A stretch of 64,000 nt of DNA from the NCBI GenBank assembly GCA_016188005.1, contig JACPIQ010000008.1, positions 256,509-320,508 on the forward strand, written 5' to 3'. Shown here one piece after another: positions 1-64,000 of the stretch. The stretch's first letter is position 1. Each line of letters opens with the position of its first letter. Below the pieces are notes generated by a model. The model did not search any database and was not told the DNA's origin. It saw only the letters and a list, made by a program, of their open reading frames with translations. The position numbers were made by a program, and so were the translations under genes. The stretch comes from Candidatus Rokuibacteriota bacterium. GTDB taxonomy: Bacteria > Methylomirabilota > Methylomirabilia > Rokubacteriales > CSP1-6.

Positions 1-508
1 CGTCCTTGTAGGCCCCGGCCTTCACCACGACATACTCGACGCCCACCTTCTTGAGCAGCCCCTCGAGATTGGCCATCTGCATGATCACGCCGATGGAGCC
101 CGTGAGGGTCCCCGGGTTGGCGTAGATGCGGTCCGCCGCGGTGGCGATGTAGTAGCCGCCCGACGCCGCCACCGCGGCCAGCGAGGCCACCACGGGCTTT
201 CCAGCCTTCCGCACCTGCTGCACCGCCGAGAAGATCTCCTGCGTCGGCCCCACCACGCCGCCCGGGCTGTTCACCCGGAGGACGACCGCGCGCACCGCCG
301 GATTGTCCATGTGCTCGCGCAGTTCCCGCACCGTGGCGTCGCCGTCCACGATGATCCCTTCCACCTCCACGATCGCCACTCGAGGGCCGCCAGGCAGCGC
401 GCCGTCCTCCAGCACCGCCATCAGGGCCCAGACCGTCACCAGGAACACGGCGAGGATGAGAGCCGTCAGCCCGAGCCCGAGCAGCAGGCTGCGGACGCGA
501 GAGGTCAT
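1..508 (-). CDS. sppA: signal peptide peptidase SppA (36K type), N-terminal ~169 aa; the C-terminus lies beyond the window start
   Basis: My translation of the reverse complement from the ATG at 508..506 gives MTSRVRSLLLGLGLTALILAVFLV...VASLAAVAASGGYYIATAADRIYANPGTLTGSIGVIMQ, which is the SppA/S49 serine peptidase core with an N-terminal TM segment. It is not in the ORF track because it is truncated by the window edge. It starts 3 nt after the rpsA stop. Confidence 0.8.
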   Translation of the reverse strand, partial: MTSRVRSLLLGLGLTALILAVFLVTVWALMAVLEDGALPGGPRVAIVEVEGIIVDGDATVRELREHMDNPAVRAVVLRVNSPGGVVGPTQEIFSAVQQVRKAGKPVVASLAAVAASGGYYIATAADRIYANPGTLTGSIGVIMQMANLEGLLKKVGVEYVVVKAGAYKD

Positions 509-511
509 GCG

Positions 512-2221
512 CTAGTCCTCGTCGTCGAAGTCGTCGTCCGTCCGGCGCTTGCGTCCCTTCCCCCGACCCCGCGACTCTTGCTGCTGCGGCTCCTCCATCA
601 CGGCGGCCGCCAGCTCCTTCAGCGACAGCCCGATCCGACGCTCGTTGGGATCCACGCGGATCACGAGGAGCGTCAGCTCGTCCCCCACGTTGACGATCTC
701 CGAAGGCGAGCCGATGGGCCGGCTGGACATCTGGGAGATGTGCAGGAGGCCGTCCACCCCGGGTTCCAGCTCCACGAAGGCGCCGAAATCGGTGAGCCGC
801 ACGACCTTGCCGGTCACCCGCGAACCCATGGGGTAGCGCTGGGCAACGCTCTCCCAGGGATCGGGCTGGATCTGCTTGAGTCCGAGGGAGATGCGCTTGT
901 TCTCCCGGTCGACGTTGAGGATCTGCGTGTCGATCGCCTGGCCCTTCTTGAGCAGCTCGGAGGGGTGGCCGATATTCCGCGTCCAGGACATGTCGGAGAT
1001 GTGCAGGAGGCCGTCCACCCCGGGCTCCAGCTCCACGAAGGCGCCGAAATCGGTGAGGTTGCGCACCCGGCCCTGCAGGCGCTGCCCGGGCGTGTAGCGC
1101 TCGTCGATGGTGGTCCAGGGGTCGCTCTCCACCTGCTTCATCCCGAGCGAGATTCGCTTCGTCGCCTTGTTGACATCGAGGACCTGCACCTCGACGGTGT
1201 CCCCCACGTTGACCAGCTTCGAGGGGTGGCGCACCCGCCGCGTCCAGGACATCTCGGAGACGTGCACGAGCCCCTCGACGCCGGGCTCCAGCTCGATGAA
1301 GGCGCCGTAGTTGGTGAGGCTCACGACGCGGCCCTGGACCTTGCCGCCCACCGGGTAGCGCTGGTCCACCGTGGCCCAGGGATCCGAGGACTTCTGCTTG
1401 TAGCCCAGGGACACCCGCCCCGTCTCCCGGTCGAAGTGCAGGACCACCACCTCGACCTGGTCGCCGACCTGGAAGATCTCCGAGGGGTGCCCGATCCGCC
1501 CCCACGACATGTCGGTGACGTGGAGCAGCCCGTCGATGCCGCCGAGATCGATGAAGGCGCCGTAGTCGGTGATGTTCTTCACCGCCCCGGTCAGCACCAT
1601 GCCCTCGCTCAGGACTGCGAGCGTGTGCTTCTTCTTCTCCTCCCGCTCCTCCTCCAGCACGGTCCGGCGCGAGAGCACCACGTTGCCGCGCCGACGATTC
1701 AGCTTGATGACCTTGGCGCGGATGGTCTGCCCCACCAGGGAGTTCAGGTTCTTCACGGGCCGGAGATCCACCTGGGAGCCTGGCAGGAAGGCCCGGACAC
1801 CGACGTCGACGGCCAGCCCCCCCTTGACCACCTCGACCACGCGCCCCTCGACGGGGGTACCGCTCTCGTAGGAGCGCGAGATGGCATCCCAGACCTTGAT
1901 CTTGTCCGCCTTGTCCTTGGACAGGACGATCAGCCCCTCGTTGTCCTCCTTGGCCTCCAGGTAGACCTCGATCTCGTCCCCCACCTTGGGCGCGCCGGCG
2001 TGGCGGAATTCCTCGATCGGGATGGTCCCCTCGCTCTTGTAGCCGATGTCCACGAGCACCTCACTGTCGCGCACCTCCACGACCCGCCCGCGGACCACCT
2101 CGCCCTCCTCGATGTCGCTCACCCCCCTGGCGAACCACTCCTCCATGGTCTCTTCCCGGGTCTCTCCCACCTCCTTCTGACTGGCCGTGGGGCCCTGCGC
2201 CTTCCGGTCGTCCGTCTCCAT
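512..2221 (-). CDS. rpsA: 30S ribosomal protein S1
   Basis: 569 aa with six S1 domains and repeated DFGAFVELEPGVDGLLHIS(D/Q)MSW motifs. ATG start confirmed at 2221; an alternative in-frame ATG lies at 2146. Conserved cmk-rpsA adjacency. Confidence 0.95.
   Translation of the reverse strand: METDDRKAQGPTASQKEVGETREETMEEWFARGVSDIEEGEVVRGRVVEVRDSEVLVDIGYKSEGTIPIEEFRHAGAPKVGDEIEVYLEAKEDNEGLIVLSKDKADKIKVWDAISRSYESGTPVEGRVVEVVKGGLAVDVGVRAFLPGSQVDLRPVKNLNSLVGQTIRAKVIKLNRRRGNVVLSRRTVLEEEREEKKKHTLAVLSEGMVLTGAVKNITDYGAFIDLGGIDGLLHVTDMSWGRIGHPSEIFQVGDQVEVVVLHFDRETGRVSLGYKQKSSDPWATVDQRYPVGGKVQGRVVSLTNYGAFIELEPGVEGLVHVSEMSWTRRVRHPSKLVNVGDTVEVQVLDVNKATKRISLGMKQVESDPWTTIDERYTPGQRLQGRVRNLTDFGAFVELEPGVDGLLHISDMSWTRNIGHPSELLKKGQAIDTQILNVDRENKRISLGLKQIQPDPWESVAQRYPMGSRVTGKVVRLTDFGAFVELEPGVDGLLHISQMSSRPIGSPSEIVNVGDELTLLVIRVDPNERRIGLSLKELAAAVMEEPQQQESRGRGKGRKRRTDDDFDDED
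727..1056. repeat. rpsA: intragenic direct repeat in rpsA (70 nt, 3 mismatches: 727..796 vs 987..1056), encoding the DFGAFVELEPGVDGLLHIS segment of adjacent S1 domains
   Basis: Direct comparison of the two stretches shows acat[ctgg/gtcg]gagatgtgcaggaggccgtccaccccggg[t/c]tccagctccacgaaggcgccgaaatcggtgag. A third, more diverged copy lies near 1250. Confidence 0.6.
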
Positions 2222-2296
2222 ACTGTGCTGACTTCCCCCTTTGGTGGATATCGCCGGCGCGGGGATCTCCCCCGCGCCTTGCGTCGAACCCGCACT

Positions 2297-2908
2297 CTAC
2301 CCGGTGGCCTCGCCGAGCTGCGCGATGGCGCGCATCATCTCCTCGGTCGCCTCCCGGTACCGCTCCTTCCGCCCTCCTGCCGCCTCCGCCTTGACGGAGA
2401 GCGGCGACCCGAAGGTCACCCGGACCTTGACGGGCCGCGGGATCAGCCGCCCGCGGGGCAGCGCGCGCCCCGAGCCCGACACGTAGGCCGGTACCACCGG
2501 CGCGCCGCTCACGACCGCAAGCATGCCGACCCCGGGCTTGCCCTCGCTCAGCCTCCCCTCTTCCCCGCGCGTGCCCTCGGGGAAGACCAGCAGCGCCTTG
2601 CCCTCTTCCAGGACTCGCAGCGCCGCCTTGAGCGCCCTGGCGTCGCCCCCTTCGCGGCGTACCGGCCGGGCGTTGACCGCCCGCAGCAGCCGGCCCAGGA
2701 GCGGGATGTCGAACAGCTCGGCCTTGGCCATGAAGCAGAGCTGCCTGCGGCAGGCCCCGCCCACCACCGGCGGGTCGAGGAGGCTCACGTGATTGGCCAC
2801 GATGAGCACGGGTCCAGCCATCGGCACCCGGTCCGCGCCCCTGATCTCCAGCCTGAAGAGCAGGCGCATCAGCGCCACGGCGATCGGCTTCAGGAGGTTG
2901 TACAGCAC
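2297..2908 (-). CDS. plsC: 1-acyl-sn-glycerol-3-phosphate acyltransferase (PlsC/LPLAT family); start uncertain
   Basis: C-terminal part of the 431-aa track ORF: ...LIVANHVSLLDPPVVGG...FPEGTRG...PVVPAYVSG carries the NHxxxxD and FPEGTR acyltransferase motifs. The first 228 codons of the track ORF are an out-of-frame read-through of cmk. Candidate starts are GTG 2908 and ATG 2869. Confidence 0.75.
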   Translation of the reverse strand: MLYNLLKPIAVALMRLLFRLEIRGADRVPMAGPVLIVANHVSLLDPPVVGGACRRQLCFMAKAELFDIPLLGRLLRAVNARPVRREGGDARALKAALRVLEEGKALLVFPEGTRGEEGRLSEGKPGVGMLAVVSGAPVVPAYVSGSGRALPRGRLIPRPVKVRVTFGSPLSVKAEAAGGRKERYREATEEMMRAIAQLGEATG

Positions 2909-3576
2909 CGCACCCGCTCGACCTCCTCCAGGAGCCTCCTCAGCACCGCCTCTGGCGCCAGCGCCGTGGAGTCCACCAGCACGGCTCCTGGCGGCCTGAC
3001 CAGGGGGGCCAGCGCCCGTGCCATGTCCTGCCGGTCGCGCCTCAGCACCTCTTCCCGCACCGAGGCCAGGTCCATGACGACGCCGCCCGCCGTCAGCTCT
3101 TCCTGGCGCCGCCGCGCTCGCGTCTCGATGTCGGCGTCGAGGTAGAACTTCACGTCGGCGTCGGGGCAGACGACGCTGCCCGTGTCCCGCCCTTCCAGCA
3201 CCACGCCGCCCGCGGCGGCCAGGGCGCGCTGCAGCGGCGTGAGCTTGTCGCGCACCGGGGCCAGGGCCGTCAGGACGGAGGTCAGCTCCCCGATGGCCGG
3301 CGTCCTGATCTCTGCGGTGACGTCCCGCCCGTTCACCAGCACCCTGTCCCCCGCCAGCTCCACCGTGGTCCGGTCCAGAAGACCCCGGAGTGAGGCGCCG
3401 TCCTCGGGAGCGATCCCCGCCTGCTGGACTGCCCATGCCAGCCCCCGGTACATGGCGCCCGTGTCCAGCAGTCTGAACCCCAGCCGCCTCGCCAGCTCGC
3501 GAGCCGCGCTGGACTTGCCCGCCCCCGCCGGCCCGTCGATCGTCACGACGGGTGCCTTCCGGCGGCGGCCCTTCAC
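2890..3576 (-). CDS. cmk: cytidylate kinase
   Basis: MKGRRRKAPVVTIDGPAGAGKSS...P-loop, full-length Cmk homology. GTG start whose 4-nt GTGA overlaps the aroA stop. Confidence 0.9.
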   Translation of the reverse strand: MKGRRRKAPVVTIDGPAGAGKSSAARELARRLGFRLLDTGAMYRGLAWAVQQAGIAPEDGASLRGLLDRTTVELAGDRVLVNGRDVTAEIRTPAIGELTSVLTALAPVRDKLTPLQRALAAAGGVVLEGRDTGSVVCPDADVKFYLDADIETRARRRQEELTAGGVVMDLASVREEVLRRDRQDMARALAPLVRPPGAVLVDSTALAPEAVLRRLLEEVERVRCCTTS

Positions 3577-4898
3577 GCCGACGCCCGCGCACAGGTACCG
3601 CCCGCCAAGGCGTTCACGGCGTCGACGAACCCCGGGAAGGAGGTGGCGATGCAGCCCGTATCCTCCACCACCGTCTCCCCTTCTGCAAGCATTCCTGCTA
3701 TCACCAGCGCCATGGCCATCCGGTGATCTCCACCGCTCGAGACGGCGGCGCCGCGCAGCGGCCTGCCCCCCTGGATCCGCAGCCCGTCATGGTGCTCGGT
3801 GATCGCGGCACCCATCCGCCCGAGCTCGGAGGCGATGGCGCCGATGCGATCGGACTCCTTCACGCGAAGCTCGGCCGCGTCGCGGATCTCCGTGACACCC
3901 TCCGCGAGGCAGGCGGCCACAGCCAGGGCCGGGATCTCGTCGATGAGCCGCGGGACGAGAGAGCCCCCGACGCTCGTGCCGCTTAGCCGCGCCGAGGTCA
4001 CGCCGAGGTCTGCCGCCGGCTCGGCGCTGATGGTGCCGGCCCCTGCCCCGCTCTCCTGCCTGGAGATATGCGCCCCCATCTGGGCGAGCACGTCCAGCAG
4101 CCCCGTCCGCGTCGGATTCACCCCCACGCCCTTCACGCTCAGCACCGCGTCGGGGACGAGCGTTCCCGCCACGAGAAAGAAGGCCGCGGCGGAGATGTCG
4201 CCGGGCACGGCGACCGGCTGCCCGGTGAGGGCACCCCCGGGGCGCAGCGTGACCGCCCCCTCCTCGGCCGACAGGCGGGCTCCGAAGGCGCTCAGCATAC
4301 GTTCGGTGTGGTCGCGAGACGGCGCGGGCTCCTCCACCGTCACCGGCCCGTCGGCCCAGAGCCCCGCCAGGAGGAGCGCGGTCTTGACCTGGGCCGAGGC
4401 CACCGGCGAGGCGAAGCGGAGCCCGCGGAGCGGCCGGGCGCCACTGACGGCCAGCGGCAGGCGGCTGCCCCCCTGCCGGCCCACCACGGTGGCCCCCATC
4501 TGCCTGAGCGGGACGGCCACGCGCTCCATCGGCCGCCCGCGGAGAGAGGCATCCCCCGTGAGCACGGTCCAGAAGGGCTGACCGGCGAGGACGCCCATGA
4601 GCAGCCGCGCAGTCGTGCCCGAGTTGCCGCAGTCGATGACGTCCTCGGGCTCGGTCAGGGCCTCTGGGCCCTCGGCGTCAACCAGATAGTGCCCCGGCCC
4701 TTTCCGCGTCACCGTCGCCCCGAGGGCGCGCACGGCCCTGAGCGTGGCGAGGCAGTCCTCGCCCTCGAGAAAACCCGTGATCTCCGTCCTGCCCGTCGCC
4801 AGCGCGCCGAAGAGGGCCGCCCGGTGGGAGATGGACTTGTCGCCGGGGACCGCCACCCCCCCGCGCAGCCGTGTGACCGGCCTGACGTGGATCCTCAC
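3573..4898 (-). CDS. aroA: 3-phosphoshikimate 1-carboxyvinyltransferase (EPSP synthase)
   Basis: VPGDKSISHRAALFGALA...full EPSPS fold. Trimmed to the GTG at 4898, which forms a GTGA overlap with the tyrA stop. The upstream 53 codons of the track ORF overlap tyrA. Confidence 0.9.
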   Translation of the reverse strand: MRIHVRPVTRLRGGVAVPGDKSISHRAALFGALATGRTEITGFLEGEDCLATLRAVRALGATVTRKGPGHYLVDAEGPEALTEPEDVIDCGNSGTTARLLMGVLAGQPFWTVLTGDASLRGRPMERVAVPLRQMGATVVGRQGGSRLPLAVSGARPLRGLRFASPVASAQVKTALLLAGLWADGPVTVEEPAPSRDHTERMLSAFGARLSAEEGAVTLRPGGALTGQPVAVPGDISAAAFFLVAGTLVPDAVLSVKGVGVNPTRTGLLDVLAQMGAHISRQESGAGAGTISAEPAADLGVTSARLSGTSVGGSLVPRLIDEIPALAVAACLAEGVTEIRDAAELRVKESDRIGAIASELGRMGAAITEHHDGLRIQGGRPLRGAAVSSGGDHRMAMALVIAGMLAEGETVVEDTGCIATSFPGFVDAVNALAGGTCARASA

Positions 4899-5743
4899 GC
4901 GAGCCGCTCCCGTGCCTGCCGGATGCGGTCGAGCTCCCGCTCCACGGCGGCGCCCTCGCCGGCGGCGATCAACCCCTCGAGGTGGTCGAGCGACTTCCTG
5001 AACGCCGCAACCGCCTCTGTCAGCGCTGCGCGGTTCTCCAGGAAGATCTCCCGCCACACGGCGGGGCTCGAGGCCGCGATCCTGGTCGTGTCCTTGAAGC
5101 CGCGCGCCGCCACGTCCAGGAAGGCCGGATCCATGCGAAGCGCCGCGTCCACCAGCGCGCCGGCCACGAGGTGCGGCAGGTGGCTCACGGCCGCCACCGC
5201 CCGGTCGTGGGTGGCCGCATCCAGCGTGATGACGCGTCCACCGAGCGCCTCCCAGAAACCGCGCACCCTGGCCATCGCGTCGCCGTCGCTCGTTCCCGCC
5301 GGTGTCAGGATGACCAGCGCACCGCGAAACAGGTCGGCGCGAGCGATGGCGTAGCCGGACAGCTCCGAGCCGGCCATGGGATGGCCGCCGACGAAGCGCA
5401 GCGGGCGGGAACCGGCCAGCCGCTCGGCCGTCTGGACGATGCGCCCCTTGGTGCTTCCCACGTCCGTGATCACGGCGTCACGGGGCGCTGCCTGCCACAC
5501 GGCCGGCAAGAGGGATTCGAGGGTCGCCACCGGCGTGGCCAGGAGGCAGAAGTCGGAGCCCTGGACCCCCGCGGTCACGTCCGTCGTGATCCGGTCCACC
5601 ACCCCGTCCCGGAGCGCCGGCTCCAGGCTCTCGCGGCGCCGCCCAATTGCCACGATCTCGCGCGCGAGGGAAGCCTCGCGCGCCGCCTTCGCGACGGAGC
5701 CCCCGAGGAGCCCGAGGCCGACGACGGAGAGCCGGCGGATCAC
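4895..5743 (-). CDS. tyrA: prephenate dehydrogenase
   Basis: MIRRLSVVGLGLLGGS Rossmann motif plus a PDH domain. GTG start overlapping the hisC stop (GTGA). Confidence 0.85.
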   Translation of the reverse strand: MIRRLSVVGLGLLGGSVAKAAREASLAREIVAIGRRRESLEPALRDGVVDRITTDVTAGVQGSDFCLLATPVATLESLLPAVWQAAPRDAVITDVGSTKGRIVQTAERLAGSRPLRFVGGHPMAGSELSGYAIARADLFRGALVILTPAGTSDGDAMARVRGFWEALGGRVITLDAATHDRAVAAVSHLPHLVAGALVDAALRMDPAFLDVAARGFKDTTRIAASSPAVWREIFLENRAALTEAVAAFRKSLDHLEGLIAAGEGAAVERELDRIRQARERLA

Positions 5744-6855
5744 GCGCCCGCGACCTCCGGGAGCACCTTTCGCAGCGCCTTCATGAGCCGCCGGTTCTCC
5801 TCCGGCGTGCCCACGGTGACGCGCAGCGCGTTCTCCATTCCGAAGCTCGTCATGGGGCGGACGATGACGCCCTCGCGGAGCAGCCGGCCGTAGACGTCCA
5901 TCGCGTTCCGGCCCACATCCACCAGGATGAAGTTGGCGCGCGAGGGCGTGTACCTGAGGCCCAGCGAGGCGAACTCGTCATAGAGGAAGGCGCGCCCCGC
6001 CTCGTTCATGCGCAGGCACTCGAGGATGTGTGCGTCGTCCTCGAGCGCCGCCAGCGCCGCGACCTGGGCCAGCGAGTTCACGTTGAACGGGGCGCGGATC
6101 CGGTTGAGGAGCGCCACGCAGTCGGGCGCGGCCACGGCATACCCCACCCGGAGTCCGGCCAGGCTCGCCGCCTTGGAGAAGGTGCGAAGGATCACGACCT
6201 TCCGTCCCTCGCGGAGGTAGGCGAGAGTATCGGGGAAGTCGGGCCCCTGGGCGAACTCGATGTAGGCCTCGTCGAACACCACGATGACCCGGTCCGGAAC
6301 GCGGGCCATGAACTCCTCCACCTCCGCGGCCGTGACGATGGTGGCGGTGGGGTTGTTGGGGTTCGCGATGAAGACCATCTTCGTCATGGGCGTGATCGCG
6401 CGGCCCATGGCCTCCAGGTCGAGCCGGTGCTCCTTGAGGGTCACCACGACGCGGATGCCGCCCACGGCCTGGACGATCATCGGGTAGACGACGAACGAGG
6501 GGTGCGGGATCACGACCTCCTCGCCAGGCCGCACGAATGCCCGGACGAGCAGCTCGATGAGCTCGTTGGAGCCGTTGCCGAGCACGATGTCGTCGGGCTT
6601 GACCCCGTGCCGCCGGGCCAGCGCCTCCCGGAGGTAGAATCCCCCGCCGTCGGGATAGCGGTTCAGCTGGCCCAGCGCGGCCGCGACGGCCTTCTGGACG
6701 CGTTCCGATGGCGGCAGGGGGTTCTCGTTGGAGGCGAGCTTGATGGCGTCCTTGATGGCCAACTCGCGCTCCAGCTCCTCGATGGGCTTCCCCGGCTCAT
6801 ACGGGGCGATGCCGAGGATGTGGTCGTTGGCCAGCGATTCCCAGGAGGCGGGCAT
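5740..6855 (-). CDS. hisC: histidinol-phosphate/aromatic aminotransferase (class II PLP aminotransferase)
   Basis: ...LASNENPLPPS...TFSKAASLAGLRVGYA motifs. ATG at 6855 is preceded by AAGGAG with a 6-nt spacer, 10 nt after the pheA TAA. hisC-tyrA-aroA order as in the Bacillus trp supraoperon. Confidence 0.85.
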   Translation of the reverse strand: MPASWESLANDHILGIAPYEPGKPIEELERELAIKDAIKLASNENPLPPSERVQKAVAAALGQLNRYPDGGGFYLREALARRHGVKPDDIVLGNGSNELIELLVRAFVRPGEEVVIPHPSFVVYPMIVQAVGGIRVVVTLKEHRLDLEAMGRAITPMTKMVFIANPNNPTATIVTAAEVEEFMARVPDRVIVVFDEAYIEFAQGPDFPDTLAYLREGRKVVILRTFSKAASLAGLRVGYAVAAPDCVALLNRIRAPFNVNSLAQVAALAALEDDAHILECLRMNEAGRAFLYDEFASLGLRYTPSRANFILVDVGRNAMDVYGRLLREGVIVRPMTSFGMENALRVTVGTPEENRRLMKALRKVLPEVAGA

Positions 6856-6865
6856 GGAGAGCTCC

Positions 6866-7927
6866 TTATGCGGCCGGGTAGGATCCAAGAACCTTGAGGA
6901 ACTGGCAGCGCTCCGTGACGGCCGCGAGCGCTGCCCTCACCACCTCGGTGTCCCGGTGCCCCTCGAAGTCCACGAAGTTCACGTACTCCCAGGGGCGTCG
7001 CTTGGTCGGCCGCGACTCGATCTTGGTCAGGTTGAGCCTGCGCTCGGCGAAGGGGCGCAGGATGCTGTAGAGGACGCCGGGCTCGTTGCGCATGGAGAAG
7101 AGAATGGAGGTCTTGTCCCGTCCGGTTGGCGGCACGGGCCGTCGTCCCAGCACCAGGAAGCGGGTGGAGTTGTACGGGTTGTCCTCGATGCGCCGCCGCA
7201 GCACGGGGACATCGTGCAGGCGCGCGGCCATCTCCGAGGCGATGGCAGCCACCGTGGGTTCGTCCTTGGCGCGCACGGCCGCGGCGGATGTCGAGGAGGT
7301 CTCCTCGGTCCGGGCCTTCCCGAGGTTGGCGGCGAGCCATTGCCGGCACTGGGCGAGGGCCTGCGGGTGCGAGCAGACCGTCTTGACCTCGTCCAGGGTG
7401 CCCGCCCGGGAGAGGAGGTGATGGGTGATCTCCAGCGTGATCTCGCCGGTGATCAGCGCCTCGCAGTCGAGCAGCCGATCGAGCGTGATGTTGACGGGCC
7501 CCTCGGTGGAGTTCTCCACCGGCACCACGCCGAGCTCGGCGCGGCCCCGCTCGACCTCGTCGAACACCTCGCCGATGCTGCGGACCGCCACGAAGGCCGC
7601 GGAGGATCCGAAGCGTTGCGCGGCCGCCTGGTGGGTGTGGGTGCCGGGCGGGCCAAAGTAGGCTACCGGCAGCGGGTTCTCCAGGGCCAGAGAGGCCGAG
7701 AGGATCTCCCGCCAGATGGCCCTGAGTGCCTCAGCCGGGAGCGGGCCACCGTTGAGCGCCGCGAGGCGCTCCAGGACCTGCGCCTCGCGCTCGGGGACGA
7801 AGTACGGGAGGGCTTGCTGCCTCTTGAGCTCGCCGATCTCGAGGGCGGCGTCTGCGCGCTGGTTGAGGAGGTGGAGGATCTCTTCGTCGAGGGTGTTGAT
7901 CCTGGAGCGCAAATCGCCCAGGTTCAT
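6866..7927 (-). CDS. pheA: chorismate mutase / prephenate dehydratase (P-protein)
   Basis: MNLGDLRSRINTLDEEILHLLNQRA is the CM domain. PDT and ACT domains follow (TRF, ESRP motifs). Trimmed to the ATG at 7927, which overlaps the rluB stop (ATGA). Confidence 0.9.
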   Translation of the reverse strand: MNLGDLRSRINTLDEEILHLLNQRADAALEIGELKRQQALPYFVPEREAQVLERLAALNGGPLPAEALRAIWREILSASLALENPLPVAYFGPPGTHTHQAAAQRFGSSAAFVAVRSIGEVFDEVERGRAELGVVPVENSTEGPVNITLDRLLDCEALITGEITLEITHHLLSRAGTLDEVKTVCSHPQALAQCRQWLAANLGKARTEETSSTSAAAVRAKDEPTVAAIASEMAARLHDVPVLRRRIEDNPYNSTRFLVLGRRPVPPTGRDKTSILFSMRNEPGVLYSILRPFAERRLNLTKIESRPTKRRPWEYVNFVDFEGHRDTEVVRAALAAVTERCQFLKVLGSYPAA

Positions 7928-8784
7928 AAAAGCTCCTGACTCGCCTCGGTCGGCAACCCCTGCATTGTAGGGGATGAGTCCGGGCCGCGCAAGCCTCTCA
8001 GCGCCCCCAGTTCCGCGGCCGTCAGCGGGCGGCTTTCCCCCACCCGCAGCCGCCCGAGCCGCAGGGGGCCGAATGCGACGCGGACGAGGCGGTGCACCGG
8101 ATGCCCCAGCGCCTGGCAGTATCGCTTGACCTCGCGGTTGCGCCCCTCCCCGAAGGTCAGCCGGAGGCGCGTCCCCCGGGGGCCGGCCCCGAGGATGGTC
8201 ACCGCGGCAGGGACGGCGGGCCCGTCGGACAGGGTGACGCCCCGGCGCCACCTGCCGAGATCCGCCGGCCTCACCCGTCCCTCCACCTCCGCCTCGTAGA
8301 CCCGGGGAATCTCGTACCGCGGGTGAAGGAGCCGGTGGGCGAGGGCTCCGTCGTTGGTGAGCAGGAGCAGGCCCTCGGCATCGTAGTCGAGGCGACCCAC
8401 CGGGAAGAGCCGCGGCCCCCGGCCACGCACCAGGTCGAGCACGACGGGCCGGCCGCCAGGGTCGCCGGCGCTGCTGAGGTACCCGCGCGGCTTGTGCAGC
8501 AGCAGGTACGTCTTGGGCTCGACGGCGGGCAGCGCGCGGCCGTCCACGGCGATCACGTCCACGCCCGGATCGGCCTGCGCACCCGGCTCCAGGCGCACCC
8601 GGCCGTTGACCGTCACGCGCCCCTGGGCCAGGAGCGCCTCACCCCCGCGGCGCGACGTCAGCCCCGACTGCGCCAGGATCTTGCTGAGGCGGATCTGCGC
8701 CAGCGGCCGGCTCCCCCCTCTGCCCTTCTCGCCCGGCGACAGCCGGCGCCGCGCTGCCCTCGCCGCTTCCGCCGGGCACAGCAC
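7924..8784 (-). CDS. rluB: 23S rRNA pseudouridine synthase (RsuA/RluB family); the true start is probably downstream, near 8703
   Basis: S4 domain IRLSKILAQSGLTSRRGGEALLAQGRVTVNG followed by a PseudoU_synth_2 core (LHKPRGYL...GRLDYDAEGLLLLTNDG). The GTG at 8784 overlaps scpB by 145 nt. A GGGGGGAG Shine-Dalgarno-like run precedes a CTG (8703) and an ATC (8694) at the homology-predicted N-terminus. Confidence 0.75.
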   Translation of the reverse strand: MLCPAEAARAARRRLSPGEKGRGGSRPLAQIRLSKILAQSGLTSRRGGEALLAQGRVTVNGRVRLEPGAQADPGVDVIAVDGRALPAVEPKTYLLLHKPRGYLSSAGDPGGRPVVLDLVRGRGPRLFPVGRLDYDAEGLLLLTNDGALAHRLLHPRYEIPRVYEAEVEGRVRPADLGRWRRGVTLSDGPAVPAAVTILGAGPRGTRLRLTFGEGRNREVKRYCQALGHPVHRLVRVAFGPLRLGRLRVGESRPLTAAELGALRGLRGPDSSPTMQGLPTEASQELL

Positions 8785-9373
8785 CGGGCTCGGCCTCGGG
8801 ACCCGCGCCGGCTGCGAGCAGCGGCTCGCCCGCGGGCTCCGTCCCCTCGGCTCCGGGCACGAGGAGCTCGCCCTCGACCTTCGGCAGGTCCGTCAGGTCG
8901 CGCAGCCCGAACGCCACGAGGAAGTCGCGGGTCGTCTCGTAGAGGAAAGGTCGGCCCGGCGAGTCCTTGCGGCCGCCGATGCGGATCATCCGCCGCTCGA
9001 GCAGGCTGTCGAGCACGCCCTCGGAGTTGACGCCGCGGATGGCGTCGACCTCGGGGCGGGACACGGGCTGGCGATAAGCGATGATGGCGAGCGTCTCGAG
9101 GGCTGGACGCGACAGCCGTGAGCGCGTCCGGCTCCGGGCCAGCTTCACCAGCCATGGCGCCATCTCCGGGCGGGTGACGAGCCTGAAGCCTCCCCCAGCC
9201 TCCATGACCTGCAGGGCCCGCCCCCGCCCTTCCAGACGCTGCCGCAACGCCTGCACGAGGTCCAGGGCCTCGGCTGGCCCTGGGAGGCCGAGCACCTCCT
9301 GGATCGTCGCGGCCTCCACCGGGATGTCGGAGGCGAAGAGGAGCGCCTCCAGGATGTCGAGGGGCTCACTCAT
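8639..9373 (-). CDS. scpB: segregation and condensation protein B
   Basis: MSEPLDILEALLFASDIPV...ScpB winged-helix tandem, plus a roughly 60-aa Gly/Pro/Ala/Glu low-complexity C-terminal tail. ATG start. Conserved scpA-scpB-rluB order. Confidence 0.85.
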   Translation of the reverse strand: MSEPLDILEALLFASDIPVEAATIQEVLGLPGPAEALDLVQALRQRLEGRGRALQVMEAGGGFRLVTRPEMAPWLVKLARSRTRSRLSRPALETLAIIAYRQPVSRPEVDAIRGVNSEGVLDSLLERRMIRIGGRKDSPGRPFLYETTRDFLVAFGLRDLTDLPKVEGELLVPGAEGTEPAGEPLLAAGAGPEAEPGAVPGGSGEGSAAPAVAGREGQRGEPAAGADPPQQDPGAVGADVAPRG

Positions 9374-10172
9374 TCTCTCGGTCTCCCTCGCGCCGGGGGT
9401 CCGCGGCGCCAGCGGCCGCAGCGGCCTCGGGGAGGCGCCGCTCGATCACGATGTCGCCGAAGAGATCGCCCTGGCGCGCGCGGGCCTGGCCCAGGCGGAC
9501 CAGTTCCAGCAGGGCCAGGAGGGTGACGATCCACTCCGCGCGGACGCGCTCGGCCCCGGCCACCGACGAGAAGAGCAGCGACCAGGTGTGGTGCAGCAGG
9601 GACACGATCTCCGCCATCCGCTCGAGGATGGACAGCGGGCTCGCCTCGACCTCGCGGGGCGTCTGACGCTTCTGCTCCTGGATGAGCCGCGTCATGGCGC
9701 GCTGCAGGAGGTGGACGGACAGATCCTCGAGTGGGACCGCCTCCGGCGGCGGCAGCTCGCCCACGGTGCGGCCGAAGAGCAGCGCTTGCTCCGCCTCGCG
9801 CTGCCCGAGCCAGGCGCCCAGCACCTTGACGCGCGCGTACTCCTGCAGCCGCAGGGCCAGCTCGCGCCGCAGGAGCTCACCCTCCTCGTCCAGCGCACCC
9901 TCCTCTGCTCCCCCGGCGTCGGGCACCAGGAGCTTGGACTTGAGGTAGATCAGCGTGGCGGCCATGACCATGAAGGAGCCCGCCACCTCCAGCTCCTGGA
10001 AGCGCACCGACTCCAGGTGGTCCAGGTACTGGTCCGTGATGGTCCGGATTGGCAGCCGCGCCAGGTCTACCTCCTGCGTCCTGCAGAGGTGCAGGAGCAG
10101 GTCCAGTGGTCCCTCGAAGGACTCCACCCGGACCGTGAGGCCGGTGCCGGCCTCGGCGGGCGAACCGGTCAC
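9366..10172 (-). CDS. scpA: segregation and condensation protein A
   Basis: ...FEGPLDLLLHLCRTQEVDLARLPIRTITDQYL...ScpA homology. Trimmed to the GTG at 10172, which overlaps the trpS TGA (GTGA). The upstream 159 codons are a read-through of trpS in another frame. Confidence 0.85.
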   Translation of the reverse strand: MTGSPAEAGTGLTVRVESFEGPLDLLLHLCRTQEVDLARLPIRTITDQYLDHLESVRFQELEVAGSFMVMAATLIYLKSKLLVPDAGGAEEGALDEEGELLRRELALRLQEYARVKVLGAWLGQREAEQALLFGRTVGELPPPEAVPLEDLSVHLLQRAMTRLIQEQKRQTPREVEASPLSILERMAEIVSLLHHTWSLLFSSVAGAERVRAEWIVTLLALLELVRLGQARARQGDLFGDIVIERRLPEAAAAAGAADPRREGDRENE

Positions 10173-11161
10173 GGCTCGAGCCCCACGACACCCCTCACCT
10201 CCTCCATGGTTTGCCGGGCCACGGCGCGGGCGCGGCGCGAGCCCTCGTGCAGCACCTCGAGCACCTCCCCCGGATGCTCGGCGAAGCTCCGCCGCCGCTC
10301 GCGGATCTCGCCGAGCGGGGGCAGCATGTGCTTGAGGAGCACGCCCTTGCAGTCGAGGCAGCCGATGCCTGCCGTGCGACAGCCGACGGCGCAGGCCTCG
10401 CGGTCCGCCTCCGGCGTGAAGATGCGGTGCAGGTCGAAGACCGGGCAGAGATCGGGCGTGCCGGGGTCGGTGCGCCGCCGGCGCGCCGGATCCGTGATCA
10501 TCGGGCGAACCTTGGCGGTGATCTCCTCGGGCGAGTCGGAGAGGTAGATGGCGTTGTCGTAGGACTTCGACATCTTCCGGCCGTCGGTGCCCGGCACCTT
10601 GGGGATCTGCGTCAGCTTTGCCGAAGGCTCCGGGAACACCGGCCCCCACGTGCTGTTGAAGCGCCGGGCGACCTCACGGGTCAGCTCCACGTGCGGCACC
10701 TGATCGATCCCCACCGGGACCCACTGCGGCTTGTACATGAGGATGTCGGCCGCCTGCAGCAGCGGGTAGCCCAGCAGCCCGTAGGAGGGCGACTCGAGCC
10801 CCAGCTGCTCCACCATCTCCTTGTACGTCGGCACGCGCTCGAGCCAGCCCACCGGCGTCACCATGGAGAAGAGCAGGTGCAGCTCCGCGTGCTCGGGGAC
10901 CAGCGACTGGATGAACAGCGTGGAGCGTCCGGGGTCGAGCCCAGCGCCGAGCCAGTCCGCTCCCATCTCGAGCGTGCTCGCCGGCGCCTCGACGCTGTTG
11001 GCCGCGTCCGTCGTGAGCGCGTGCCAGTTGGCGACGAAGAAGAAACAGTCGTGGTCCTCCTGCAGGCGCACCCAGTTGGCCAGGGCGCCCAGGTAATTCC
11101 CCAGGTGAACCTTGCCGGTGGGACGCATGCCCGACAGTACCCGCGGCCTCGATGACGGCAT
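10169..11161 (-). CDS. trpS: tryptophanyl-tRNA synthetase
   Basis: MPSSRPRVLSGMRPTGKVHLGNYLGAL...KMSKS class I motifs. ATG at 11161 aligns with the E. coli TrpS N-terminus. Confidence 0.9.
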   Translation of the reverse strand: MPSSRPRVLSGMRPTGKVHLGNYLGALANWVRLQEDHDCFFFVANWHALTTDAANSVEAPASTLEMGADWLGAGLDPGRSTLFIQSLVPEHAELHLLFSMVTPVGWLERVPTYKEMVEQLGLESPSYGLLGYPLLQAADILMYKPQWVPVGIDQVPHVELTREVARRFNSTWGPVFPEPSAKLTQIPKVPGTDGRKMSKSYDNAIYLSDSPEEITAKVRPMITDPARRRRTDPGTPDLCPVFDLHRIFTPEADREACAVGCRTAGIGCLDCKGVLLKHMLPPLGEIRERRRSFAEHPGEVLEVLHEGSRRARAVARQTMEEVRGVVGLEP

Positions 11162-11171
11162 TGAACGGCCC

Positions 11172-11939
11172 TCAGTCCGTGTCGCTCCGGGAGAGGCGGG
11201 CTTCCCAGGCCTTCGCCATCCTCAGAAAGACGTAGTCGGCGTACAGGACGGCGAGCACGAAGCCCCGCCAGCCGTCCAGGAACCCCAGGCGCATAATGTA
11301 CATCGAGAGGAAGCGCCAGAGGGGGCGGAAGATGAGGTCGAGCGGCCCCGTGGGCCGGCCCCGCGCGAGCCAGTCCCGGGCCGCCAGCGTGGAGTAGCGG
11401 TCCGAGCGCTGGACGAAGTCGTGCAGGGTCCGGTAGGAGTGGTGGAGCAGCGGCTCTCCGAGCCGCTCCACTGGCCCGCTCACCCGCACCGACTCGTGCA
11501 CAGCGTCCTCGACGAACCGTCCGGCCCCCCGGCGGAAGAGGCGCAGCTGGTAGTCGGGGTAGAGTCCCCCGTGGCGCACCCACACCCCCCAGAAGATGTT
11601 CTGCCGCGGGATGCGGTAGCCTGCGGCCACCCCTCCCTCGGCGAGCAGCCGGCGGATCCGCTCCCGCAGCGCCGGCGTCACGCGCTCATCGGCGTCCAGC
11701 GAGAGGACCCAGTCGCCCCCGGCCTGATCCAGGGCGAAGTTCTTCTGCGCCGCGAAGCCGGGCCACGGTCGTACCCAGATGCGGTCGGTGAACTCGCGGG
11801 CAAGGAAGACCGTCTTGTCGGTGGACTCGGCGTCCACGACCAGGATCTCGTCGGCCCAGGCGACGCTCTCCAGACAGGCCCGCAACCGCTCCTCCTCGTT
11901 CCAGGCGATGACCGCCACGGACAGCCGCGCGCGGCTCAC
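11172..11939 (-). CDS. family 2 glycosyltransferase (WaaE/KdtX-like LPS core glycosyltransferase)
   Basis: LSVAVIAWNEEERLRACLESV...LVVDAESTDKT...SLDADE is a GT-A fold with a DxD motif. Trimmed to the GTG at 11939 (GTGA overlap with the GT9 stop). The first 304 codons of the 559-aa track ORF are an out-of-frame overlap with the GT9 gene. Confidence 0.75.
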   Translation of the reverse strand: MSRARLSVAVIAWNEEERLRACLESVAWADEILVVDAESTDKTVFLAREFTDRIWVRPWPGFAAQKNFALDQAGGDWVLSLDADERVTPALRERIRRLLAEGGVAAGYRIPRQNIFWGVWVRHGGLYPDYQLRLFRRGAGRFVEDAVHESVRVSGPVERLGEPLLHHSYRTLHDFVQRSDRYSTLAARDWLARGRPTGPLDLIFRPLWRFLSMYIMRLGFLDGWRGFVLAVLYADYVFLRMAKAWEARLSRSDTD

Positions 11940-12952
11940 GGATTGCCCGCGTCGAGAAGCGCCTGCGCGGCGGCCAGCGCCTCCGCGGGCGAGAGCCGCT
12001 CCATGGTCCCGTCGGGACTCTGCAGGCCGCGGCAGCGGGCCCCGTAGGGGCCGTTGCGCTCCGCGCGCGTCGGACCGAAGAGGCCCAGGCAGGGGGTGCC
12101 CACGGCGGCAGCCAGGTGAAGTGGTCCGGTGTCGCCCGCGATCATGAGCGAAGAGCGGCGCAGCAGCGCGCTGAGCTCGTCGAGGTCCGTGGGCGGCGCC
12201 AGCACGGCGCGGCTCGACAGCCCGGTGGCGATCTGCCGCGCCATGTGCACCTCGTCGGGCCCCCAGAGCAGCAGGACGCGGGCGCCGGCCTCGCCGCCGA
12301 GGCGCTCGGCCAGCGTCCGGAAATGGCTCACCGGCCAGCGCTTTTCCGGCCGGCCCGCCCCCGGGTTCAGGGCCACCAGGCGCTCCCGGGGCTTGAGCCC
12401 GTGCTCGGCGAGGAAGTCGTCCATGAGCTGTTCGGCGACCGGCCGCACGGGCAGGTGGAACTCCGGCACGATCCCGCGGATGCCCAGTGGCCCGAGCAGC
12501 GACAGGTATTGCTCCACCACGTGCACGGCCTCGGGCGGTGGCGTCACGCGGCGGTTCGTGAAGAGCGCGCTCAGCCCCTCCCGGCACCGGGAGGCGCTGA
12601 AGCCGATCCTGACCGGGGCGCCCGTGTAGGCCGTGAGGATCCCGCTCTTGAGCAGCCCCTGGAGATCCAGCGCGACGTCGAAGCGCGCGCCGCGCACGCG
12701 GCGCCTCAGGCGCCCGAGCTTCCCCCACACCTCGCGCGCGCCCCCGGGGCGCCAGACGAGCCGTCGCCAGAGCCTGGTGTTCACCGGGATCACGCGGTCC
12801 AGATCCGGGTGGTCGCGCAGGATGGCGTACTCCCGCGCCTCGACGATCCACGTCAGCTGCGCCCCGGGCCAGGCGCGACGGAGTGCCCGGGCCACGGGCA
12901 GCGTGTGGATGACATCCCCGAGGGCCGAGAGCTTGACGAGGGCGACCTTCAT
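11936..12952 (-). CDS. ADP-heptose:LPS heptosyltransferase (GT9, WaaC/WaaF family)
   Basis: MKVALVKLSALGDVIHTLPVARAL...GDTGPLHLAAAVGTPCLGLFGPT is the classic GT9 signature. ATG start. Confidence 0.8.
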   Translation of the reverse strand: MKVALVKLSALGDVIHTLPVARALRRAWPGAQLTWIVEAREYAILRDHPDLDRVIPVNTRLWRRLVWRPGGAREVWGKLGRLRRRVRGARFDVALDLQGLLKSGILTAYTGAPVRIGFSASRCREGLSALFTNRRVTPPPEAVHVVEQYLSLLGPLGIRGIVPEFHLPVRPVAEQLMDDFLAEHGLKPRERLVALNPGAGRPEKRWPVSHFRTLAERLGGEAGARVLLLWGPDEVHMARQIATGLSSRAVLAPPTDLDELSALLRRSSLMIAGDTGPLHLAAAVGTPCLGLFGPTRAERNGPYGARCRGLQSPDGTMERLSPAEALAAAQALLDAGNP

Positions 12953-13050
12953 GTTGTCACCACCCAGGGGCGGGCACCCGGGCTATCGCCACGCCCGCCT
13001 CCGCCGCGAGGGCCGTCTGCGGTTCGTCCCTCGCGCCATGTCCGTCGATG

Positions 13051-13530
13051 TCACCGCGCGAATCTCTGGAGGATGGCCGCGATGAGGTCGCGGCTCGAGT
13101 GCTCCTTAGGATCCCCTGCGATGGCCACGCGCCCCCCCGCCCCGAGGACGCTCTGACGCTCGGGCACCGAGTCCTCCGTATAGTCCGTTCCCTTGGCCTG
13201 CACGTCGGGGCGGAGACGGCTCACGAGGCTGTCGACCGTATCCTCGTCGAAGACAACCACGGCGTCCACCGGCCTGAGGGCGGCCACGATCTCGGCTCGC
13301 TCCCCTTCGGCGACCACCGGGCGGCCCTGTCCCTTGAGCCGGCGCACGGAGGCGTCCGAGTTGAGTGCCACCAGGAGCACATCCCCGAGCGCGCGGGCCG
13401 CCTGCAGATAGCGCACGTGCCCCACGTGCAAGAGATCGAAGCAGCCGTTGGCGAGCACGATGCGCTTGCCCTCGGCCCGCCAGGTCGCGGCCAGGCGGAG
13501 TGCCTCCTCGAGGCTACAGCGCGGTGCCAT
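13051..13530 (-). CDS. hldC: D-glycero-beta-D-manno-heptose 1-phosphate adenylyltransferase (RfaE domain II, stand-alone)
   Basis: [24 protein letters not shown] is a cytidylyltransferase (H/T)xGH motif. ATG start. Confidence 0.8.
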
Positions 13531-14524
13531 CGCCGCTCAGGGCCTGGACGAGCTCTCCCGGCGACACCGTGGCGGTGCCGCGCTTCATGACCACCACGCC
13601 CCCGGCGACGTTGGCCAGCCAGGCGGCCTCGCCGGCGCTGGCACCCGAGGCCAGCGCCACCGCGAACGTGCTGATCACGGTGTCGCCGGCTCCCGTCACG
13701 TCGGCGATCTGGTCGCTGCCGTGGATGGGCATGAAAGTCACCGGGCCCTCCCGCTCGAAGAGGGCCATCCCGCGGCTGCCCCGCGTCACGAGGAGCAGTG
13801 CCGCCTCGAGCCGATCGAGCACGGCGCGCCCTGCTTTCTCGATGGCGCGCTCGTCGCCGAGCTCGCCCCCCACCAGCGCCTCCACCTCGGGCTCGTTGGG
13901 GGTCGCCGCGGTCATGCCCTTGAAGCGCAGCAGATCGTAGCGGCTGTCGACGGCGACGACGGCGTTGCGGGGGCGCGCCAGCTCGAGCACGGCCTCGAAG
14001 ACCCCGGGCGACAGTGCCCCGTACCCGTAGTCGGAGACCACGAAGGCATCCGCCGTGGAGCCGATCTCGCGTAGACGCGAGACGAGAGCCTCCTCCACGT
14101 GTGGCGCGAGCCCCCCAGCGGGCTCGCGATCGAGCCGCACCACCTGCTGGCGCGTCGACTCGTAGCCGCCCGCCATGACCCGCGTCTTCACCGGAGTGAG
14201 TCGCCCTTCCACGCGCAGGATGCCGGCCGTCGAGATGCCCGCCCCGCGGAAGAGTCCTGCCACCTCGTCCCCCGCTCCATCGTCACCGAGCACCCCCACC
14301 GGCCAGGCGCTGGCTCCGAGGACGTGGACGTTGTGGGTGGCATTGGCCGCTCCGCCCAGCCGCACCTCCCTCGCGCTGAACTTCAGGATGAGGACCGGCG
14401 CCTCGCGGGAGATGCGCGCGGGCTTCCCGTACAGGTACTCGTCGGCGATGAGGTCGCCCACGATCACGACCCGCCGGCCCGCGAACGCGGCGATGACCGC
14501 CTCGAGCTGCCTGACGGGGTACAT
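13514..14524 (-). CDS. hldA: D-glycero-beta-D-manno-heptose-7-phosphate kinase (RfaE domain I, PfkB family, stand-alone)
   Basis: PfkB ribokinase-like fold ending ...[17 protein letters not shown]. Trimmed to the ATG at 14524, directly abutting the gmhB TGA. The upstream 33 codons overlap gmhB. Confidence 0.8.
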
Positions 14525-15105
14525 CAGCGGCCTCGCCGGGCCAAGGCCCACTCCACGGCGTCGAACAAGTCCTCGGCAATGTGGTCGGGCTTGAGCCGCC
14601 AGTGCTGGCGCCGGTGCTCCCACTCGCCGCGCCCGTAGCCGGTCAGCACCAGCACTCCGGCCGCACCCACCGCGTGCGCCACTCCAACATCCGAGATCTT
14701 GTCGCCGATGACGACCGAGGCTGCCAGATCGAGGTCAAGGTCGGAGGCCGCCCTCAGCAAGAGTCCCGGGCGGGGCTTCCGGCAGTCGCAGTCGGCACGG
14801 TAGGGGGGCTCTCCCTCCTCGGGGTGGTGGGTACAGATGTAGAGCCCATCCAGATGGCCGCCGAGCGCCGCCAGCTGGCTGAGCATCTCGGCGTTCGCGG
14901 CGTGGAGAATCTCCTCGGAGAAGTACCCCCTGGCGATGCCCGACTGGTTGGTGACCATCACGGCCGGCACCCCGGCGTGGTTGAGGCGCCTGACGGCCTG
15001 GGCGGTCCGGGGGAGGAGCCGGATGCGGCTCACGTGGTTGACGTACCCCATCTCCTCGGTGAGGCATCCATCACGGTCCATGAAGACAGCGGAGCGTCGC
15101 GGCAT
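14524..15105 (-). CDS. gmhB: D,D-heptose 1,7-bisphosphate phosphatase
   Basis: AVFMDRDGCLTEE HAD motif I, histidinol-phosphatase-like subfamily, with the CDCRKPRPG zinc motif. Confidence 0.8.
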   Translation of the reverse strand: MPRRSAVFMDRDGCLTEEMGYVNHVSRIRLLPRTAQAVRRLNHAGVPAVMVTNQSGIARGYFSEEILHAANAEMLSQLAALGGHLDGLYICTHHPEEGEPPYRADCDCRKPRPGLLLRAASDLDLDLAASVVIGDKISDVGVAHAVGAAGVLVLTGYGRGEWEHRRQHWRLKPDHIAEDLFDAVEWALARRGR

Positions 15106-15138
15106 TGACAGGCAGTGTAAAGCCCGCCGGGCAAATCA

Positions 15139-16254
15139 TCAATGAAAAGCCATGTTTCTGGACAGGCGACGATAAAGCCGCGTGAACGCCTCGACCTGCG
15201 CGGCATGGGTGAAACCACATGCCGTCGCCCTTGCCCGCTCGCGCAGTCTCTCGGGATTCGACTCGCGGAGCCGGTCGAGCAGCCTCCCGATGACGCGCCC
15301 GGTGACTTCGGCCGCCACCACACCGTTGTCGCCGTCACGGATCAGCTCGGCCCCCCCCGCAGCGGCGCTGGAGAGCACGGGCACTCCGGAAGCAAGGGCC
15401 TCCAGGTGGACATTGCCAAAAGGCTCATAGCGCGCCGGCAGCGCCACCACATCGGCCAGCGCGTACAGCCGCTCCACGTCGGCCCGCGGCCCGACCCAGA
15501 CGACCCGGTCCAAGATCCCCAGCCGGGCAGAGAGGCTCCTGTATCGCTCGGTGGACCCTTTGCCCGCCACCACGAGCCGGGCTTTCGTGTCCTCCATCAG
15601 GCCCAGTCCTTCGAGGAGCGGCCCGAGGCCTTTCCGCTCGAACCCCGAGCCGACGAAGAGGACGGTCCACGCCCCGGAACTGAGGGCCAGCTCAGCGCGA
15701 GTCGGAGGCCCCAGCCGCTCCCGGTTCCCGGGGTGGAAGCGGTCGAGGTCCACGCCGTTGTAGACCACGGTCACTTTCGCGGGGGGTGTGGCGTAGAGCC
15801 GCTCGATCTCCGACTTGCCCGCATGAGAGATGGCCACGATCTCCCGGGCCCAGCGGAGGGAAAAGATCTGTTTTTCCATTAGCATGACCGTCCTATGATA
15901 CGGATTCACCTTGGCCCGGCGCCGGCCCATGGCCGCCAGGTAGCCCTGGTGCGTCCCCTCTCCGGCGCGGTAGATGTCCTGACCCGGACAGCGCTCGTGA
16001 CCCTGGACGACATCGTAGCGGCCGCCCCGCGCCGCCCAGCGAGCGGCGATGCCGAAGACCAGGAGCCTGGCGAGAGAGGGTTGCGACGGCACGGCGAGCT
16101 CCCGTACGGTGACGCCTGGCACAGGGGGCTGCCCCCGGGTCGTGATGAGGTCCACCTGATGCCCCTGGCGGACGAGCTCGCCCAGGAGGCCCGCGGTTGC
16201 CGTCTCCACCCCGCCGTAAAAGACGAAGGGGCGGCAGATGAGGGCCAGTCTCAT
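15139..16254 (-). CDS. GT4 glycosyltransferase (array member 1, downstream-most)
   Basis: MRLALICRPFVFYGGVE...ALPARYEPFGNVHLEALASGVPVL is the GT4 E-x7-E region. Trimmed to the ATG at 16254 (ATGA overlap). The 918-aa track ORF is a read-through across the array. Confidence 0.8.
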   Translation of the reverse strand: MRLALICRPFVFYGGVETATAGLLGELVRQGHQVDLITTRGQPPVPGVTVRELAVPSQPSLARLLVFGIAARWAARGGRYDVVQGHERCPGQDIYRAGEGTHQGYLAAMGRRRAKVNPYHRTVMLMEKQIFSLRWAREIVAISHAGKSEIERLYATPPAKVTVVYNGVDLDRFHPGNRERLGPPTRAELALSSGAWTVLFVGSGFERKGLGPLLEGLGLMEDTKARLVVAGKGSTERYRSLSARLGILDRVVWVGPRADVERLYALADVVALPARYEPFGNVHLEALASGVPVLSSAAAGGAELIRDGDNGVVAAEVTGRVIGRLLDRLRESNPERLRERARATACGFTHAAQVEAFTRLYRRLSRNMAFH

Positions 16255-17381
16255 CGGGAGCCGGCCACCCGCTCCACCAGAGGAAACAGCAGGCGGCGCG
16301 CCGCCTCGAAGCTGTAGCGCTCGACGCAGCGAGCACGGGCCCGGGCGCCGAGGGCCCCCGCTTCGTCCGGGTGGTCCGCGAGATAGGCGATGGCCGCCCC
16401 GAGCCCGTCCACGTCTCCCGGGGCGACGAGGAGGCCGCAGCCCTCGAGGATCTCCGGGATCATCGAGACGCGCGTGGAGACCACGGCACGCCCGAGTGCC
16501 ATGGCGTCGAAGATCTTGGCCGGCACCTGCCCGCGGGTGTCGCTGCTCTCGCGCTGGGGTACAGCCACGACGTCGGCGGCAGCCAGGTAGGCGGGCACTT
16601 CCCGGAACGGGACGAGGCCGGCGAGCCGCACCTCCGGGTATCTCGCACGCAGCCGCTGGCCCATATCGCTGGACGGCTCCGTGCCGACCAGCGCCAGCAC
16701 GATGTCCTTCCGCCCGAGCCGGGCCCCGGCCTCGCAGAGATCCTCGACGCCCTTGTACTCCCGCGGCGTGCCGAGGAACATCACCAGCCGCTGGTCTCCC
16801 ACTCCCAGTCGCTCGCGCGCCGGACCAGGGTCCGCGCCGCCAGGCCGCCAGGCCTCCGTGTCCCTCACGTGTGGGAGCAGGAGGCCCCCGAAGCGCTCCT
16901 GGAGGAAGCGGGAGGCAACCGTGATCCCGTCGGCCACGGAATGCAGGCGCTCCATGAACCAGGTCCACCCGAGTCCCGTGGGGTTGGCAAGATTGAAGGC
17001 GCGCCCGACGGTTCCCCAGGCGCCACCGCGGAGGAAGAAGCCCAGCTCCCAGTCGTCGATGTCCAGGAGCAGCGGCCTGCGCGTCGTCAGGCGCTTGAGA
17101 TAGCCGATCCCCGCGCTGGGGAGCCGGGGCTTCGAGGCGTACAGGACATCGCCGTCGGCCAGCCGCAGCAGCGCGGGGATGGAGCCGGCGAACCGTGGGA
17201 GCCGGCTCGCCGGCAGGGTCGCGTACCGGATGCCGTCGTCGGCGATCGGCGGCCAGATCCCCGAGTGGCCACGAAGGCCCACCACGTGGACGTCGTGGCG
17301 CGGGGAGAGGAGGCGAGCGAGCAGGTGAGCGCGGCCGGCCGCATTGCTCGACACGTCGAAGCAGAGAACGGAGAGCTTCAC
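16251..17381 (-). CDS. GT4 glycosyltransferase (array member 2)
   Basis: MKLSVLCFDVSSNAAGRAH...GT-B fold. ATGA overlaps at both ends. Confidence 0.8.
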   Translation of the reverse strand: MKLSVLCFDVSSNAAGRAHLLARLLSPRHDVHVVGLRGHSGIWPPIADDGIRYATLPASRLPRFAGSIPALLRLADGDVLYASKPRLPSAGIGYLKRLTTRRPLLLDIDDWELGFFLRGGAWGTVGRAFNLANPTGLGWTWFMERLHSVADGITVASRFLQERFGGLLLPHVRDTEAWRPGGADPGPARERLGVGDQRLVMFLGTPREYKGVEDLCEAGARLGRKDIVLALVGTEPSSDMGQRLRARYPEVRLAGLVPFREVPAYLAAADVVAVPQRESSDTRGQVPAKIFDAMALGRAVVSTRVSMIPEILEGCGLLVAPGDVDGLGAAIAYLADHPDEAGALGARARARCVERYSFEAARRLLFPLVERVAGSR

Positions 17382-18514
17382 CGCGGGGTCCCATCCCTCC
17401 CGCGCCCGCAGAGCCCGGCATACAGGGCCGACAGCTCACGCGCGATGCCGGCGCCTGAGAAGCGCGACTGGCACAGGGCCCGGCCGGCCCCGCCGAGCCT
17501 GGCCCGGAGCCGGGCGTCGTCGACGAGCCGCCCGACGGCACACGCCAGGGGCAGGGGCTCCCCCGCTGGCACCAGCAGCCCCGTGGTCCCGTCCGAGAGG
17601 ACCTCGGGGACGACGCCGACGCGGGTGGCGACGACGGGCCTGCCCGCGGCCAGGTACTCGAAGAGGACGCGGGACATGCCGTCCGACTCGAGCGGTACGT
17701 AGAGCGCCACGTCGAAGGCCGCCATGGCGGTCTCGGGGCTCGGCTCGTCGCCGCGGAAGGACACGCGGTCGCCGAGCCCCGCCCGCTCCACCGCCGCGCG
17801 GACCGCGGGCTCCATCGCCCCTTGACCCACGAAGGCCAGCTGGAACCCTCGCCCCTCGGCAGCGAGCCGCGCCGCCGCGGCCACCGCCACCTCATGCCCC
17901 TTCATGACGCGAAAGCCACCCAGGAGCCCGATCAGCGGCCTGTCCTCCGCCAGTCCCAGCGAGCGACGCCACGGGCGCCCGTCCACGTCGGGGCGGAAGC
18001 GCTCGTGGTCCACCCCGCCCGGCAGCGCCACCACGCGCTCCGGGGCCGCCAGCCCCGCGGCAAGGTACTGGCTGCGGATGGCGCCGGTCACCGTCACGAC
18101 GAGGTCGGTGGCCTCCCGGTAGAGCCAGCGGTTGAGGGCATGCGGGCGGATCGGTTGGACGATGTGCCGGGTCCTGACCAGGGGGCGAGGAGTGGGCGAG
18201 ATGCGGTTCGCGAGGGCCGCCACCCAGTGCTCCTTGCCGCGATGAACGTGGACGACATCGGCGCGGCGCAACCCGTCCAGCACGCCCCGCAGGTCCCTCA
18301 GATCGTCGACCGGGCTCACGCCTCCGGCGAAGGGCAGCGTCTCGATGCGGCTCGCCCCGAGCCGGCGCGCGCGCTCGATGACCCGGGCCTCCGTGCCGCG
18401 ACGGCAGACTAGTGTCACCTCATGCCCCGCCCGCAGGAGCTCGGCGGTGATGCGCGCGGCCCAGTAGGCGTCCGAGGACCAGCCCCGACAGGACAGGAGC
18501 TGCAGCACTCTCAC
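17378..18514 (-). CDS. GT4 glycosyltransferase (array member 3)
   Basis: MRVLQLLSCRGWSSD...VPLESDGMSRVLFEYLAAGRPVV GT4 motifs. ATGA overlaps. Confidence 0.8.
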   Translation of the reverse strand: MRVLQLLSCRGWSSDAYWAARITAELLRAGHEVTLVCRRGTEARVIERARRLGASRIETLPFAGGVSPVDDLRDLRGVLDGLRRADVVHVHRGKEHWVAALANRISPTPRPLVRTRHIVQPIRPHALNRWLYREATDLVVTVTGAIRSQYLAAGLAAPERVVALPGGVDHERFRPDVDGRPWRRSLGLAEDRPLIGLLGGFRVMKGHEVAVAAAARLAAEGRGFQLAFVGQGAMEPAVRAAVERAGLGDRVSFRGDEPSPETAMAAFDVALYVPLESDGMSRVLFEYLAAGRPVVATRVGVVPEVLSDGTTGLLVPAGEPLPLACAVGRLVDDARLRARLGGAGRALCQSRFSGAGIARELSALYAGLCGRGRDGTPR

Positions 18515-19641
18515 GGCGACGGCGCCCGCCGCGAGAGGAGCCCGAGATAGATTGCTTCCACATCGGCGGCGTGCCGCGCGGGGCTGAACGACTCCTCGGC
18601 GCGGCGCCGCCCCGCCTCTCCCATGGCGCGGGCGCGCGCAGGCTCCGCCACGACCGCGCGCAGCGCCGCCGCCACCGACTCGGGACGCTCGTCGTCCACC
18701 AGCAAACCGGTGCTCCCGTGCACGATCGCCTCCGGCAGGGCGCCGAGCCGCCTGGCGATCACGGGGCAGCCTGCCGCCATCGCCTCGAGCGCAGCCCGGC
18801 AGGACTCGTCCGAGCCCGCCGCCATCAGCGCGAACACGTCGAGGGCCCGGAGGACGGCCGGAAGATCGGCGTCACGGTAGCCGGCGAACAGGACCCGGGA
18901 GCCGAGGCCGCGCTCGCGAACCAGCGCCTCGAGCCTCGGCCGTGCCTCCCCCTTCCCCACGAGCAGCAGCCGCGCCTCGGGGTAGTCCGCGAGCAGCCGC
19001 TGGAAGCCCAGGATCAGGAGCTCGTGTCCGCGGTCGTGGGCCAGCCGGGCCACGGATCCGATCACGGGAGCCGTGCCGAGGCCGAGCTCCGCGCGCACCG
19101 CCTTGCCGTCCGCGCCCGCGGCGAAGCGCGCCAGGTCCACCACCCCCCCCACGCGGAAGACGCGCGCGGGGTCCAGGGCGAGGTGCCGGCAGTGCTCCTC
19201 GATCTGACGGCTCACGGCGATCAGGGCATCGCTCTGCCGGTACAGCCACGTCGAGGGCCACGGCCGTCCCACCGCCCGCTGGTTGTGGAATGTCCTCACC
19301 AGCACCGCCCTCCCGCGACTCAGCAGCCCGAGCCAGTGATCGTGGGAGTGGTGGACGTGAACCACGTCGACCTGCTCCCGCCGCACCAGTCGCCGGAGGC
19401 GCAACACGTCGCCGACCATCGCCGCCGGACGGAACCTCGCCTCGAGGGACAGCCCGATCAGAGGCTCGATCCCCGCCTCGCGGGCCTTGGCCTCGAAGCG
19501 GTCGCCCGGGATGAGCGCCAGGAGCGCCCGATGGCCACGACCCTCGAGCCCCTTCACCAGGCGGATCACCGGGTCGGCGCTCCCCGTCCACCAGCGGTTG
19601 GCGCAGAGCTGGAGCACCGTCACCCGCCGGGATGCGCTCAT
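18511..19641 (-). CDS. GT4 glycosyltransferase (array member 4)
   Basis: MSASRRVTVLQLCANRWWTGSADPV...MAAGSDESCRAALEAMAAGCPVI. ATGA overlaps. Confidence 0.8.
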   Translation of the reverse strand: MSASRRVTVLQLCANRWWTGSADPVIRLVKGLEGRGHRALLALIPGDRFEAKAREAGIEPLIGLSLEARFRPAAMVGDVLRLRRLVRREQVDVVHVHHSHDHWLGLLSRGRAVLVRTFHNQRAVGRPWPSTWLYRQSDALIAVSRQIEEHCRHLALDPARVFRVGGVVDLARFAAGADGKAVRAELGLGTAPVIGSVARLAHDRGHELLILGFQRLLADYPEARLLLVGKGEARPRLEALVRERGLGSRVLFAGYRDADLPAVLRALDVFALMAAGSDESCRAALEAMAAGCPVIARRLGALPEAIVHGSTGLLVDDERPESVAAALRAVVAEPARARAMGEAGRRRAEESFSPARHAADVEAIYLGLLSRRAPSP

Positions 19642-20717
19642 GCCAGCACTTCTTCGTACAGGCCAAGCAGCCGCGAGATGGAGGTATCCCGCGAGAAACG
19701 CTCTCCCACCAGGGCCCGCCCGGCGCGCGCGCGCGCCGCAGCGGCCCCGGGGTCGGCCAGCACGGCCTCGACTGCGCGGGCCAGCGCCGGAGCATCCCCG
19801 GGGGGAGCCAGGAGCCCGGTGACGCCGTCCCGGATCAGCTCGGGGACCCCCCCAACGGCGCTGCCCACGACGGGGGTCCCCGCCGCGAAGGCCTGGAGAA
19901 GGGACTGGGGCACGCCCTCGGTGCGCGTCGAGGCCAGCACGAAGCAGTCCATGGCCGCGAGCAGCGGGGGCACATCGCGGCGGAACCCGGTGAAGAGGAC
20001 CGAGTCACCCAGGCCGCGCGCCTTCGCCAGTGATTCCACCCAGGCGCGGCGCCCTCCATCGCCTACCAGGAGGAGGCGCGCCGTCGGATGCTTCCCGCGG
20101 ACAAGACAGAAGGCCTCGAGCAGGACGTGGTGGCCCTTCGAGCCCCTGAACATGGCGACCGAGCCGATGACCGGACGAGAGAGCCCGAGCGACCTCGCCG
20201 CCTCTTCGCCCCCCTGGAGCCCCTCGAAGTCCTCGAGCCTCACCCCGGCCGGAATGGCGATCACCCTGTCGGGCGCCACGCCCGCCGCGATCACCACGGC
20301 CCGGACCGCCTCCCCGCTGGTGATCACGCGATCGGCCAGCCACTGGTACACGGGATTCAGCCCGCGGCGGATGGGGATGGACACGTGCCGGGTCCGCACC
20401 ACGGGCACCCGGGCCAGGCGCGCCGCCATCCCGGCGACCCACCCGTCGATGGAGCTGTGGGTGTGGACGATGCCGACATCCTCCCGGCGGATCAGCGCCG
20501 CGAGCCTGAGGACGGCCGGGAGATCCCATGCCCCGCGCATCCCCACCGCGACGGCCTGCAGGCCCCGCATCCGCGCGTGCTGGTGGAGGTGGCTCTCCGG
20601 CTGGCAGGCGAGGAGCACCCGCCACCCCCGCCCCACTGTGGCCTCGGCCTCGTCGAGGGTCCGGAGCTCCTGCCCGCCAAGGCCGCGCGAGGCCTCCGTG
20701 TGCAGCACGGTGTTCAC
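19638..20717 (-). CDS. GT4 glycosyltransferase (array member 5)
   Basis: VNTVLHTEASRGLGGQELRTLDEA...ASTRTEGVPQSLLQAFAAGTPVV. Trimmed to the GTG at 20717 (GTGA overlap with the upstream GT9 stop). Confidence 0.8.
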   Translation of the reverse strand: MNTVLHTEASRGLGGQELRTLDEAEATVGRGWRVLLACQPESHLHQHARMRGLQAVAVGMRGAWDLPAVLRLAALIRREDVGIVHTHSSIDGWVAGMAARLARVPVVRTRHVSIPIRRGLNPVYQWLADRVITSGEAVRAVVIAAGVAPDRVIAIPAGVRLEDFEGLQGGEEAARSLGLSRPVIGSVAMFRGSKGHHVLLEAFCLVRGKHPTARLLLVGDGGRRAWVESLAKARGLGDSVLFTGFRRDVPPLLAAMDCFVLASTRTEGVPQSLLQAFAAGTPVVGSAVGGVPELIRDGVTGLLAPPGDAPALARAVEAVLADPGAAAARARAGRALVGERFSRDTSISRLLGLYEEVLA

Positions 20718-21712
20718 GAAGCGATCGCCTCGCGCACGCGCTGCTCCACATCGGCCACCGTGATCGCCCGCATGCAGGGGTGGTCGATGGGGCACTCGGA
20801 GCGAAAGCACGGAGCGCAGGGCGCGCCCGGGCTGACGATCCGGGCCTGCGGCGAGCGCGGCGCGGTGCGCCGCGGGTCGGTGGGGCCGAAGAGCGTCACC
20901 GTGGGCACACCCAGGGCCGCCCCGAGGTGCGCCACGCCTGTGTCGCCGCTGACCAGGCAGCAGAGCCGCGAGAGGAGATGGGGCAGGAGCTCCGCCCGGT
21001 CGCGCCCTGCCAGCGACGGCGGGCGGGAGCGCGCCGAGGAGGCGATCTCCTGCCCGGCGGCAAGGTCGGCCGGGGCGCCGAGCAAGAGGGGCGCGAAGCC
21101 GCCGTCAGCCAGCGCATCGGCCAGGGCAGCATACGAGGACCCCGCCCATCGCTTCGCCCCTCCGCCAGCAGCGCCGGGATGCAATCCCACGAGCCGCGCC
21201 CGGCCCCGGAGCCCCGCCTCGGCGAGCAGGCTGTCCACTTCGGCCTCGGCCGGGGCCCGCGGGGCCAGGCGCCACGTCGGCCACTCGCCGGGAGTGTCCA
21301 CGCCGGCCGCCCGCACCAGCAACCGATACTCGTCCACCTGGTGGAGGCGCGGCGCCGGCAGCGGGAGCGCGTCGGTGAGCAACGGGCCACGCCCATCGCC
21401 GGCGAAACCGACCCTGCGGCGCGCGCGCCAGCGCCGCGCCGCGAGCGCTGACTCGAAGGAGTTGGGCAGCAGGAGCGCCAGATCCGCGGGCTCATCACCA
21501 AGGGCCCGCGCGAAGCGACGGCGGTCCACCCAGTGGCCGGGGTAGTCGAGCAGCAGGTCCGCGACGCCCTGGCCGGCGAGGAGCCGAGCCCAGCGGCCCA
21601 CGATGGCGATGCGCGCCCGGGGCTCCCCGACCCGCAGGGCGGAGAGGGCGGGCAGCGCCATGACGGTATCGCCAAGCCAGTTCGGAGCGCGCACCACGAT
21701 GACCGGGCCCAT
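20714..21712 (-). CDS. ADP-heptose:LPS heptosyltransferase (GT9, WaaF/WaaC family)
   Basis: MGPVIVVRAPNWLGDTVMALPAL...VSGDTGVAHLGAALGVPTVTLFGPT. ATG at 21712, 8 nt after the lpxK TAG. The 523-aa track ORF N-terminus is a read-through of lpxK. Confidence 0.8.
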   Translation of the reverse strand: MGPVIVVRAPNWLGDTVMALPALSALRVGEPRARIAIVGRWARLLAGQGVADLLLDYPGHWVDRRRFARALGDEPADLALLLPNSFESALAARRWRARRRVGFAGDGRGPLLTDALPLPAPRLHQVDEYRLLVRAAGVDTPGEWPTWRLAPRAPAEAEVDSLLAEAGLRGRARLVGLHPGAAGGGAKRWAGSSYAALADALADGGFAPLLLGAPADLAAGQEIASSARSRPPSLAGRDRAELLPHLLSRLCCLVSGDTGVAHLGAALGVPTVTLFGPTDPRRTAPRSPQARIVSPGAPCAPCFRSECPIDHPCMRAITVADVEQRVREAIAS

Positions 21713-21720
21713 GACGCGAT

Positions 21721-22845
21721 CTAGCTCGCCGCGACAGAGCCGCCTAGCGCTCGCCCCAGCACCTCGTGCCATGCCGCGTGACCCGGGTCCAGCACCATTC
21801 TGACGCTCAAGACCCACACAGGCCGCGGCGGCGGGGGCAGCCCTCTGAGGCGGACCCAGTCCTTCTCGGTCGTGATGAGGCCCTCGGCGCCGGCGACATC
21901 GGCCTGCCGCACCAGCGCGGAGAGATCCTCCGCCGCGTACCAGTGGTGATCCTGGAACTCGACGAAGCCGGCCAGTGCTACGCCGAGGCAGGCGAGAGTC
22001 TCTCGGAAGCTGCGGGGCGAGGCCAGCCCCGCGAAGCCGAGCAGCCGGCGCCCCTGCACCACATGCGGCGGGAGCCGCTCGCCCCCGCCGGTGTCGCGCA
22101 CGCCCACGACCTCGTAGCCGCCCCCGACGACCGGCGCCGTGCAGCCGTGGCGTTCCAGCATTCGCGGGATGCCGGATGCCGTCATGCGCCGACCTCCGTT
22201 GGTGACGACGACCAGGTGCGCCCGCCTCAGCGCCCCCAGCGGCTCGCGCAGCGGTCCCGCGGGGAAGAGCCGGCCATTCCCCCACGGAGCCCTGGCGCTC
22301 ACCGCCACCACCTCCACGTCCTTCGCGATGGTCCGGTTCTGGAAGGCGTCATCCAGGACGATGACCGAGGCGCCCAGCGCCTCCAGCGCGAGCCGCCCCG
22401 CCTCGTAGCGGTTCTCGCCCACCACCACGGGCATGCCCGGAAGCCGCTCGGCAAGGAGCACCGGCTCGTCCCCCGCCGCCCGCGGGCCGAGCCGGATCCC
22501 CGCGCGGTCGGCCACCACCTGCACCCCGCGGGTGTCGCGGCGGTAGCCGCGGCTCACGACAGCGGGCCGGGCCCCCAGCTCTGCGAGAGTCAGGGCCGCC
22601 AGCTCCACCAGGGGGGTCTTCCCGCTCCCGCCCACTGTCAGGTTACCGATGGAGATCACGGGGCATGGCAAGCGTCCGGTGCGGAGAACGCCCAGATCGT
22701 AGAGGCGCTCGCGAGCAGCGAGCGCGCAGCGGTAGCCCACGGCGAGCCCGCCCAGCCCCGCAGCCAGGACGGGATGCGTGCCCTCCTCCCAGGCGCGCAG
22801 GAGCCAGCTCTCCGGGTCGCTGCGCCTGGCCCGCGCCTCACTCAT
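21721..22845 (-). CDS. lpxK: tetraacyldisaccharide 4'-kinase
   Basis: ...ISIGNLTVGGSGKTP is the LpxK P-loop, with full-length homology. ATG start. Confidence 0.85.
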   Translation of the reverse strand: MSEARARRSDPESWLLRAWEEGTHPVLAAGLGGLAVGYRCALAARERLYDLGVLRTGRLPCPVISIGNLTVGGSGKTPLVELAALTLAELGARPAVVSRGYRRDTRGVQVVADRAGIRLGPRAAGDEPVLLAERLPGMPVVVGENRYEAGRLALEALGASVIVLDDAFQNRTIAKDVEVVAVSARAPWGNGRLFPAGPLREPLGALRRAHLVVVTNGGRRMTASGIPRMLERHGCTAPVVGGGYEVVGVRDTGGGERLPPHVVQGRRLLGFAGLASPRSFRETLACLGVALAGFVEFQDHHWYAAEDLSALVRQADVAGAEGLITTEKDWVRLRGLPPPPRPVWVLSVRMVLDPGHAAWHEVLGRALGGSVAAS

Positions 22846-24145
22846 GACGCGCCGCCGGCACCTGGGCGGAAGGCTTCGGGTACAGGTACCGGGCGATCAG
22901 ATCGAGGGTCGCCTGCACCGCGCCCTGCCGGCCCACCACCGCCTGGAAGGCCGCCTCCCCCATGCTCTTGGCAAGCCCAGGATCGTCGAGGAGGCTCTGC
23001 GCCGCGCGCTCCAGCTCGGCCCCGTCACGCACCACCAGGGCGCCGCCCGCCGTCGTGAGGAGCTCGGCGCTCTCGCGGAAGTTGCCCGTGTGAGGTCCGA
23101 AGAGCACCGGCTTCATCCGGAGTGCCGGCTCGAGCATGTTGTGCCCGCCCCTCGGCACCAGGCTTCCACCGACGAAGACCAACTCCGCCACGCGGTAGAG
23201 CTGCGCCAGCTCTCCGACGGTGTCGAGCACGATCACTGCCCGGCGTCCCCGCTTCCGCGGCAGCTGGCTCCGGCGAACCGTCACGAGCCCGCGGGACGCC
23301 AGGAGACGCTCCACTTCGGGCACGCGCTCTGGGTGGCGGGGCGCCAGCAGCAGGGTCAGCTCCGGGAAGGCCGCCGAGAGCCGCTGGAACGCCTCGGCAA
23401 CGGTCTCCTCCTCGCCAGGATGCGTGCTGCCGGCGATCCAGACGCGCTCCCCGGGGGCAAGACCCAGGAGTCGCTCCCACAGATCCCGCGCGCCGGGGTC
23501 CTCGGGCTCCTGGTCGGCCTTGAGGCTCCCGGTGACCACGACGCGTTCAGGTGGCGCCCCCAGCGCGATGATCCGCCGTGCGTCCTCCTGGGACTGCATG
23601 GCGAAGATCGAGATCTGCGCGAGGACCCTGCGCATGACGACGCGCACTCTCCGGTAGCGGCGGAAGGAGCGATCCGAGATCCGCCCGTTGGCGATCATGC
23701 CCGGCACCCCGCGACGCCCCAGCGCGCGGAAGAAGTTGGGCCAGAGCTCGGTCTCCATGCCGATGAAGAAGCACGGACGGACGCCCCGGAGCGCGCGGCC
23801 CACGGGCCCGGGCAGGTCCAGCGGGAAGTAGCGGTGCGTCGCCAGCGTCGCGAGCCGACCCTCCACGATCCGTGCGCCGGTGGGCGTCACGGTGGTGAGC
23901 ACCACCGCCAGCTCGGGCCAGCGCCGCCGGATGCCCTCCACCAGCGGAATCGCGGTGACCGACTCGCCCACGGACACCGCATGGATCCAGCAGCGGGGCT
24001 CAGGCGGAAGCCCCCGCCCGATACTCCCCAGGCGCTCACCGAGATGGGCCGGGTGGCCGCGGCCCGCGAGGCGTCGGGCCAAGAGCACGGGCGCGTAACC
24101 CAGGAGCGCCGCCGACAACGCCACCGAGTAGAGGGCGTGGATCAC
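22838..24145 (-). CDS. waaA: 3-deoxy-D-manno-octulosonic acid (Kdo) transferase
   Basis: ...IHAVSVGESVTAIPLVEGIRRRWP...HPGEEE... is a WaaA/KdtA GT30 fold. Trimmed to the GTG at 24145 (GTGA overlap with the DUF374 gene stop). Confidence 0.85.
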   Translation of the reverse strand: MIHALYSVALSAALLGYAPVLLARRLAGRGHPAHLGERLGSIGRGLPPEPRCWIHAVSVGESVTAIPLVEGIRRRWPELAVVLTTVTPTGARIVEGRLATLATHRYFPLDLPGPVGRALRGVRPCFFIGMETELWPNFFRALGRRGVPGMIANGRISDRSFRRYRRVRVVMRRVLAQISIFAMQSQEDARRIIALGAPPERVVVTGSLKADQEPEDPGARDLWERLLGLAPGERVWIAGSTHPGEEETVAEAFQRLSAAFPELTLLLAPRHPERVPEVERLLASRGLVTVRRSQLPRKRGRRAVIVLDTVGELAQLYRVAELVFVGGSLVPRGGHNMLEPALRMKPVLFGPHTGNFRESAELLTTAGGALVVRDGAELERAAQSLLDDPGLAKSMGEAAFQAVVGRQGAVQATLDLIARYLYPKPSAQVPAARHE

Positions 24146-24795
24146 GCGGCAGCCTCCTCGTCGGCGCGCCAGCTCACCGCGCGAAGGGCGGCCTCGATCT
24201 CCTTGCGCGCGGCCTCCTGCGCCTCCCGTCCGCCCCGGCGCGGGACGCGGATGGGTTCCCCGAAGCGCACCACGCACCGGGAGAAGGGACGGGGAATCCG
24301 GAACTCGTCCCACGAGGCCAGGCGCCACTCCGACGAGGTCGCCACCGCCAGCGGAACGACGGCGGCGCCGCTCAGCGCCGCCAGCGTCACGATCCCGGGC
24401 TTGACGATCTCGGGGGGCCCCTTGGGGCCATCAGGCACGATCACTACGCTCCACCCTTCTTGCAGTGCGCGCACGAGTTCCCGGAGCGCCCCGGCGCCAC
24501 CGCGGCTCGACGAGCCCCTCGCAGCGCTGAGCCCGAAGCGCGCCAGGAAGCGCGCCAGGATCTCCCCGTCCCGGGAGCGGCTCACGAGCACCCGCAGTCG
24601 CCGCCCGTGATAGAGGTGCGGCAGCAGGAGCACCCGCGAATGCCAGACGGCGAAGACCAGCGGATCGCGCCGGTTCCACAGGGGCTCCATGGAGCTCTCC
24701 TCGCGCCGGATCGTCAGCGTTTGCGCGAGGAGCCGCACGGCCGCCGCGCCGAGCGCCGGACCCAGCGCCAGCATCAGCCGGGCCGGCCCCCTCAT
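24142..24795 (-). CDS. DUF374-family protein, LpxJ-like putative lipid A late (secondary) acyltransferase
   Basis: 217 aa, ...FAVWHSRVLLLP...GWSVVIVPDGPKGPP... matches the DUF374/lysophospholipid-acyltransferase-like family to which LpxJ belongs. It is translationally coupled between lpxB (ATGA) and waaA (GTGA). Confidence 0.65.
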   Translation of the reverse strand: MRGPARLMLALGPALGAAAVRLLAQTLTIRREESSMEPLWNRRDPLVFAVWHSRVLLLPHLYHGRRLRVLVSRSRDGEILARFLARFGLSAARGSSSRGGAGALRELVRALQEGWSVVIVPDGPKGPPEIVKPGIVTLAALSGAAVVPLAVATSSEWRLASWDEFRIPRPFSRCVVRFGEPIRVPRRGGREAQEAARKEIEAALRAVSWRADEEAAA

Positions 24796-25952
24796 GATCC
24801 GCCCGCCGCTCGCAGCACGGCCAGCGCCGCCCGCCGGCCAACGCCGGGCTCGCCGAGCCTGTCCCTGAGCTCGGCAAAGGCCAGGCGCTGGGCCGCGGCG
24901 GCCTCAGGATCCGCCAGCAGCCGTTGGGCCTCGGCCGCGAGCCGCTCGCCGGAGACGGCCTGCTGCAGGATCTCGGGGACCACACTGCGTCCGGAGACGA
25001 TGTTCGGGAGGCTGATCCACTGGACGCGGATCAGGAGGCGGGAGAGGGCTGCGGTGAGGCGCGACACCCGGTAGCAGACCACCATGGGCCCCCCGAGGAG
25101 CGCCGCTTCGAGCGTGGCTGTCCCCGAAGCCACCAGCAGCGCATCGGCGGCTGCCATGATCTCGTGGGTACGTCCCTCGACCACCTCGATCGGCGGCGAC
25201 CCTGGCGCCCGGGCTCCGAGCGCTCGGTCCAGGAGCTGTCGGTCCACGGCGGGCGCCAGTCCCAGGAGGAAGCGGCGCGAGCTGTCGGCAGCCGCCAGGT
25301 GGCGCGCGGCCCCGAGCATCGGCGGGAGGAGCCGGGCGATCTCCTCTCGCCGGCTCCCGGGAAGGATCCCCACCACTGGCACCTGCCCGCCCAGCCCGAG
25401 CCGCCTGCGCGCCTCCTCGCGCCCCAGTCCCAGCGGGAGCACGTCGAGCAGCGGGTGGCCGACGAACTCGACGGCAATGCCGGCCCCCTCGTAGAGCGCC
25501 CGCTCGAATGGGAAGACCGCGAGGACGCGACTCGAAAGCCTGGCCATGAGCCGCAGCCGCCCGCGGCGCCACGCCCAGAGCTGCGGCGGGATGAAGTAGA
25601 CGACCGGAACCCCCGCCCGGCGGGCCTGGCGCGCGAGCCGCAGGTTGAACTCGGGGAAATCGATGAGGACCAGCGCGCGCGGGCGCTCGCGTCTGAGCCG
25701 GCGCACGAGGGCGCGGTAGGCGCCGTAGAGCTCGGGCAGCCGGCTCACCGCCTCGGTGGCCCCCACGACGGCACGCCGCGTGGGATCGGCGATCAGTTGC
25801 ACGCCGGCCGCAGCCATCCGGGCCCCGCCCATCCCGAAGAGGCGTAGTCCCGGCGCCAGTTCGCGCAGCGCCAGGCAGAGCGTGCCGCCGTGCAAGTCCC
25901 CCGAGGCTTCTCCCGCCGACAGCATGATCGCCCCGGTGTCAGGCCAGGTCAT
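24792..25952 (-). CDS. lpxB: lipid-A-disaccharide synthase
   Basis: MTWPDTGAIMLSAGEASGD aligns with the E. coli LpxB N-terminus (IALVAGETSGD). The start at M25 of the track ORF is at 25952; an alternative ATG lies at 25925. Confidence 0.85.
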   Translation of the reverse strand: MTWPDTGAIMLSAGEASGDLHGGTLCLALRELAPGLRLFGMGGARMAAAGVQLIADPTRRAVVGATEAVSRLPELYGAYRALVRRLRRERPRALVLIDFPEFNLRLARQARRAGVPVVYFIPPQLWAWRRGRLRLMARLSSRVLAVFPFERALYEGAGIAVEFVGHPLLDVLPLGLGREEARRRLGLGGQVPVVGILPGSRREEIARLLPPMLGAARHLAAADSSRRFLLGLAPAVDRQLLDRALGARAPGSPPIEVVEGRTHEIMAAADALLVASGTATLEAALLGGPMVVCYRVSRLTAALSRLLIRVQWISLPNIVSGRSVVPEILQQAVSGERLAAEAQRLLADPEAAAAQRLAFAELRDRLGEPGVGRRAALAVLRAAGGS

Positions 25953-26757
25953 CCTGCCCCTCATCGATGCCGACGAGGGCGATGCTCGCCCTCTCCGCGA
26001 GCCGGATCGCCGTCTCCCGCTCAACGAGGAGCACCTTCCCCCGCGCCACGGCCAGCACGGCGGCGCCGCCCGCCGCCATGACCTCCAGCGTCGCAGGTCC
26101 GATGGTCGGGATGTCGAAGCGGTAATCGTGGTCCGGGGCCACCGCCTTGACCACGACGGCGCCGGGTCCTGCCAGCGCGGTTCCCCGTCTGATGGTCTCG
26201 TCGGTGCCTTCGGCAGCCTCCACGGCCACGGTCACCCCGCGGGAGCGGACCAGGGTTTGGCCGATCCCCTGCGCAGCGAGGCTCCGGGCGAGCCGCCACC
26301 CGGCGCGGACCTCCTCCCACTGCTCCCCGGAGGGGATGCGGCCGGCGAGCACGTCGGCCGTGAACAGCAGCGGCCCCAGGAAGAGGCGTTGATCGAGGAC
26401 CTGCACCCCCATGGCCCCCAGCGTGGCGACGACCATCTCGGCCAGGGCCGCGTCGGAGAGCCCGCGGTCTGCCAGGCGCCGGCCCGCATCATCAGCCCCA
26501 CGGACTTGCGAGAGAGCGGACTGCTTCCAGAACTTCCCCACGAACAGCGCGGCCTCGATCCGCTGCGCCGCGACCTCGGCGAGGACCGACCGGATATCCG
26601 TGAGGCGGCAGGACACAACCCGGTCGGCGAACTCGGCGAGACCGGGGGCATCATCGAAGGCGAAGGCCACGATGCGCCATCCCTGCCGGCGGGCTTCGGC
26701 GGCCGCGCAGCCGGGGAGCACCCCGGCCCCGGCCATCACGCCGAGGCAGCGCTCCAC
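25939..26757 (-). CDS. lpxI: UDP-2,3-diacylglucosamine hydrolase LpxI (DUF1009)
   Basis: ...VMAGAGVLPG...GVTVAVEAAEGTDETIRRG...DIPTIGPATLEV aligns with Caulobacter LpxI. A GTG at 26757 or an ATG at 26736 are the candidate starts. Confidence 0.8.
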   Translation of the reverse strand: MERCLGVMAGAGVLPGCAAAEARRQGWRIVAFAFDDAPGLAEFADRVVSCRLTDIRSVLAEVAAQRIEAALFVGKFWKQSALSQVRGADDAGRRLADRGLSDAALAEMVVATLGAMGVQVLDQRLFLGPLLFTADVLAGRIPSGEQWEEVRAGWRLARSLAAQGIGQTLVRSRGVTVAVEAAEGTDETIRRGTALAGPGAVVVKAVAPDHDYRFDIPTIGPATLEVMAAGGAAVLAVARGKVLLVERETAIRLAERASIALVGIDEGQDDLA

Positions 26758-27767
26758 GGAAGATCCTCCGGCCAGGCGGTTTCTCCCCGACCCTCGCGGA
26801 TCATCCGCTCGACCTCCAGCGCCACGGCCAGGGAGCGCAGGTCCTCCGCCTCGGCCAGCTCCGCGCGCCCCGTGGCCTGGGCGGCTCGGGCCGTCGAGAT
26901 GAGGTGGCGCAGCTCCAGCTTCAAGGGGTTGTCCTTGTGGACGAAGAGATGCTCGACGAACGACGCCTGCCGATAGCGGATCGCCTCGCGGTTCACGCTG
27001 TACTCCTGCGCCGCCCGCCGGTGGATCTGGATGTCCTGGTCCAGGTAGTCGAGCGTGATGTAGGCGTCAGGCTGCGTGATGGCGAGGGTCCGGATCTTCT
27101 CCTCCGTGGCGCGGCTGGCCGTGATGGTGGCCATGGTGCCCGAGTCGAAGACCACTTGCACGTTGGCCACATCCGCCAGCCCGGAGACCACCGACGAGCC
27201 CACCGCCGTCACCTTGCGGGGCTCGCCGTCCACCAGCCCCAGGACGATGTCGATGTCGTGGATCATGAGGTCCATGACCACCGAGTCGTTCTGCACGCGC
27301 GGGGCGAAGGGGCCCAGACGCCGTGACTCGATCAGGATCGGCCGCTCGACGATCTTGCGGAGCTCCTGCACGGCGCCGTTGAAGCGCTCCACGTGCCCAA
27401 CGTGGAGCACGCTCCCGTGGTGCCGCGCGACCCGGAAGAGCTCCTTGGCCTCCTCGAGCGTGGTGGTCATGGGCTTCTCGACGAGGACGTGGATCCCCGC
27501 CTCTAGGAGATCGCGGGTGACCTCGAAGTGGCGATGTGTGGGAACGGCCACGGTCGCCACGTCCACGAGGCCCCGCAGCTCGCGGTGGTCCTGGAAGGCG
27601 CGCGTGCCGTAGCTGGCGGCCAGCTGCCGGGCGCGCTCCCTGTCGACGTCCACAATTCCCGCCAGCTCGGCCTCCCACAGCTCCATGAAGGCCAGGATGT
27701 GGTACTGCCCCATGTGCCCGGCGCCCACCACGCCCGCGCGGATCTTCGGCTCGACGACCGGCCTCAC
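26736..27767 (-). CDS. Gfo/Idh/MocA-family NAD(P)-dependent oxidoreductase inside the lpx cluster (GnnA-like candidate)
   Basis: [24 protein letters not shown] is a Rossmann motif, and ...VEKPM... is the GFO_IDH_MocA consensus. GTG start overlapping the lpxA TGA (GTGA). Confidence 0.7.
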   Translation of the reverse strand: MRPVVEPKIRAGVVGAGHMGQYHILAFMELWEAELAGIVDVDRERARQLAASYGTRAFQDHRELRGLVDVATVAVPTHRHFEVTRDLLEAGIHVLVEKPMTTTLEEAKELFRVARHHGSVLHVGHVERFNGAVQELRKIVERPILIESRRLGPFAPRVQNDSVVMDLMIHDIDIVLGLVDGEPRKVTAVGSSVVSGLADVANVQVVFDSGTMATITASRATEEKIRTLAITQPDAYITLDYLDQDIQIHRRAAQEYSVNREAIRYRQASFVEHLFVHKDNPLKLELRHLISTARAAQATGRAELAEAEDLRSLAVALEVERMIREGRGETAWPEDLPWSAASA

Positions 27768-28588
27768 GCCGTTGCCTCCTCGTCCCCGCCGCCGCCCGCC
27801 GCCGCGCTCCGGGCCGGACCCGCCACGATGCCGCGCCGGGAGCCCTCGATGAACTCCAGCATCCTGGCCACCACCGGCCGGTCACCCATCTCCGCCTTGA
27901 GACGGGCCGCCGCCGCAGCCGTCGCGAGCCCCGAGCGGTACAGGATCCGGAAGGCCTCCTGCGCCTGGCGGCGTGCGCCGGCGTCCAGCCCGCCGCGGCG
28001 CATGCCCACCACGTTGACGGTGCGCGCGACGGCGGGAACGCCGTCGGCCACGATGAAAGGCGGCACATCCTGCGTCACCTTGGAGCAGCCACCGACATAG
28101 GCGAACGTCCCCAGCCGGGTGAAGGGGTGGACCCCGGAGAGCCCCCCGACGGTGGCCCGGTCCTCCACCGTGACGTGGCCCGTGAGCCCCGCGGCGTTGA
28201 TGATGATGACGTGGTCACCGATGACACAGTCGTGGGCCACGTGACAGCTCGCCATGAGGAGACAGTGCGACCCGATGCGCGTGTCGTGCCCCTCCCGGGT
28301 CGCGTGGTGGATCGTGACGTACTCCCGGATCACCGTGCCGTCGCCCACCGAGACTCCCACCGGGAGGCCCGGCCGGTACTTGAGGTCCTGGGGCGCAGCC
28401 CCCAGGATGGCGCCGTGGCCGACGCGGCAGCGGGCGCCGATGCGCACGCGGCCCTCCAGCACCGCATGCGCGCCGATCTCCGTGTCGTCCCCTACCTCGA
28501 CCTCTGGCCCGATCACCGTTCCAGGCCCCACGCGCACGCCGGACCCCAGGCAGGCCCGGGGGTCCACGTGAGCCGCCGGGTGGATCAC
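27764..28588 (-). CDS. lpxA: acyl-ACP--UDP-N-acetylglucosamine O-acyltransferase
   Basis: [44 protein letters not shown] shows hexapeptide repeats plus an LpxA C-terminal helical domain. GTG start, ATGA-style overlap with lpxD. Confidence 0.9.
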
Positions 28589-29625
28589 GCGTGCCCCCGC
28601 TCCAGCTCCGCCAGCCGCTTCTCAACACCGCGGAGCCGGCGCACGAGGTCGGGCAGCATGCGCTCGGCGGCCCAGATGCGCCTGGTCTCGGCGCTGGGAC
28701 GACTTGGCGTCCCGCTCCACACCTCGCCCGCAGGGATGTCGCTCGGCACGCCGGACTGGCCGGTCAGGATTGCGCCGTCTCCGACCGTGACGTGGTCGGC
28801 GATCCCGACCTGGCCCGCGAGAACGGCGCGGCGGCCGATGCGGCAGGAGCCCGAGATCCCCACCTGGGCTACCAGGATCACGTCTTCCCCGACATCGCAG
28901 TTGTGGCCGACCTGGACCAGATTGTCAACCTTGCTCCCGCGCCCGATCACCGTGTCGCCCAGGGTCCCGCGGTCGACGGTGGAGTTGGCGCCGATCTCCA
29001 CGTCGTCCTCGATGCGCACGCCGCCCACCTGAGGAATCTTCTGGTGGCCGGTACCGTCGAAGGCATAGCCGAATCCATCGGCCCCGATCACGGCGCCGGG
29101 GTGGATGATCACGCGGTCGCCCACCTGGACCCCGTCACGGATCACCACTCGCGGGTAGAGGACCACGTCGTCGCCCACGCGCGCGCCGGCTCCCAGGAAG
29201 GCGAGTGCCCCGATCCGGGTCCGGCGGCCCACCCGGGCCCCGGTCTCGACCACCGCGAAGGGGCCCACGGCCGCGCTCGGATCGACCTGCGCCCCCTCTG
29301 CCACCAGCGCCAGCCGATGGATGCCCGGGACATGCGGGGGCTCGGGGTGGAAGAGGCGCAGGAGGGTGATCAGCGCAGCCTGGGCGGAGGCCACTCGGAG
29401 CACCGCCCCGGGAAGACCCGCCGCCTCTGCGGGGGCCACCACCGCGGCCGCCCGGCTCGCCGCGGCCAGCCGCTGGTAGCGTGGACCCACGAGGAACGAC
29501 ACCTCATCGGGGCCGGCGCTCTCCAGCGGGGCCACGCCCCGAACTGCAAGCGCCGGATTGCCCTCCAGGGTGGCGCCGAGCGCCTCGGCGAGCTGACCGA
29601 GCGTGAAGGGGCCGCCCTGAGCCAT
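28585..29625 (-). CDS. lpxD: UDP-3-O-acylglucosamine N-acyltransferase
   Basis: LpxD N-terminal domain plus a left-handed beta-helix (hexapeptide repeats). ATG start abutting the skp TAG. Confidence 0.9.
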
Positions 29626-30192
29626 CTACTTCCTGACCTTCCTCGACTCTTCGTCGAAGACGCGGATGATCTCCTCGGTGAGGTCCGCCTCGGGGGCGCC
29701 GTAGATCACCGCCGCGCCCCGCGCGTCGACGATCATGGCGTACCCCTTCTCTTTGCCGAACCGGTGCACTGCCGCCGTGATCTCCCTGAGCACCCTCGCC
29801 GAGAGGTCCTGATCCTTCTTCTGTAGCTCCTTCTGGAGATCGTCCACGAGCCGGCGCACGTCCCGGACCTTGCGCTCGAGCGTGTCCTGCTTCTCCTTGC
29901 GGACCTCCCCGGAGAGGAGCTGCCCCTTCTTCTCCAGCCCGTCGCGGAGCTTCTCGAGCTCTCCGCGGTGGGCGTCCACCTGCTTCTGCATCGCCGCCTT
30001 CTCCCGCTCCAGCTGCTCCCGCGCGGCCACGCCGGCTGACGACCGGGCGAGCACGCGCTGCACGTCCACGAAGGCCACGCGCGCGGCCGGCGCGGACTGC
30101 GCGAGCCCGGGAGTCGCGCCCCACCACGCGCCAGCAAGCCAGCCCCCCGTCAGCACCCAGAGCGGCAGGAAACCCTTCAAGACCGTGCGCAT
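29626..30192 (-). CDS. skp: periplasmic chaperone Skp/OmpH
   Basis: 188 aa with a signal peptide and a long coiled-coil, Lys/Glu/Arg-rich body. Canonical bamA-skp-lpxD order. Confidence 0.8.
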   Translation of the reverse strand: MRTVLKGFLPLWVLTGGWLAGAWWGATPGLAQSAPAARVAFVDVQRVLARSSAGVAAREQLEREKAAMQKQVDAHRGELEKLRDGLEKKGQLLSGEVRKEKQDTLERKVRDVRRLVDDLQKELQKKDQDLSARVLREITAAVHRFGKEKGYAMIVDARGAAVIYGAPEADLTEEIIRVFDEESRKVRK

Positions 30193-30210
30193 CTGCTCAC
30201 TCCTCCCTGC

Positions 30211-32490
30211 TCAGAACGGTGAGCCCACCGAGAAGTGGAACTGGCCGAACTTCTCCCCGGTTCGCCGATCGAGATTGACGCCATAGTCCACCCTGAGGGG
30301 TCCGAAGGGCGATGCCCACCGGAGGCCGAGGCCCGCCGCATGGCGCAGGTCCAGCGCGTCGAACTTGTCCCCCGCGGCGATGTCGGGACCCCAGACGTTG
30401 CCGACGTCGTAGAAGAGGGCGGCCCGGACGTTGAAGGGGAGCGGGACGAGGTACTCCACGTTCCCGAGGAGCTGGCTGTTGCCGCCGATCCTGGTCCCAC
30501 TGCTGTCCTCCGGGGAGATCGCGCGGCTCTTCCGGCTTCGGATGGAATTGGGGCCGCCCAGGTAGAACCGCTCGAAGAGGGGCACCGGCTCGTCTGACCA
30601 CCCGAAGGCGTAGCCCCCCTGGAGCCGCCCGCTCAGGACGTGATCGAGCCACAGCGAACGGAAGTAGGCGGTGCTGGCGGCGGCCCGCACGAACTTGCTG
30701 TCGCCGAAGCCGACTCCTGCGAAGTCCAGCCCGATGCTCGAGGCGCCGCCTCGCGTGGGCTCGAACACGCTGTCGCGCGTGTCCCGGGAAAGGCTCCCGC
30801 CGACGAGCGAGGTGAGGCGCTTGCCTTCCTCGCTGAGCAGGTTCGTGCTGGCATTGCCCGCGATGTCGGAGATCTCATCCTCGGTGACGCGGTAGACGAA
30901 GCCCCACCGCGAGTAGTCGCCCAGCGGATGGCCGAGCCGGATGTCGCCCCCGAGCGAGTTGATCGTGTACTCGGGGTAGACGCGGCGGTTGTTGAACAGG
31001 TCGAAGCCGGCGGCCAGCGGCCTGTCGAAGAGCCACGGCTCGGTGAAGCCGATCGTGCCCTGCTGGGTGCTGGCGCCGGCGCGCAATCGCAGGAACACCT
31101 CCCAGCCACGTCCGAGGAAGTTGCGCTGCGACAGATCCACGGTGCCGATGAAGCTGTCCTGGGAGCTGTAGCCGCCACCGATGGAGAAGAGCCCCGTGGG
31201 CTTCTCCGTGACCTCGATGTTGACGACGATCTTGTCCTTTGTCGCGCCCGGCGCCGTGGTCGTCTTGACCTGGTCGAAGTACCCGAGGTTGTTCAGCTTT
31301 TGCCGGGCCCGCTCCAGGGCCTTCGTCGTGAAGAGATCCCCCTCCTGCATCGGGATCTCGCGCCGAAGGATCTTCTCCTCGCTGCGGACGTTGCCCGAGA
31401 TGTTGATCCGCTCCACGAACACCTCGGGCCCCTCGGCGATCTCGAAGGCGATGTTCACCCGCCGTGTCGCCGCGTCCTGGGTCGCCGTGGGATTCACGTC
31501 GGCCGACGCGCGGCCGATGACGCCGTACAGGTCCTGGATGCCCTTGACGCTCTCGCGGAGCTTCGACCGGGAGAAGACCTCGTTGGTCTGGAGCTTGATG
31601 CGCCGCCGGATCTCCTCGGTCGGCAGGACGTTGTTCCCGGTCACGTCCACGCCGCCGACCCTGAACTGCGGTCCCTCCACCACCACGATGCGCACGGTCA
31701 CCCGGGCCCTGGCCCTGTCCAGCTCGGTCGCCGACGACTCGACGCGCGCCTGGGTGTAGCCGTGGTCGTTGTAGAGGGCGACGATGCGGTCGGCGTCGTC
31801 GTCGAGCTTCTGGCGCTGGACGGTGCCGCGGAGGATCCAGAACTGCCGCTCCTGGGTCGCCATGACGGCCTTGATCTGTTTCGGCTTGAGCCCGTGGGCC
31901 CCCTCGATCACGATCTCGTCGATGGTGATCTTGCGGCCCTCGGCGATCCGGAAGACCACCGTCACGTCGCCGTCGGGGAGCTTCTCGGCATCGGGACCGA
32001 TGCTGACCTCGAAGTACCCCTCCTCCTCGTAGTGCTCCTTCAGCCGCTCGGTCGCCCGGTTGACCTCCACCGGGTTGTAGACGCTGCCGAGCTTCAGGTC
32101 GATCTTCTCCTGCAGCGCGGTGGTGTCCACCTTCTTGTTGCCCACGAACTGGATGTCGCGCACGAAGGGGCGCTCGACCACGACGAAAGTCACCTTCACG
32201 CCGCCCTCGAAATCCTCGACTCGCATCTGCACGTCGTCGAAGAAGCCCAGCGCGAAGACCGCCCGGATGTCCTCGGCGAGCCTGGCCGGCTGGAACTCCC
32301 CCCCCACTCGCGTCGTCACGCGCCCCAGGACGACGGCCTCCTGGACGCGGCGGTTTCCCTGCACCGCGAGCTCCTTCACGACGATGGGCCGCGGGGCGCG
32401 GGGCGGCGCCTGCTGGGCCGCGGCCGGACTCGGGCCCAGGAGCGCGGAGACAAAAAAAATGGAGAGAATCACTCTCTCCAGGGCGGTCAT
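30211..32490 (-). CDS. bamA: outer membrane protein assembly factor BamA (Omp85)
   Basis: MTALERVILSIFFVSALLGPSPAAAQQ signal peptide, POTRA repeats, and a C-terminal 16-strand barrel ending ...HFSVGSPF. Trimmed to the ATG at 32490. Confidence 0.9.
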   Translation of the reverse strand: MTALERVILSIFFVSALLGPSPAAAQQAPPRAPRPIVVKELAVQGNRRVQEAVVLGRVTTRVGGEFQPARLAEDIRAVFALGFFDDVQMRVEDFEGGVKVTFVVVERPFVRDIQFVGNKKVDTTALQEKIDLKLGSVYNPVEVNRATERLKEHYEEEGYFEVSIGPDAEKLPDGDVTVVFRIAEGRKITIDEIVIEGAHGLKPKQIKAVMATQERQFWILRGTVQRQKLDDDADRIVALYNDHGYTQARVESSATELDRARARVTVRIVVVEGPQFRVGGVDVTGNNVLPTEEIRRRIKLQTNEVFSRSKLRESVKGIQDLYGVIGRASADVNPTATQDAATRRVNIAFEIAEGPEVFVERINISGNVRSEEKILRREIPMQEGDLFTTKALERARQKLNNLGYFDQVKTTTAPGATKDKIVVNIEVTEKPTGLFSIGGGYSSQDSFIGTVDLSQRNFLGRGWEVFLRLRAGASTQQGTIGFTEPWLFDRPLAAGFDLFNNRRVYPEYTINSLGGDIRLGHPLGDYSRWGFVYRVTEDEISDIAGNASTNLLSEEGKRLTSLVGGSLSRDTRDSVFEPTRGGASSIGLDFAGVGFGDSKFVRAAASTAYFRSLWLDHVLSGRLQGGYAFGWSDEPVPLFERFYLGGPNSIRSRKSRAISPEDSSGTRIGGNSQLLGNVEYLVPLPFNVRAALFYDVGNVWGPDIAAGDKFDALDLRHAAGLGLRWASPFGPLRVDYGVNLDRRTGEKFGQFHFSVGSPF

Positions 32491-32533
32491 GAGGCCGATC
32501 GTCCTGTCGTGTGGCGAGGCAGCGTCCGGCCGC

Positions 32534-34981
<2,448 letters not shown>

Positions 34982-35122
34982 TTGGGGCCCTCGCTTCCGG
35001 GATCGGTTAGCGCTCGACCGCTACCATGTAAGCCATCCCAAAGTATAACGCCCTGCCCTGTCCCCTCATAGGGTTTTCTTCCCTAGCGGCCGTCCCCGGC
35101 GCGCCCGGGCGGCTCGCAGCGC

Positions 35123-35806
35123 TCACGGCCAGGCCACCGCGCGGCCGTCCACCAGCCGGTAGCCACGGTCCGCCTTGCGGGCCAGGTCGTGGTTGTGCGT
35201 CGCGATGACGAAGCTGAGCCCGTGCTCGGCCTGAAGCCGCAGGAAGAGATCCCAGATGACCTCGCTCGTCTTCGGATCCAGGTTCCCCGTGGGCTCGTCG
35301 GCCAGGATGAGGCGCGGTGCCCCGACGAGCGCGCGCGCGATCGCCACCCGCTGCTGCTCGCCGCCGGACAGCTCCCCGGGCCGGTGGGCGAGGCGGTCCG
35401 AAAGGCCGACCTCGGCGAGCGCCGCCGCGGCCCGCGCGCGCGCCTCGCTCCACGACGCCCGCTGGAGCAGTGCCGGCATCATGGCGTTCTCGAGCGCCGT
35501 CATCTCCCCGAGGAGATTGTAGAACTGGAAGACGTAGCCGACCCCCGTCCGCCGCAGCCGCGCCAGCGCGCTCTCCGAGCGCGAGAAGACATCCTCGCCG
35601 GCGAAGAGCACGCGCCCGCCCGAGGGCCGGTCCAGCGCGCCGATGAGGTGCAGGAGCGTGGACTTGCCGACGCCGGAGGCACCGACCACCGCCACACTCT
35701 CTCCCGGGCCCACGGTGAGGGTTACGCCCCGCAGCACCCGGATCACCTCTGGACCCACCCGGTACTCCTTCTCCAGCTCCTCGGCGACGAGCAGCGGCTC
35801 ACTCAT
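35123..35806 (-). CDS. lolD: lipoprotein-releasing system ATP-binding protein
   Basis: ABC ATPase with Walker [10 protein letters not shown], signature [15 protein letters not shown], and LolD-family length. Confidence 0.85.
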
Positions 35807-37043
35807 AGCGCAGCACGTCCACGGGATGGAGCCCGGCGGCCCGCCGCGCGGGGGACAGCGTCGCCAGGAAGGAGATCACGATCGTGGCGGCGACGACCAG
35901 CGCGAAGTCGGTCCCGGTGAGCTTCATGGGCAGGTGGTCGATCTGGTACACGTCGCCGGCGAACCGGATGATCTTGTAGGTGTTCTGCACCCAGATGAGC
36001 AGCAGCCCGAAAGCGCTGCCCGCCACGGTGCCGATGAGCCCGATGAGCATCCCGGCCGCCAGGAACACCGCGGCGATGCTGCCGGAGGTGGCACCCATCG
36101 CCTTGAGGATGCCGATCTCCTTCCGCTTGTCCGCCACCAGGAGCACCAGGTGGCCGATGATGGCGAAGCCCGCCACCAGGACGATGATGGTCGCGATGAC
36201 GAAGAGCGCGAGCTTCTCGAGCTGGAGCGCGGCGAAGAGATTGCGGTTCATGTCCATCCAGTCGCGGATCCAGAAGGGCCCTCCCGCCGCCTGCGCGATC
36301 CGGCGGCCCACGGCCCGGGCCTCCCACGGGTCGTCCAGCTTCACCTCGACGCCGGTGACGCGGTCTCCGAGGCCGGCGAACTCCTGCGCGGCGGCGAGGG
36401 TCGTGTAGGCCAGCGAGGCGTCGTACTCGTACATGCCCACCTCGATGGCCCCCGCGACGCGGAAGCGCCGCATCTTGGGCACGAGCCCCACGGCGGTCAT
36501 GGCCCCCTGGGGTGAGATCACGGTGACGTGATCCCCGGGGACGACGCCCAGCGTCCGCGCCAGCTCGCGCCCCAGCAGGAGCGCCGGCTCGTGGTCCGAG
36601 AGCAGCGGCTCGAGGCTGCCGAGCCTCAGCTGGGCGGCGATGGCCTCCCGCACCGATGGCGCGGCGAGGTCCACGCCCCTCAGCAGCCCACCCGTGGCCC
36701 CACCGCCTTGCGCGGTGTAGAGCGCCTGCTGGAGGACGAACGGCGTGGCGGCCCTCACGCCCTTGACGGCCCGCGCGCGCTCGGCCACCGCTGCCCCATC
36801 GGCGAGGCCGCGTCCCCCGCCCTCGACGATGAGGACGTGTGGGTTGGCGGAGATGATCTTCTCGCGGATGCCGTCCTGGAACCCCGTCATGGTGGCGAGC
36901 ACGACGATGAGGGCGCTGACCCCGAGGAAGACGCCGCCGATGCCGATCCAGACGAAGAGGGAGAGCCCGCGGAGCTGCCCGCGGGCACGGAGGTACTTGA
37001 GGGCCAGGAACACCTCGAAGGGGAGCCCGCGCCCGGGTGTCAC
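35799..37043 (-). CDS. lipoprotein-release ABC permease (single LolC/LolE-type, LolF-like)
   Basis: FtsX-like permease with four TM segments, a large periplasmic loop, and a MacB_PCD-like domain. GTG start overlapping the lysS TGA. It is the only permease adjacent to lolD. Confidence 0.8.
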
Positions 37044-38596
37044 GAGGCCCCTTCCCCGGCGCCCGGTTCCCCCGGGGACGGCTCCCGGTGCTCAGGCCGG
37101 AGCTGCGGGAAGAAGATCACATCGCGGATGGACGGCGAGTCGGTGAGGAGCATGGCGAGCCGGTCGATGCCGATCCCCTCGCCTGCCGTGGGCGGCATGC
37201 CGTACTCGAGCGCTCGGAGGAAGTCCTCGTCCAGCCAGTGGGCCTCCTCGTCGCCGCGCTCGCGCTCCCGCGCCTGCTCCTCGAAGCGCCGGCGCTGGTC
37301 GATGGGGTCGTTGAGCTCGGAGTAGGCGTTGGCGATCTCCCGCCGGCAGATGAACAGCTCGAAGCGGTCCACCAATCGCGGGTTGTCCCGCTTCCTCCGC
37401 GAGAGGGGGGACAACTCGATGGGGAAGTCGGTCACGAACGTAGGCTCGACGAGCCGCGGCTCCACGAGCGTGTCGAAGACGTCCTTCCAGAGCGCCCCGG
37501 CGTCGTCAGGCTTGCCCACCGGCACGCCCGCCGCCGCGGCCGCGGCCTGGAGCGCCGGGGCCTCCGTCTCGGGCCCCACCGGCGTGCCGAGCCCCTCCGA
37601 GAGCGCCTGGAAGAACGGCAGCCGCCGCCACGGGGGCATCAGGCTCACCGATTCGCCCTGGTAGCGGATGTCGGTCCGGCCGAGGAGGCTCTGGGCGAGT
37701 TCCCGGAACATCTCCTCGGTGAGCTCCATCAGGTCATTGTAGTCGGCGTAGGCCTGGTAGAACTCCAGCATCGTGAACTCGGGGTTGTGCTGGGTCGAGA
37801 TCCCCTCGTTCCTGAAGTTGCGGTTGATCTCGTACACGCGCTCGAGCCCTCCCACCACGAGTCGCTTGAGGTACAGCTCCGGCGCGATGCGCAGGAAGAG
37901 CGGCATGTCCAGCGCGTTGTGGTGGGTCTGGAAGGGCCTTGCGGCGGCGCCACCCGGGATCGACTGCATCATCGGCGTCTCCACCTCGAGGAAGCCGCGC
38001 GCGTCGAGGAAGGCCCGGAACGCCTGGATGAGCCGGCTCTTCACGACGAAGGCCTCGCGCACCCTGGGGTTGACCACCAGGTCCACGTAGCGCTGCCGGT
38101 ACCGCGTCTCCACGTCCTTGAGCCCGTGCCACTTCTCCGGCAGGGGGCGCAGCGACTTGGACAGGAACTCGAACTCCTTGACCGCCACCGTCAGCTCCCC
38201 CGTCCGGGTGCGGAACAGCTCCCCGGTGACCCCCGCGAAGTCGCCGATGTCGAGATCCGTGAAGAGCGTGTACCGGTCGCCCAGCCCGTCGGCGCGCGCG
38301 TAGAGCTGGATGGCTCCGGACTGGTCGCGGAGGTGGGCGAAGCACGTCTTGCCGTGGTGACGGAGTGCCATCACACGGCCGGCCAGGCTCACCGCGCCCG
38401 CGCTCTTCAGCTCGTCCTCGGCGGCGTCCGTGAGCCGGGTGGCGAGGTCCCCGGCCCAGTGGGTCACCGGAAAGCGCCCGCCGAAGGGATCCACCCCTCG
38501 CGCGCGCAGCGACTCGAGCTTGGCCAGACGCCGGCGGACCAGCTCGTTGACGTCGGCGGGCAGTCCCGGGTCTCCGGGGGGCGGCGGCGGGGTCAT
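37040..38596 (-). CDS. lysS: lysyl-tRNA synthetase (class II)
   Basis: ...anticodon-binding OB fold plus class II core ending [27 protein letters not shown]. Conserved prfB-lysS pairing. Confidence 0.9.
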
Positions 38597-38602
38597 GGCG
38601 GG

Positions 38603-39701
38603 CTACGCGGACCTCGCGGAGGCCAGGTAGGCGCGGATGAACGGGTCCAGGTCGCCGTCCATGACCGCCTCGACGTTGCCCACCTCGGCCCCCGTCCGGT
38701 GATCCTTGATGACCTGGTACGGGTGGAAGGTGTAGGTGCGGATCTGGCTGCCGAAGGCGATTCCCTTCTTCTCCCCCGTGAGCTCGGCGAGCTCCTCCCG
38801 CTGCCGCTTCTCGTACATCTGGAACAGCCTCGACTTGAGAATCCGGAGCGCGGTGTCGCGGTTCCTGAGCTGCGAGCGCTCGTTCTGGCAGGCCACCACG
38901 ATCCCCGTCGGCAGGTGCGTGATGCGCACCGCCGAGTCGGCCGTGTTCACGCCCTGCCCCCCCGGGCCCGAGGAGCGGTAGACGTCCACGCGCAGCTCCT
39001 CGTCCCGGATGACCACCTCGACGTCTTCCACCTCGGGAATCGCCGCCACGGAGGCGAAGGAGGTGTGCCGGCGCTTGGAGGCGTCGAAGGGCGAGATGCG
39101 GATGAGGCGGTGGACGCCGATCTCCCCCTTCAAGTAGCCGTAGGCGTATTCGCCGGTCACGGTGATGGTGGCCGACTTGATCCCCGCCTCCTCGCCCGGG
39201 AGCAGGTCCACCACCTCCGCCTTCAAGCCGGCTCGCTCCGCCCAGCGCAGGTACATGCGCATGAGCATCTGCGCCCAGTCCTGTGACTCGGTCCCGCCCG
39301 CCCCGGGGTGGATCGAGAGGATGGCGTTCTTCCTGTCCTGGGGGCCCGAGAGCACGATCCGCAGCTCGAAGGCCTCGATGTCGGCTGTGACCCGCCCGAT
39401 GCTCTGGGCGATCTCGGCGGCCAGGCTCTCGTCTCCCGCCTCGTTGGCCATCTCCCAGAAGAGGCGCACTTCCCCGGCCTGGGTGGCGAGCTCCTGGATC
39501 CGCGTCACGGTCCGTGACAGCTCGGCGCGTTCCTGGACGAGGCCCTGGGCTTTACGGCTGTCGTCCCAGAACGCCGCCTTCGACATCTCGGTGTCGATCA
39601 GCGCCAGGCGGGCTTCCTTGGTCGGCAGGTCAAAGATGACCTCGGAGATCGTCCAGGCGCCTGTCCATGTCGGCCAGGTCCCGCTTCAGCTCGCTCAGCA
39701 C
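38603..39701 (-). CDS. prfB: peptide chain release factor 2, encoded with a programmed +1 frameshift (frame-0 ORF1 39701..39633, then +1 into 39631..38603)
   Basis: SPF and GGQ motifs lie in the 327-aa track ORF. Upstream in another frame the sequence ...CGA GGU CAU CUU UGA CCU... encodes VLSELKRDLADMDRRLDDLRGHL, then the stop, then DLPTKEARL..., which aligns with E. coli RF2 LRGYL/DYDAKKERL. A GGAGG precedes the GTG at 39701. Confidence 0.85.
39629..39635 (-). promoter_or_regulatory. prfB: RF2 autoregulatory +1 frameshift heptamer CUU UGA C
   Basis: On the minus strand, CTT at 39635..39633, TGA at 39632..39630 and C at 39629. The in-frame TGA terminates the 122-aa track ORF, and the +1 frame continues as the 327-aa RF2 ORF. 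Confidence 0.8.
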
Positions 39702-41269
39702 GAGGGGGTCGACCTCCGTAAGAGTGAATGTCCCAGCGCACCCGCCGCTAGCGCCAGACAGGCGAGCGCGAACCAGTCGCCGAATCGGGTGTAGGCGGTG
39801 GCGGCCCGGCGGAGCGGGACGCGATCCACCAGCACTCCGCGCTCGAGGAGTGGGAGCCGCCTCGTGACCCGGCCGGACGGCGCGATGAACGCCGACACCC
39901 CGGTGTTCGCCGCCCGCGCGATGGCCACACGGTTCTCCACCGCCCGGAGAGGCAGCATCCCCAGGTGCTGCCACGGACCGCTCGTCTCCCCGAACCACGC
40001 GTCGTTGGTGATGTTCACCATGAAGGCGGCGCCTTCCGCCACGAGCCCCCGGAAGAGCTCCGGGAAGATCACCTCGTAGCAGATCACCACCCCGAACGGC
40101 GCGCCCGGGAGCGGGAAGAGCGTCTTCTCCTGCCCCGCTGCGAAGTCCGAGATGAACTCGGCCCAGCTCCGGATGAACCCGATCAGCCCCGACAGCGGCA
40201 CGTACTCGCCGAAGGGGACGAGATGAATCTTATCATACTTGGCCCTGATGCCCCGTCCGTCCAAGAAAAACGCGCTGTTGAGGAACTTCCCCTGCGGCCC
40301 ATCCAGCCTGTCGATGGAGCCCACCAGGAGGGCCGACCCGACCTCGGCCGAGAGCGCCGAAAGCCGCGAGCGCAGCGCGGGGTCACCCCGGAGGAAGATC
40401 GTGGCCGCCGTCTCCGGCCAGAGGACGATCGAGGGGGGAGCGGAGGGGCTGGCCCCCGCGGGCCTGGCAGCCTCCCGGGTCAGCTGCTCGTAGACGCTCA
40501 TGATCTCGGCATGGCGACGCGGGTCCCACTTCAGGGTCTGCTCGATGGAGGGCTGGATGAGGCCCACGAGCACGGACGGGGTCGCGCTCGTCGCTGCCGC
40601 TCCGTGGGGCCGGAGCGCGCTCCAGCCGAAGCCAAGGGCGCCGCCCAGCAAGGCCAGCGTGACGAGCGCGCCGGGCAGCGCCCGGCGCCAGCCCAGCCCC
40701 ACCACTGCTGCCAGCGCCGCGTTCACCGCGAGGAGCAGGAAGGACACCCCGTACACCCCCGTGAATTCGGCGATCTGGATCACGGGGAGCACGGCATGCT
40801 GCGAGTAGCCCGCGAGACCCCACGGGAAGCCGTCCATCAGGTGGCCCCGGATCCACTCCCCCCCGACCCAGAGGGCAGGCGCCATCGCCACCGCCCATCC
40901 GGCGCCGACCCGCGCGCGCAGCCGCGCCACTGCGGCGCAGACCAGGCCCGCATACAGGCCGCAGTAGGCCGCCAGCGCGAGGATCGGCAACCAGGTGATG
41001 GGCCACGGGATGGCGCTGTAGTTGCGGAAGGTGTGGTCGAGCCACCGCAGGAGCACGACGAAGAAGACCGTGCCTTGCAGCCAGCCGTCGGCCAGCGCGG
41101 CGCGCGGCGGGCGGGCCAGCGCACAGGCCAGGGCGGGGGCGATCCATACCCAGCCGAAGAGCCACCAGTCCGCCGTGGGAAAGGCCAGCGCGCCGACGAC
41201 ACCCGCGGTCAGGAGAAGCGGGAGACGCAGTCCCGCGCGGGAGAGCAGAGCCAGCCGGTCAGGATCCAC
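39695..41269 (-). CDS. lnt: apolipoprotein N-acyltransferase
   Basis: Eight-TM N-terminal domain plus a CN-hydrolase domain (...CYEVIFPELFR...). GTG start. Confidence 0.85.
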   Translation of the reverse strand: MDPDRLALLSRAGLRLPLLLTAGVVGALAFPTADWWLFGWVWIAPALACALARPPRAALADGWLQGTVFFVVLLRWLDHTFRNYSAIPWPITWLPILALAAYCGLYAGLVCAAVARLRARVGAGWAVAMAPALWVGGEWIRGHLMDGFPWGLAGYSQHAVLPVIQIAEFTGVYGVSFLLLAVNAALAAVVGLGWRRALPGALVTLALLGGALGFGWSALRPHGAAATSATPSVLVGLIQPSIEQTLKWDPRRHAEIMSVYEQLTREAARPAGASPSAPPSIVLWPETAATIFLRGDPALRSRLSALSAEVGSALLVGSIDRLDGPQGKFLNSAFFLDGRGIRAKYDKIHLVPFGEYVPLSGLIGFIRSWAEFISDFAAGQEKTLFPLPGAPFGVVICYEVIFPELFRGLVAEGAAFMVNITNDAWFGETSGPWQHLGMLPLRAVENRVAIARAANTGVSAFIAPSGRVTRRLPLLERGVLVDRVPLRRAATAYTRFGDWFALACLALAAGALGHSLLRRSTPSC

Positions 41270-41999
41270 TGGCCAGGCGATCGGCGAGCACCCGCGGCAG
41301 CCCGGCCGCGAGGATCCGCGCGGCGGCGGCGCGATGGTCGTACTCGACCCGTCGGATCGACACGAGGCGCTCTTCCAGGTCCCAGACCGCGTAGGCGGCG
41401 CGCGAGTCCCGGTCCCGCGGCTGGCCGACGCTGCCCACGTTGATCACATAGCGGCGACCCGCCTCGATCCGCACCTCGGCGGGCCAGCCGGTGAACCGCG
41501 CCGCGTGCTCGGCTCCCGCAGGGCCCAGCGACCACACGCCCGGACAGTGCGAGTGGCCCAGGAAGCACAGGGGCGTGCGGAAATCGCCGAACACCTCGAA
41601 GCCGTCCTCGGCCGACATCACGTAGTCCCATCGCTCGGGACACCGCGGGCTGGCGTGCACGAGCGTGGCGTCCTCGACCTGCGCAGTGAGGGGCAGCGAG
41701 CCGAGGTAGCTCCGGAGGCCATCCGAGAGCTGCGCCCCCGTCCAGACCGCGGCCGCCTGGGCCACGGGGTTGAACCAGCGGAGCGACATCAGCCCCAGCG
41801 CCGCGTGCTCGTGGTTGCCCGCGACGACGACAGCCGTCCGCGCCCCCAGCGCTTCCGCGCACGCCACGGGATCGGCACCATAGCCGACGACATCGCCGAG
41901 GCAGATCACGGCGCGGGCTCCCTCGCGTTCTGCGTCGGCGAGCACGGCGGACAGCGCCTGGGCGTTGCCGTGTATGTCTGACAGGACGGCGTAACGGAT
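41259..41999 (-). CDS. metallophosphoesterase (YfcE/MJ0936-like); probable non-canonical ATC start at 41999. The track ORF begins at GTG 41945.
   Basis: In frame upstream of the track start, the DNA encodes (I)RYAVLSDIHGNAQALSAVLADAEREGARAVICLGD, which are motifs I and II of calcineurin-like phosphoesterases. There is no ATG/GTG/TTG between the upstream in-frame TGA and GTG 41945. A GGAG lies 6-7 nt before ATC 41999, 10 nt after the nusB TAG. Confidence 0.6.
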   Translation of the reverse strand: MRYAVLSDIHGNAQALSAVLADAEREGARAVICLGDVVGYGADPVACAEALGARTAVVVAGNHEHAALGLMSLRWFNPVAQAAAVWTGAQLSDGLRSYLGSLPLTAQVEDATLVHASPRCPERWDYVMSAEDGFEVFGDFRTPLCFLGHSHCPGVWSLGPAGAEHAARFTGWPAEVRIEAGRRYVINVGSVGQPRDRDSRAAYAVWDLEERLVSIRRVEYDHRAAAARILAAGLPRVLADRLASGS

Positions 42000-42009
42000 G
42001 GAGGGCTCC

Positions 42010-42426
42010 CTACTCGGGGGCGCGCAGCTCCTCGCGGACCCGGTCCAGCATGCCGTTGATGAACCGGCTCGACTCGCGCGTGCTGAACTTCTTCGCCACC
42101 TCGAGGGCCTCGTTGATCACCACCTTGGGCGGGATGTCGGTGCGCCAGAGAAGCTCGAAGATGCCCTCGCGCAGGATGTTCCGGTCCACCACCGCCATGC
42201 GATCGAGGTCCCAGTTCTCCGCGTACTGGGCGATCACCCCATCGATCTTCCCCTGGTGGAGCTTCGTGCCCCGGACGAGGGACTCGACGAAGGTGCGCAC
42301 CTCGCCGTCCACGGGGTGGCGCGCCCAGAACTCGTCCAGGTAGGGCTCGGGACTGCCCTCGTCCTGCAGATCCAGCTGGTAGAGCAACTGCAGCGCCAGC
42401 TCCCGCGACTTCCGGCGCTTGCCCAT
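42010..42426 (-). CDS. nusB: transcription antitermination factor NusB
   Basis: MGKRRKSRELALQLLYQLDLQ... is the NusB fold. Conserved ribH-nusB pairing. Confidence 0.9.
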   Translation of the reverse strand: MGKRRKSRELALQLLYQLDLQDEGSPEPYLDEFWARHPVDGEVRTFVESLVRGTKLHQGKIDGVIAQYAENWDLDRMAVVDRNILREGIFELLWRTDIPPKVVINEALEVAKKFSTRESSRFINGMLDRVREELRAPE

Positions 42427-42435
42427 GCCCTGCGC

Positions 42436-42942
42436 CTACCTGCGGGGCGATCCGCGGCGCACGCGTGGCAGCCACTCAGCCATCTCGAGAGCCGCCAGGG
42501 CGGCCTCCTCGCCCCGATGGCCCACGGCCCCGCCGGCCCGCTCCCACGCCTGCGCCTCGGTGAGCGCCGTGATGACCCCGAACGTCACCGGCACCCCTGT
42601 CTCGAGGGCCACCTGCCGGATGCCGGCGGCGGTCTCGCGCGAGACATGCTCGAAGTGCGGGGTGCCCCCTCGGATGACGACGCCCAGGCAGGCGATGGCC
42701 GCGTAGCGCCGGCTCCGGGCCAGCGCCAGGGCGGCCTGGGGCAGCTCGAAGGACCCGGGGACCCAGTGGACCTCCACCCGCTCGCCGCCCACGCCGCGCG
42801 CCGCGAGCGCCGCCACGGCCCCGTCCACCAGCGCCTTCGCGATCGCCTCGTGGAAGCGCGAGGCCACGACGGCAAACCGAGCCCGGCCCCGCCCCGCGCG
42901 CGCGCCGAGACCGCTCGGAACTTTCGGGGCGCGCCCGGCCAT
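42436..42942 (-). CDS. ribH: 6,7-dimethyl-8-ribityllumazine synthase
   Basis: ...RFAVVASRFHEAIAKALVDGA...GVPVTFGVIT lumazine synthase motifs. Confidence 0.9.
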   Translation of the reverse strand: MAGRAPKVPSGLGARAGRGRARFAVVASRFHEAIAKALVDGAVAALAARGVGGERVEVHWVPGSFELPQAALALARSRRYAAIACLGVVIRGGTPHFEHVSRETAAGIRQVALETGVPVTFGVITALTEAQAWERAGGAVGHRGEEAALAALEMAEWLPRVRRGSPRR

Positions 42943-42943
42943 C

Positions 42944-44166
<1,223 letters not shown>

Positions 44167-44170
<4 letters not shown>

Positions 44171-44760
44171 ACCGTGTCCCCTCTCAGGCGCAGCGAGCGC
44201 ACCACGTACTTGCCGATCATGTCTGCCTCCAGGTTCACCCGGCTGCCGGGCCCGACAGTGCCCAGCGTCGTGTGCGACAGCGTGTGCGGGATCAGCATGA
44301 CCTCGAAGGCGCGGTCCAGGAGCGCCGCCACTGTCAGGCTCACCCCGTCCACCGCCACCGACCCCTTCGGGATCAGGAGCGGCGTCAGCTTCTCGTCCTG
44401 CCATTCTATCCTGACCCGGGCTGACTCGGCCGTCCGGCGAGTCTCGGTCACGATACCGATCCCGTCGACGTGGCCCAGCACCAGGTGCCCGCCCACGAAT
44501 CCTCCCAGCGCCAGCGGCCGCTCCAGGTTCACCGCATCGCCGGCGCGGAGATCACCCAGCGCCGTCACGGCGAGCGTCTCGGGGCCAAGATCGAAGGCGA
44601 GCCGCCCCGCCCCGCGCTCCACGACCGTGAGGCAGGCGCCGTTGACCGCGACGCTGCCGCCGATCTCGCTGCCCTCCAGGACCCGCTCTGCCCCGACGGA
44701 GAGCCGCGGGCCCTCGAGGCTGACGACCCGCCCCAGCTCCTCCACGATTCCCGTGAACAC
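44167..44760 (-). CDS. ribE: riboflavin synthase alpha subunit
   Basis: [12 protein letters not shown]... two lumazine-binding repeats. GTG start. Confidence 0.9.
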
Positions 44761-44761
44761 C

Positions 44762-45901
44762 TCAGCCTCGCCTCTCCCGGGCCGCCACCTCCCCCTCGAT
44801 CAGCCAGTCCTCTCCCACGGCGCGCACCCGCACCGAGCGCAGCCGGACCGCGGAGCCCAGCCTCCGCCCGGCACCCTCGACGGGCGTCGGGGCGCTCCGG
44901 CCGCCGATCAGCATCGGGGCCACGAAGAAGGCGACCCGGTCCACCAGCTGGGCCTCGAGGAACGCCGCCGCGAGCTCTCCGCCGCCCTCGACGAGCACGC
45001 CCAGCACGTCGAGCCCCCACAGACGGGCGCACAGATCCGCCAGGTCGACCCGACCGTTCTCTGCCTTGCACGCGACCACCGTCGCGCCGCAGGCCTCGAG
45101 CGCGGCCACCCGATCGGGCGGCGCCTGCCCCGTCACGGCCACCAGCGCGCGAGCCGGCGCGCCCGCCCGGATCACCCGCGCCGCGACGGGAAGGCGGGCG
45201 TGACTGTCCACAACGACCCGCCACGGCTCCCGCGGCCACTCCCACCCGAGCCGCACGGTCAGCGCCGGATCGTCGGCCAGCGCCGTCCCGATGCCCACGA
45301 CGACCGCGTCGGCCTCGCTCCTGAGCCGGTGCGCTTCCCGCCGCGCCTCCTCACCCGTGATCCAGCGTGACGAACGGTCCACGGCGGCGATCTTGCCGTC
45401 GAGCGTCATCGCGCACTTCAGGGTGACGTGGGGCCGGCGCTCCCGCATCGCGGTGAGAAAGACGTGGTTCAGCGCGCTCGCCTCCTCGGCAAGACACCCC
45501 ATCTCCACTGCCACGCCCGCCGCGCGGAGGGCCTGGGCGCCGCCTCCTGCGCGGGAATTCGGATCCTCCACGGCAGCCACGACCCGGGCCAGCCCGGCCG
45601 CGACGATGGCCGCCGCGCATGGTGGCGTCCTGCCGTGGTGGGTGCAGGGCTCGAGGCTGACGTAGAGCGTCGCGCCGCGAGCCGCGGTCCCGGCCTGCGC
45701 CAGCGCCACCACCTCCGCGTGGGGCGCGCCGGCCCGGACGTGGTGGCCCTCACCCACGGGGCATCCGTCGCGCACCACCACCGCGCCCACCATCGGGTTG
45801 GGCGATGTCCGCCCTCTGCCCAGAGCGGCCAGCTCCAGCGCGCGCGCCATCCACTTCCGGTCCTCGCTGGGGTCAGCGCCGAGCGGCACAGGGGCTGTCA
45901 T
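44762..45901 (-). CDS. ribD: bifunctional diaminohydroxyphosphoribosylaminopyrimidine deaminase / 5-amino-6-(5-phosphoribosylamino)uracil reductase
   Basis: Deaminase HAE...PCxxC motif (APHAEVVAL...EPCTHHGRTPPC) plus a reductase domain. Trimmed to the ATG at 45901 (ATGA overlap with the ftsY stop). The upstream 154 codons are a read-through of ftsY. Confidence 0.9.
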   Translation of the reverse strand: MTAPVPLGADPSEDRKWMARALELAALGRGRTSPNPMVGAVVVRDGCPVGEGHHVRAGAPHAEVVALAQAGTAARGATLYVSLEPCTHHGRTPPCAAAIVAAGLARVVAAVEDPNSRAGGGAQALRAAGVAVEMGCLAEEASALNHVFLTAMRERRPHVTLKCAMTLDGKIAAVDRSSRWITGEEARREAHRLRSEADAVVVGIGTALADDPALTVRLGWEWPREPWRVVVDSHARLPVAARVIRAGAPARALVAVTGQAPPDRVAALEACGATVVACKAENGRVDLADLCARLWGLDVLGVLVEGGGELAAAFLEAQLVDRVAFFVAPMLIGGRSAPTPVEGAGRRLGSAVRLRSVRVRAVGEDWLIEGEVAARERRG

Positions 45902-46824
45902 GGCTCCGGCAGAAGCCCCGACACGAACACCTTGGCGTCGAAGGGCTGGAGGTCCTCCACCCGCTCGCCGACGCCCACCAGCTTGATGGGCAGCCCGAGC
46001 TCCTGGTGGATGCGGACCACGATGCCTCCCTTCGCGGTCCCGTCGAGCTTGGTGAGCACGAGCCCGGTGAGCCCGACCGCTTCGTGGAAGAGCCGGGCCT
46101 GCGCCAGCCCGTTCTGGCCGGTGGGCGCCTCGAGCACCATGAGGCATTCCTGCGGCGCCCCCGGGAGCTGCCGGGACACCACGCGCTTGAGCTTGACGAG
46201 CTCGTCCATGAGGTTCGACTTGGTGTGAAGCCGCCCCGCCGTGTCCACCAGCAGCACATCCGCCTCCCTGGCCGCGGCTGCCTTGACGGCATCGAATACC
46301 ACCGCGGCGGGGTCCGCTCCTGCTCCTTGCCGCACCACCTCCGCCTTCGCGCGGCGGCCCCACTCCTCCAGCTGCTCGATGGCGGCGGCGCGGAAGGTGT
46401 CCGCGGCTGCGAGGATCACCCTCCGTCCCGAGGCCACGAGCGCCGCCGCGAGCTTGCCGGTGGTCGTCGTCTTGCCGGCGCCGTTGACGCCGAGCATGAG
46501 GATGACGGCCAGCTTCGCGTCCAGGTTGAGGGGCGCCGCTGCCCGCTCCAGCGTCTCCTCCAGGAAGCGGCGCAGCAGCCTTCGCACCTCGGCGCCGGTC
46601 ACGGCGCGCCCACGCTCGGCCTCTCCCCGCAGGCGCTGGACGAAGGCCGAGGCCGTCGCGGCGCCGAGGTCGCCGGCCAGCAGCATCTCCTCGAGATCCT
46701 CGAGGAGGGCGTCGTCCAGGGGCCGCCCCACCGACAGCAGCGTGTCGAGCCCCGTATCGAGGAGCTCGCGGGAGCGCCGCAGGCCTTCCCGGACCCGGTC
46801 GGTGAGCGCACCGAAGAAGCTCAA
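45898..46824 (-). CDS. ftsY: signal recognition particle receptor FtsY (short NG-domain-only form)
   Basis: (M)SFFGALTDRVREGLRRSRELL aligns with the N-terminus of short FtsY proteins. G1 box GVNGAGKTTT and the DTAGR motif are present. The TTG start at 46824 overlaps the rodZ TGA (TTGA). Confidence 0.85.
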   Translation of the reverse strand: MSFFGALTDRVREGLRRSRELLDTGLDTLLSVGRPLDDALLEDLEEMLLAGDLGAATASAFVQRLRGEAERGRAVTGAEVRRLLRRFLEETLERAAAPLNLDAKLAVILMLGVNGAGKTTTTGKLAAALVASGRRVILAAADTFRAAAIEQLEEWGRRAKAEVVRQGAGADPAAVVFDAVKAAAAREADVLLVDTAGRLHTKSNLMDELVKLKRVVSRQLPGAPQECLMVLEAPTGQNGLAQARLFHEAVGLTGLVLTKLDGTAKGGIVVRIHQELGLPIKLVGVGERVEDLQPFDAKVFVSGLLPEP

Positions 46825-47606
46825 GAGCCGGAGGCCGCCATTCCCTGGGGAAGCACCAGCTCCCGGATCACCGCGCCACGGGCGCCCAGGGGGGGCAGGG
46901 CTTGGCCGTTGAGCTCCAGCTCGAGCCCTCCGGCATTGCCCACGGTCAGCACGAACCGCTCCCGGGCACTCCATTCGCGCGTGGCCCCGGAGGGCAGGAG
47001 CTCCTGCACCGACCCGCCCCCGTCCATCTGGACCTTGATCCACGTGGGCTCGATGGCCCGGACGACCAGCCGCTGGCTGCTCCGCGGCGCACCCGGCCCG
47101 CTGCCCGCGGCGGCCACGGGAGCCAGCTCCGGCAGGCTGGGCGCCGGCTGCTCCCCCTGCGGACCGGGACGCGGGCTTGGGGCCAGGTCGCTCTGCCCCA
47201 CCGGCACGGCGGGCGCTGGGCTCTCTGGACCAGATCTCGCCCGGAACCCGACGTTGACGATGAGAAGCACTCCACCCAGGAGAAGCAGCAACGCGAAGCT
47301 GACCGCCACGGGTCCCCGGCTCCAGGCCGAATTCCCCGAGTGCTCCGTAGCCATTGTCTGGGCGGGACTGCTGTGGCGAACGAGATCGCCGTACCGCGCC
47401 AGCGCATCGTCCGGTGCCACCTGAAGGAAGCCACAGTAGGCGCGAATGAACCCTTTGACGAACACGGGCGCCGGCAGTTCCGCGAGCTCTTCGGCCTCCA
47501 GCGCCTCGAGATGGCGCTTTCCGACGCGCGTGGCGCGGGCCATCTCGTCCAGGGACACCCCCCTGGACTGGCGGATCTCACGAAGAAGAAGACCCAGCGT
47601 TCCCAT
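46821..47606 (-). CDS. rodZ: RodZ-like cytoskeleton protein (HTH_XRE domain, TM, periplasmic DUF4115)
   Basis: MGTLGLLLREIRQSRGVSLDEMARATRVGKRHLEALE is an HTH. A TM segment VAVSFALLLLLGGVLLIV follows, then a Pro-rich linker and a C-terminal beta domain. The start is chosen at the ATG 47606; the TTG at 47654 is an alternative. Confidence 0.65.
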   Translation of the reverse strand: MGTLGLLLREIRQSRGVSLDEMARATRVGKRHLEALEAEELAELPAPVFVKGFIRAYCGFLQVAPDDALARYGDLVRHSSPAQTMATEHSGNSAWSRGPVAVSFALLLLLGGVLLIVNVGFRARSGPESPAPAVPVGQSDLAPSPRPGPQGEQPAPSLPELAPVAAAGSGPGAPRSSQRLVVRAIEPTWIKVQMDGGGSVQELLPSGATREWSARERFVLTVGNAGGLELELNGQALPPLGARGAVIRELVLPQGMAASGS

Positions 47607-47667
47607 CACCCGGAGCCCAGGGGGAGTGTAAGCCTGGCGGAGCGGAAAAGTCAACTAGGGAGGGCAG

Positions 47668-50600
47668 TTACGCTTCAGCGAGCTTCACCGAGACCAGACG
47701 GGACAGTCCGGGCTCTTCCATGGTCACGCCGTACAGCACATCGGCGGCTTCCATGGTCTTCCGGTTGTGCGTGATGACGATGAACTGCGTGTGGGAGCAC
47801 AGCTCCCGGAGCACGCGGAGGAAGCGATGGATGTTGGCGTCGTCGAGGGGCGCATCCACCTCGTCGAGGACGCAGAAGGGGCTGGGGCGATAATAGAAGA
47901 TGGCAAAGAGCAAGGCCAGGCCCGTCAGCGCCTTCTCTCCCCCGGACATGAGGCTCACCGCCTGGAGCCGCTTGCCGCGCGGCTGGGCCATGAGCTCCAC
48001 GCCGAGCTCCAGCGGGTCGTCCTCGCCCTCCCCCGCCTCGACCATTCGAAGCTCCGCGCGTCCCCCTTCGAAGAGGCGCGCGAAGATGTCGGAGAAGTGC
48101 CGGTTGATCCCGTCGAAGGCCTCGTGGAAGCGCTCCTGCGCCGTCCCCGTCATCCGTCGGATGGCCTTTTCAAGATCCTTGACGGAGGCCACGAGATCGT
48201 CGTGCTGCGTGCGGAGGAAGCTGATCCGCTCCTCGAGCTCCCGGTACTCCTCGTCGGCCACGAGGTTCACGGCGCCCATGGCATCGAGCCGGGCTCCGAG
48301 GTCGTCGTGCCGGGCCTTGAGCGACGCCACGTCGGCTGAGGGGTCGTGGGCGGCCAGAAGGGCGTCCCGACCCTCCACCCCGTGACTGCGACGCGCCTCC
48401 TGGAGCAGCTCCTCGCGCCGCACGCGCCCCTCGGTCTCATCGAGCTCGAGCTCGTGCACGCGCCCGATCAGCCGCTGGCGCTCCAGTTCCGCACCCCGCA
48501 GCTCTGCCTCGATGGTCCGGCATCGCGCGGCGCGCTCCTCCCGCTCCTCGGCCGCAACGCGCACCTGGGCCTCGAGGCGGTCCCGCTCGACGACGGCCTC
48601 GCGCGCGCGCGCATCCACCCGCTCGGCCTCCTGGGCCAGCTCTACCCGCCGCTCCTCCATCTGGGCGCGCCGCAGCGTCGACCGTTCCAGGCGGGCGGCC
48701 GCCTCGACGTCGAGCTCCTGCAGCCGGTCGAGATCCCCTGCCAGGGCCTCGACCCGCTCCGTCACCGCGGCGAGATCTACGCGGCAGGCCGTGAGGTCGT
48801 CCGCCAGCATCCCGTCCTCCCGCTGCGCGACCTCGACGCTCTCGCGCACCGCTTCCATCTCCCTCTCGAGCGCAGCCTGCGTCTCGCGGACGCCTCCCAG
48901 CGCAGCGTCCACCTCGTCGCAGCGCGCGATGGTCTCCGCCTGCTCCCGTTCCAGGTGCAGGCCCTCCGCGTCGACCGTCTCGAGATGACGCCGGTTCTTC
49001 TCCTCGTCCCGCGCCGTGGCCTCGAGGTCCTTGCTCCCGGCCACGCGCACCGCCTCCTGCGCCTGGAGCGAGGAGCGGAGCCCCGCCTCCCGGAAGCGCA
49101 GCGCTTGCATGTCGGCCTCCATGGCGTCGAGCAGGCCCCGCTGGAGGGAGGCGTCGCGCGCCAGAGCCTCGACTTCGTCGCGTAGCTGCCTGATGGACCC
49201 CTTGCGCCGGAGGATGGAGTGGTCGCGCTCCCCGTTTTCGCCGTCGCGCCGTCCGCCCGTCAACCGGCCCGCGGGAGAGAGGACCTCGCCGGATGGCGTG
49301 ACGTAAGTCGCCACCACGCCATTGCGCCGCCACAGGGCCTCGGCCTGATCCAGGTGAGCGACGATGCCCACGCGCCCCAGCAGGTAGCGCAGCAGCGCGG
49401 GATGCGGGCCTCCGACGAGCCCGACCGCTCCGCGCACCTCCTCCGAGTCCTCGAAGGCGCCGCCGTCGGCGGGCAGCGTCTCGAGCGGCAGGAAGGTCGC
49501 GGCGCCGGCGCCCTCGCGCTCCAGGTAGCCCAGCGCGGCCCGGGCGTGCTCGAAACGCTCCACCACCACCCACTGGAGACGATCGCCCAGGACGCCTTCC
49601 ACGGCGGTCTCGAGCCCCGACGGCACTTCCAGGAGATCGGCCACCGTGCCGAGCACGCCGCGGAGCGCGACGCCACCCTCTGCGAAGATCGCGCGGACGC
49701 CAGCGCCGTACCCCTCGCGCTCACGCTCGAGGAGCGTGAGCGCGTCCAGCTGTGACTGCCGGCCCGCCAGCGCCAGGCGCAGGTCCGCCACGGTGGCCTG
49801 CATGTGCGCTCGGAGCGCCTCCCGCTCCGCGAGCTCGGCCGCGATCTGCTGCTGCTCCGCCTCGAGGAGCGACAGCTGCTCGCCGGTCCGATGGTGCTGC
49901 TCCTCGAGGCGCCCGCGCGAGGCGGCCAGGCGTCCGGCTTCGGCCCGGGCCTCCTCGAGCTCAGCCTCGAGCCGCTCCAGCCCCCGCTGGAGGTTGAGGG
50001 CACGCTCCCGCAGCTCCCCGGCCTCGCGCGTGAGCTCGGCACGTCGCCCGGCGGCCTTCACCTGCTCGAGCCGGAGGCCTTCCTGCCGGCCCCGCATCCC
50101 GGCGAGCCGCTCCCGGCTCTCCGCGAGCAGAGCTTCCAACTCCTGCAGGCGCCGCCCCTTCTCGGCGTGGCGCTGCTGCCCCTCTCGGAGCTCCCGCGTC
50201 TTCTCCTCCCGCTCGACGCCCAGGTCCCGCTGGCGCTCGCCGATGCTCCGCATCTCCTCGGCGAGCCGGATGTCCTCGTCCCCGATCTCCCGCAGCTGCG
50301 CGCCGATGTGGTCGCGCCGCTCGATCAGCCGCGCGGCCTCGAGCTGGACCTTCTGGACGGACTGCCCGAGGTCGGCGAGCCGGTACTCCACCTCCTGGAC
50401 CGCCGCCCGTTGCGTCACCTCCTGCGCGCCGAGGACGGCGATCAGGCCCTGGCGCTCCTCCATCGCTGCCTGCAGCTGCGCCAGCTCCGCGGCCACCGCC
50501 TCGTGCCGGGTCGCGAGCGCCGCGAAGTCGGCGGCCACCTTGGCCAGCGCCAGCGCCTGCCTCTCCTGATGGAGTGCCTTGTACTGCTGGGCCTTCCGCG

Positions 50601-51222
50601 CCTGGCGCTCGAGCGAGGCGAGCTGGCGCCGCTCGGTGTCCATCACGTCGCGCACCCGCTGGAGGTTCTGCCGCGTCGCCTCGAGCTTTCCCTGGGCCTC
50701 CGCGCGCTGCTGCTTGTACCGCGCGATCCCCGCCGCCTCCTCGATGAAGGCGCGGCGCTCCCAGGGCTGCGCCGTCAGCACGTGGTTCAGGCGCTCCTGG
50801 TCCATGAGCGCATAGGCCTTGGGATTGACGCCGGTCCCGGCGAAGAGATCCTGCAGTTCCCGCAGGCGGCAGACGTTCTTGTTGAGCAGGTACTCGCTGT
50901 CGCCAGTGCGGTAGAGGCGGCGGGCGACGCTCACCTCGCTCCAGGGAACGCTGAGCGTGCCGTCGTTGTCGAACACGAGGCTCACCTCGGCCATGCCGAC
51001 CGACTTCCGGGAGGCCGAGCCGTGGAAGATCACGTCCTCCATCCGGTGGCCGCGGAGGGTCTTCGGGCTCTGCTCGCCAAGGGCCCAGCGGATGGCGTCG
51101 GCGACATTGGACTTCCCGCAGCCATTGGGACCGACGATGCAGGTGATGCCGGGCAGCACGCGGACCTCCACCTTCTCCGCGAAGGACTTGAAGCCGTGGA
51201 TGACGATCTGTTGGAGCCGCAT
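47668..51222 (-). CDS. smc: chromosome segregation protein SMC
   Basis: 1184 aa with Walker A GPNGCGKSN at the N-terminus, long coiled coils, a hinge, and C-terminal signature LSGGEKALTGLAL with Walker B. Confidence 0.95.
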   Translation of the reverse strand: MRLQQIVIHGFKSFAEKVEVRVLPGITCIVGPNGCGKSNVADAIRWALGEQSPKTLRGHRMEDVIFHGSASRKSVGMAEVSLVFDNDGTLSVPWSEVSVARRLYRTGDSEYLLNKNVCRLRELQDLFAGTGVNPKAYALMDQERLNHVLTAQPWERRAFIEEAAGIARYKQQRAEAQGKLEATRQNLQRVRDVMDTERRQLASLERQARKAQQYKALHQERQALALAKVAADFAALATRHEAVAAELAQLQAAMEERQGLIAVLGAQEVTQRAAVQEVEYRLADLGQSVQKVQLEAARLIERRDHIGAQLREIGDEDIRLAEEMRSIGERQRDLGVEREEKTRELREGQQRHAEKGRRLQELEALLAESRERLAGMRGRQEGLRLEQVKAAGRRAELTREAGELRERALNLQRGLERLEAELEEARAEAGRLAASRGRLEEQHHRTGEQLSLLEAEQQQIAAELAEREALRAHMQATVADLRLALAGRQSQLDALTLLEREREGYGAGVRAIFAEGGVALRGVLGTVADLLEVPSGLETAVEGVLGDRLQWVVVERFEHARAALGYLEREGAGAATFLPLETLPADGGAFEDSEEVRGAVGLVGGPHPALLRYLLGRVGIVAHLDQAEALWRRNGVVATYVTPSGEVLSPAGRLTGGRRDGENGERDHSILRRKGSIRQLRDEVEALARDASLQRGLLDAMEADMQALRFREAGLRSSLQAQEAVRVAGSKDLEATARDEEKNRRHLETVDAEGLHLEREQAETIARCDEVDAALGGVRETQAALEREMEAVRESVEVAQREDGMLADDLTACRVDLAAVTERVEALAGDLDRLQELDVEAAARLERSTLRRAQMEERRVELAQEAERVDARAREAVVERDRLEAQVRVAAEEREERAARCRTIEAELRGAELERQRLIGRVHELELDETEGRVRREELLQEARRSHGVEGRDALLAAHDPSADVASLKARHDDLGARLDAMGAVNLVADEEYRELEERISFLRTQHDDLVASVKDLEKAIRRMTGTAQERFHEAFDGINRHFSDIFARLFEGGRAELRMVEAGEGEDDPLELGVELMAQPRGKRLQAVSLMSGGEKALTGLALLFAIFYYRPSPFCVLDEVDAPLDDANIHRFLRVLRELCSHTQFIVITHNRKTMEAADVLYGVTMEEPGLSRLVSVKLAEA

Positions 51223-51274
51223 CGTGCACCCCGCCGGGGCTTACTTACGAGTACCACAGGCTTCCACTGGGGCA

Positions 51275-51300
51275 AAGAAAAAAACCCCACGCCTGGGGGA
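51275..51300 (-). terminator. intrinsic (rho-independent) terminator downstream of secA
   Basis: The minus strand reads CCCCAGGCGTGGGG (5-bp GC stem, 4-nt loop) followed by TTTTTTTCTTTG. It lies in the 121-nt secA-smc gap, the largest intergenic gap inside the window. Confidence 0.5.
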
Positions 51301-51343
51301 GGGGGGCCGGAAGGCTACCAGATATGGGCCGTGGCCGGAGCGG

Positions 51344-54151
51344 CTACGTCCCCTTCAGGAGACAGCACTTCTTGTACTTCTTGCCCGAGCCGCACGGACA
51401 GGGGTCGTTCCGGCCCACCTTCTCTCCCGTTGCGGTGCGCGGCTCCGTCCGGGCGGCCGGGCGGGGAGCGGTCGCGATGTCGCCGCCCCGGTTCTCCAGC
51501 CAGTGCCGCGCCGGCGCCGCCGCGACCCGCACCGGCGCCGCCTCCTCGCGCATCATCCGCACCTTGAAGAGCTGCTCCAGGACCACTTCCTTCAGGTGGG
51601 CCACCATCTCCTGGAACATCTCGAAGGCTTCCTTCTTGTACTCGGTGAGCGGGTCCCGCTGGCCGTAGCCCCGGAGCCCGATGCCTTCCTTGAGGTGGTC
51701 CATGTTCAGCAGGTGGTCCTTCCAGAGCTGATCGATGCCGCGGAACTCCCCGTCCTCCCAGCGCAGGCCGAGCATGATCCAGCGCTCCAGGCGGTGGAAC
51801 ATCTCCGGCCCCAGCTGGCGCTCCCGCTCCCGGTAGGCCTGCTGCACCGCGGCAGAGACGCGCTCCATCAGCGTGTCGCGGGAGCCGTTCTCCTCGGGGG
51901 TCAGCTCGGCCGGCAGCCGGAAGTCGAACTGCCGGTGCAGCGCCTCCCCGAGCCCCGGCAGGTCCCAGTCGTCCGGATGCGCCTCCGCGGGGGCATACCG
52001 GTCCACGAGCCCCCCGGTCACCTCGTCGATCCACTCGAGGACCGTCTCCTCCTGGCTCTCGCCCTCGAGGATCTCCCAGCGCATCCCGTAGACGATCTCG
52101 CGCTGCTTGTTCATCACGTCGTCGTACTCGAGGAGATGCTTGCGGATCTCGAAATTGCGGGTCTCCACGCGTTTCTGGGCGGTGCCGATGGCCCGGGTGA
52201 CGAGCTTGTGCTCGATGGGCTCGCCTTCCTCCATGCCGAGCCGGTCCATGATGCGCTGGATGCGCTCCGAGCCGAAGATGCGGAGGAGGTCGTCCTCCAG
52301 CGACAGGTAGAAGCGCGACGAGCCGGGATCGCCCTGGCGTCCGGCGCGCCCCCGCAGCTGGTTGTCGATCCGGCGCGACTCGTGCCGCTCGGTGCCGATG
52401 ATGTGCAGGCCCCCCAGTGCGACGACCCGCTCGTGCTCGGGGTCCGTCGTCTTCTTGGCTTCCGCCCAGGCGGCCTGCCGGGCTTCGGGCGGAGCCAGGG
52501 CGGGGTCGAGCCCCTTCTTCCGCAAGACCTCCTTGGCGAGGAAGTCCGGGTTGCCTCCCAGCAGGATGTCGGTGCCGCGGCCGGCCATGTTGGTCGCGAT
52601 GGTGACGGTCCCTTCGCGCCCGGCCTGCGCCACGATCTCGGCTTCCCGCTCATGATATTTCGCGTTGAGCACCTGATGCGGGATCCCCCGCTTCTTGAGC
52701 AGCCGGGAGAGGTGCTCCGAGGTCTCGATGGAGACCGTTCCCACGAGCACGGGCTGCCCCTTGGCATGACAGGCGGCGATCTCGGTGCTCACGGCCTCGA
52801 ACTTCTCGCGCCCGGTCTTGTACACCATGTCGGCGTAATTGACCCGGGTCAGCGGGCGGTTGGTGGGCACCACCGTCACGTCCAGCTTGTAGATCTTGGC
52901 GAACTCCTCCGCCTCCGTGGCCGCCGTGCCCGTCATCCCCGCCAGCTTGTCGTACATGCGGAAGTAGTTCTGGAGGGTAATTGTGGCAAGCGTTTGATTT
53001 TCAGACTCGATCCTGACCCCTTCCTTCGCCTCGACGGCCTGGTGGAGGCCGTCCGACCACCTGCGCCCGGGCATGAGTCGCCCGGTGAACTCGTCCACGA
53101 TCACCACCTGCCCGTCCTTGACCACGTAGTCGACGTCCTTCTTGAACAACGCATGCGCCTTCAGGGCCTGGTGGATGTGGTGGAGGAGTTCCATCTGGGA
53201 GGGGTCGTACAGGTTCTCCACGCCCAGCAGCCGCTCGCAGTGCGAGATGCCCTCCTCGGTGAGGGACACCGCCCGTGACTTCTCGTCCACGATGTAGTCG
53301 CCGGGGGCCTGGGCCTCGATCTCCGACAGCTTGCCTTCCACGATGGTGGCTGCGCGGCTGAGCTTCGGGATGATCCGGTCGATCTTGTAGTACTTCTCCG
53401 TGGACCCCTCGGCCGGACCGGAGATGATGAGCGGGGTCCGCGCCTCGTCGATCAGGATGGAGTCCACCTCGTCCACGATGGCGTAGTGGTGCTCCCGCTG
53501 CACCATGTCCTCGAGGCTGAAGCGCATGTTGTCCCGCAGGTAGTCGAAACCGAACTCGTTGTTCGTCCCGTAGGTGATGTCGGCCCGGTACGCCTCACGC
53601 CGGGAGCACGGCCGGAGCGACGCCAGCCGGAGGTCCGGAGAGGGATGGTCCGGATCGTACAGGTAGGACACCTCGTGCTGGATCACGCCCACCGAGAGGC
53701 CCAGGGCGCGGTAGATGGGCCCCATCCACTGAGCGTCGCGTCGCGCCAGGTAGTCGTTGACCGTCACCACGTGGGTGCCGAGACCCGGGAGTGCGTTGAG
53801 GTAGGCCGGCAGCGTTGCCACGAGCGTCTTGCCCTCGCCGGTGGCCATCTCGGCGATCTTCCCCTCGTGGAGCACGATGCCGCCCATGAGCTGGACGTCG
53901 AAGTGCCGCATGCGGACCGTACGGCTCGCGGCCTCGCGGCACACCGCGAAGGCCTCCACCAGGAGATCTTCCGGCGTCTCACCGTCTGCCAGGCGCTTGC
54001 GGAAACCGTCCGTCCGGGCGCGGAGCTCGACGTCGGCGAGCCGCTGCACCTCGGGCTCGAGGGCGGTGATGGCCTCCACGGTGGGCCGCATGCGGCGCGC
54101 GTCACGCTCGTGCTTGGTGCCGAAGATGGCGCGGACGAGGGAGCCGAACAT
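51344..54151 (-). CDS. secA: preprotein translocase ATPase SecA
   Basis: 935 aa with DEAD motor motifs and a C-terminal zinc finger [16 protein letters not shown] start. Confidence 0.95.
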
Positions 54152-54194
54152 GGTCGTTCGCTATCTTACACCATCGTGCCGGACGGGCCGAGGG

Positions 54195-55907
54195 TCACCC
54201 CTGGCGCCGGGCCTCCCGGACCAGCTCCCGGGCGTGTCGCCGCGTCGCCTCGGTGATGCGCTCCCCTCCGAGCATACGGGCCAGCTCCTCGACGCGCCCG
54301 GCGGCATCCGGCGCCGCGACCGTCGTGCGGGTCGTCCCCCGCAGGACCCGCTTCTCGACCACCAGGTGATGGTCGGCGTGGGCGGCGATGGTGGCCAGAT
54401 GGCTCACGCAGAGCACCTGCCGTCCGGAGGCCGTGGCACGCAGCTTCTGCCCCACCACGTCGGCCACCCGTCCGCCGATCCCGGCGTCCACCTCGTCGAA
54501 GACCATGGTGGGCATCCGGTCCGCTGCCGCGAGAACGGTCTTGATGGCGAGCATGGTCCGGGACAGCTCGCCCCCCGAGACGACCTTGGCCAGCGGCTTC
54601 AGCTCCTCGCCGGGGTTTGCCGAAAGGAGGAACTCCACGGCATCGGCGCCGCGGGAGTCCACGCGCCAGCGCCCGGCCCCGCAGGCGAGCTCGCCCGGCT
54701 GAGCCGGCTCGTGCCCCACCACGGCCGCGAAGCGCGCATGCTCCATGCCGAGCCCCCGGAGTTCCTTCTGGATCAACCGTCCGAGCCGCGCCGCCGCCTC
54801 CGTCCGTGCGCCAGACAGGGCCAGGGCCTCGCTGGCGGCCTCCTGCCCCAGCGACTGCAGCCGGGCCTCGGCTTCGGCCACCAGGTCCTCGTGCCGCGCG
54901 AGCCGCTGGAGCCGACCCGCAACCTCCTCGCGGTAGGCCAGCACGGCCTCCACGGTCTCCCCGTACTTGCGCCTGAGCCGGGCCAGGGCATCCAGCCGCT
55001 CGTCGATCTCCTCCATCCGCGCCGGGTCGAAGTCAGTCCGATCGCGCAGCGCGCGGGCGCGCGCCACGGCATCGGCGAGGTAGGCCTCCGCCTCGCCCAG
55101 CGCCTCGGTGGGCGCCGCCAGCTCCGGGTCGAATGCCGACAGGTCGCGGAGAAGCGCGCCTGCGCGCCTCAGTCTGGCGGAGGCCGACTGGCCGTCCTCG
55201 TAGAGGAGCGCCAGCACCTCGTGGAGGCCGGCAGCGATCCGCTCGCCGTGCTGGAGCCGGCGTCGCTCGCTCCGCAGCTCGTCCTCCTCGCCCTCACGGG
55301 GCCGGCCGGCGTCGATCTCGGAGAGCTGGAAGCGGTCGGTCTCCTCCTGGCGCGCCTGCTCCCGCCCCTCCTGGGCGAGCTTCGCCAGTTCACGCCGGGC
55401 CCGCTCCCAGCGTCCGGCCAGATCCTCGACGCGCTCGCGGCGCGCCTCGCAGTCGGCGAAGCGGTCCAGCAGCAGCAGCTGGCGGGCCGGCTCCATCAGT
55501 CTTTGGTGCTCGTGCTGGCCGTGCAGCTCCACCAGCACCTCCCCGAGCCGCTCCAGGAGTCCCACTGTCGCTGGAGCGTCGTTGACGAAGACCCGGTGCC
55601 GGCCCGAGCGCGCCAGCTCCCGCTTGATCACGAGCTGTCCGTCCTGGAGGCCGTGCCCCGCTCCCTCGAGGATTGCCGCCACGGGACTGTCTGGCGCCAG
55701 CTCGAAGCTGGCCTCGATGAGGGCCGCGTCGGCCGTGGTCCGGATGAGGTCGGGCTGGGCGCGCGCGCCGACGACGAGCAGGAGGGCATCGATGACGATG
55801 GACTTGCCGGCGCCTGTCTCTCCCGTGAGGACGGTGAAGCCGGAGCCGAAGGGCACCGTCACGTCTTCGATGACGGCCAGGTTGCGGATCCGCAGCTCGC
55901 TCAGCAT
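54195..55907 (-). CDS. recN: DNA repair protein RecN
   Basis: 570 aa with N-terminal Walker A GETGAGKSI, coiled coil, and C-terminal signature/Walker B. ATG start. Confidence 0.9.
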   Translation of the reverse strand: MLSELRIRNLAVIEDVTVPFGSGFTVLTGETGAGKSIVIDALLLVVGARAQPDLIRTTADAALIEASFELAPDSPVAAILEGAGHGLQDGQLVIKRELARSGRHRVFVNDAPATVGLLERLGEVLVELHGQHEHQRLMEPARQLLLLDRFADCEARRERVEDLAGRWERARRELAKLAQEGREQARQEETDRFQLSEIDAGRPREGEEDELRSERRRLQHGERIAAGLHEVLALLYEDGQSASARLRRAGALLRDLSAFDPELAAPTEALGEAEAYLADAVARARALRDRTDFDPARMEEIDERLDALARLRRKYGETVEAVLAYREEVAGRLQRLARHEDLVAEAEARLQSLGQEAASEALALSGARTEAAARLGRLIQKELRGLGMEHARFAAVVGHEPAQPGELACGAGRWRVDSRGADAVEFLLSANPGEELKPLAKVVSGGELSRTMLAIKTVLAAADRMPTMVFDEVDAGIGGRVADVVGQKLRATASGRQVLCVSHLATIAAHADHHLVVEKRVLRGTTRTTVAAPDAAGRVEELARMLGGERITEATRRHARELVREARRQG

Positions 55908-55981
55908 GGCGCCCCGCCCAGGCTACGGCAGGCCGGACCCGGCCGGCAACACGTATCCCCCAGCGGACGGGGGAGGCGCCG

Positions 55982-56839
55982 CTAGCGCTCGCCCCACTTG
56001 AGCTTCGCCCGGAGCACGGAGAAGAAGTGCTTCTGCGGGAAGCGGAGCAGCCGGGTACGCGCGGCCGCCTGCCGGACCTCGACGGCATCGCCGCGCTTGA
56101 GGGCGAAGCCAACCTGGCCGTCCAGGGTGAGCATCACATCCTGGTCGGACAGAAGCCTCACCTCGACGGCGAGGCTCGCCGGCAGCACGATGGGCCGGTT
56201 GCTGAGCGTGTGGGAGCAGATGGGCGTGAGGACCACGGCGTCCATCGTGGGGAAAACGATGGGGCCGCCCGCCGACAGGCAGTACGCCGTCGAGCCCGTG
56301 GGCGTGGACACGATGAGGCCATCCGCCCGGTAGCCCGTGGCGAACTGCCCCTCCACCGAGACCTCGAGGTTGATGATGCGGCTCATGGCCGACTTCGTGA
56401 TCACCACGTCGTTGAGCGCCACGTACTCCGACAGCCTCTCCCCCTGCCGGGAGACGCGGGCCGCCAGCATCATCCGCTCCTCGATGACCAGCTCGTCGCG
56501 CGTGAGCGCCTCCAGGGCGGGGAAGAGCTCTTCCACCGTGAGCGCGGTGAGAAAGCCGAGGCCCCCCAGGTTCACCCCGAGGATCGGCACCTTGAGGTCG
56601 CCCACGAGCCGCGCCACCGAGAGGAGCGTTCCGTCGCCGCCGAGGACCACGAGGAGATCCGCCTGCGTCGGGAGCTCGGGCTTCGGCACGGCATGAGCGC
56701 CGGCCTCCGGGCACAGGCCGGCGGTCTCCTTCTCGAGCACCGGGGTGAATCCGTGCTCGGCGCACCACTGGAGGAGCCGGGGGACCACGACGGCGGCTTC
56801 CTGGCGGTCGACCTTGGCGACGACTCCGATGCGCTTCAC
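55982..56839 (-). CDS. nadK: NAD kinase
   Basis: GGDGTLL motif and NAD-kinase fold. GTG start overlapping the tlyA TGA (GTGA). Confidence 0.85.
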   Translation of the reverse strand: MKRIGVVAKVDRQEAAVVVPRLLQWCAEHGFTPVLEKETAGLCPEAGAHAVPKPELPTQADLLVVLGGDGTLLSVARLVGDLKVPILGVNLGGLGFLTALTVEELFPALEALTRDELVIEERMMLAARVSRQGERLSEYVALNDVVITKSAMSRIINLEVSVEGQFATGYRADGLIVSTPTGSTAYCLSAGGPIVFPTMDAVVLTPICSHTLSNRPIVLPASLAVEVRLLSDQDVMLTLDGQVGFALKRGDAVEVRQAAARTRLLRFPQKHFFSVLRAKLKWGER

Positions 56840-57684
56840 TCGGGCGTCTCGGTCACCACCCGCTCGATGCGGGCCATGAGGTCGGCAGCGGAGCGCCCGG
56901 TGCGCGCCAGGTGAAGGAAGAATTCGCGATTGCCCTTGGGCCCTCGGAGCGGTGACGCGGTGGCGCCGCGGACGTGCCAGCCGTGCAGGATCGCGAACCG
57001 CGCCACCCGTTCCAGCACTGCCCGGTGCTGGGCGGCATCCCGGACCACGCCACCCTTCTCCACGAGCCCCTTGCCGACCTCGAACTGCGGCTTGACCAGG
57101 GCGACGACCTCGCCGGCCGGGGTGAGCGAGGCGAACACGGCCGGCAGCACCTTCTCCAGCGAGATGAAGGACACGTCAACTGTCGCCAGCTCCACGGGCT
57201 CGGGAAAGGCGTCCGGCCGGAGCGTCCGGGCATTGACCCGCTCCATCAGGACCACCCGGCCGTCCCCGCGCAGCGCAGCGTCGAGCTGGCCGTGCCCCAC
57301 GTCCACCGCGTACACGCGGGCCGCGCCGCGCGCCAGGACGCAGTGGGTGAACCCGCCGGTGGAGGCTCCCACGTCGAGACAGACGCGTCCCTCCGCCGCG
57401 ATCCGGAACACGTCCAGGGCATGGGCGAGCTTGTCGCCGCCGCGGCTCACGAAGCTGGGCTTGGCGGCCACCTCCACGGTGGCCCCCACTGCCACGACCG
57501 TCCCGGCCTTGTCCACCCGCCGGCCGTCCACGCTCACCGCACCGGCGAGGATCATCCGGAGCGCCTTTTCCCGGCTCGGGGCCAGTCCTCGCTGGACGAG
57601 CGCGGTGTCCAGACGCTCCCTGGTGCCGCGACCCGCTCCGCGATCCGGGGTCCCGGCGGCCCCCGCCCCCCTCTCTCGCTTCAC
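56836..57684 (-). CDS. tlyA: TlyA-family rRNA 2'-O-methyltransferase (hemolysin A homologue)
   Basis: S4 domain RLDTALVQRGLAPSREKALRMILAGAV plus an FtsJ-like MTase (LDVGASTGGFT). Trimmed to the GTG at 57684 (GTGA overlap); an ATG at 57702 is an alternative. The upstream 113 codons are read-through. Confidence 0.75.
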   Translation of the reverse strand: MKRERGAGAAGTPDRGAGRGTRERLDTALVQRGLAPSREKALRMILAGAVSVDGRRVDKAGTVVAVGATVEVAAKPSFVSRGGDKLAHALDVFRIAAEGRVCLDVGASTGGFTHCVLARGAARVYAVDVGHGQLDAALRGDGRVVLMERVNARTLRPDAFPEPVELATVDVSFISLEKVLPAVFASLTPAGEVVALVKPQFEVGKGLVEKGGVVRDAAQHRAVLERVARFAILHGWHVRGATASPLRGPKGNREFFLHLARTGRSAADLMARIERVVTETPE

Positions 57685-60188
57685 GCGGTCCCCTTTCTCC
57701 ATCCGTCGATCCGCCCCCGGTACTCCTCGGCCAGCGCGCGGGCGCGCGCGCCGTCGGCCGACTCGGCGATCACATGGAAGCAGGCGCGGTCCGCGTCCGG
57801 GATGGCCGCGACCCACTCCTCGCCGCGCCTGAGCCGCACGCCCTCGATGAGCTCCACATCCCCGCCCTTGGTGGCCTCTATGAGCCGCCGCATCACCGCG
57901 CCCTTGCGCTCGTCCGGGCAGGGCACCTCGACGCGCACGACGTGGCTGGCGGGGACCGCGCGCGTGAGCTGGTGCAGGCGCACGTCGAGCCGCGCCATCA
58001 TCTCCAGGATCTTCGCGACGGCGGCCATCCCGTCGAAGCACGGCTGGAAGCGAGGGAAGATGAAGCCGCCCATCTCCTCGCCCACCAGAGACACGTCGCT
58101 GGCGAGCGCTGCCTCGGTGAGGGCCCGCAGCGTTCCCCGAGACCGCGTGACCGTGAAGCCGTGCTCCTCGGCGAGCCGATGCACCGCGCGCGACGCCGTC
58201 ACAGGCACCACGATGCGCCCCGCCGGGTGCGTCCGCATCACGAGGAGCGCCACCAGGGCCAGCGCCAGGTCCCCGGGCAGGACCTCGCCCTTCTCATCCA
58301 CCAGGAAGACCTTCTCCCCGCCCGTGTCCAGCAGGACCCCGAGATCGGCGCCGAGGGTGCGCACGATGTTCGACAGCTGGTCCAGCGAGCGCTGGAACTC
58401 CTCCGCCGTCTTCGAGATGCGGCTCTCGTCCAGGTACGCGTTGAGGGAGATGACGTCCACGCCCAGCGCGCCGAGGACCCCGGGGAAGATGGAGGAGGCG
58501 GAGCCGAAGGAGTAGTCGAGCACCATCCGGAGGCCGGCCCGGCGGATCAGCTCGGCGTCCACCGACTTCAGGAGCCCGTCCCGGTAGCGGTCAGTGCCCG
58601 CGTGCGGGAAGCTCAGGAGTCCGGTCTCCTCGGTCGGGGCCCGGTAGAAGTCCTCGGTGAAGAAGAGCCGCTCCACCGCCTTCTCCCGATCAGGCGCGCA
58701 CTCGAGGCCCCGGCCATCGAAGAACTTCACGTCGATCAGCTCGGGCTCGTACGGCGACTTCCGGACGTGAGTCCCGCCCGCCAGCCCCAGGGCCTGGATC
58801 TGGTAGCGAACCACGGGCACCGGCGCCACGCCGAGATCCTGCACGTCCACGCCCACCGAGAGGAGACCCGCCATCAGCGCCCGATTGATCATCCGCGAGG
58901 CCTTGTGATGGTCGCGACTCGTGATCACCACGCGCCGCCTGCCCAGCGTCGAGCCGTAGGCGGCGCCGAGCTTCGCCGCGAACTCCGGGGAGATCTCGAT
59001 GTTCGCCAGCCCGGAGACGCCGTAGGGCCCGAAAATCGATCGGCTCCAGCGCTCGCCCCACACGAGGCTGGTGGCCAGCGTGGCGCCGTCCTCCACCTCC
59101 TTGTAGGGCCAGACCTTGGCGTTGGCCTTGACGACGCTGGACTCGCCGATCTTGCAGAAATCCCCGATCACCACGCCTTCTGCGAGGAAGGCGTTCGGCC
59201 GGATGACCACCCGACGCCCCACGACAGCCTCCTTGATGGTCACCCCCGGCCCCACCTGCACCTCGGCCCAGAGCACGCTGCCCTCGATGTCGGCACCCGT
59301 CTGGATCGTGGAGCCGGGACCGATCACGCAGTTGGCGAGCCGCGCGCCCGGGGCCACCTGCACGCCCCGCCCCAGGATCACCGAGCCGGAGAGCCTGGCG
59401 GTGTAGTCCACGCGCGCGCCCTCGTCCAGCCACACCGTGTGACCGGCGCCCTCGTGACGCGTCCCGGGGATCTCCACGCCCACCGCTCCCTGCAAGAGGT
59501 CGATGTGGGCCTTCCGGTACTCCCCCAGGTCGCCCACGTCGCGCCAGTACCCCTGCGCCACGTGCCCGTAGAGCGGCCGCCCGGCGGCCAGGAGCGCCGG
59601 TAAGAGCTCCTTGCCGAAGTCGTACGGGCGCCCCGCCGGCACGGCACCGAGCGCGGCCGGCTCGAGCACGTAGATGCCCGTGTTGATCGTGTCGCTGAAC
59701 ACCTCGCCCCAGGTCGGCTTCTCGAGAAAGCGAACCACGGCCCCGGCCTCGTCGGTGATGACGATCCCGTAGGCGAGCGGAAAGTCCACGCGGGCCAACA
59801 CCATCGTGGCCTCTGCCGCGCGCTCCCGGTGGAAGGCCACGGCCGCGGAGAGGTCGAAGTCGGTGAGCACATCGCCCGAGATGACCAGGACGGGCTCGCC
59901 AAGCTCTCCGGCGGCGAAGCGCACCGCGCCCGCGGTCCCCAGATCCGCCGTGGGCGTCACGTAGCTCATGCGCACGCCCCACGGGGCGCCGTCTCCGAAG
60001 TGGGCGATGATGGTCTCGGGCAGGAAGTACAGCAGCACGATCAGCTCGGTGAAGCCGTGTCGCCGGAGCAGCCGCACGGTGTGCTCCATGATCGGCAGGT
60101 TCCCGATGGGCACCAGCGGCTTGGGCAGGTGGGTCGTGAGCGGGCGCAGCCGCGTGCCGAACCCCCCCGCCATGATGACAGCCTTCAT
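57681..60188 (-). CDS. fusion protein: sugar-1-phosphate nucleotidylyltransferase (GlmU/ManC-like NTP_transferase + hexapeptide LbH) + C-terminal alpha-D-phosphohexomutase-like domain
   Basis: MKAVIMAGGFGTRLRPLT is the nucleotidyltransferase G-loop. LbH repeats follow, then PGM_PMM-like domains (...GEEMGGFIFP...). The ATG at 60188 has GAGGAA 6 nt upstream; the GTG at 60206 is an alternative. Confidence 0.8.
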   Translation of the reverse strand: MKAVIMAGGFGTRLRPLTTHLPKPLVPIGNLPIMEHTVRLLRRHGFTELIVLLYFLPETIIAHFGDGAPWGVRMSYVTPTADLGTAGAVRFAAGELGEPVLVISGDVLTDFDLSAAVAFHRERAAEATMVLARVDFPLAYGIVITDEAGAVVRFLEKPTWGEVFSDTINTGIYVLEPAALGAVPAGRPYDFGKELLPALLAAGRPLYGHVAQGYWRDVGDLGEYRKAHIDLLQGAVGVEIPGTRHEGAGHTVWLDEGARVDYTARLSGSVILGRGVQVAPGARLANCVIGPGSTIQTGADIEGSVLWAEVQVGPGVTIKEAVVGRRVVIRPNAFLAEGVVIGDFCKIGESSVVKANAKVWPYKEVEDGATLATSLVWGERWSRSIFGPYGVSGLANIEISPEFAAKLGAAYGSTLGRRRVVITSRDHHKASRMINRALMAGLLSVGVDVQDLGVAPVPVVRYQIQALGLAGGTHVRKSPYEPELIDVKFFDGRGLECAPDREKAVERLFFTEDFYRAPTEETGLLSFPHAGTDRYRDGLLKSVDAELIRRAGLRMVLDYSFGSASSIFPGVLGALGVDVISLNAYLDESRISKTAEEFQRSLDQLSNIVRTLGADLGVLLDTGGEKVFLVDEKGEVLPGDLALALVALLVMRTHPAGRIVVPVTASRAVHRLAEEHGFTVTRSRGTLRALTEAALASDVSLVGEEMGGFIFPRFQPCFDGMAAVAKILEMMARLDVRLHQLTRAVPASHVVRVEVPCPDERKGAVMRRLIEATKGGDVELIEGVRLRRGEEWVAAIPDADRACFHVIAESADGARARALAEEYRGRIDGWRKGTA

Positions 60189-60235
60189 TCGCGGTTCCTC
60201 ACTCACACTCCTCGCGGGCCCCGAGCGCGCTGCGT

Positions 60236-60246
60236 TTCAGTATAGC
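60236..60246 (-). promoter_or_regulatory. candidate -10 element (TATACT) in the 63-nt gap upstream of the ManC-fusion/tlyA/nadK run; no convincing -35
   Basis: The minus strand reads ...cctttccgcTATACTgaaacg... An AT-rich hexamer is conspicuous in a 70% GC background. The spacing to the GAGGAA SD and the ATG is about 45 nt. Confidence 0.15.
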
Positions 60247-60269
60247 GGAAAGGCTGCTGGGCGAGAACA

Positions 60270-60992
60270 CTACCGCCAGCGGGCAGCGCGGCGCGGGCGC
60301 ATGAGGAGGAGCAGTCCCATGCCCGCGAGGAAACCTCCGATGTGAGCGAACCAGGCGACGCCCCCGCCCCCGCCCTGGCCCCGGGCCGCGGCGATGCCCA
60401 CCGTGAGGAAGCCGTTCAGGAACTGCACCACGATCCAGAACCCCAAGACGATCAGGGCCGGGATCCTGACGAGCCGGATGAAGAACCCGAACATGATGAG
60501 GGTGAGCACGTTGGCGTGGGGGAAGAGGAGCAGATAGGCCCCGAGCACTCCGGACACCGCCCCGCTGGCCCCGATCATGGGCACCGTGGAGGCCGGCGCC
60601 GTCACGGTCTGGGCCAGCGCCGCCGCCACACCGCTGAGCGCGTAGAAGACCAGGAAGCGACCGTGCCCGAGCGTGTCCTCGACGTTGTTGCCGAAGATCC
60701 ACAGGTAGAGCATGTTGCCGCCCACGTGAAAGAGACCGCCGTGGAGGAACATGGAGGTGAAGATCGTCAGGACAGGCGAGGGCAGCCCCAGGGCCTCGCG
60801 GCAATGGCCGGTCAGCCGGCAGGGGATCAGCCCGAACTCAAGCACGAACTCCTGCGCGGCGCGGCCGCTGCCCCCGGGCCCCTCGCCGCCCAGGGAGAAC
60901 TGGTACATGAAGGCCAGGACATTCATGGCGATCAGCCCCACCGTCACCACCGGGATGGAGCGGGTCGGGATGTCGTCCTTGAGTGGAAGCAT
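60270..60992 (-). CDS. rhomboid-family intramembrane serine protease
   Basis: Six or more TM segments, catalytic GASGAVSG serine motif and a downstream H in TM6 (AHIGGFLAG). ATG start. Confidence 0.8.
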   Translation of the reverse strand: MLPLKDDIPTRSIPVVTVGLIAMNVLAFMYQFSLGGEGPGGSGRAAQEFVLEFGLIPCRLTGHCREALGLPSPVLTIFTSMFLHGGLFHVGGNMLYLWIFGNNVEDTLGHGRFLVFYALSGVAAALAQTVTAPASTVPMIGASGAVSGVLGAYLLLFPHANVLTLIMFGFFIRLVRIPALIVLGFWIVVQFLNGFLTVGIAAARGQGGGGGVAWFAHIGGFLAGMGLLLLMRPRRAARWR

Positions 60993-61019
60993 GCGCTCTC
61001 TGCCTCCGGGCGCCGCGCG

Positions 61020-62324
61020 TTACTGCCCCGGCGGCCGCAGGCTCACGACGGTGGGCGCGGCGAGATAGACCCGGGCGACCCGCTGCAGGTCGTCGGCGGT
61101 CACGGCCTCCACGGCCCGCGCGTAGCGCTCGGCGAAATCGTGGCCGACCCCGGCCGCCTCGAAGAAGGCCTGGTACCAGGCCAGGCGGGCGTTCGTGCGC
61201 CGATCCAGCGCGAACTGGCCAAGCAGGTAGGCCTTCGCCCGGGAGACCTCGGCGGCGCTCAGACGCTCCTGGCCGAGCCGCGCGATCTCCATCCTCATCC
61301 CCTCCTCGGCCTTCTCGGCATTCCCCGGGGCGGTCCCGAGGTACGCCACGAGCATACCCCGCCCCGCCCGCGACGGGTAGAAGGCGCCAGTGGAGTAGGC
61401 GAGCCCCTGCCTGTCGCGCAGCTCGGTGAAGAGCCGGCCGGCCATGCCGCCGCCGAGGGCGGTCGAGAGAACCTTCACGGCCGCGTAGTCCCCGTGGTCC
61501 ATGGGGGGAGCGAGGACGCCGGCAAGCACCTGCGCCTGGGCCGCCGCGTGACGCACGATCGCCCGCTCGGCCCTCACGGACGCCACGGGGCTCGGGGCGG
61601 CGGCCTCGCCCTCGCCAGGAGGCATCGCGGCGAAGAGGCGGGCGATCTCAGCGGCGACCTCTGGCGCCGACAGCTGGCCGCTCACCGAAACCACGGTGCG
61701 CCCGGCACGGTAGTACCGGCGGTGGTGCTCCAGCAACGCCTCGCGGTCGAGCCGCGCCACCACCTCGGGGCGGCCGAGGCTTGGCAAGGCGTAGGGATGG
61801 CTCCCGTACAGGCGCTCCCTCAGCACTTCCAGCGCCCGCTGGAACGGCTGGTCGGCCCGGGTCCGTATCGTGCTGAGGACCAGCCGGCGCTCGCCCTCGA
61901 TCTCTGTGGTGGCCAGCGCCGGCTGCAGCGCGACGTCGGCCACCAGGTCCAGCAGCGCACGCCAGTGTCGAGCCAGCGCGCTGCCCCCGATCTCGGAGAA
62001 GTCCATATCGGCAGAGGCGCTCACACTGCCGCCCATCCCCTCGGCGGCCTCCGCGATCTCGAGCGCGCTTCGCCGTTGTGTCCCCTTCACCATCACCTGC
62101 TGCAGCAGGTTGGTGATGCCCGCGTTGCTCTCGCGCTCCCACCCCGACCCCACGCGAACTAGCAGCGACACGGCCACGACGGGCGCCGCCGGGTTCTCCC
62201 GCACGATCAGGGTGAGCCCGTTTGGCAGCCGATCGCGCAGCATCGCCCCCGGCGCGCCGACCGCGGGCGGGGCGGCAAGAAGGACCGCCGCGACGACAGC
62301 CCCGGCGAGGTTCCCGCCACTCAT
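61020..62324 (-). CDS. M16-family peptidase-like protein, non-catalytic partner (lacks HxxEH)
   Basis: 434 aa with M16 N- and C-domains, but the zinc-motif position reads NLLQQVM instead of HxxEH. Signal peptide MSGGNLAGAVVAAVLLAAPPAVGA. The ATG at 62324 overlaps the upstream stop (ATGA). The 987-aa track ORF is a read-through. Confidence 0.8.
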   Translation of the reverse strand: MSGGNLAGAVVAAVLLAAPPAVGAPGAMLRDRLPNGLTLIVRENPAAPVVAVSLLVRVGSGWERESNAGITNLLQQVMVKGTQRRSALEIAEAAEGMGGSVSASADMDFSEIGGSALARHWRALLDLVADVALQPALATTEIEGERRLVLSTIRTRADQPFQRALEVLRERLYGSHPYALPSLGRPEVVARLDREALLEHHRRYYRAGRTVVSVSGQLSAPEVAAEIARLFAAMPPGEGEAAAPSPVASVRAERAIVRHAAAQAQVLAGVLAPPMDHGDYAAVKVLSTALGGGMAGRLFTELRDRQGLAYSTGAFYPSRAGRGMLVAYLGTAPGNAEKAEEGMRMEIARLGQERLSAAEVSRAKAYLLGQFALDRRTNARLAWYQAFFEAAGVGHDFAERYARAVEAVTADDLQRVARVYLAAPTVVSLRPPGQ

Positions 62325-63667
62325 CGCGCCTCCTCCTGTGGCATCAGCGCGAGCCGGGCGTAGCTCCGCCCGAGATACCGCCGGGCAGCCGCCTGGATCG
62401 CCTCCCGCGTGACGCTGCGCAGCCGCTCGAGGTACCCCAGCTCGCCGTGGAGGGTCCAGAGCGTCTCCGCGAGCCCATAGGCATGAGCCCGCCCCTCGGC
62501 GGTCTCGGTCGAGAAGGCATGCTGGGCCTCCGCGGCGGTGAGGGCGCGCTGGCGCTCCGCTTCGGTGACGCCCTCCTCCTGGAGGCGCTTCACCTCCGCG
62601 AGGATGGCCGCCTCGCCCTGCTCGACGGTGCCCGCCTCGAGCTGGGCCGTGACGGTCAGCAGCCCCGCGCCCGCAAGCGCGGAGTACGCGGCCCGGACCG
62701 AGGACGCGATCCGGGCGCGCTCGCGAAGCGACTGGTTGAGCCTGGAGGTCTTCGATCCGCCCAGGATCTGGGCCAAGAGGTCCACGGCGAACATGTCGGG
62801 ATCTCCCAGCGCTGGCCCAGCCCATCCCAGCGCCAGTGATGCCTGGCGCTCCGGCCGGGGGAGCACCTCGCGCAGGGCGCCGTCCAGCGGAGGTGGAGGC
62901 GTGACCGGCCGCCGCCGGTATCCTTGGGAGGCACTCCGCCCGAAGGAGCGCTCCACCGCCCGCCGGATCTCGTCCGGCGCCACAGCCCCGATGACCACGA
63001 GCGTCATGTTCTCGGGCACGTAGTGCCGCTTGTAGTAGCCCCGGAGGCTGTCCGTGGTGGCCGCCCGCATGGCCGCTGGGTCCCCGAGCACCGGGAAGCC
63101 GTACGGATGCCCGCGGAAGGCGAGAGCGTAGAGCCGGCGCACGAGGACGCTCCGGGCATTGTCCTCCCCCAGCCGGACCTCCTCGAAGATCACTTGGCGC
63201 TCGCGCTCGACTTCCCGGGGGTCGAAGCGCGAGTGGAAGGCCATGTCCGCCAGGACCTCGATTCCCCCGGCGGCCCGGGTGGCCGGCAGGAGGATGTAAT
63301 AGAACGTGTAGTCCCACGAGGTCCCGGCATTGATCCGGCCTCCGACACTCTCCACCTCGCGGTCCACGAAGCCAGGCGCCCGGCTTTCCGTCCCCTTGAA
63401 CAGCATGTGCTCGACGAAGTGAGAGAAGCCGCGCTCTCCAGCAGCTTCGTCGCGCCCCCCTACTCCCACCCAGAGGTGCAGGGCCACCACGTCGCTCGTG
63501 CGATGCTCCTGGATGAGGAGGCGCATGCCGTTGGGGAGAACCTCGCGCGACGGCGCGGGGAGCCCGTCGCGGGTGGGGACTCCGGGGATGGTGGATGCAC
63601 AGCCGCCGAGGGCGGCCACCGCCAGCGCCAGCGCCGCCTGGAACACGGGCTTGCGGCGGTGAGCCAT
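62321..63667 (-). CDS. M16-family zinc metallopeptidase (active, HFVEH), predicted lipoprotein
   Basis: HFVEHMLFKG inverzincin motif and M16 domains. N-terminal lipobox ...LALAVAALGGCAS. ATG start. Confidence 0.8.
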   Translation of the reverse strand: MAHRRKPVFQAALALAVAALGGCASTIPGVPTRDGLPAPSREVLPNGMRLLIQEHRTSDVVALHLWVGVGGRDEAAGERGFSHFVEHMLFKGTESRAPGFVDREVESVGGRINAGTSWDYTFYYILLPATRAAGGIEVLADMAFHSRFDPREVERERQVIFEEVRLGEDNARSVLVRRLYALAFRGHPYGFPVLGDPAAMRAATTDSLRGYYKRHYVPENMTLVVIGAVAPDEIRRAVERSFGRSASQGYRRRPVTPPPPLDGALREVLPRPERQASLALGWAGPALGDPDMFAVDLLAQILGGSKTSRLNQSLRERARIASSVRAAYSALAGAGLLTVTAQLEAGTVEQGEAAILAEVKRLQEEGVTEAERQRALTAAEAQHAFSTETAEGRAHAYGLAETLWTLHGELGYLERLRSVTREAIQAAARRYLGRSYARLALMPQEEAR

Positions 63668-64000
63668 GGCGCTGGAGCGTACCAGAGTTCCCTCGCCCCC
63701 TCAAGATGAGCTCCTGGCCTGAGGTGCCCACTGGGTCGCGCGCCTTCCAGCCGAACGAGCCGAGGCAGATTGCCGCCAACCCTTTCAGCAGGCCTCCGGG
63801 CAGAACGCCTCTGATGATCCCCACTAAGATGGGCGGATGAGCAACAAGTCGTTGCCGGATAAGCCAAAGCTCATTGCCTCCCGCCCTGGCATCTCCCCTG
63901 CAGACTCCACCTAAGCGACCAGGAGGCACAGGGGGGGAGGGCGCACCCGGCTGAAGTGGTCTGAGGAGGGTCCGCGGGCCCATGGGGGCCCCGCGGAGAC

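Follow-up and report, generated by a model that had tools for sequence, protein, structure and literature searches.

In one of the closest described systems, the lipid A operon of Acidithiobacillus ferrooxidans (bamA-skp-lpxD-...-lpxB), gnnA is the next gene after lpxA, fabZ stands between lpxD and lpxA, gnnB comes right after gnnA, and lpxI is absent. The order lpxA-gnnA-gnnB-lpxB is found in Acidithiobacillus and in Desulfuromonas versatilis, whose operon (AP024355) reads lysS-lolC/E-lolD-bamA-skp-lpxD-...-lpxA-gnnA-...-lpxB-...-DUF374-waaA-lpxK-GT9. Three further loci (L010, L195, and L196) are arranged as lpxA-lpxI-gnnA-gnnB-lpxB, and gnnA and gnnB are adjacent in Campylobacter jejuni. Caulobacter, whose LpxI is structurally characterized (4GGM/4J6E), also makes GlcN3N-type lipid A. 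WbpB/WbpE-type Gfo/Idh/MocA-DegT pairs, encoded among glycan genes, perform the same two-step chemistry, namely oxidation of a nucleotide sugar at C3 followed by PLP-dependent transamination. Granulibacter bethesdensis makes GlcN3N lipid A and has a GnnA 44% identical to the Acidithiobacillus enzyme, while its gnnB candidates, unverified and 37–39% identical to GnnB, lie apart from gnnA (PMC8036547). For Rokubacteria, our literature search found no biochemistry or lipid A structure from any member of the phylum.

Organization and Conservation of the Operon

The window, as we call the whole 64-kb stretch of DNA analyzed, is a Candidatus Rokubacteria MAG sequence of 72% GC that is 99.8% identical to a public contig. 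Gene identities were assigned from Pfam and NCBIfam profiles, and starts were taken partly from the gene calls of that contig. From 11.5 to 38.6 kb, the minus strand carries a single long translationally coupled envelope operon in the order bamA-skp-lpxD-lpxA-Gfo/Idh/MocA-lpxI-lpxB-DUF374-waaA-lpxK, followed by heptosyl- and GT4 transferases (Table 1). Its flagged core (21721–29625) encodes most of the Raetz pathway, and all the genes named in an earlier sequence-only reading were present at their given positions and strand by profile match and public gene call.

Table 1. Features of the envelope operon and its upstream neighbors in the window.
Feature	Coordinates	Strand	Evidence and remarks
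lysS (upstream neighbor)	37040–38602	-	Pfam, NCBIfam
lolC/E-like permease (upstream neighbor)	35799–37091	-	Pfam, NCBIfam
lolD-like ABC ATPase (upstream neighbor)	35123–35875	-	Pfam, NCBIfam
ClpB/ClpA-like AAA+ (upstream neighbor)	32534–35020	-	Pfam, NCBIfam
bamA	30211–32490	-	TIGR03303 635 bits (cutoff 297); Omp85 + 5 POTRA domains; 759 aa; start follows public gene call, ORF open to 32721
skp/ompH chaperone	29626–30192	-	PF03938 E 1.7e-30
lpxD, UDP-3-O-acyl-glucosamine N-acyltransferase	28585–29625	-	TIGR01853 355.5 bits (cutoff 242.5); MBI2524927.1
lpxA, UDP-GlcNAc (or UDP-GlcNAc3N) acyltransferase	27764–28588	-	TIGR01852 284.5 bits (cutoff 231); GTG start
gnnA-like UDP-GlcNAc 3-dehydrogenase (predicted), Gfo/Idh/MocA	26736–27767	-	7BVJ match; MBI2524925.1; 343 aa; GTG start
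lpxI, UDP-2,3-diacylglucosamine pyrophosphatase	25939–26757	-	PF17930 + PF06230
lpxB, lipid A disaccharide synthase	24792–25952	-	TIGR00215 301 bits (cutoff 190); 386 aa; ATG start at 25952, agreeing with public gene call
DUF374/LpxJ-family late acyltransferase (predicted)	24142–24795	-	PF04028 E 3.4e-28; 217 aa
waaA, Kdo transferase	22838–24145	-	PF04413 E 1.5e-61; NF004388 392 bits; 435 aa
lpxK, tetraacyldisaccharide 4'-kinase	21721–22845	-	TIGR00682 195 bits (cutoff 92); 374 aa; MBI2524920.1
GT9 heptosyltransferase II-like	20714–21712	-	TIGR02195 152.6 bits (cutoff 134.6); public gene call
Five consecutive GT4 glycosyltransferase genes, LPS core	15139–20717	-	Pfam Glycos_transf_1, Glyco_transf_4; overlapping junctions
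Individual GT4 genes	19638–20717, 18511–19641, 17378–18514, 16251–17435, about 15139–16230	-	
Heptose supply and first core steps block	11564–15135	-	Pfam; starts approximate
gmhB-like HAD	14524–15135	-	Pfam
pfkB kinase	about 13514–14530	-	Pfam
Cytidylyltransferase	13051–13536	-	Pfam
Heptosyltransferase I	11936–12982	-	TIGR02193 211.8 bits (cutoff 185)
GT2	about 11564–11935	-	Pfam

The core genes are tightly packed. The skp stop and the lpxD start are separated by 0 nt, and lpxD and lpxA, which had been described as fused and overlapping by ATGA, are two separate complete ORFs with a 4-nt GTGA overlap at the GTG start of lpxA. The proposed coupling of the Gfo/Idh/MocA gene to lpxA was borne out by a GTGA stop/start overlap. 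The following junctions overlap by 22 nt (Gfo/lpxI), 14 nt (lpxI/lpxB), ATGA (lpxB/DUF374), GTGA (DUF374/waaA), and 8 nt (waaA/lpxK), and lpxK has a 22-aa insertion relative to the copy on the public contig.

The operon order is conserved across the Rokubacteria phylum. The same order was observed in L209 and L210, whose GnnA proteins are 78–80% identical to that of the window, and the order of the upstream neighbors from lysS to the Clp gene is kept in both, as it is in D. versatilis minus the Clp gene. The block had been called atypical; its order is indeed modified and no fabZ stands between lpxD and lpxA, but it is conserved in Rokubacteria and nearly collinear with the operon of D. versatilis, whose GnnA is 38.7% identical to the window protein. 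The lpxD-lpxA arrangement without fabZ was also found in other lineages (L012 and L014). The D. versatilis operon includes fabZ, gnnB, and msbA, none of which occurs in the window operon, and it has neither the lpxI nor the ClpB-like gene of the window; in Rokubacteria, a second locus appears to combine the functions of the aminotransferase and msbA. Compared with A. ferrooxidans, the window operon is without fabZ and gnnB and has lpxI after gnnA. Because the oxidoreductase is a true GnnA relative with its partner aminotransferase probably encoded elsewhere in the genome, the block is a sound annotation of a conserved lipid A/LPS-core operon rather than a novel type of system.

The GnnA-like Oxidoreductase

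The Gfo/Idh/MocA protein belongs to the lpxA-adjacent GnnA clade by sequence, fold, phylogeny, signature residues, and gene position, in agreement with the sequence-only reading. Its best PDB sequence match was 7BVJ (E 6.4e-50; runner-up 4.5e-14), the A. ferrooxidans enzyme named GnnA in its PDB entry and in a preprint. In a Foldseek search with an AF2 model (pLDDT 87), the top five matches were 7BVJ/7BVK (TM 0.83/0.90), with 7BVJ at E 1.4e-31 and 34% identity and the next match at 1.8e-23 and 22% identity. The A. ferrooxidans protein has the same fold, is ~35% identical over the full length and ~45% over the core, and shares the EKP and MIHD motifs, whereas the window protein exceeds it by 30 aa and has a low-confidence loop at 255–267 and a C-terminal tail. 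In a neighbor-joining tree, the window protein fell inside the GnnA clade (78% bootstrap), grouped with lpx-linked proteins that include those of A. ferrooxidans, Desulfuromonas, and Magnetococcales, while DegT-linked non-lpx Gfo enzymes formed a separate clade (95%); identity to this O-antigen/glycan-locus clade was 22–28%. The protein matched 53 of 60 conserved columns and 15 of 19 clade-specific ones, and its best NCBIfam match was UDP-GlcNAc 3-dehydrogenase.

These results effectively refute the idea that the protein is an ordinary sugar or inositol dehydrogenase of the Gfo/Idh/MocA family that happens to sit beside lpx genes. Pfam assigns only family-level domains, matches to inositol dehydrogenase models were weak, and the score on the archaeal UDP-GlcNAc 3-dehydrogenase model was 221.8, under its cutoff of 450. 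GnnA, however, leads every other solved Gfo/Idh/MocA enzyme by 36 orders in E-value, the fold search ranks the structures identically, clade membership and signature residues concur, and the gene has 4-nt overlaps and phylum-wide synteny.

LpxI, DUF374, and Other Lipid A Genes

The presence of LpxI in the operon was upheld by both of its Pfam domains and by a full-length alignment to Caulobacter crescentus LpxI (4GGM) at low identity (E 1.5e-12). The catalytic-region motifs are shared, including the Asp of R-x-D-x-PTIG, and the protein scored 68.9 on a narrow NCBIfam equivalog model with a cutoff of 400. In the window, lpxI comes after gnnA; in L005, L006, L010, L195, and L196, the two genes stand in the opposite order.

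The DUF374 gene product is a predicted LpxJ-family late acyltransferase, as had been suggested. It falls in the same Pfam family (DUF374/PF04028, without an HX4D motif) as LpxJ of H. pylori, C. jejuni, W. succinogenes, and Rickettsia typhi, although its sequence is very distant from these and matched no NCBIfam model. Experiments on R. typhi LpxJ identified six essential residues, W60, H61, D86, D132, W172, and D173 (PMC6148475); all are matched in motif and spacing, by W51, H52, D76, D122, W161, and D162. The gene stands between lpxB and waaA, a placement shared with Desulfuromonas and L010.

LpxA aligned to its best PDB LpxA matches at E 5e-59, and its sequence holds no clue to sugar preference. 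Among the ~65 ORFs scanned in the window, no match to the FabZ, LpxC, LpxH, or LpxL/M families was found. The one Metallophos protein (41259–42116) matched neither the LpxH nor the LpxG model.

Candidate Partner Aminotransferase

No DegT_DnrJ_EryC1 protein is encoded among the same ~65 ORFs, confirming the earlier observation. The sole aminotransferase of the window, a class I/II enzyme (5740–6936), lies inside a pheA-tyrA-aroA cluster. Canonical GnnB adjoins gnnA in 21 of 26 genomes among the matches listed, which makes the lack of one in this operon a true exception to the common layout. Like the window, Granulibacter has gnnA without an adjoining gnnB, and its unlinked candidates, together with the gnnA contexts of L005, L006, and L007 that also lack an adjacent gnnB, provide a precedent for an unlinked partner in Rokubacteria.

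The partner had been described as missing or elsewhere. It is missing from the window, and a conserved, non-canonical DegT encoded elsewhere next to msbA supplies a partial answer. Scans of the genome collection (at least 600 and at least 120 stretches) showed that at least seven Methylomirabilota genomes carry a distinct C3-type DegT, 73–92% identical to one another. Its gene, among the matches listed, always has genes for a GT4 enzyme and an MsbA-like exporter as neighbors, in a cluster of the form flavin reductase-DegT-GT4-msbA. This exporter is 45–46% identical to msbA inside other lpx operons. A PDB search with the DegT ranked the C3 aminotransferases 7B0D, DesV, QdtB, and WbpE in the way that a search with A. 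ferrooxidans GnnB did, and the abundance and conservation of the DegT in metagenomes equal those of GnnA. One copy (MBI2527597.1) is probably in the window's own MAG, as its accession number differs by 2,672 from those of the genes in the window (MBI2524920-928). The DegT is 39–43% identical to bona fide GnnB, with a mean identity no closer to GnnB (40.6%) than to unrelated DegTs (40.9%), and in more distant relatives (L096 and L115) the accompanying Gfo/Idh/MocA protein is not of the GnnA type. Given its tight link to a GT4, the DegT could instead supply a sugar for the core or another glycan. This phylum-conserved protein is the most likely candidate for the partner of the GnnA-like enzyme.

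Predicted Lipid A Pathway

Taken together, we favor, at a probability of roughly 0.7, a reading in which the GnnA-like enzyme, the unlinked DegT, and the lpx operon produce GlcN3N-type lipid A. GnnA would oxidize UDP-GlcNAc at C3 using NAD+, and the PLP-dependent DegT-family aminotransferase encoded elsewhere would turn the 3-keto sugar into UDP-GlcNAc3N. LpxA would then acylate the 3-amino group with the first hydroxyacyl chain (or the 3-OH, if UDP-GlcNAc is also accepted), followed by deacetylation by an unlinked LpxC and N-acylation of position 2 by LpxD. LpxI, not LpxH, would release the lipid X analogue, LpxB would condense, and LpxK would phosphorylate the 4' position. Kdo would be added by WaaA, a secondary acyl chain by the DUF374/LpxJ enzyme, and the core by the heptosyl- and GT4 transferases. 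The predicted product is a lipid A with a backbone wholly or partly of 2,3-diamino-2,3-dideoxyglucose and up to four amide-linked primary acyl chains.

It is also conceivable, but unlikely, that a genuine GnnA-like enzyme operates without a GnnB-type lipid A step, either feeding another glycoconjugate (the 3-keto or 3-amino sugar being used, e.g., via the DegT-GT4 pair) or persisting as a relic beside a GlcN backbone. The operon has no gnnB, lpxI fills the gnnB slot of other lineages, among the matches listed no canonical GnnB came from Methylomirabilota, where at least seven genomes were matched through the other DegT type, and the gene of that DegT is closely tied to one for a GT4 glycosyltransferase. 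Yet a relic would not show 78–100% conservation throughout the phylum and translational coupling to both flanking genes, lpxA and lpxI, as the gnnA-like gene does. Contexts without gnnB are scattered in the GnnA clade and form no separate functional branch, GlcN3N lipid A synthesis is the sole established role of this clade, and the DegT also adjoins a lipid A exporter homologue.

Still less probable is a canonical GnnB orthologue that was missed elsewhere in the genome, with the DegT beside GT4 and msbA being unrelated to the lipid A backbone. The window shows 64 kb of a multi-megabase genome, the collection scans cover the matches listed, and a divergent copy would escape the DNA pattern, since it required GC-rich codons and two motifs; the Granulibacter candidates are themselves unlinked (PMC8036547). 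Against this, none of the best 80 metagenome matches to GnnB combined Rokubacteria-like GC with a GnnB-like sequence. Among the matches listed, the same pattern found 26 canonical GnnBs in other high-GC taxa and none in Methylomirabilota, whose genomes, at least seven of them, were matched through the other DegT type.

Organization and conservation of the operon

The gene order of the block was established from Pfam and NCBIfam scans together with the gene calls of public contig L001 (GCA_016192485.1), which is 99.8% identical to the window over positions 17725-32997. The window has a GC content of ~72%, and its minus strand carries most genes. These sources confirmed the genes that an earlier, sequence-only reading had named, at the coordinates it gave, and LpxA, LpxD, LpxB and LpxK scored above their equivalog cutoffs (TIGR01852, 284.5 > 231; TIGR01853, 355.5 > 242.5; TIGR00215, 301.4 > 190; TIGR00682, 195.2 > 92). 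At every junction from skp to the GT4 genes, the neighbours abut with 0 nt between them, overlap by a short stretch or stand 8 nt apart, and the block is translationally coupled. The overlap was GTGA at lpxD/lpxA, at lpxA/oxidoreductase and at DUF374/waaA, and ATGA at lpxB/DUF374. The proposed coupling of the Gfo/Idh/MocA oxidoreductase gene to lpxA is thus borne out by its GTGA overlap, while the lpxD/lpxA overlap had been misread as ATGA. The same reading had lpxD fused directly to lpxA without fabZ; fabZ is indeed absent, but lpxD and lpxA are each a complete gene of their own. The lpxD-lpxA arrangement without fabZ was also found in contigs L012 and L014.

Features of the lipid A operon and of other loci discussed in the text, in window positions
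Feature	Position	Strand
ClpB/ClpA-like double AAA+ ATPase	32534-35020	
bamA	30211-32490	-
skp	29626-30192	-
lpxD	28585-29625	-
lpxA	27764-28588	-
Gfo/Idh/MocA oxidoreductase	26736-27767	-
lpxI	25939-26757	-
lpxB	24792-25952	-
DUF374	24142-24795	-
waaA	22838-24145	-
lpxK	21721-22845	-
In-frame insertion in lpxK	22103-22167	
GT9 heptosyltransferase	20714-21712	-
Downstream of GT9: five GT4 genes, then heptose-supply genes and a second heptosyltransferase		
Split hldE and gmhB	13051-15135	
Calcineurin-like phosphoesterase (Metallophos)	41259-42116	
851-aa nucleotidyltransferase fusion	57681-60236	

The operon was compared with two known ones. The Acidithiobacillus operon has the order bamA-skp-lpxD-fabZ-lpxA-gnnA-gnnB-lpxB, with gnnA right after lpxA as in the window. 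The Desulfuromonas versatilis operon (lysS-lolCE-lolD-bamA-skp-lpxD-fabZ-lpxA-gnnA-gnnB-lpxB-msbA-DUF374-waaA-lpxK-GT9) is almost collinear with the window, although gnnB and msbA lie within it and are absent from the window operon. The position of gnnA in the window is canonical, all components belong to described families, and the architecture is a rearranged version of those in public genomes. New here are the phylum and an apparent relocation and replacement of the aminotransferase.

The window oxidoreductase was identical to NCBI proteins under the name 'Candidatus Rokubacteria bacterium', with exact protein matches for LpxK (MBI2524920), the oxidoreductase (MBI2524925), LpxD (MBI2524927) and Skp (MBI2524928), all on a contig of 349,961 bp; the near-identical MAG L001 has proteins of the MBI31054xx series. 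Homologues of the oxidoreductase at an identity of at least 78% number in the thousands in metagenomes. Contigs L209 and L210 showed the same gene order, including the upstream lysS-lolCE-lolD-clpB-like genes, at an oxidoreductase identity of only 78-80%, which indicates a phylum-level conserved operon and not the oddity of a single genome. The block is less atypical than the earlier reading had it: its gene order is conserved in the phylum and nearly collinear with that of Desulfuromonas. The ClpB/ClpA-like gene between lolD and bamA scored 1020 bits against a ClpB equivalog cutoff of 1232; it is kept at this site in L209 and L210 and is absent from the collinear Desulfuromonas operon. In a Rokubacteria lineage with a 78%-identical GnnA (L210:8546-11817 and L211), the order was skp-lpxA-gnnA-lpxI without lpxD, so lpxD is also mobile within the cluster.

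Assignment of the oxidoreductase to GnnA

The oxidoreductase contained PF01408 (E = 7.9e-34) and PF22725 domains, with invariant Rossmann glycines G15, G17 and G20. Its top sequence match among all solved structures was 7BVJ/7BVK (E = 6.4e-50, against 4.5e-14 for the runner-up), and the PDB entry describes 7BVJ as 'UDP-N-acetylglucosamine 3-dehydrogenase GnnA from Acidithiobacillus ferrooxidans', a naming with which one preprint agrees. An AlphaFold model (AF2, 36-sequence alignment; pLDDT 87, pTM 0.85) was searched with Foldseek, and the five top PDB matches were all GnnA chains (E = 1.4e-31, TM 0.83/0.90, 34% identity), followed by a next best match at 1.8e-23 and 22% identity. The top NCBIfam match, which stayed under its cutoff, was a model for the UDP-GlcNAc 3-dehydrogenase of archaea.

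GnnA was compared with other Gfo/Idh/MocA subfamilies in a neighbour-joining tree built from 48 sequences over 312 columns with 100 bootstraps, a simple distance tree and not a maximum likelihood one. The Rokubacteria proteins, that of the window included, fell inside the clade of A. ferrooxidans GnnA and lpx-embedded enzymes with 78% support. This lpx-linked clade also holds Desulfuromonas, Magnetococcales, Thiohalorhabdus and many metagenomic contigs; Gfo/Idh/MocA enzymes encoded beside DegT genes outside lpx clusters formed a separate clade (95%). The window protein matched 53 of the 60 columns conserved at >=90% in the GnnA clade and 15 of the 19 that are clade-specific, the latter including H23, R128, P143, E147, P153-F154, R157, M168-I169, D173 and R219. 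Family-wide residues were also present, namely E97-K98-P99 with the EKP lysine and H170-D171 of the MIHD motif.

Because the solved structures, the fold, the tree, the residues and the NCBIfam match agree, the protein was assigned to GnnA, and the GnnA signature noticed in the sequence alone is upheld by these comparisons as well as by the position after lpxA, the same as in the Acidithiobacillus locus L002 and Desulfuromonas locus L004. We are highly confident that it belongs to the GnnA clade and acts in lipid A synthesis, with NAD+-dependent C3 oxidation of UDP-GlcNAc as its predicted reaction. No cognate gnnB adjoined it in the 64 kb scanned.

Search for the partner aminotransferase

Among the ~65 ORFs scanned across the 64 kb, we found no DegT-family aminotransferase, FabZ, LpxC, LpxH or LpxL/M, in keeping with the expectation that the window lacks a DegT-type gene. 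Elsewhere the pair is usually linked: gnnB adjoined gnnA in 21 of the 26 genomes sampled through GnnB, among the matches listed, and lpxA-lpxI-gnnA-gnnB-lpxB operons exist (L010, L195 and L196). When loci were sampled by way of GnnA, three of the five from outside Rokubacteria (L005, L006 from Magnetococcus, and L007) were without an adjacent gnnB, and these were scattered across the GnnA clade in the tree. Granulibacter, which has GlcN3N in its lipid A, is reported to combine a 44%-identical GnnA with gnnB candidates that are unlinked (PMC8036547). An unlinked aminotransferase therefore has precedent.

The GnnB queries came from the Acidithiobacillus and Desulfuromonas loci and were 56% identical to each other. 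Metagenomes were scanned with a two-sequence GnnB alignment, and none of the best 80 matches listed was both Rokubacteria-like in GC and GnnB-like in sequence; being confined to these 80, the scan is uninformative on GnnB absence. The high-GC matches L074, L067, L073 and L086 were ruled out as GnnB, as they are of another DegT type. For the species-representative genomes, the scan used a DNA pattern of two motifs with a bias to GC. The motif pair EDCAQxxG and FSFxPSKNL was rejected as GnnB-specific since it also occurs in DegT proteins of Actinobacteria, Cyanobacteria and others; consequently, the pattern caught a different Methylomirabilota DegT and no canonical GnnB. No canonical GnnB from Methylomirabilota appeared among the matches listed in either scan, and the 64 kb together with the best-listed scan matches suggest that it is absent from this genome.

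A conserved DegT at a second locus

The different DegT was present in seven Methylomirabilota/Rokubacteria genomes among the matches listed (L116, L123, L146, L167, L182, L183 and L203), where the proteins were 73-92% identical to one another. The partner of GnnA had been expected to be missing or elsewhere; the 64 kb hold no GnnB, and the conserved DegT at this second locus is distinct, being 39-43% identical to GnnB, which is no nearer to it than other DegT proteins are. Its ranking against the solved structures 7B0D, DesV, QdtB, 7N63 and WbpE, which we take to be sugar C3-aminotransferases, parallels that of A. ferrooxidans GnnB. It had 7,751 homologues at E < 1e-30, the best 120 of which were at least 80% identical, a pattern matching that of GnnA and indicative of a core gene. 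A Rokubacteria copy, P0242 (MBI2527597.1), carries the same organism name as the window and lies 2,672 accession numbers past the window genes; by this proximity, it is probably from the window's own MAG.

At all loci examined, the DegT gene lay within a flavin reductase-DegT-GT4-ABC exporter cluster. Clusters with an MsbA-like exporter were seen at L123:3388-7442, L146:436-4412, L183, L182, L116, L208:9552-13959 and, in Binatia, L112. The top NCBIfam match of the exporter was MsbA (TIGR02203, 563 bits, cutoff 602), and it was 45-46% identical to the msbA products encoded in the lpx operons of Desulfuromonas and L005. The aminotransferase and msbA, both missing from the window operon relative to Desulfuromonas, are thus side by side at this second conserved locus. 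Contigs L147 (titled Verrucomicrobiia) and L108 (titled Dormiibacterota) carried DegT-GT4-msbA genes 84-95% identical to the Methylomirabilota ones, and the proteins P0286, P0316 and P0365 bear names from unrelated phyla. Such foreign labels, which overall include Bathyarchaeia and Deferrimicrobiaceae, are probably due to mis-binning in public MAGs.

The tight link to a GT4 gene also fits a role of this DegT in core-sugar synthesis, which it could serve instead of acting as a GnnB. Its nearest outgroup consisted of proteins from L096, L115 and L105, 51-57% identical to the Rokubacteria DegT. We asked if these distant relatives pair with a GnnA-type dehydrogenase and found no support, as their partners belong to another Gfo clade. 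Together with the GT4 link, this pairing with a non-GnnA enzyme gives two points against the DegT as a GnnB equivalent. The clusters concerned (L096:539-3778, L115:194-3477 and L105:65-2438) have the content Gfo/Idh/MocA-DegT-GT2-LAB_N (PF07578), with the dehydrogenase outside the GnnA clade, and resemble a modification system of the amino-sugar, polyprenyl-phosphate type.

That this specific DegT is the partner of the window GnnA is accordingly a tentative proposal, to which we give somewhat less than even odds. With the same reserve, Rokubacteria and apparently Binatia may have lost canonical gnnB from the lpx operon, with the non-orthologous DegT, kept beside GT4 and MsbA, transaminating instead and the GlcN3N branch split over two loci; a second conserved glycolipid, dependent on the GT4, might draw on the same amino sugar. 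The DegT of the DegT-GT4-msbA cluster is in any case a concrete candidate for the aminotransferase that the operon lacks. If confirmed, it would be a non-orthologous replacement inside a well-studied pathway; otherwise the finding is one of annotation only.

Other proteins of the pathway

The DUF374 protein matched PF04028 (E = 3.4e-28; 97.5 bits, above the cutoff of 26.8), and its gene is also directly upstream of waaA-lpxK in Desulfuromonas and L010. LpxJ was previously named DUF374, and the LpxJ of H. pylori, C. jejuni and W. succinogenes performs 3' secondary acylation, a step that can take place ahead of LpxL and of Kdo transfer (PMC6148475). Mutation of W60, H61, D86, D132, W172 or D173, the essential residues of R. 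typhi LpxJ, abolishes activity (PMC6148475). The window protein has equivalents of all six in W51-H52 (FAVWHSR), D76 (SRSRDGE), D122 (VPDGPKGP) and W161-D162 (ASWDEF), at spacings of 24/46/39-40 compared with 25/46/40, a match made by motif, for which the two proteins were not aligned. The earlier placement of this protein in the LpxJ family is borne out by both lines, and 3' secondary acylation, possibly ahead of Kdo addition, is its predicted function.

LpxI was likewise correctly recognized: it has both Pfam domains (LpxI_N, PF17930, 1.7e-14; LpxI_C, PF06230, 4.5e-37) and aligns end to end with C. crescentus LpxI 4GGM (E = 1.5e-12, residues 2-266). The Asp of its R-x-D-x-PTIG motif, presumably the D225 mutated in 4J6E, is conserved. 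The score fell under the NCBIfam equivalog cutoff (NF047836, 68.9 vs. 400 bits); as that model is narrow, this indicates a distant protein and not another identity. Neither LpxH nor LpxG was found in the 64-kb window. The sole Metallophos protein of the window, a calcineurin-like phosphoesterase whose gene overlaps lnt and nusB at their ends, matched neither model and was rejected as LpxH or LpxG. LpxA showed no preferential similarity among solved LpxAs, including 3HSQ, which we take to be the UDP-GlcNAc3N-selective Leptospira enzyme, and is therefore not informative.

Predicted pathway and lipid A

From the Raetz pathway and the work on Acidithiobacillus GnnA/GnnB, we infer that GnnA would oxidise UDP-GlcNAc at C3 and that the 3-keto product would be aminated to UDP-GlcNAc3N by a DegT encoded away from the operon, for which the msbA-linked protein is the most likely choice. 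LpxA, an unlinked LpxC and LpxD would then build the diacylated sugar nucleotide, which LpxI would cleave, LpxB condense and LpxK phosphorylate. WaaA would transfer Kdo, LpxJ would carry out a secondary acylation, and core assembly would fall to the heptosyl- and GT4 transferases. The lipid A predicted to result has a backbone wholly or partly of GlcN3N, and we put the probability of the full chain up to this product at about 0.7.

Rokubacteria are abundant in soil and groundwater and, to our knowledge, have no cultured member; a literature search found no work on their LPS or lipid A chemistry. The operon gives a concrete prediction for them, namely a 2,3-diaminoglucose lipid A with amide-linked acyl chains, whose synthesis would run through LpxI and a late acyltransferase of the LpxJ type. 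In species where it has been studied, GlcN3N lipid A resists hydrolysis better and activates TLR4 weakly.

Additional envelope genes

The lpxK gene carried an in-frame insertion of 66 bp (22 aa) compared with the otherwise 99.8%-identical L001. Tandem duplication was tested as its origin and ruled out, and it may reflect population variation or an assembly difference. Between both heptosyltransferases, within the operon, the heptose pathway is encoded by separate pfkB kinase, cytidylyltransferase-like and HAD phosphatase genes. The 851-aa fusion joins a sugar-1-phosphate nucleotidyltransferase, a hexapeptide domain and a phosphoglucomutase/phosphomannomutase and may provide the envelope with a nucleotide sugar.
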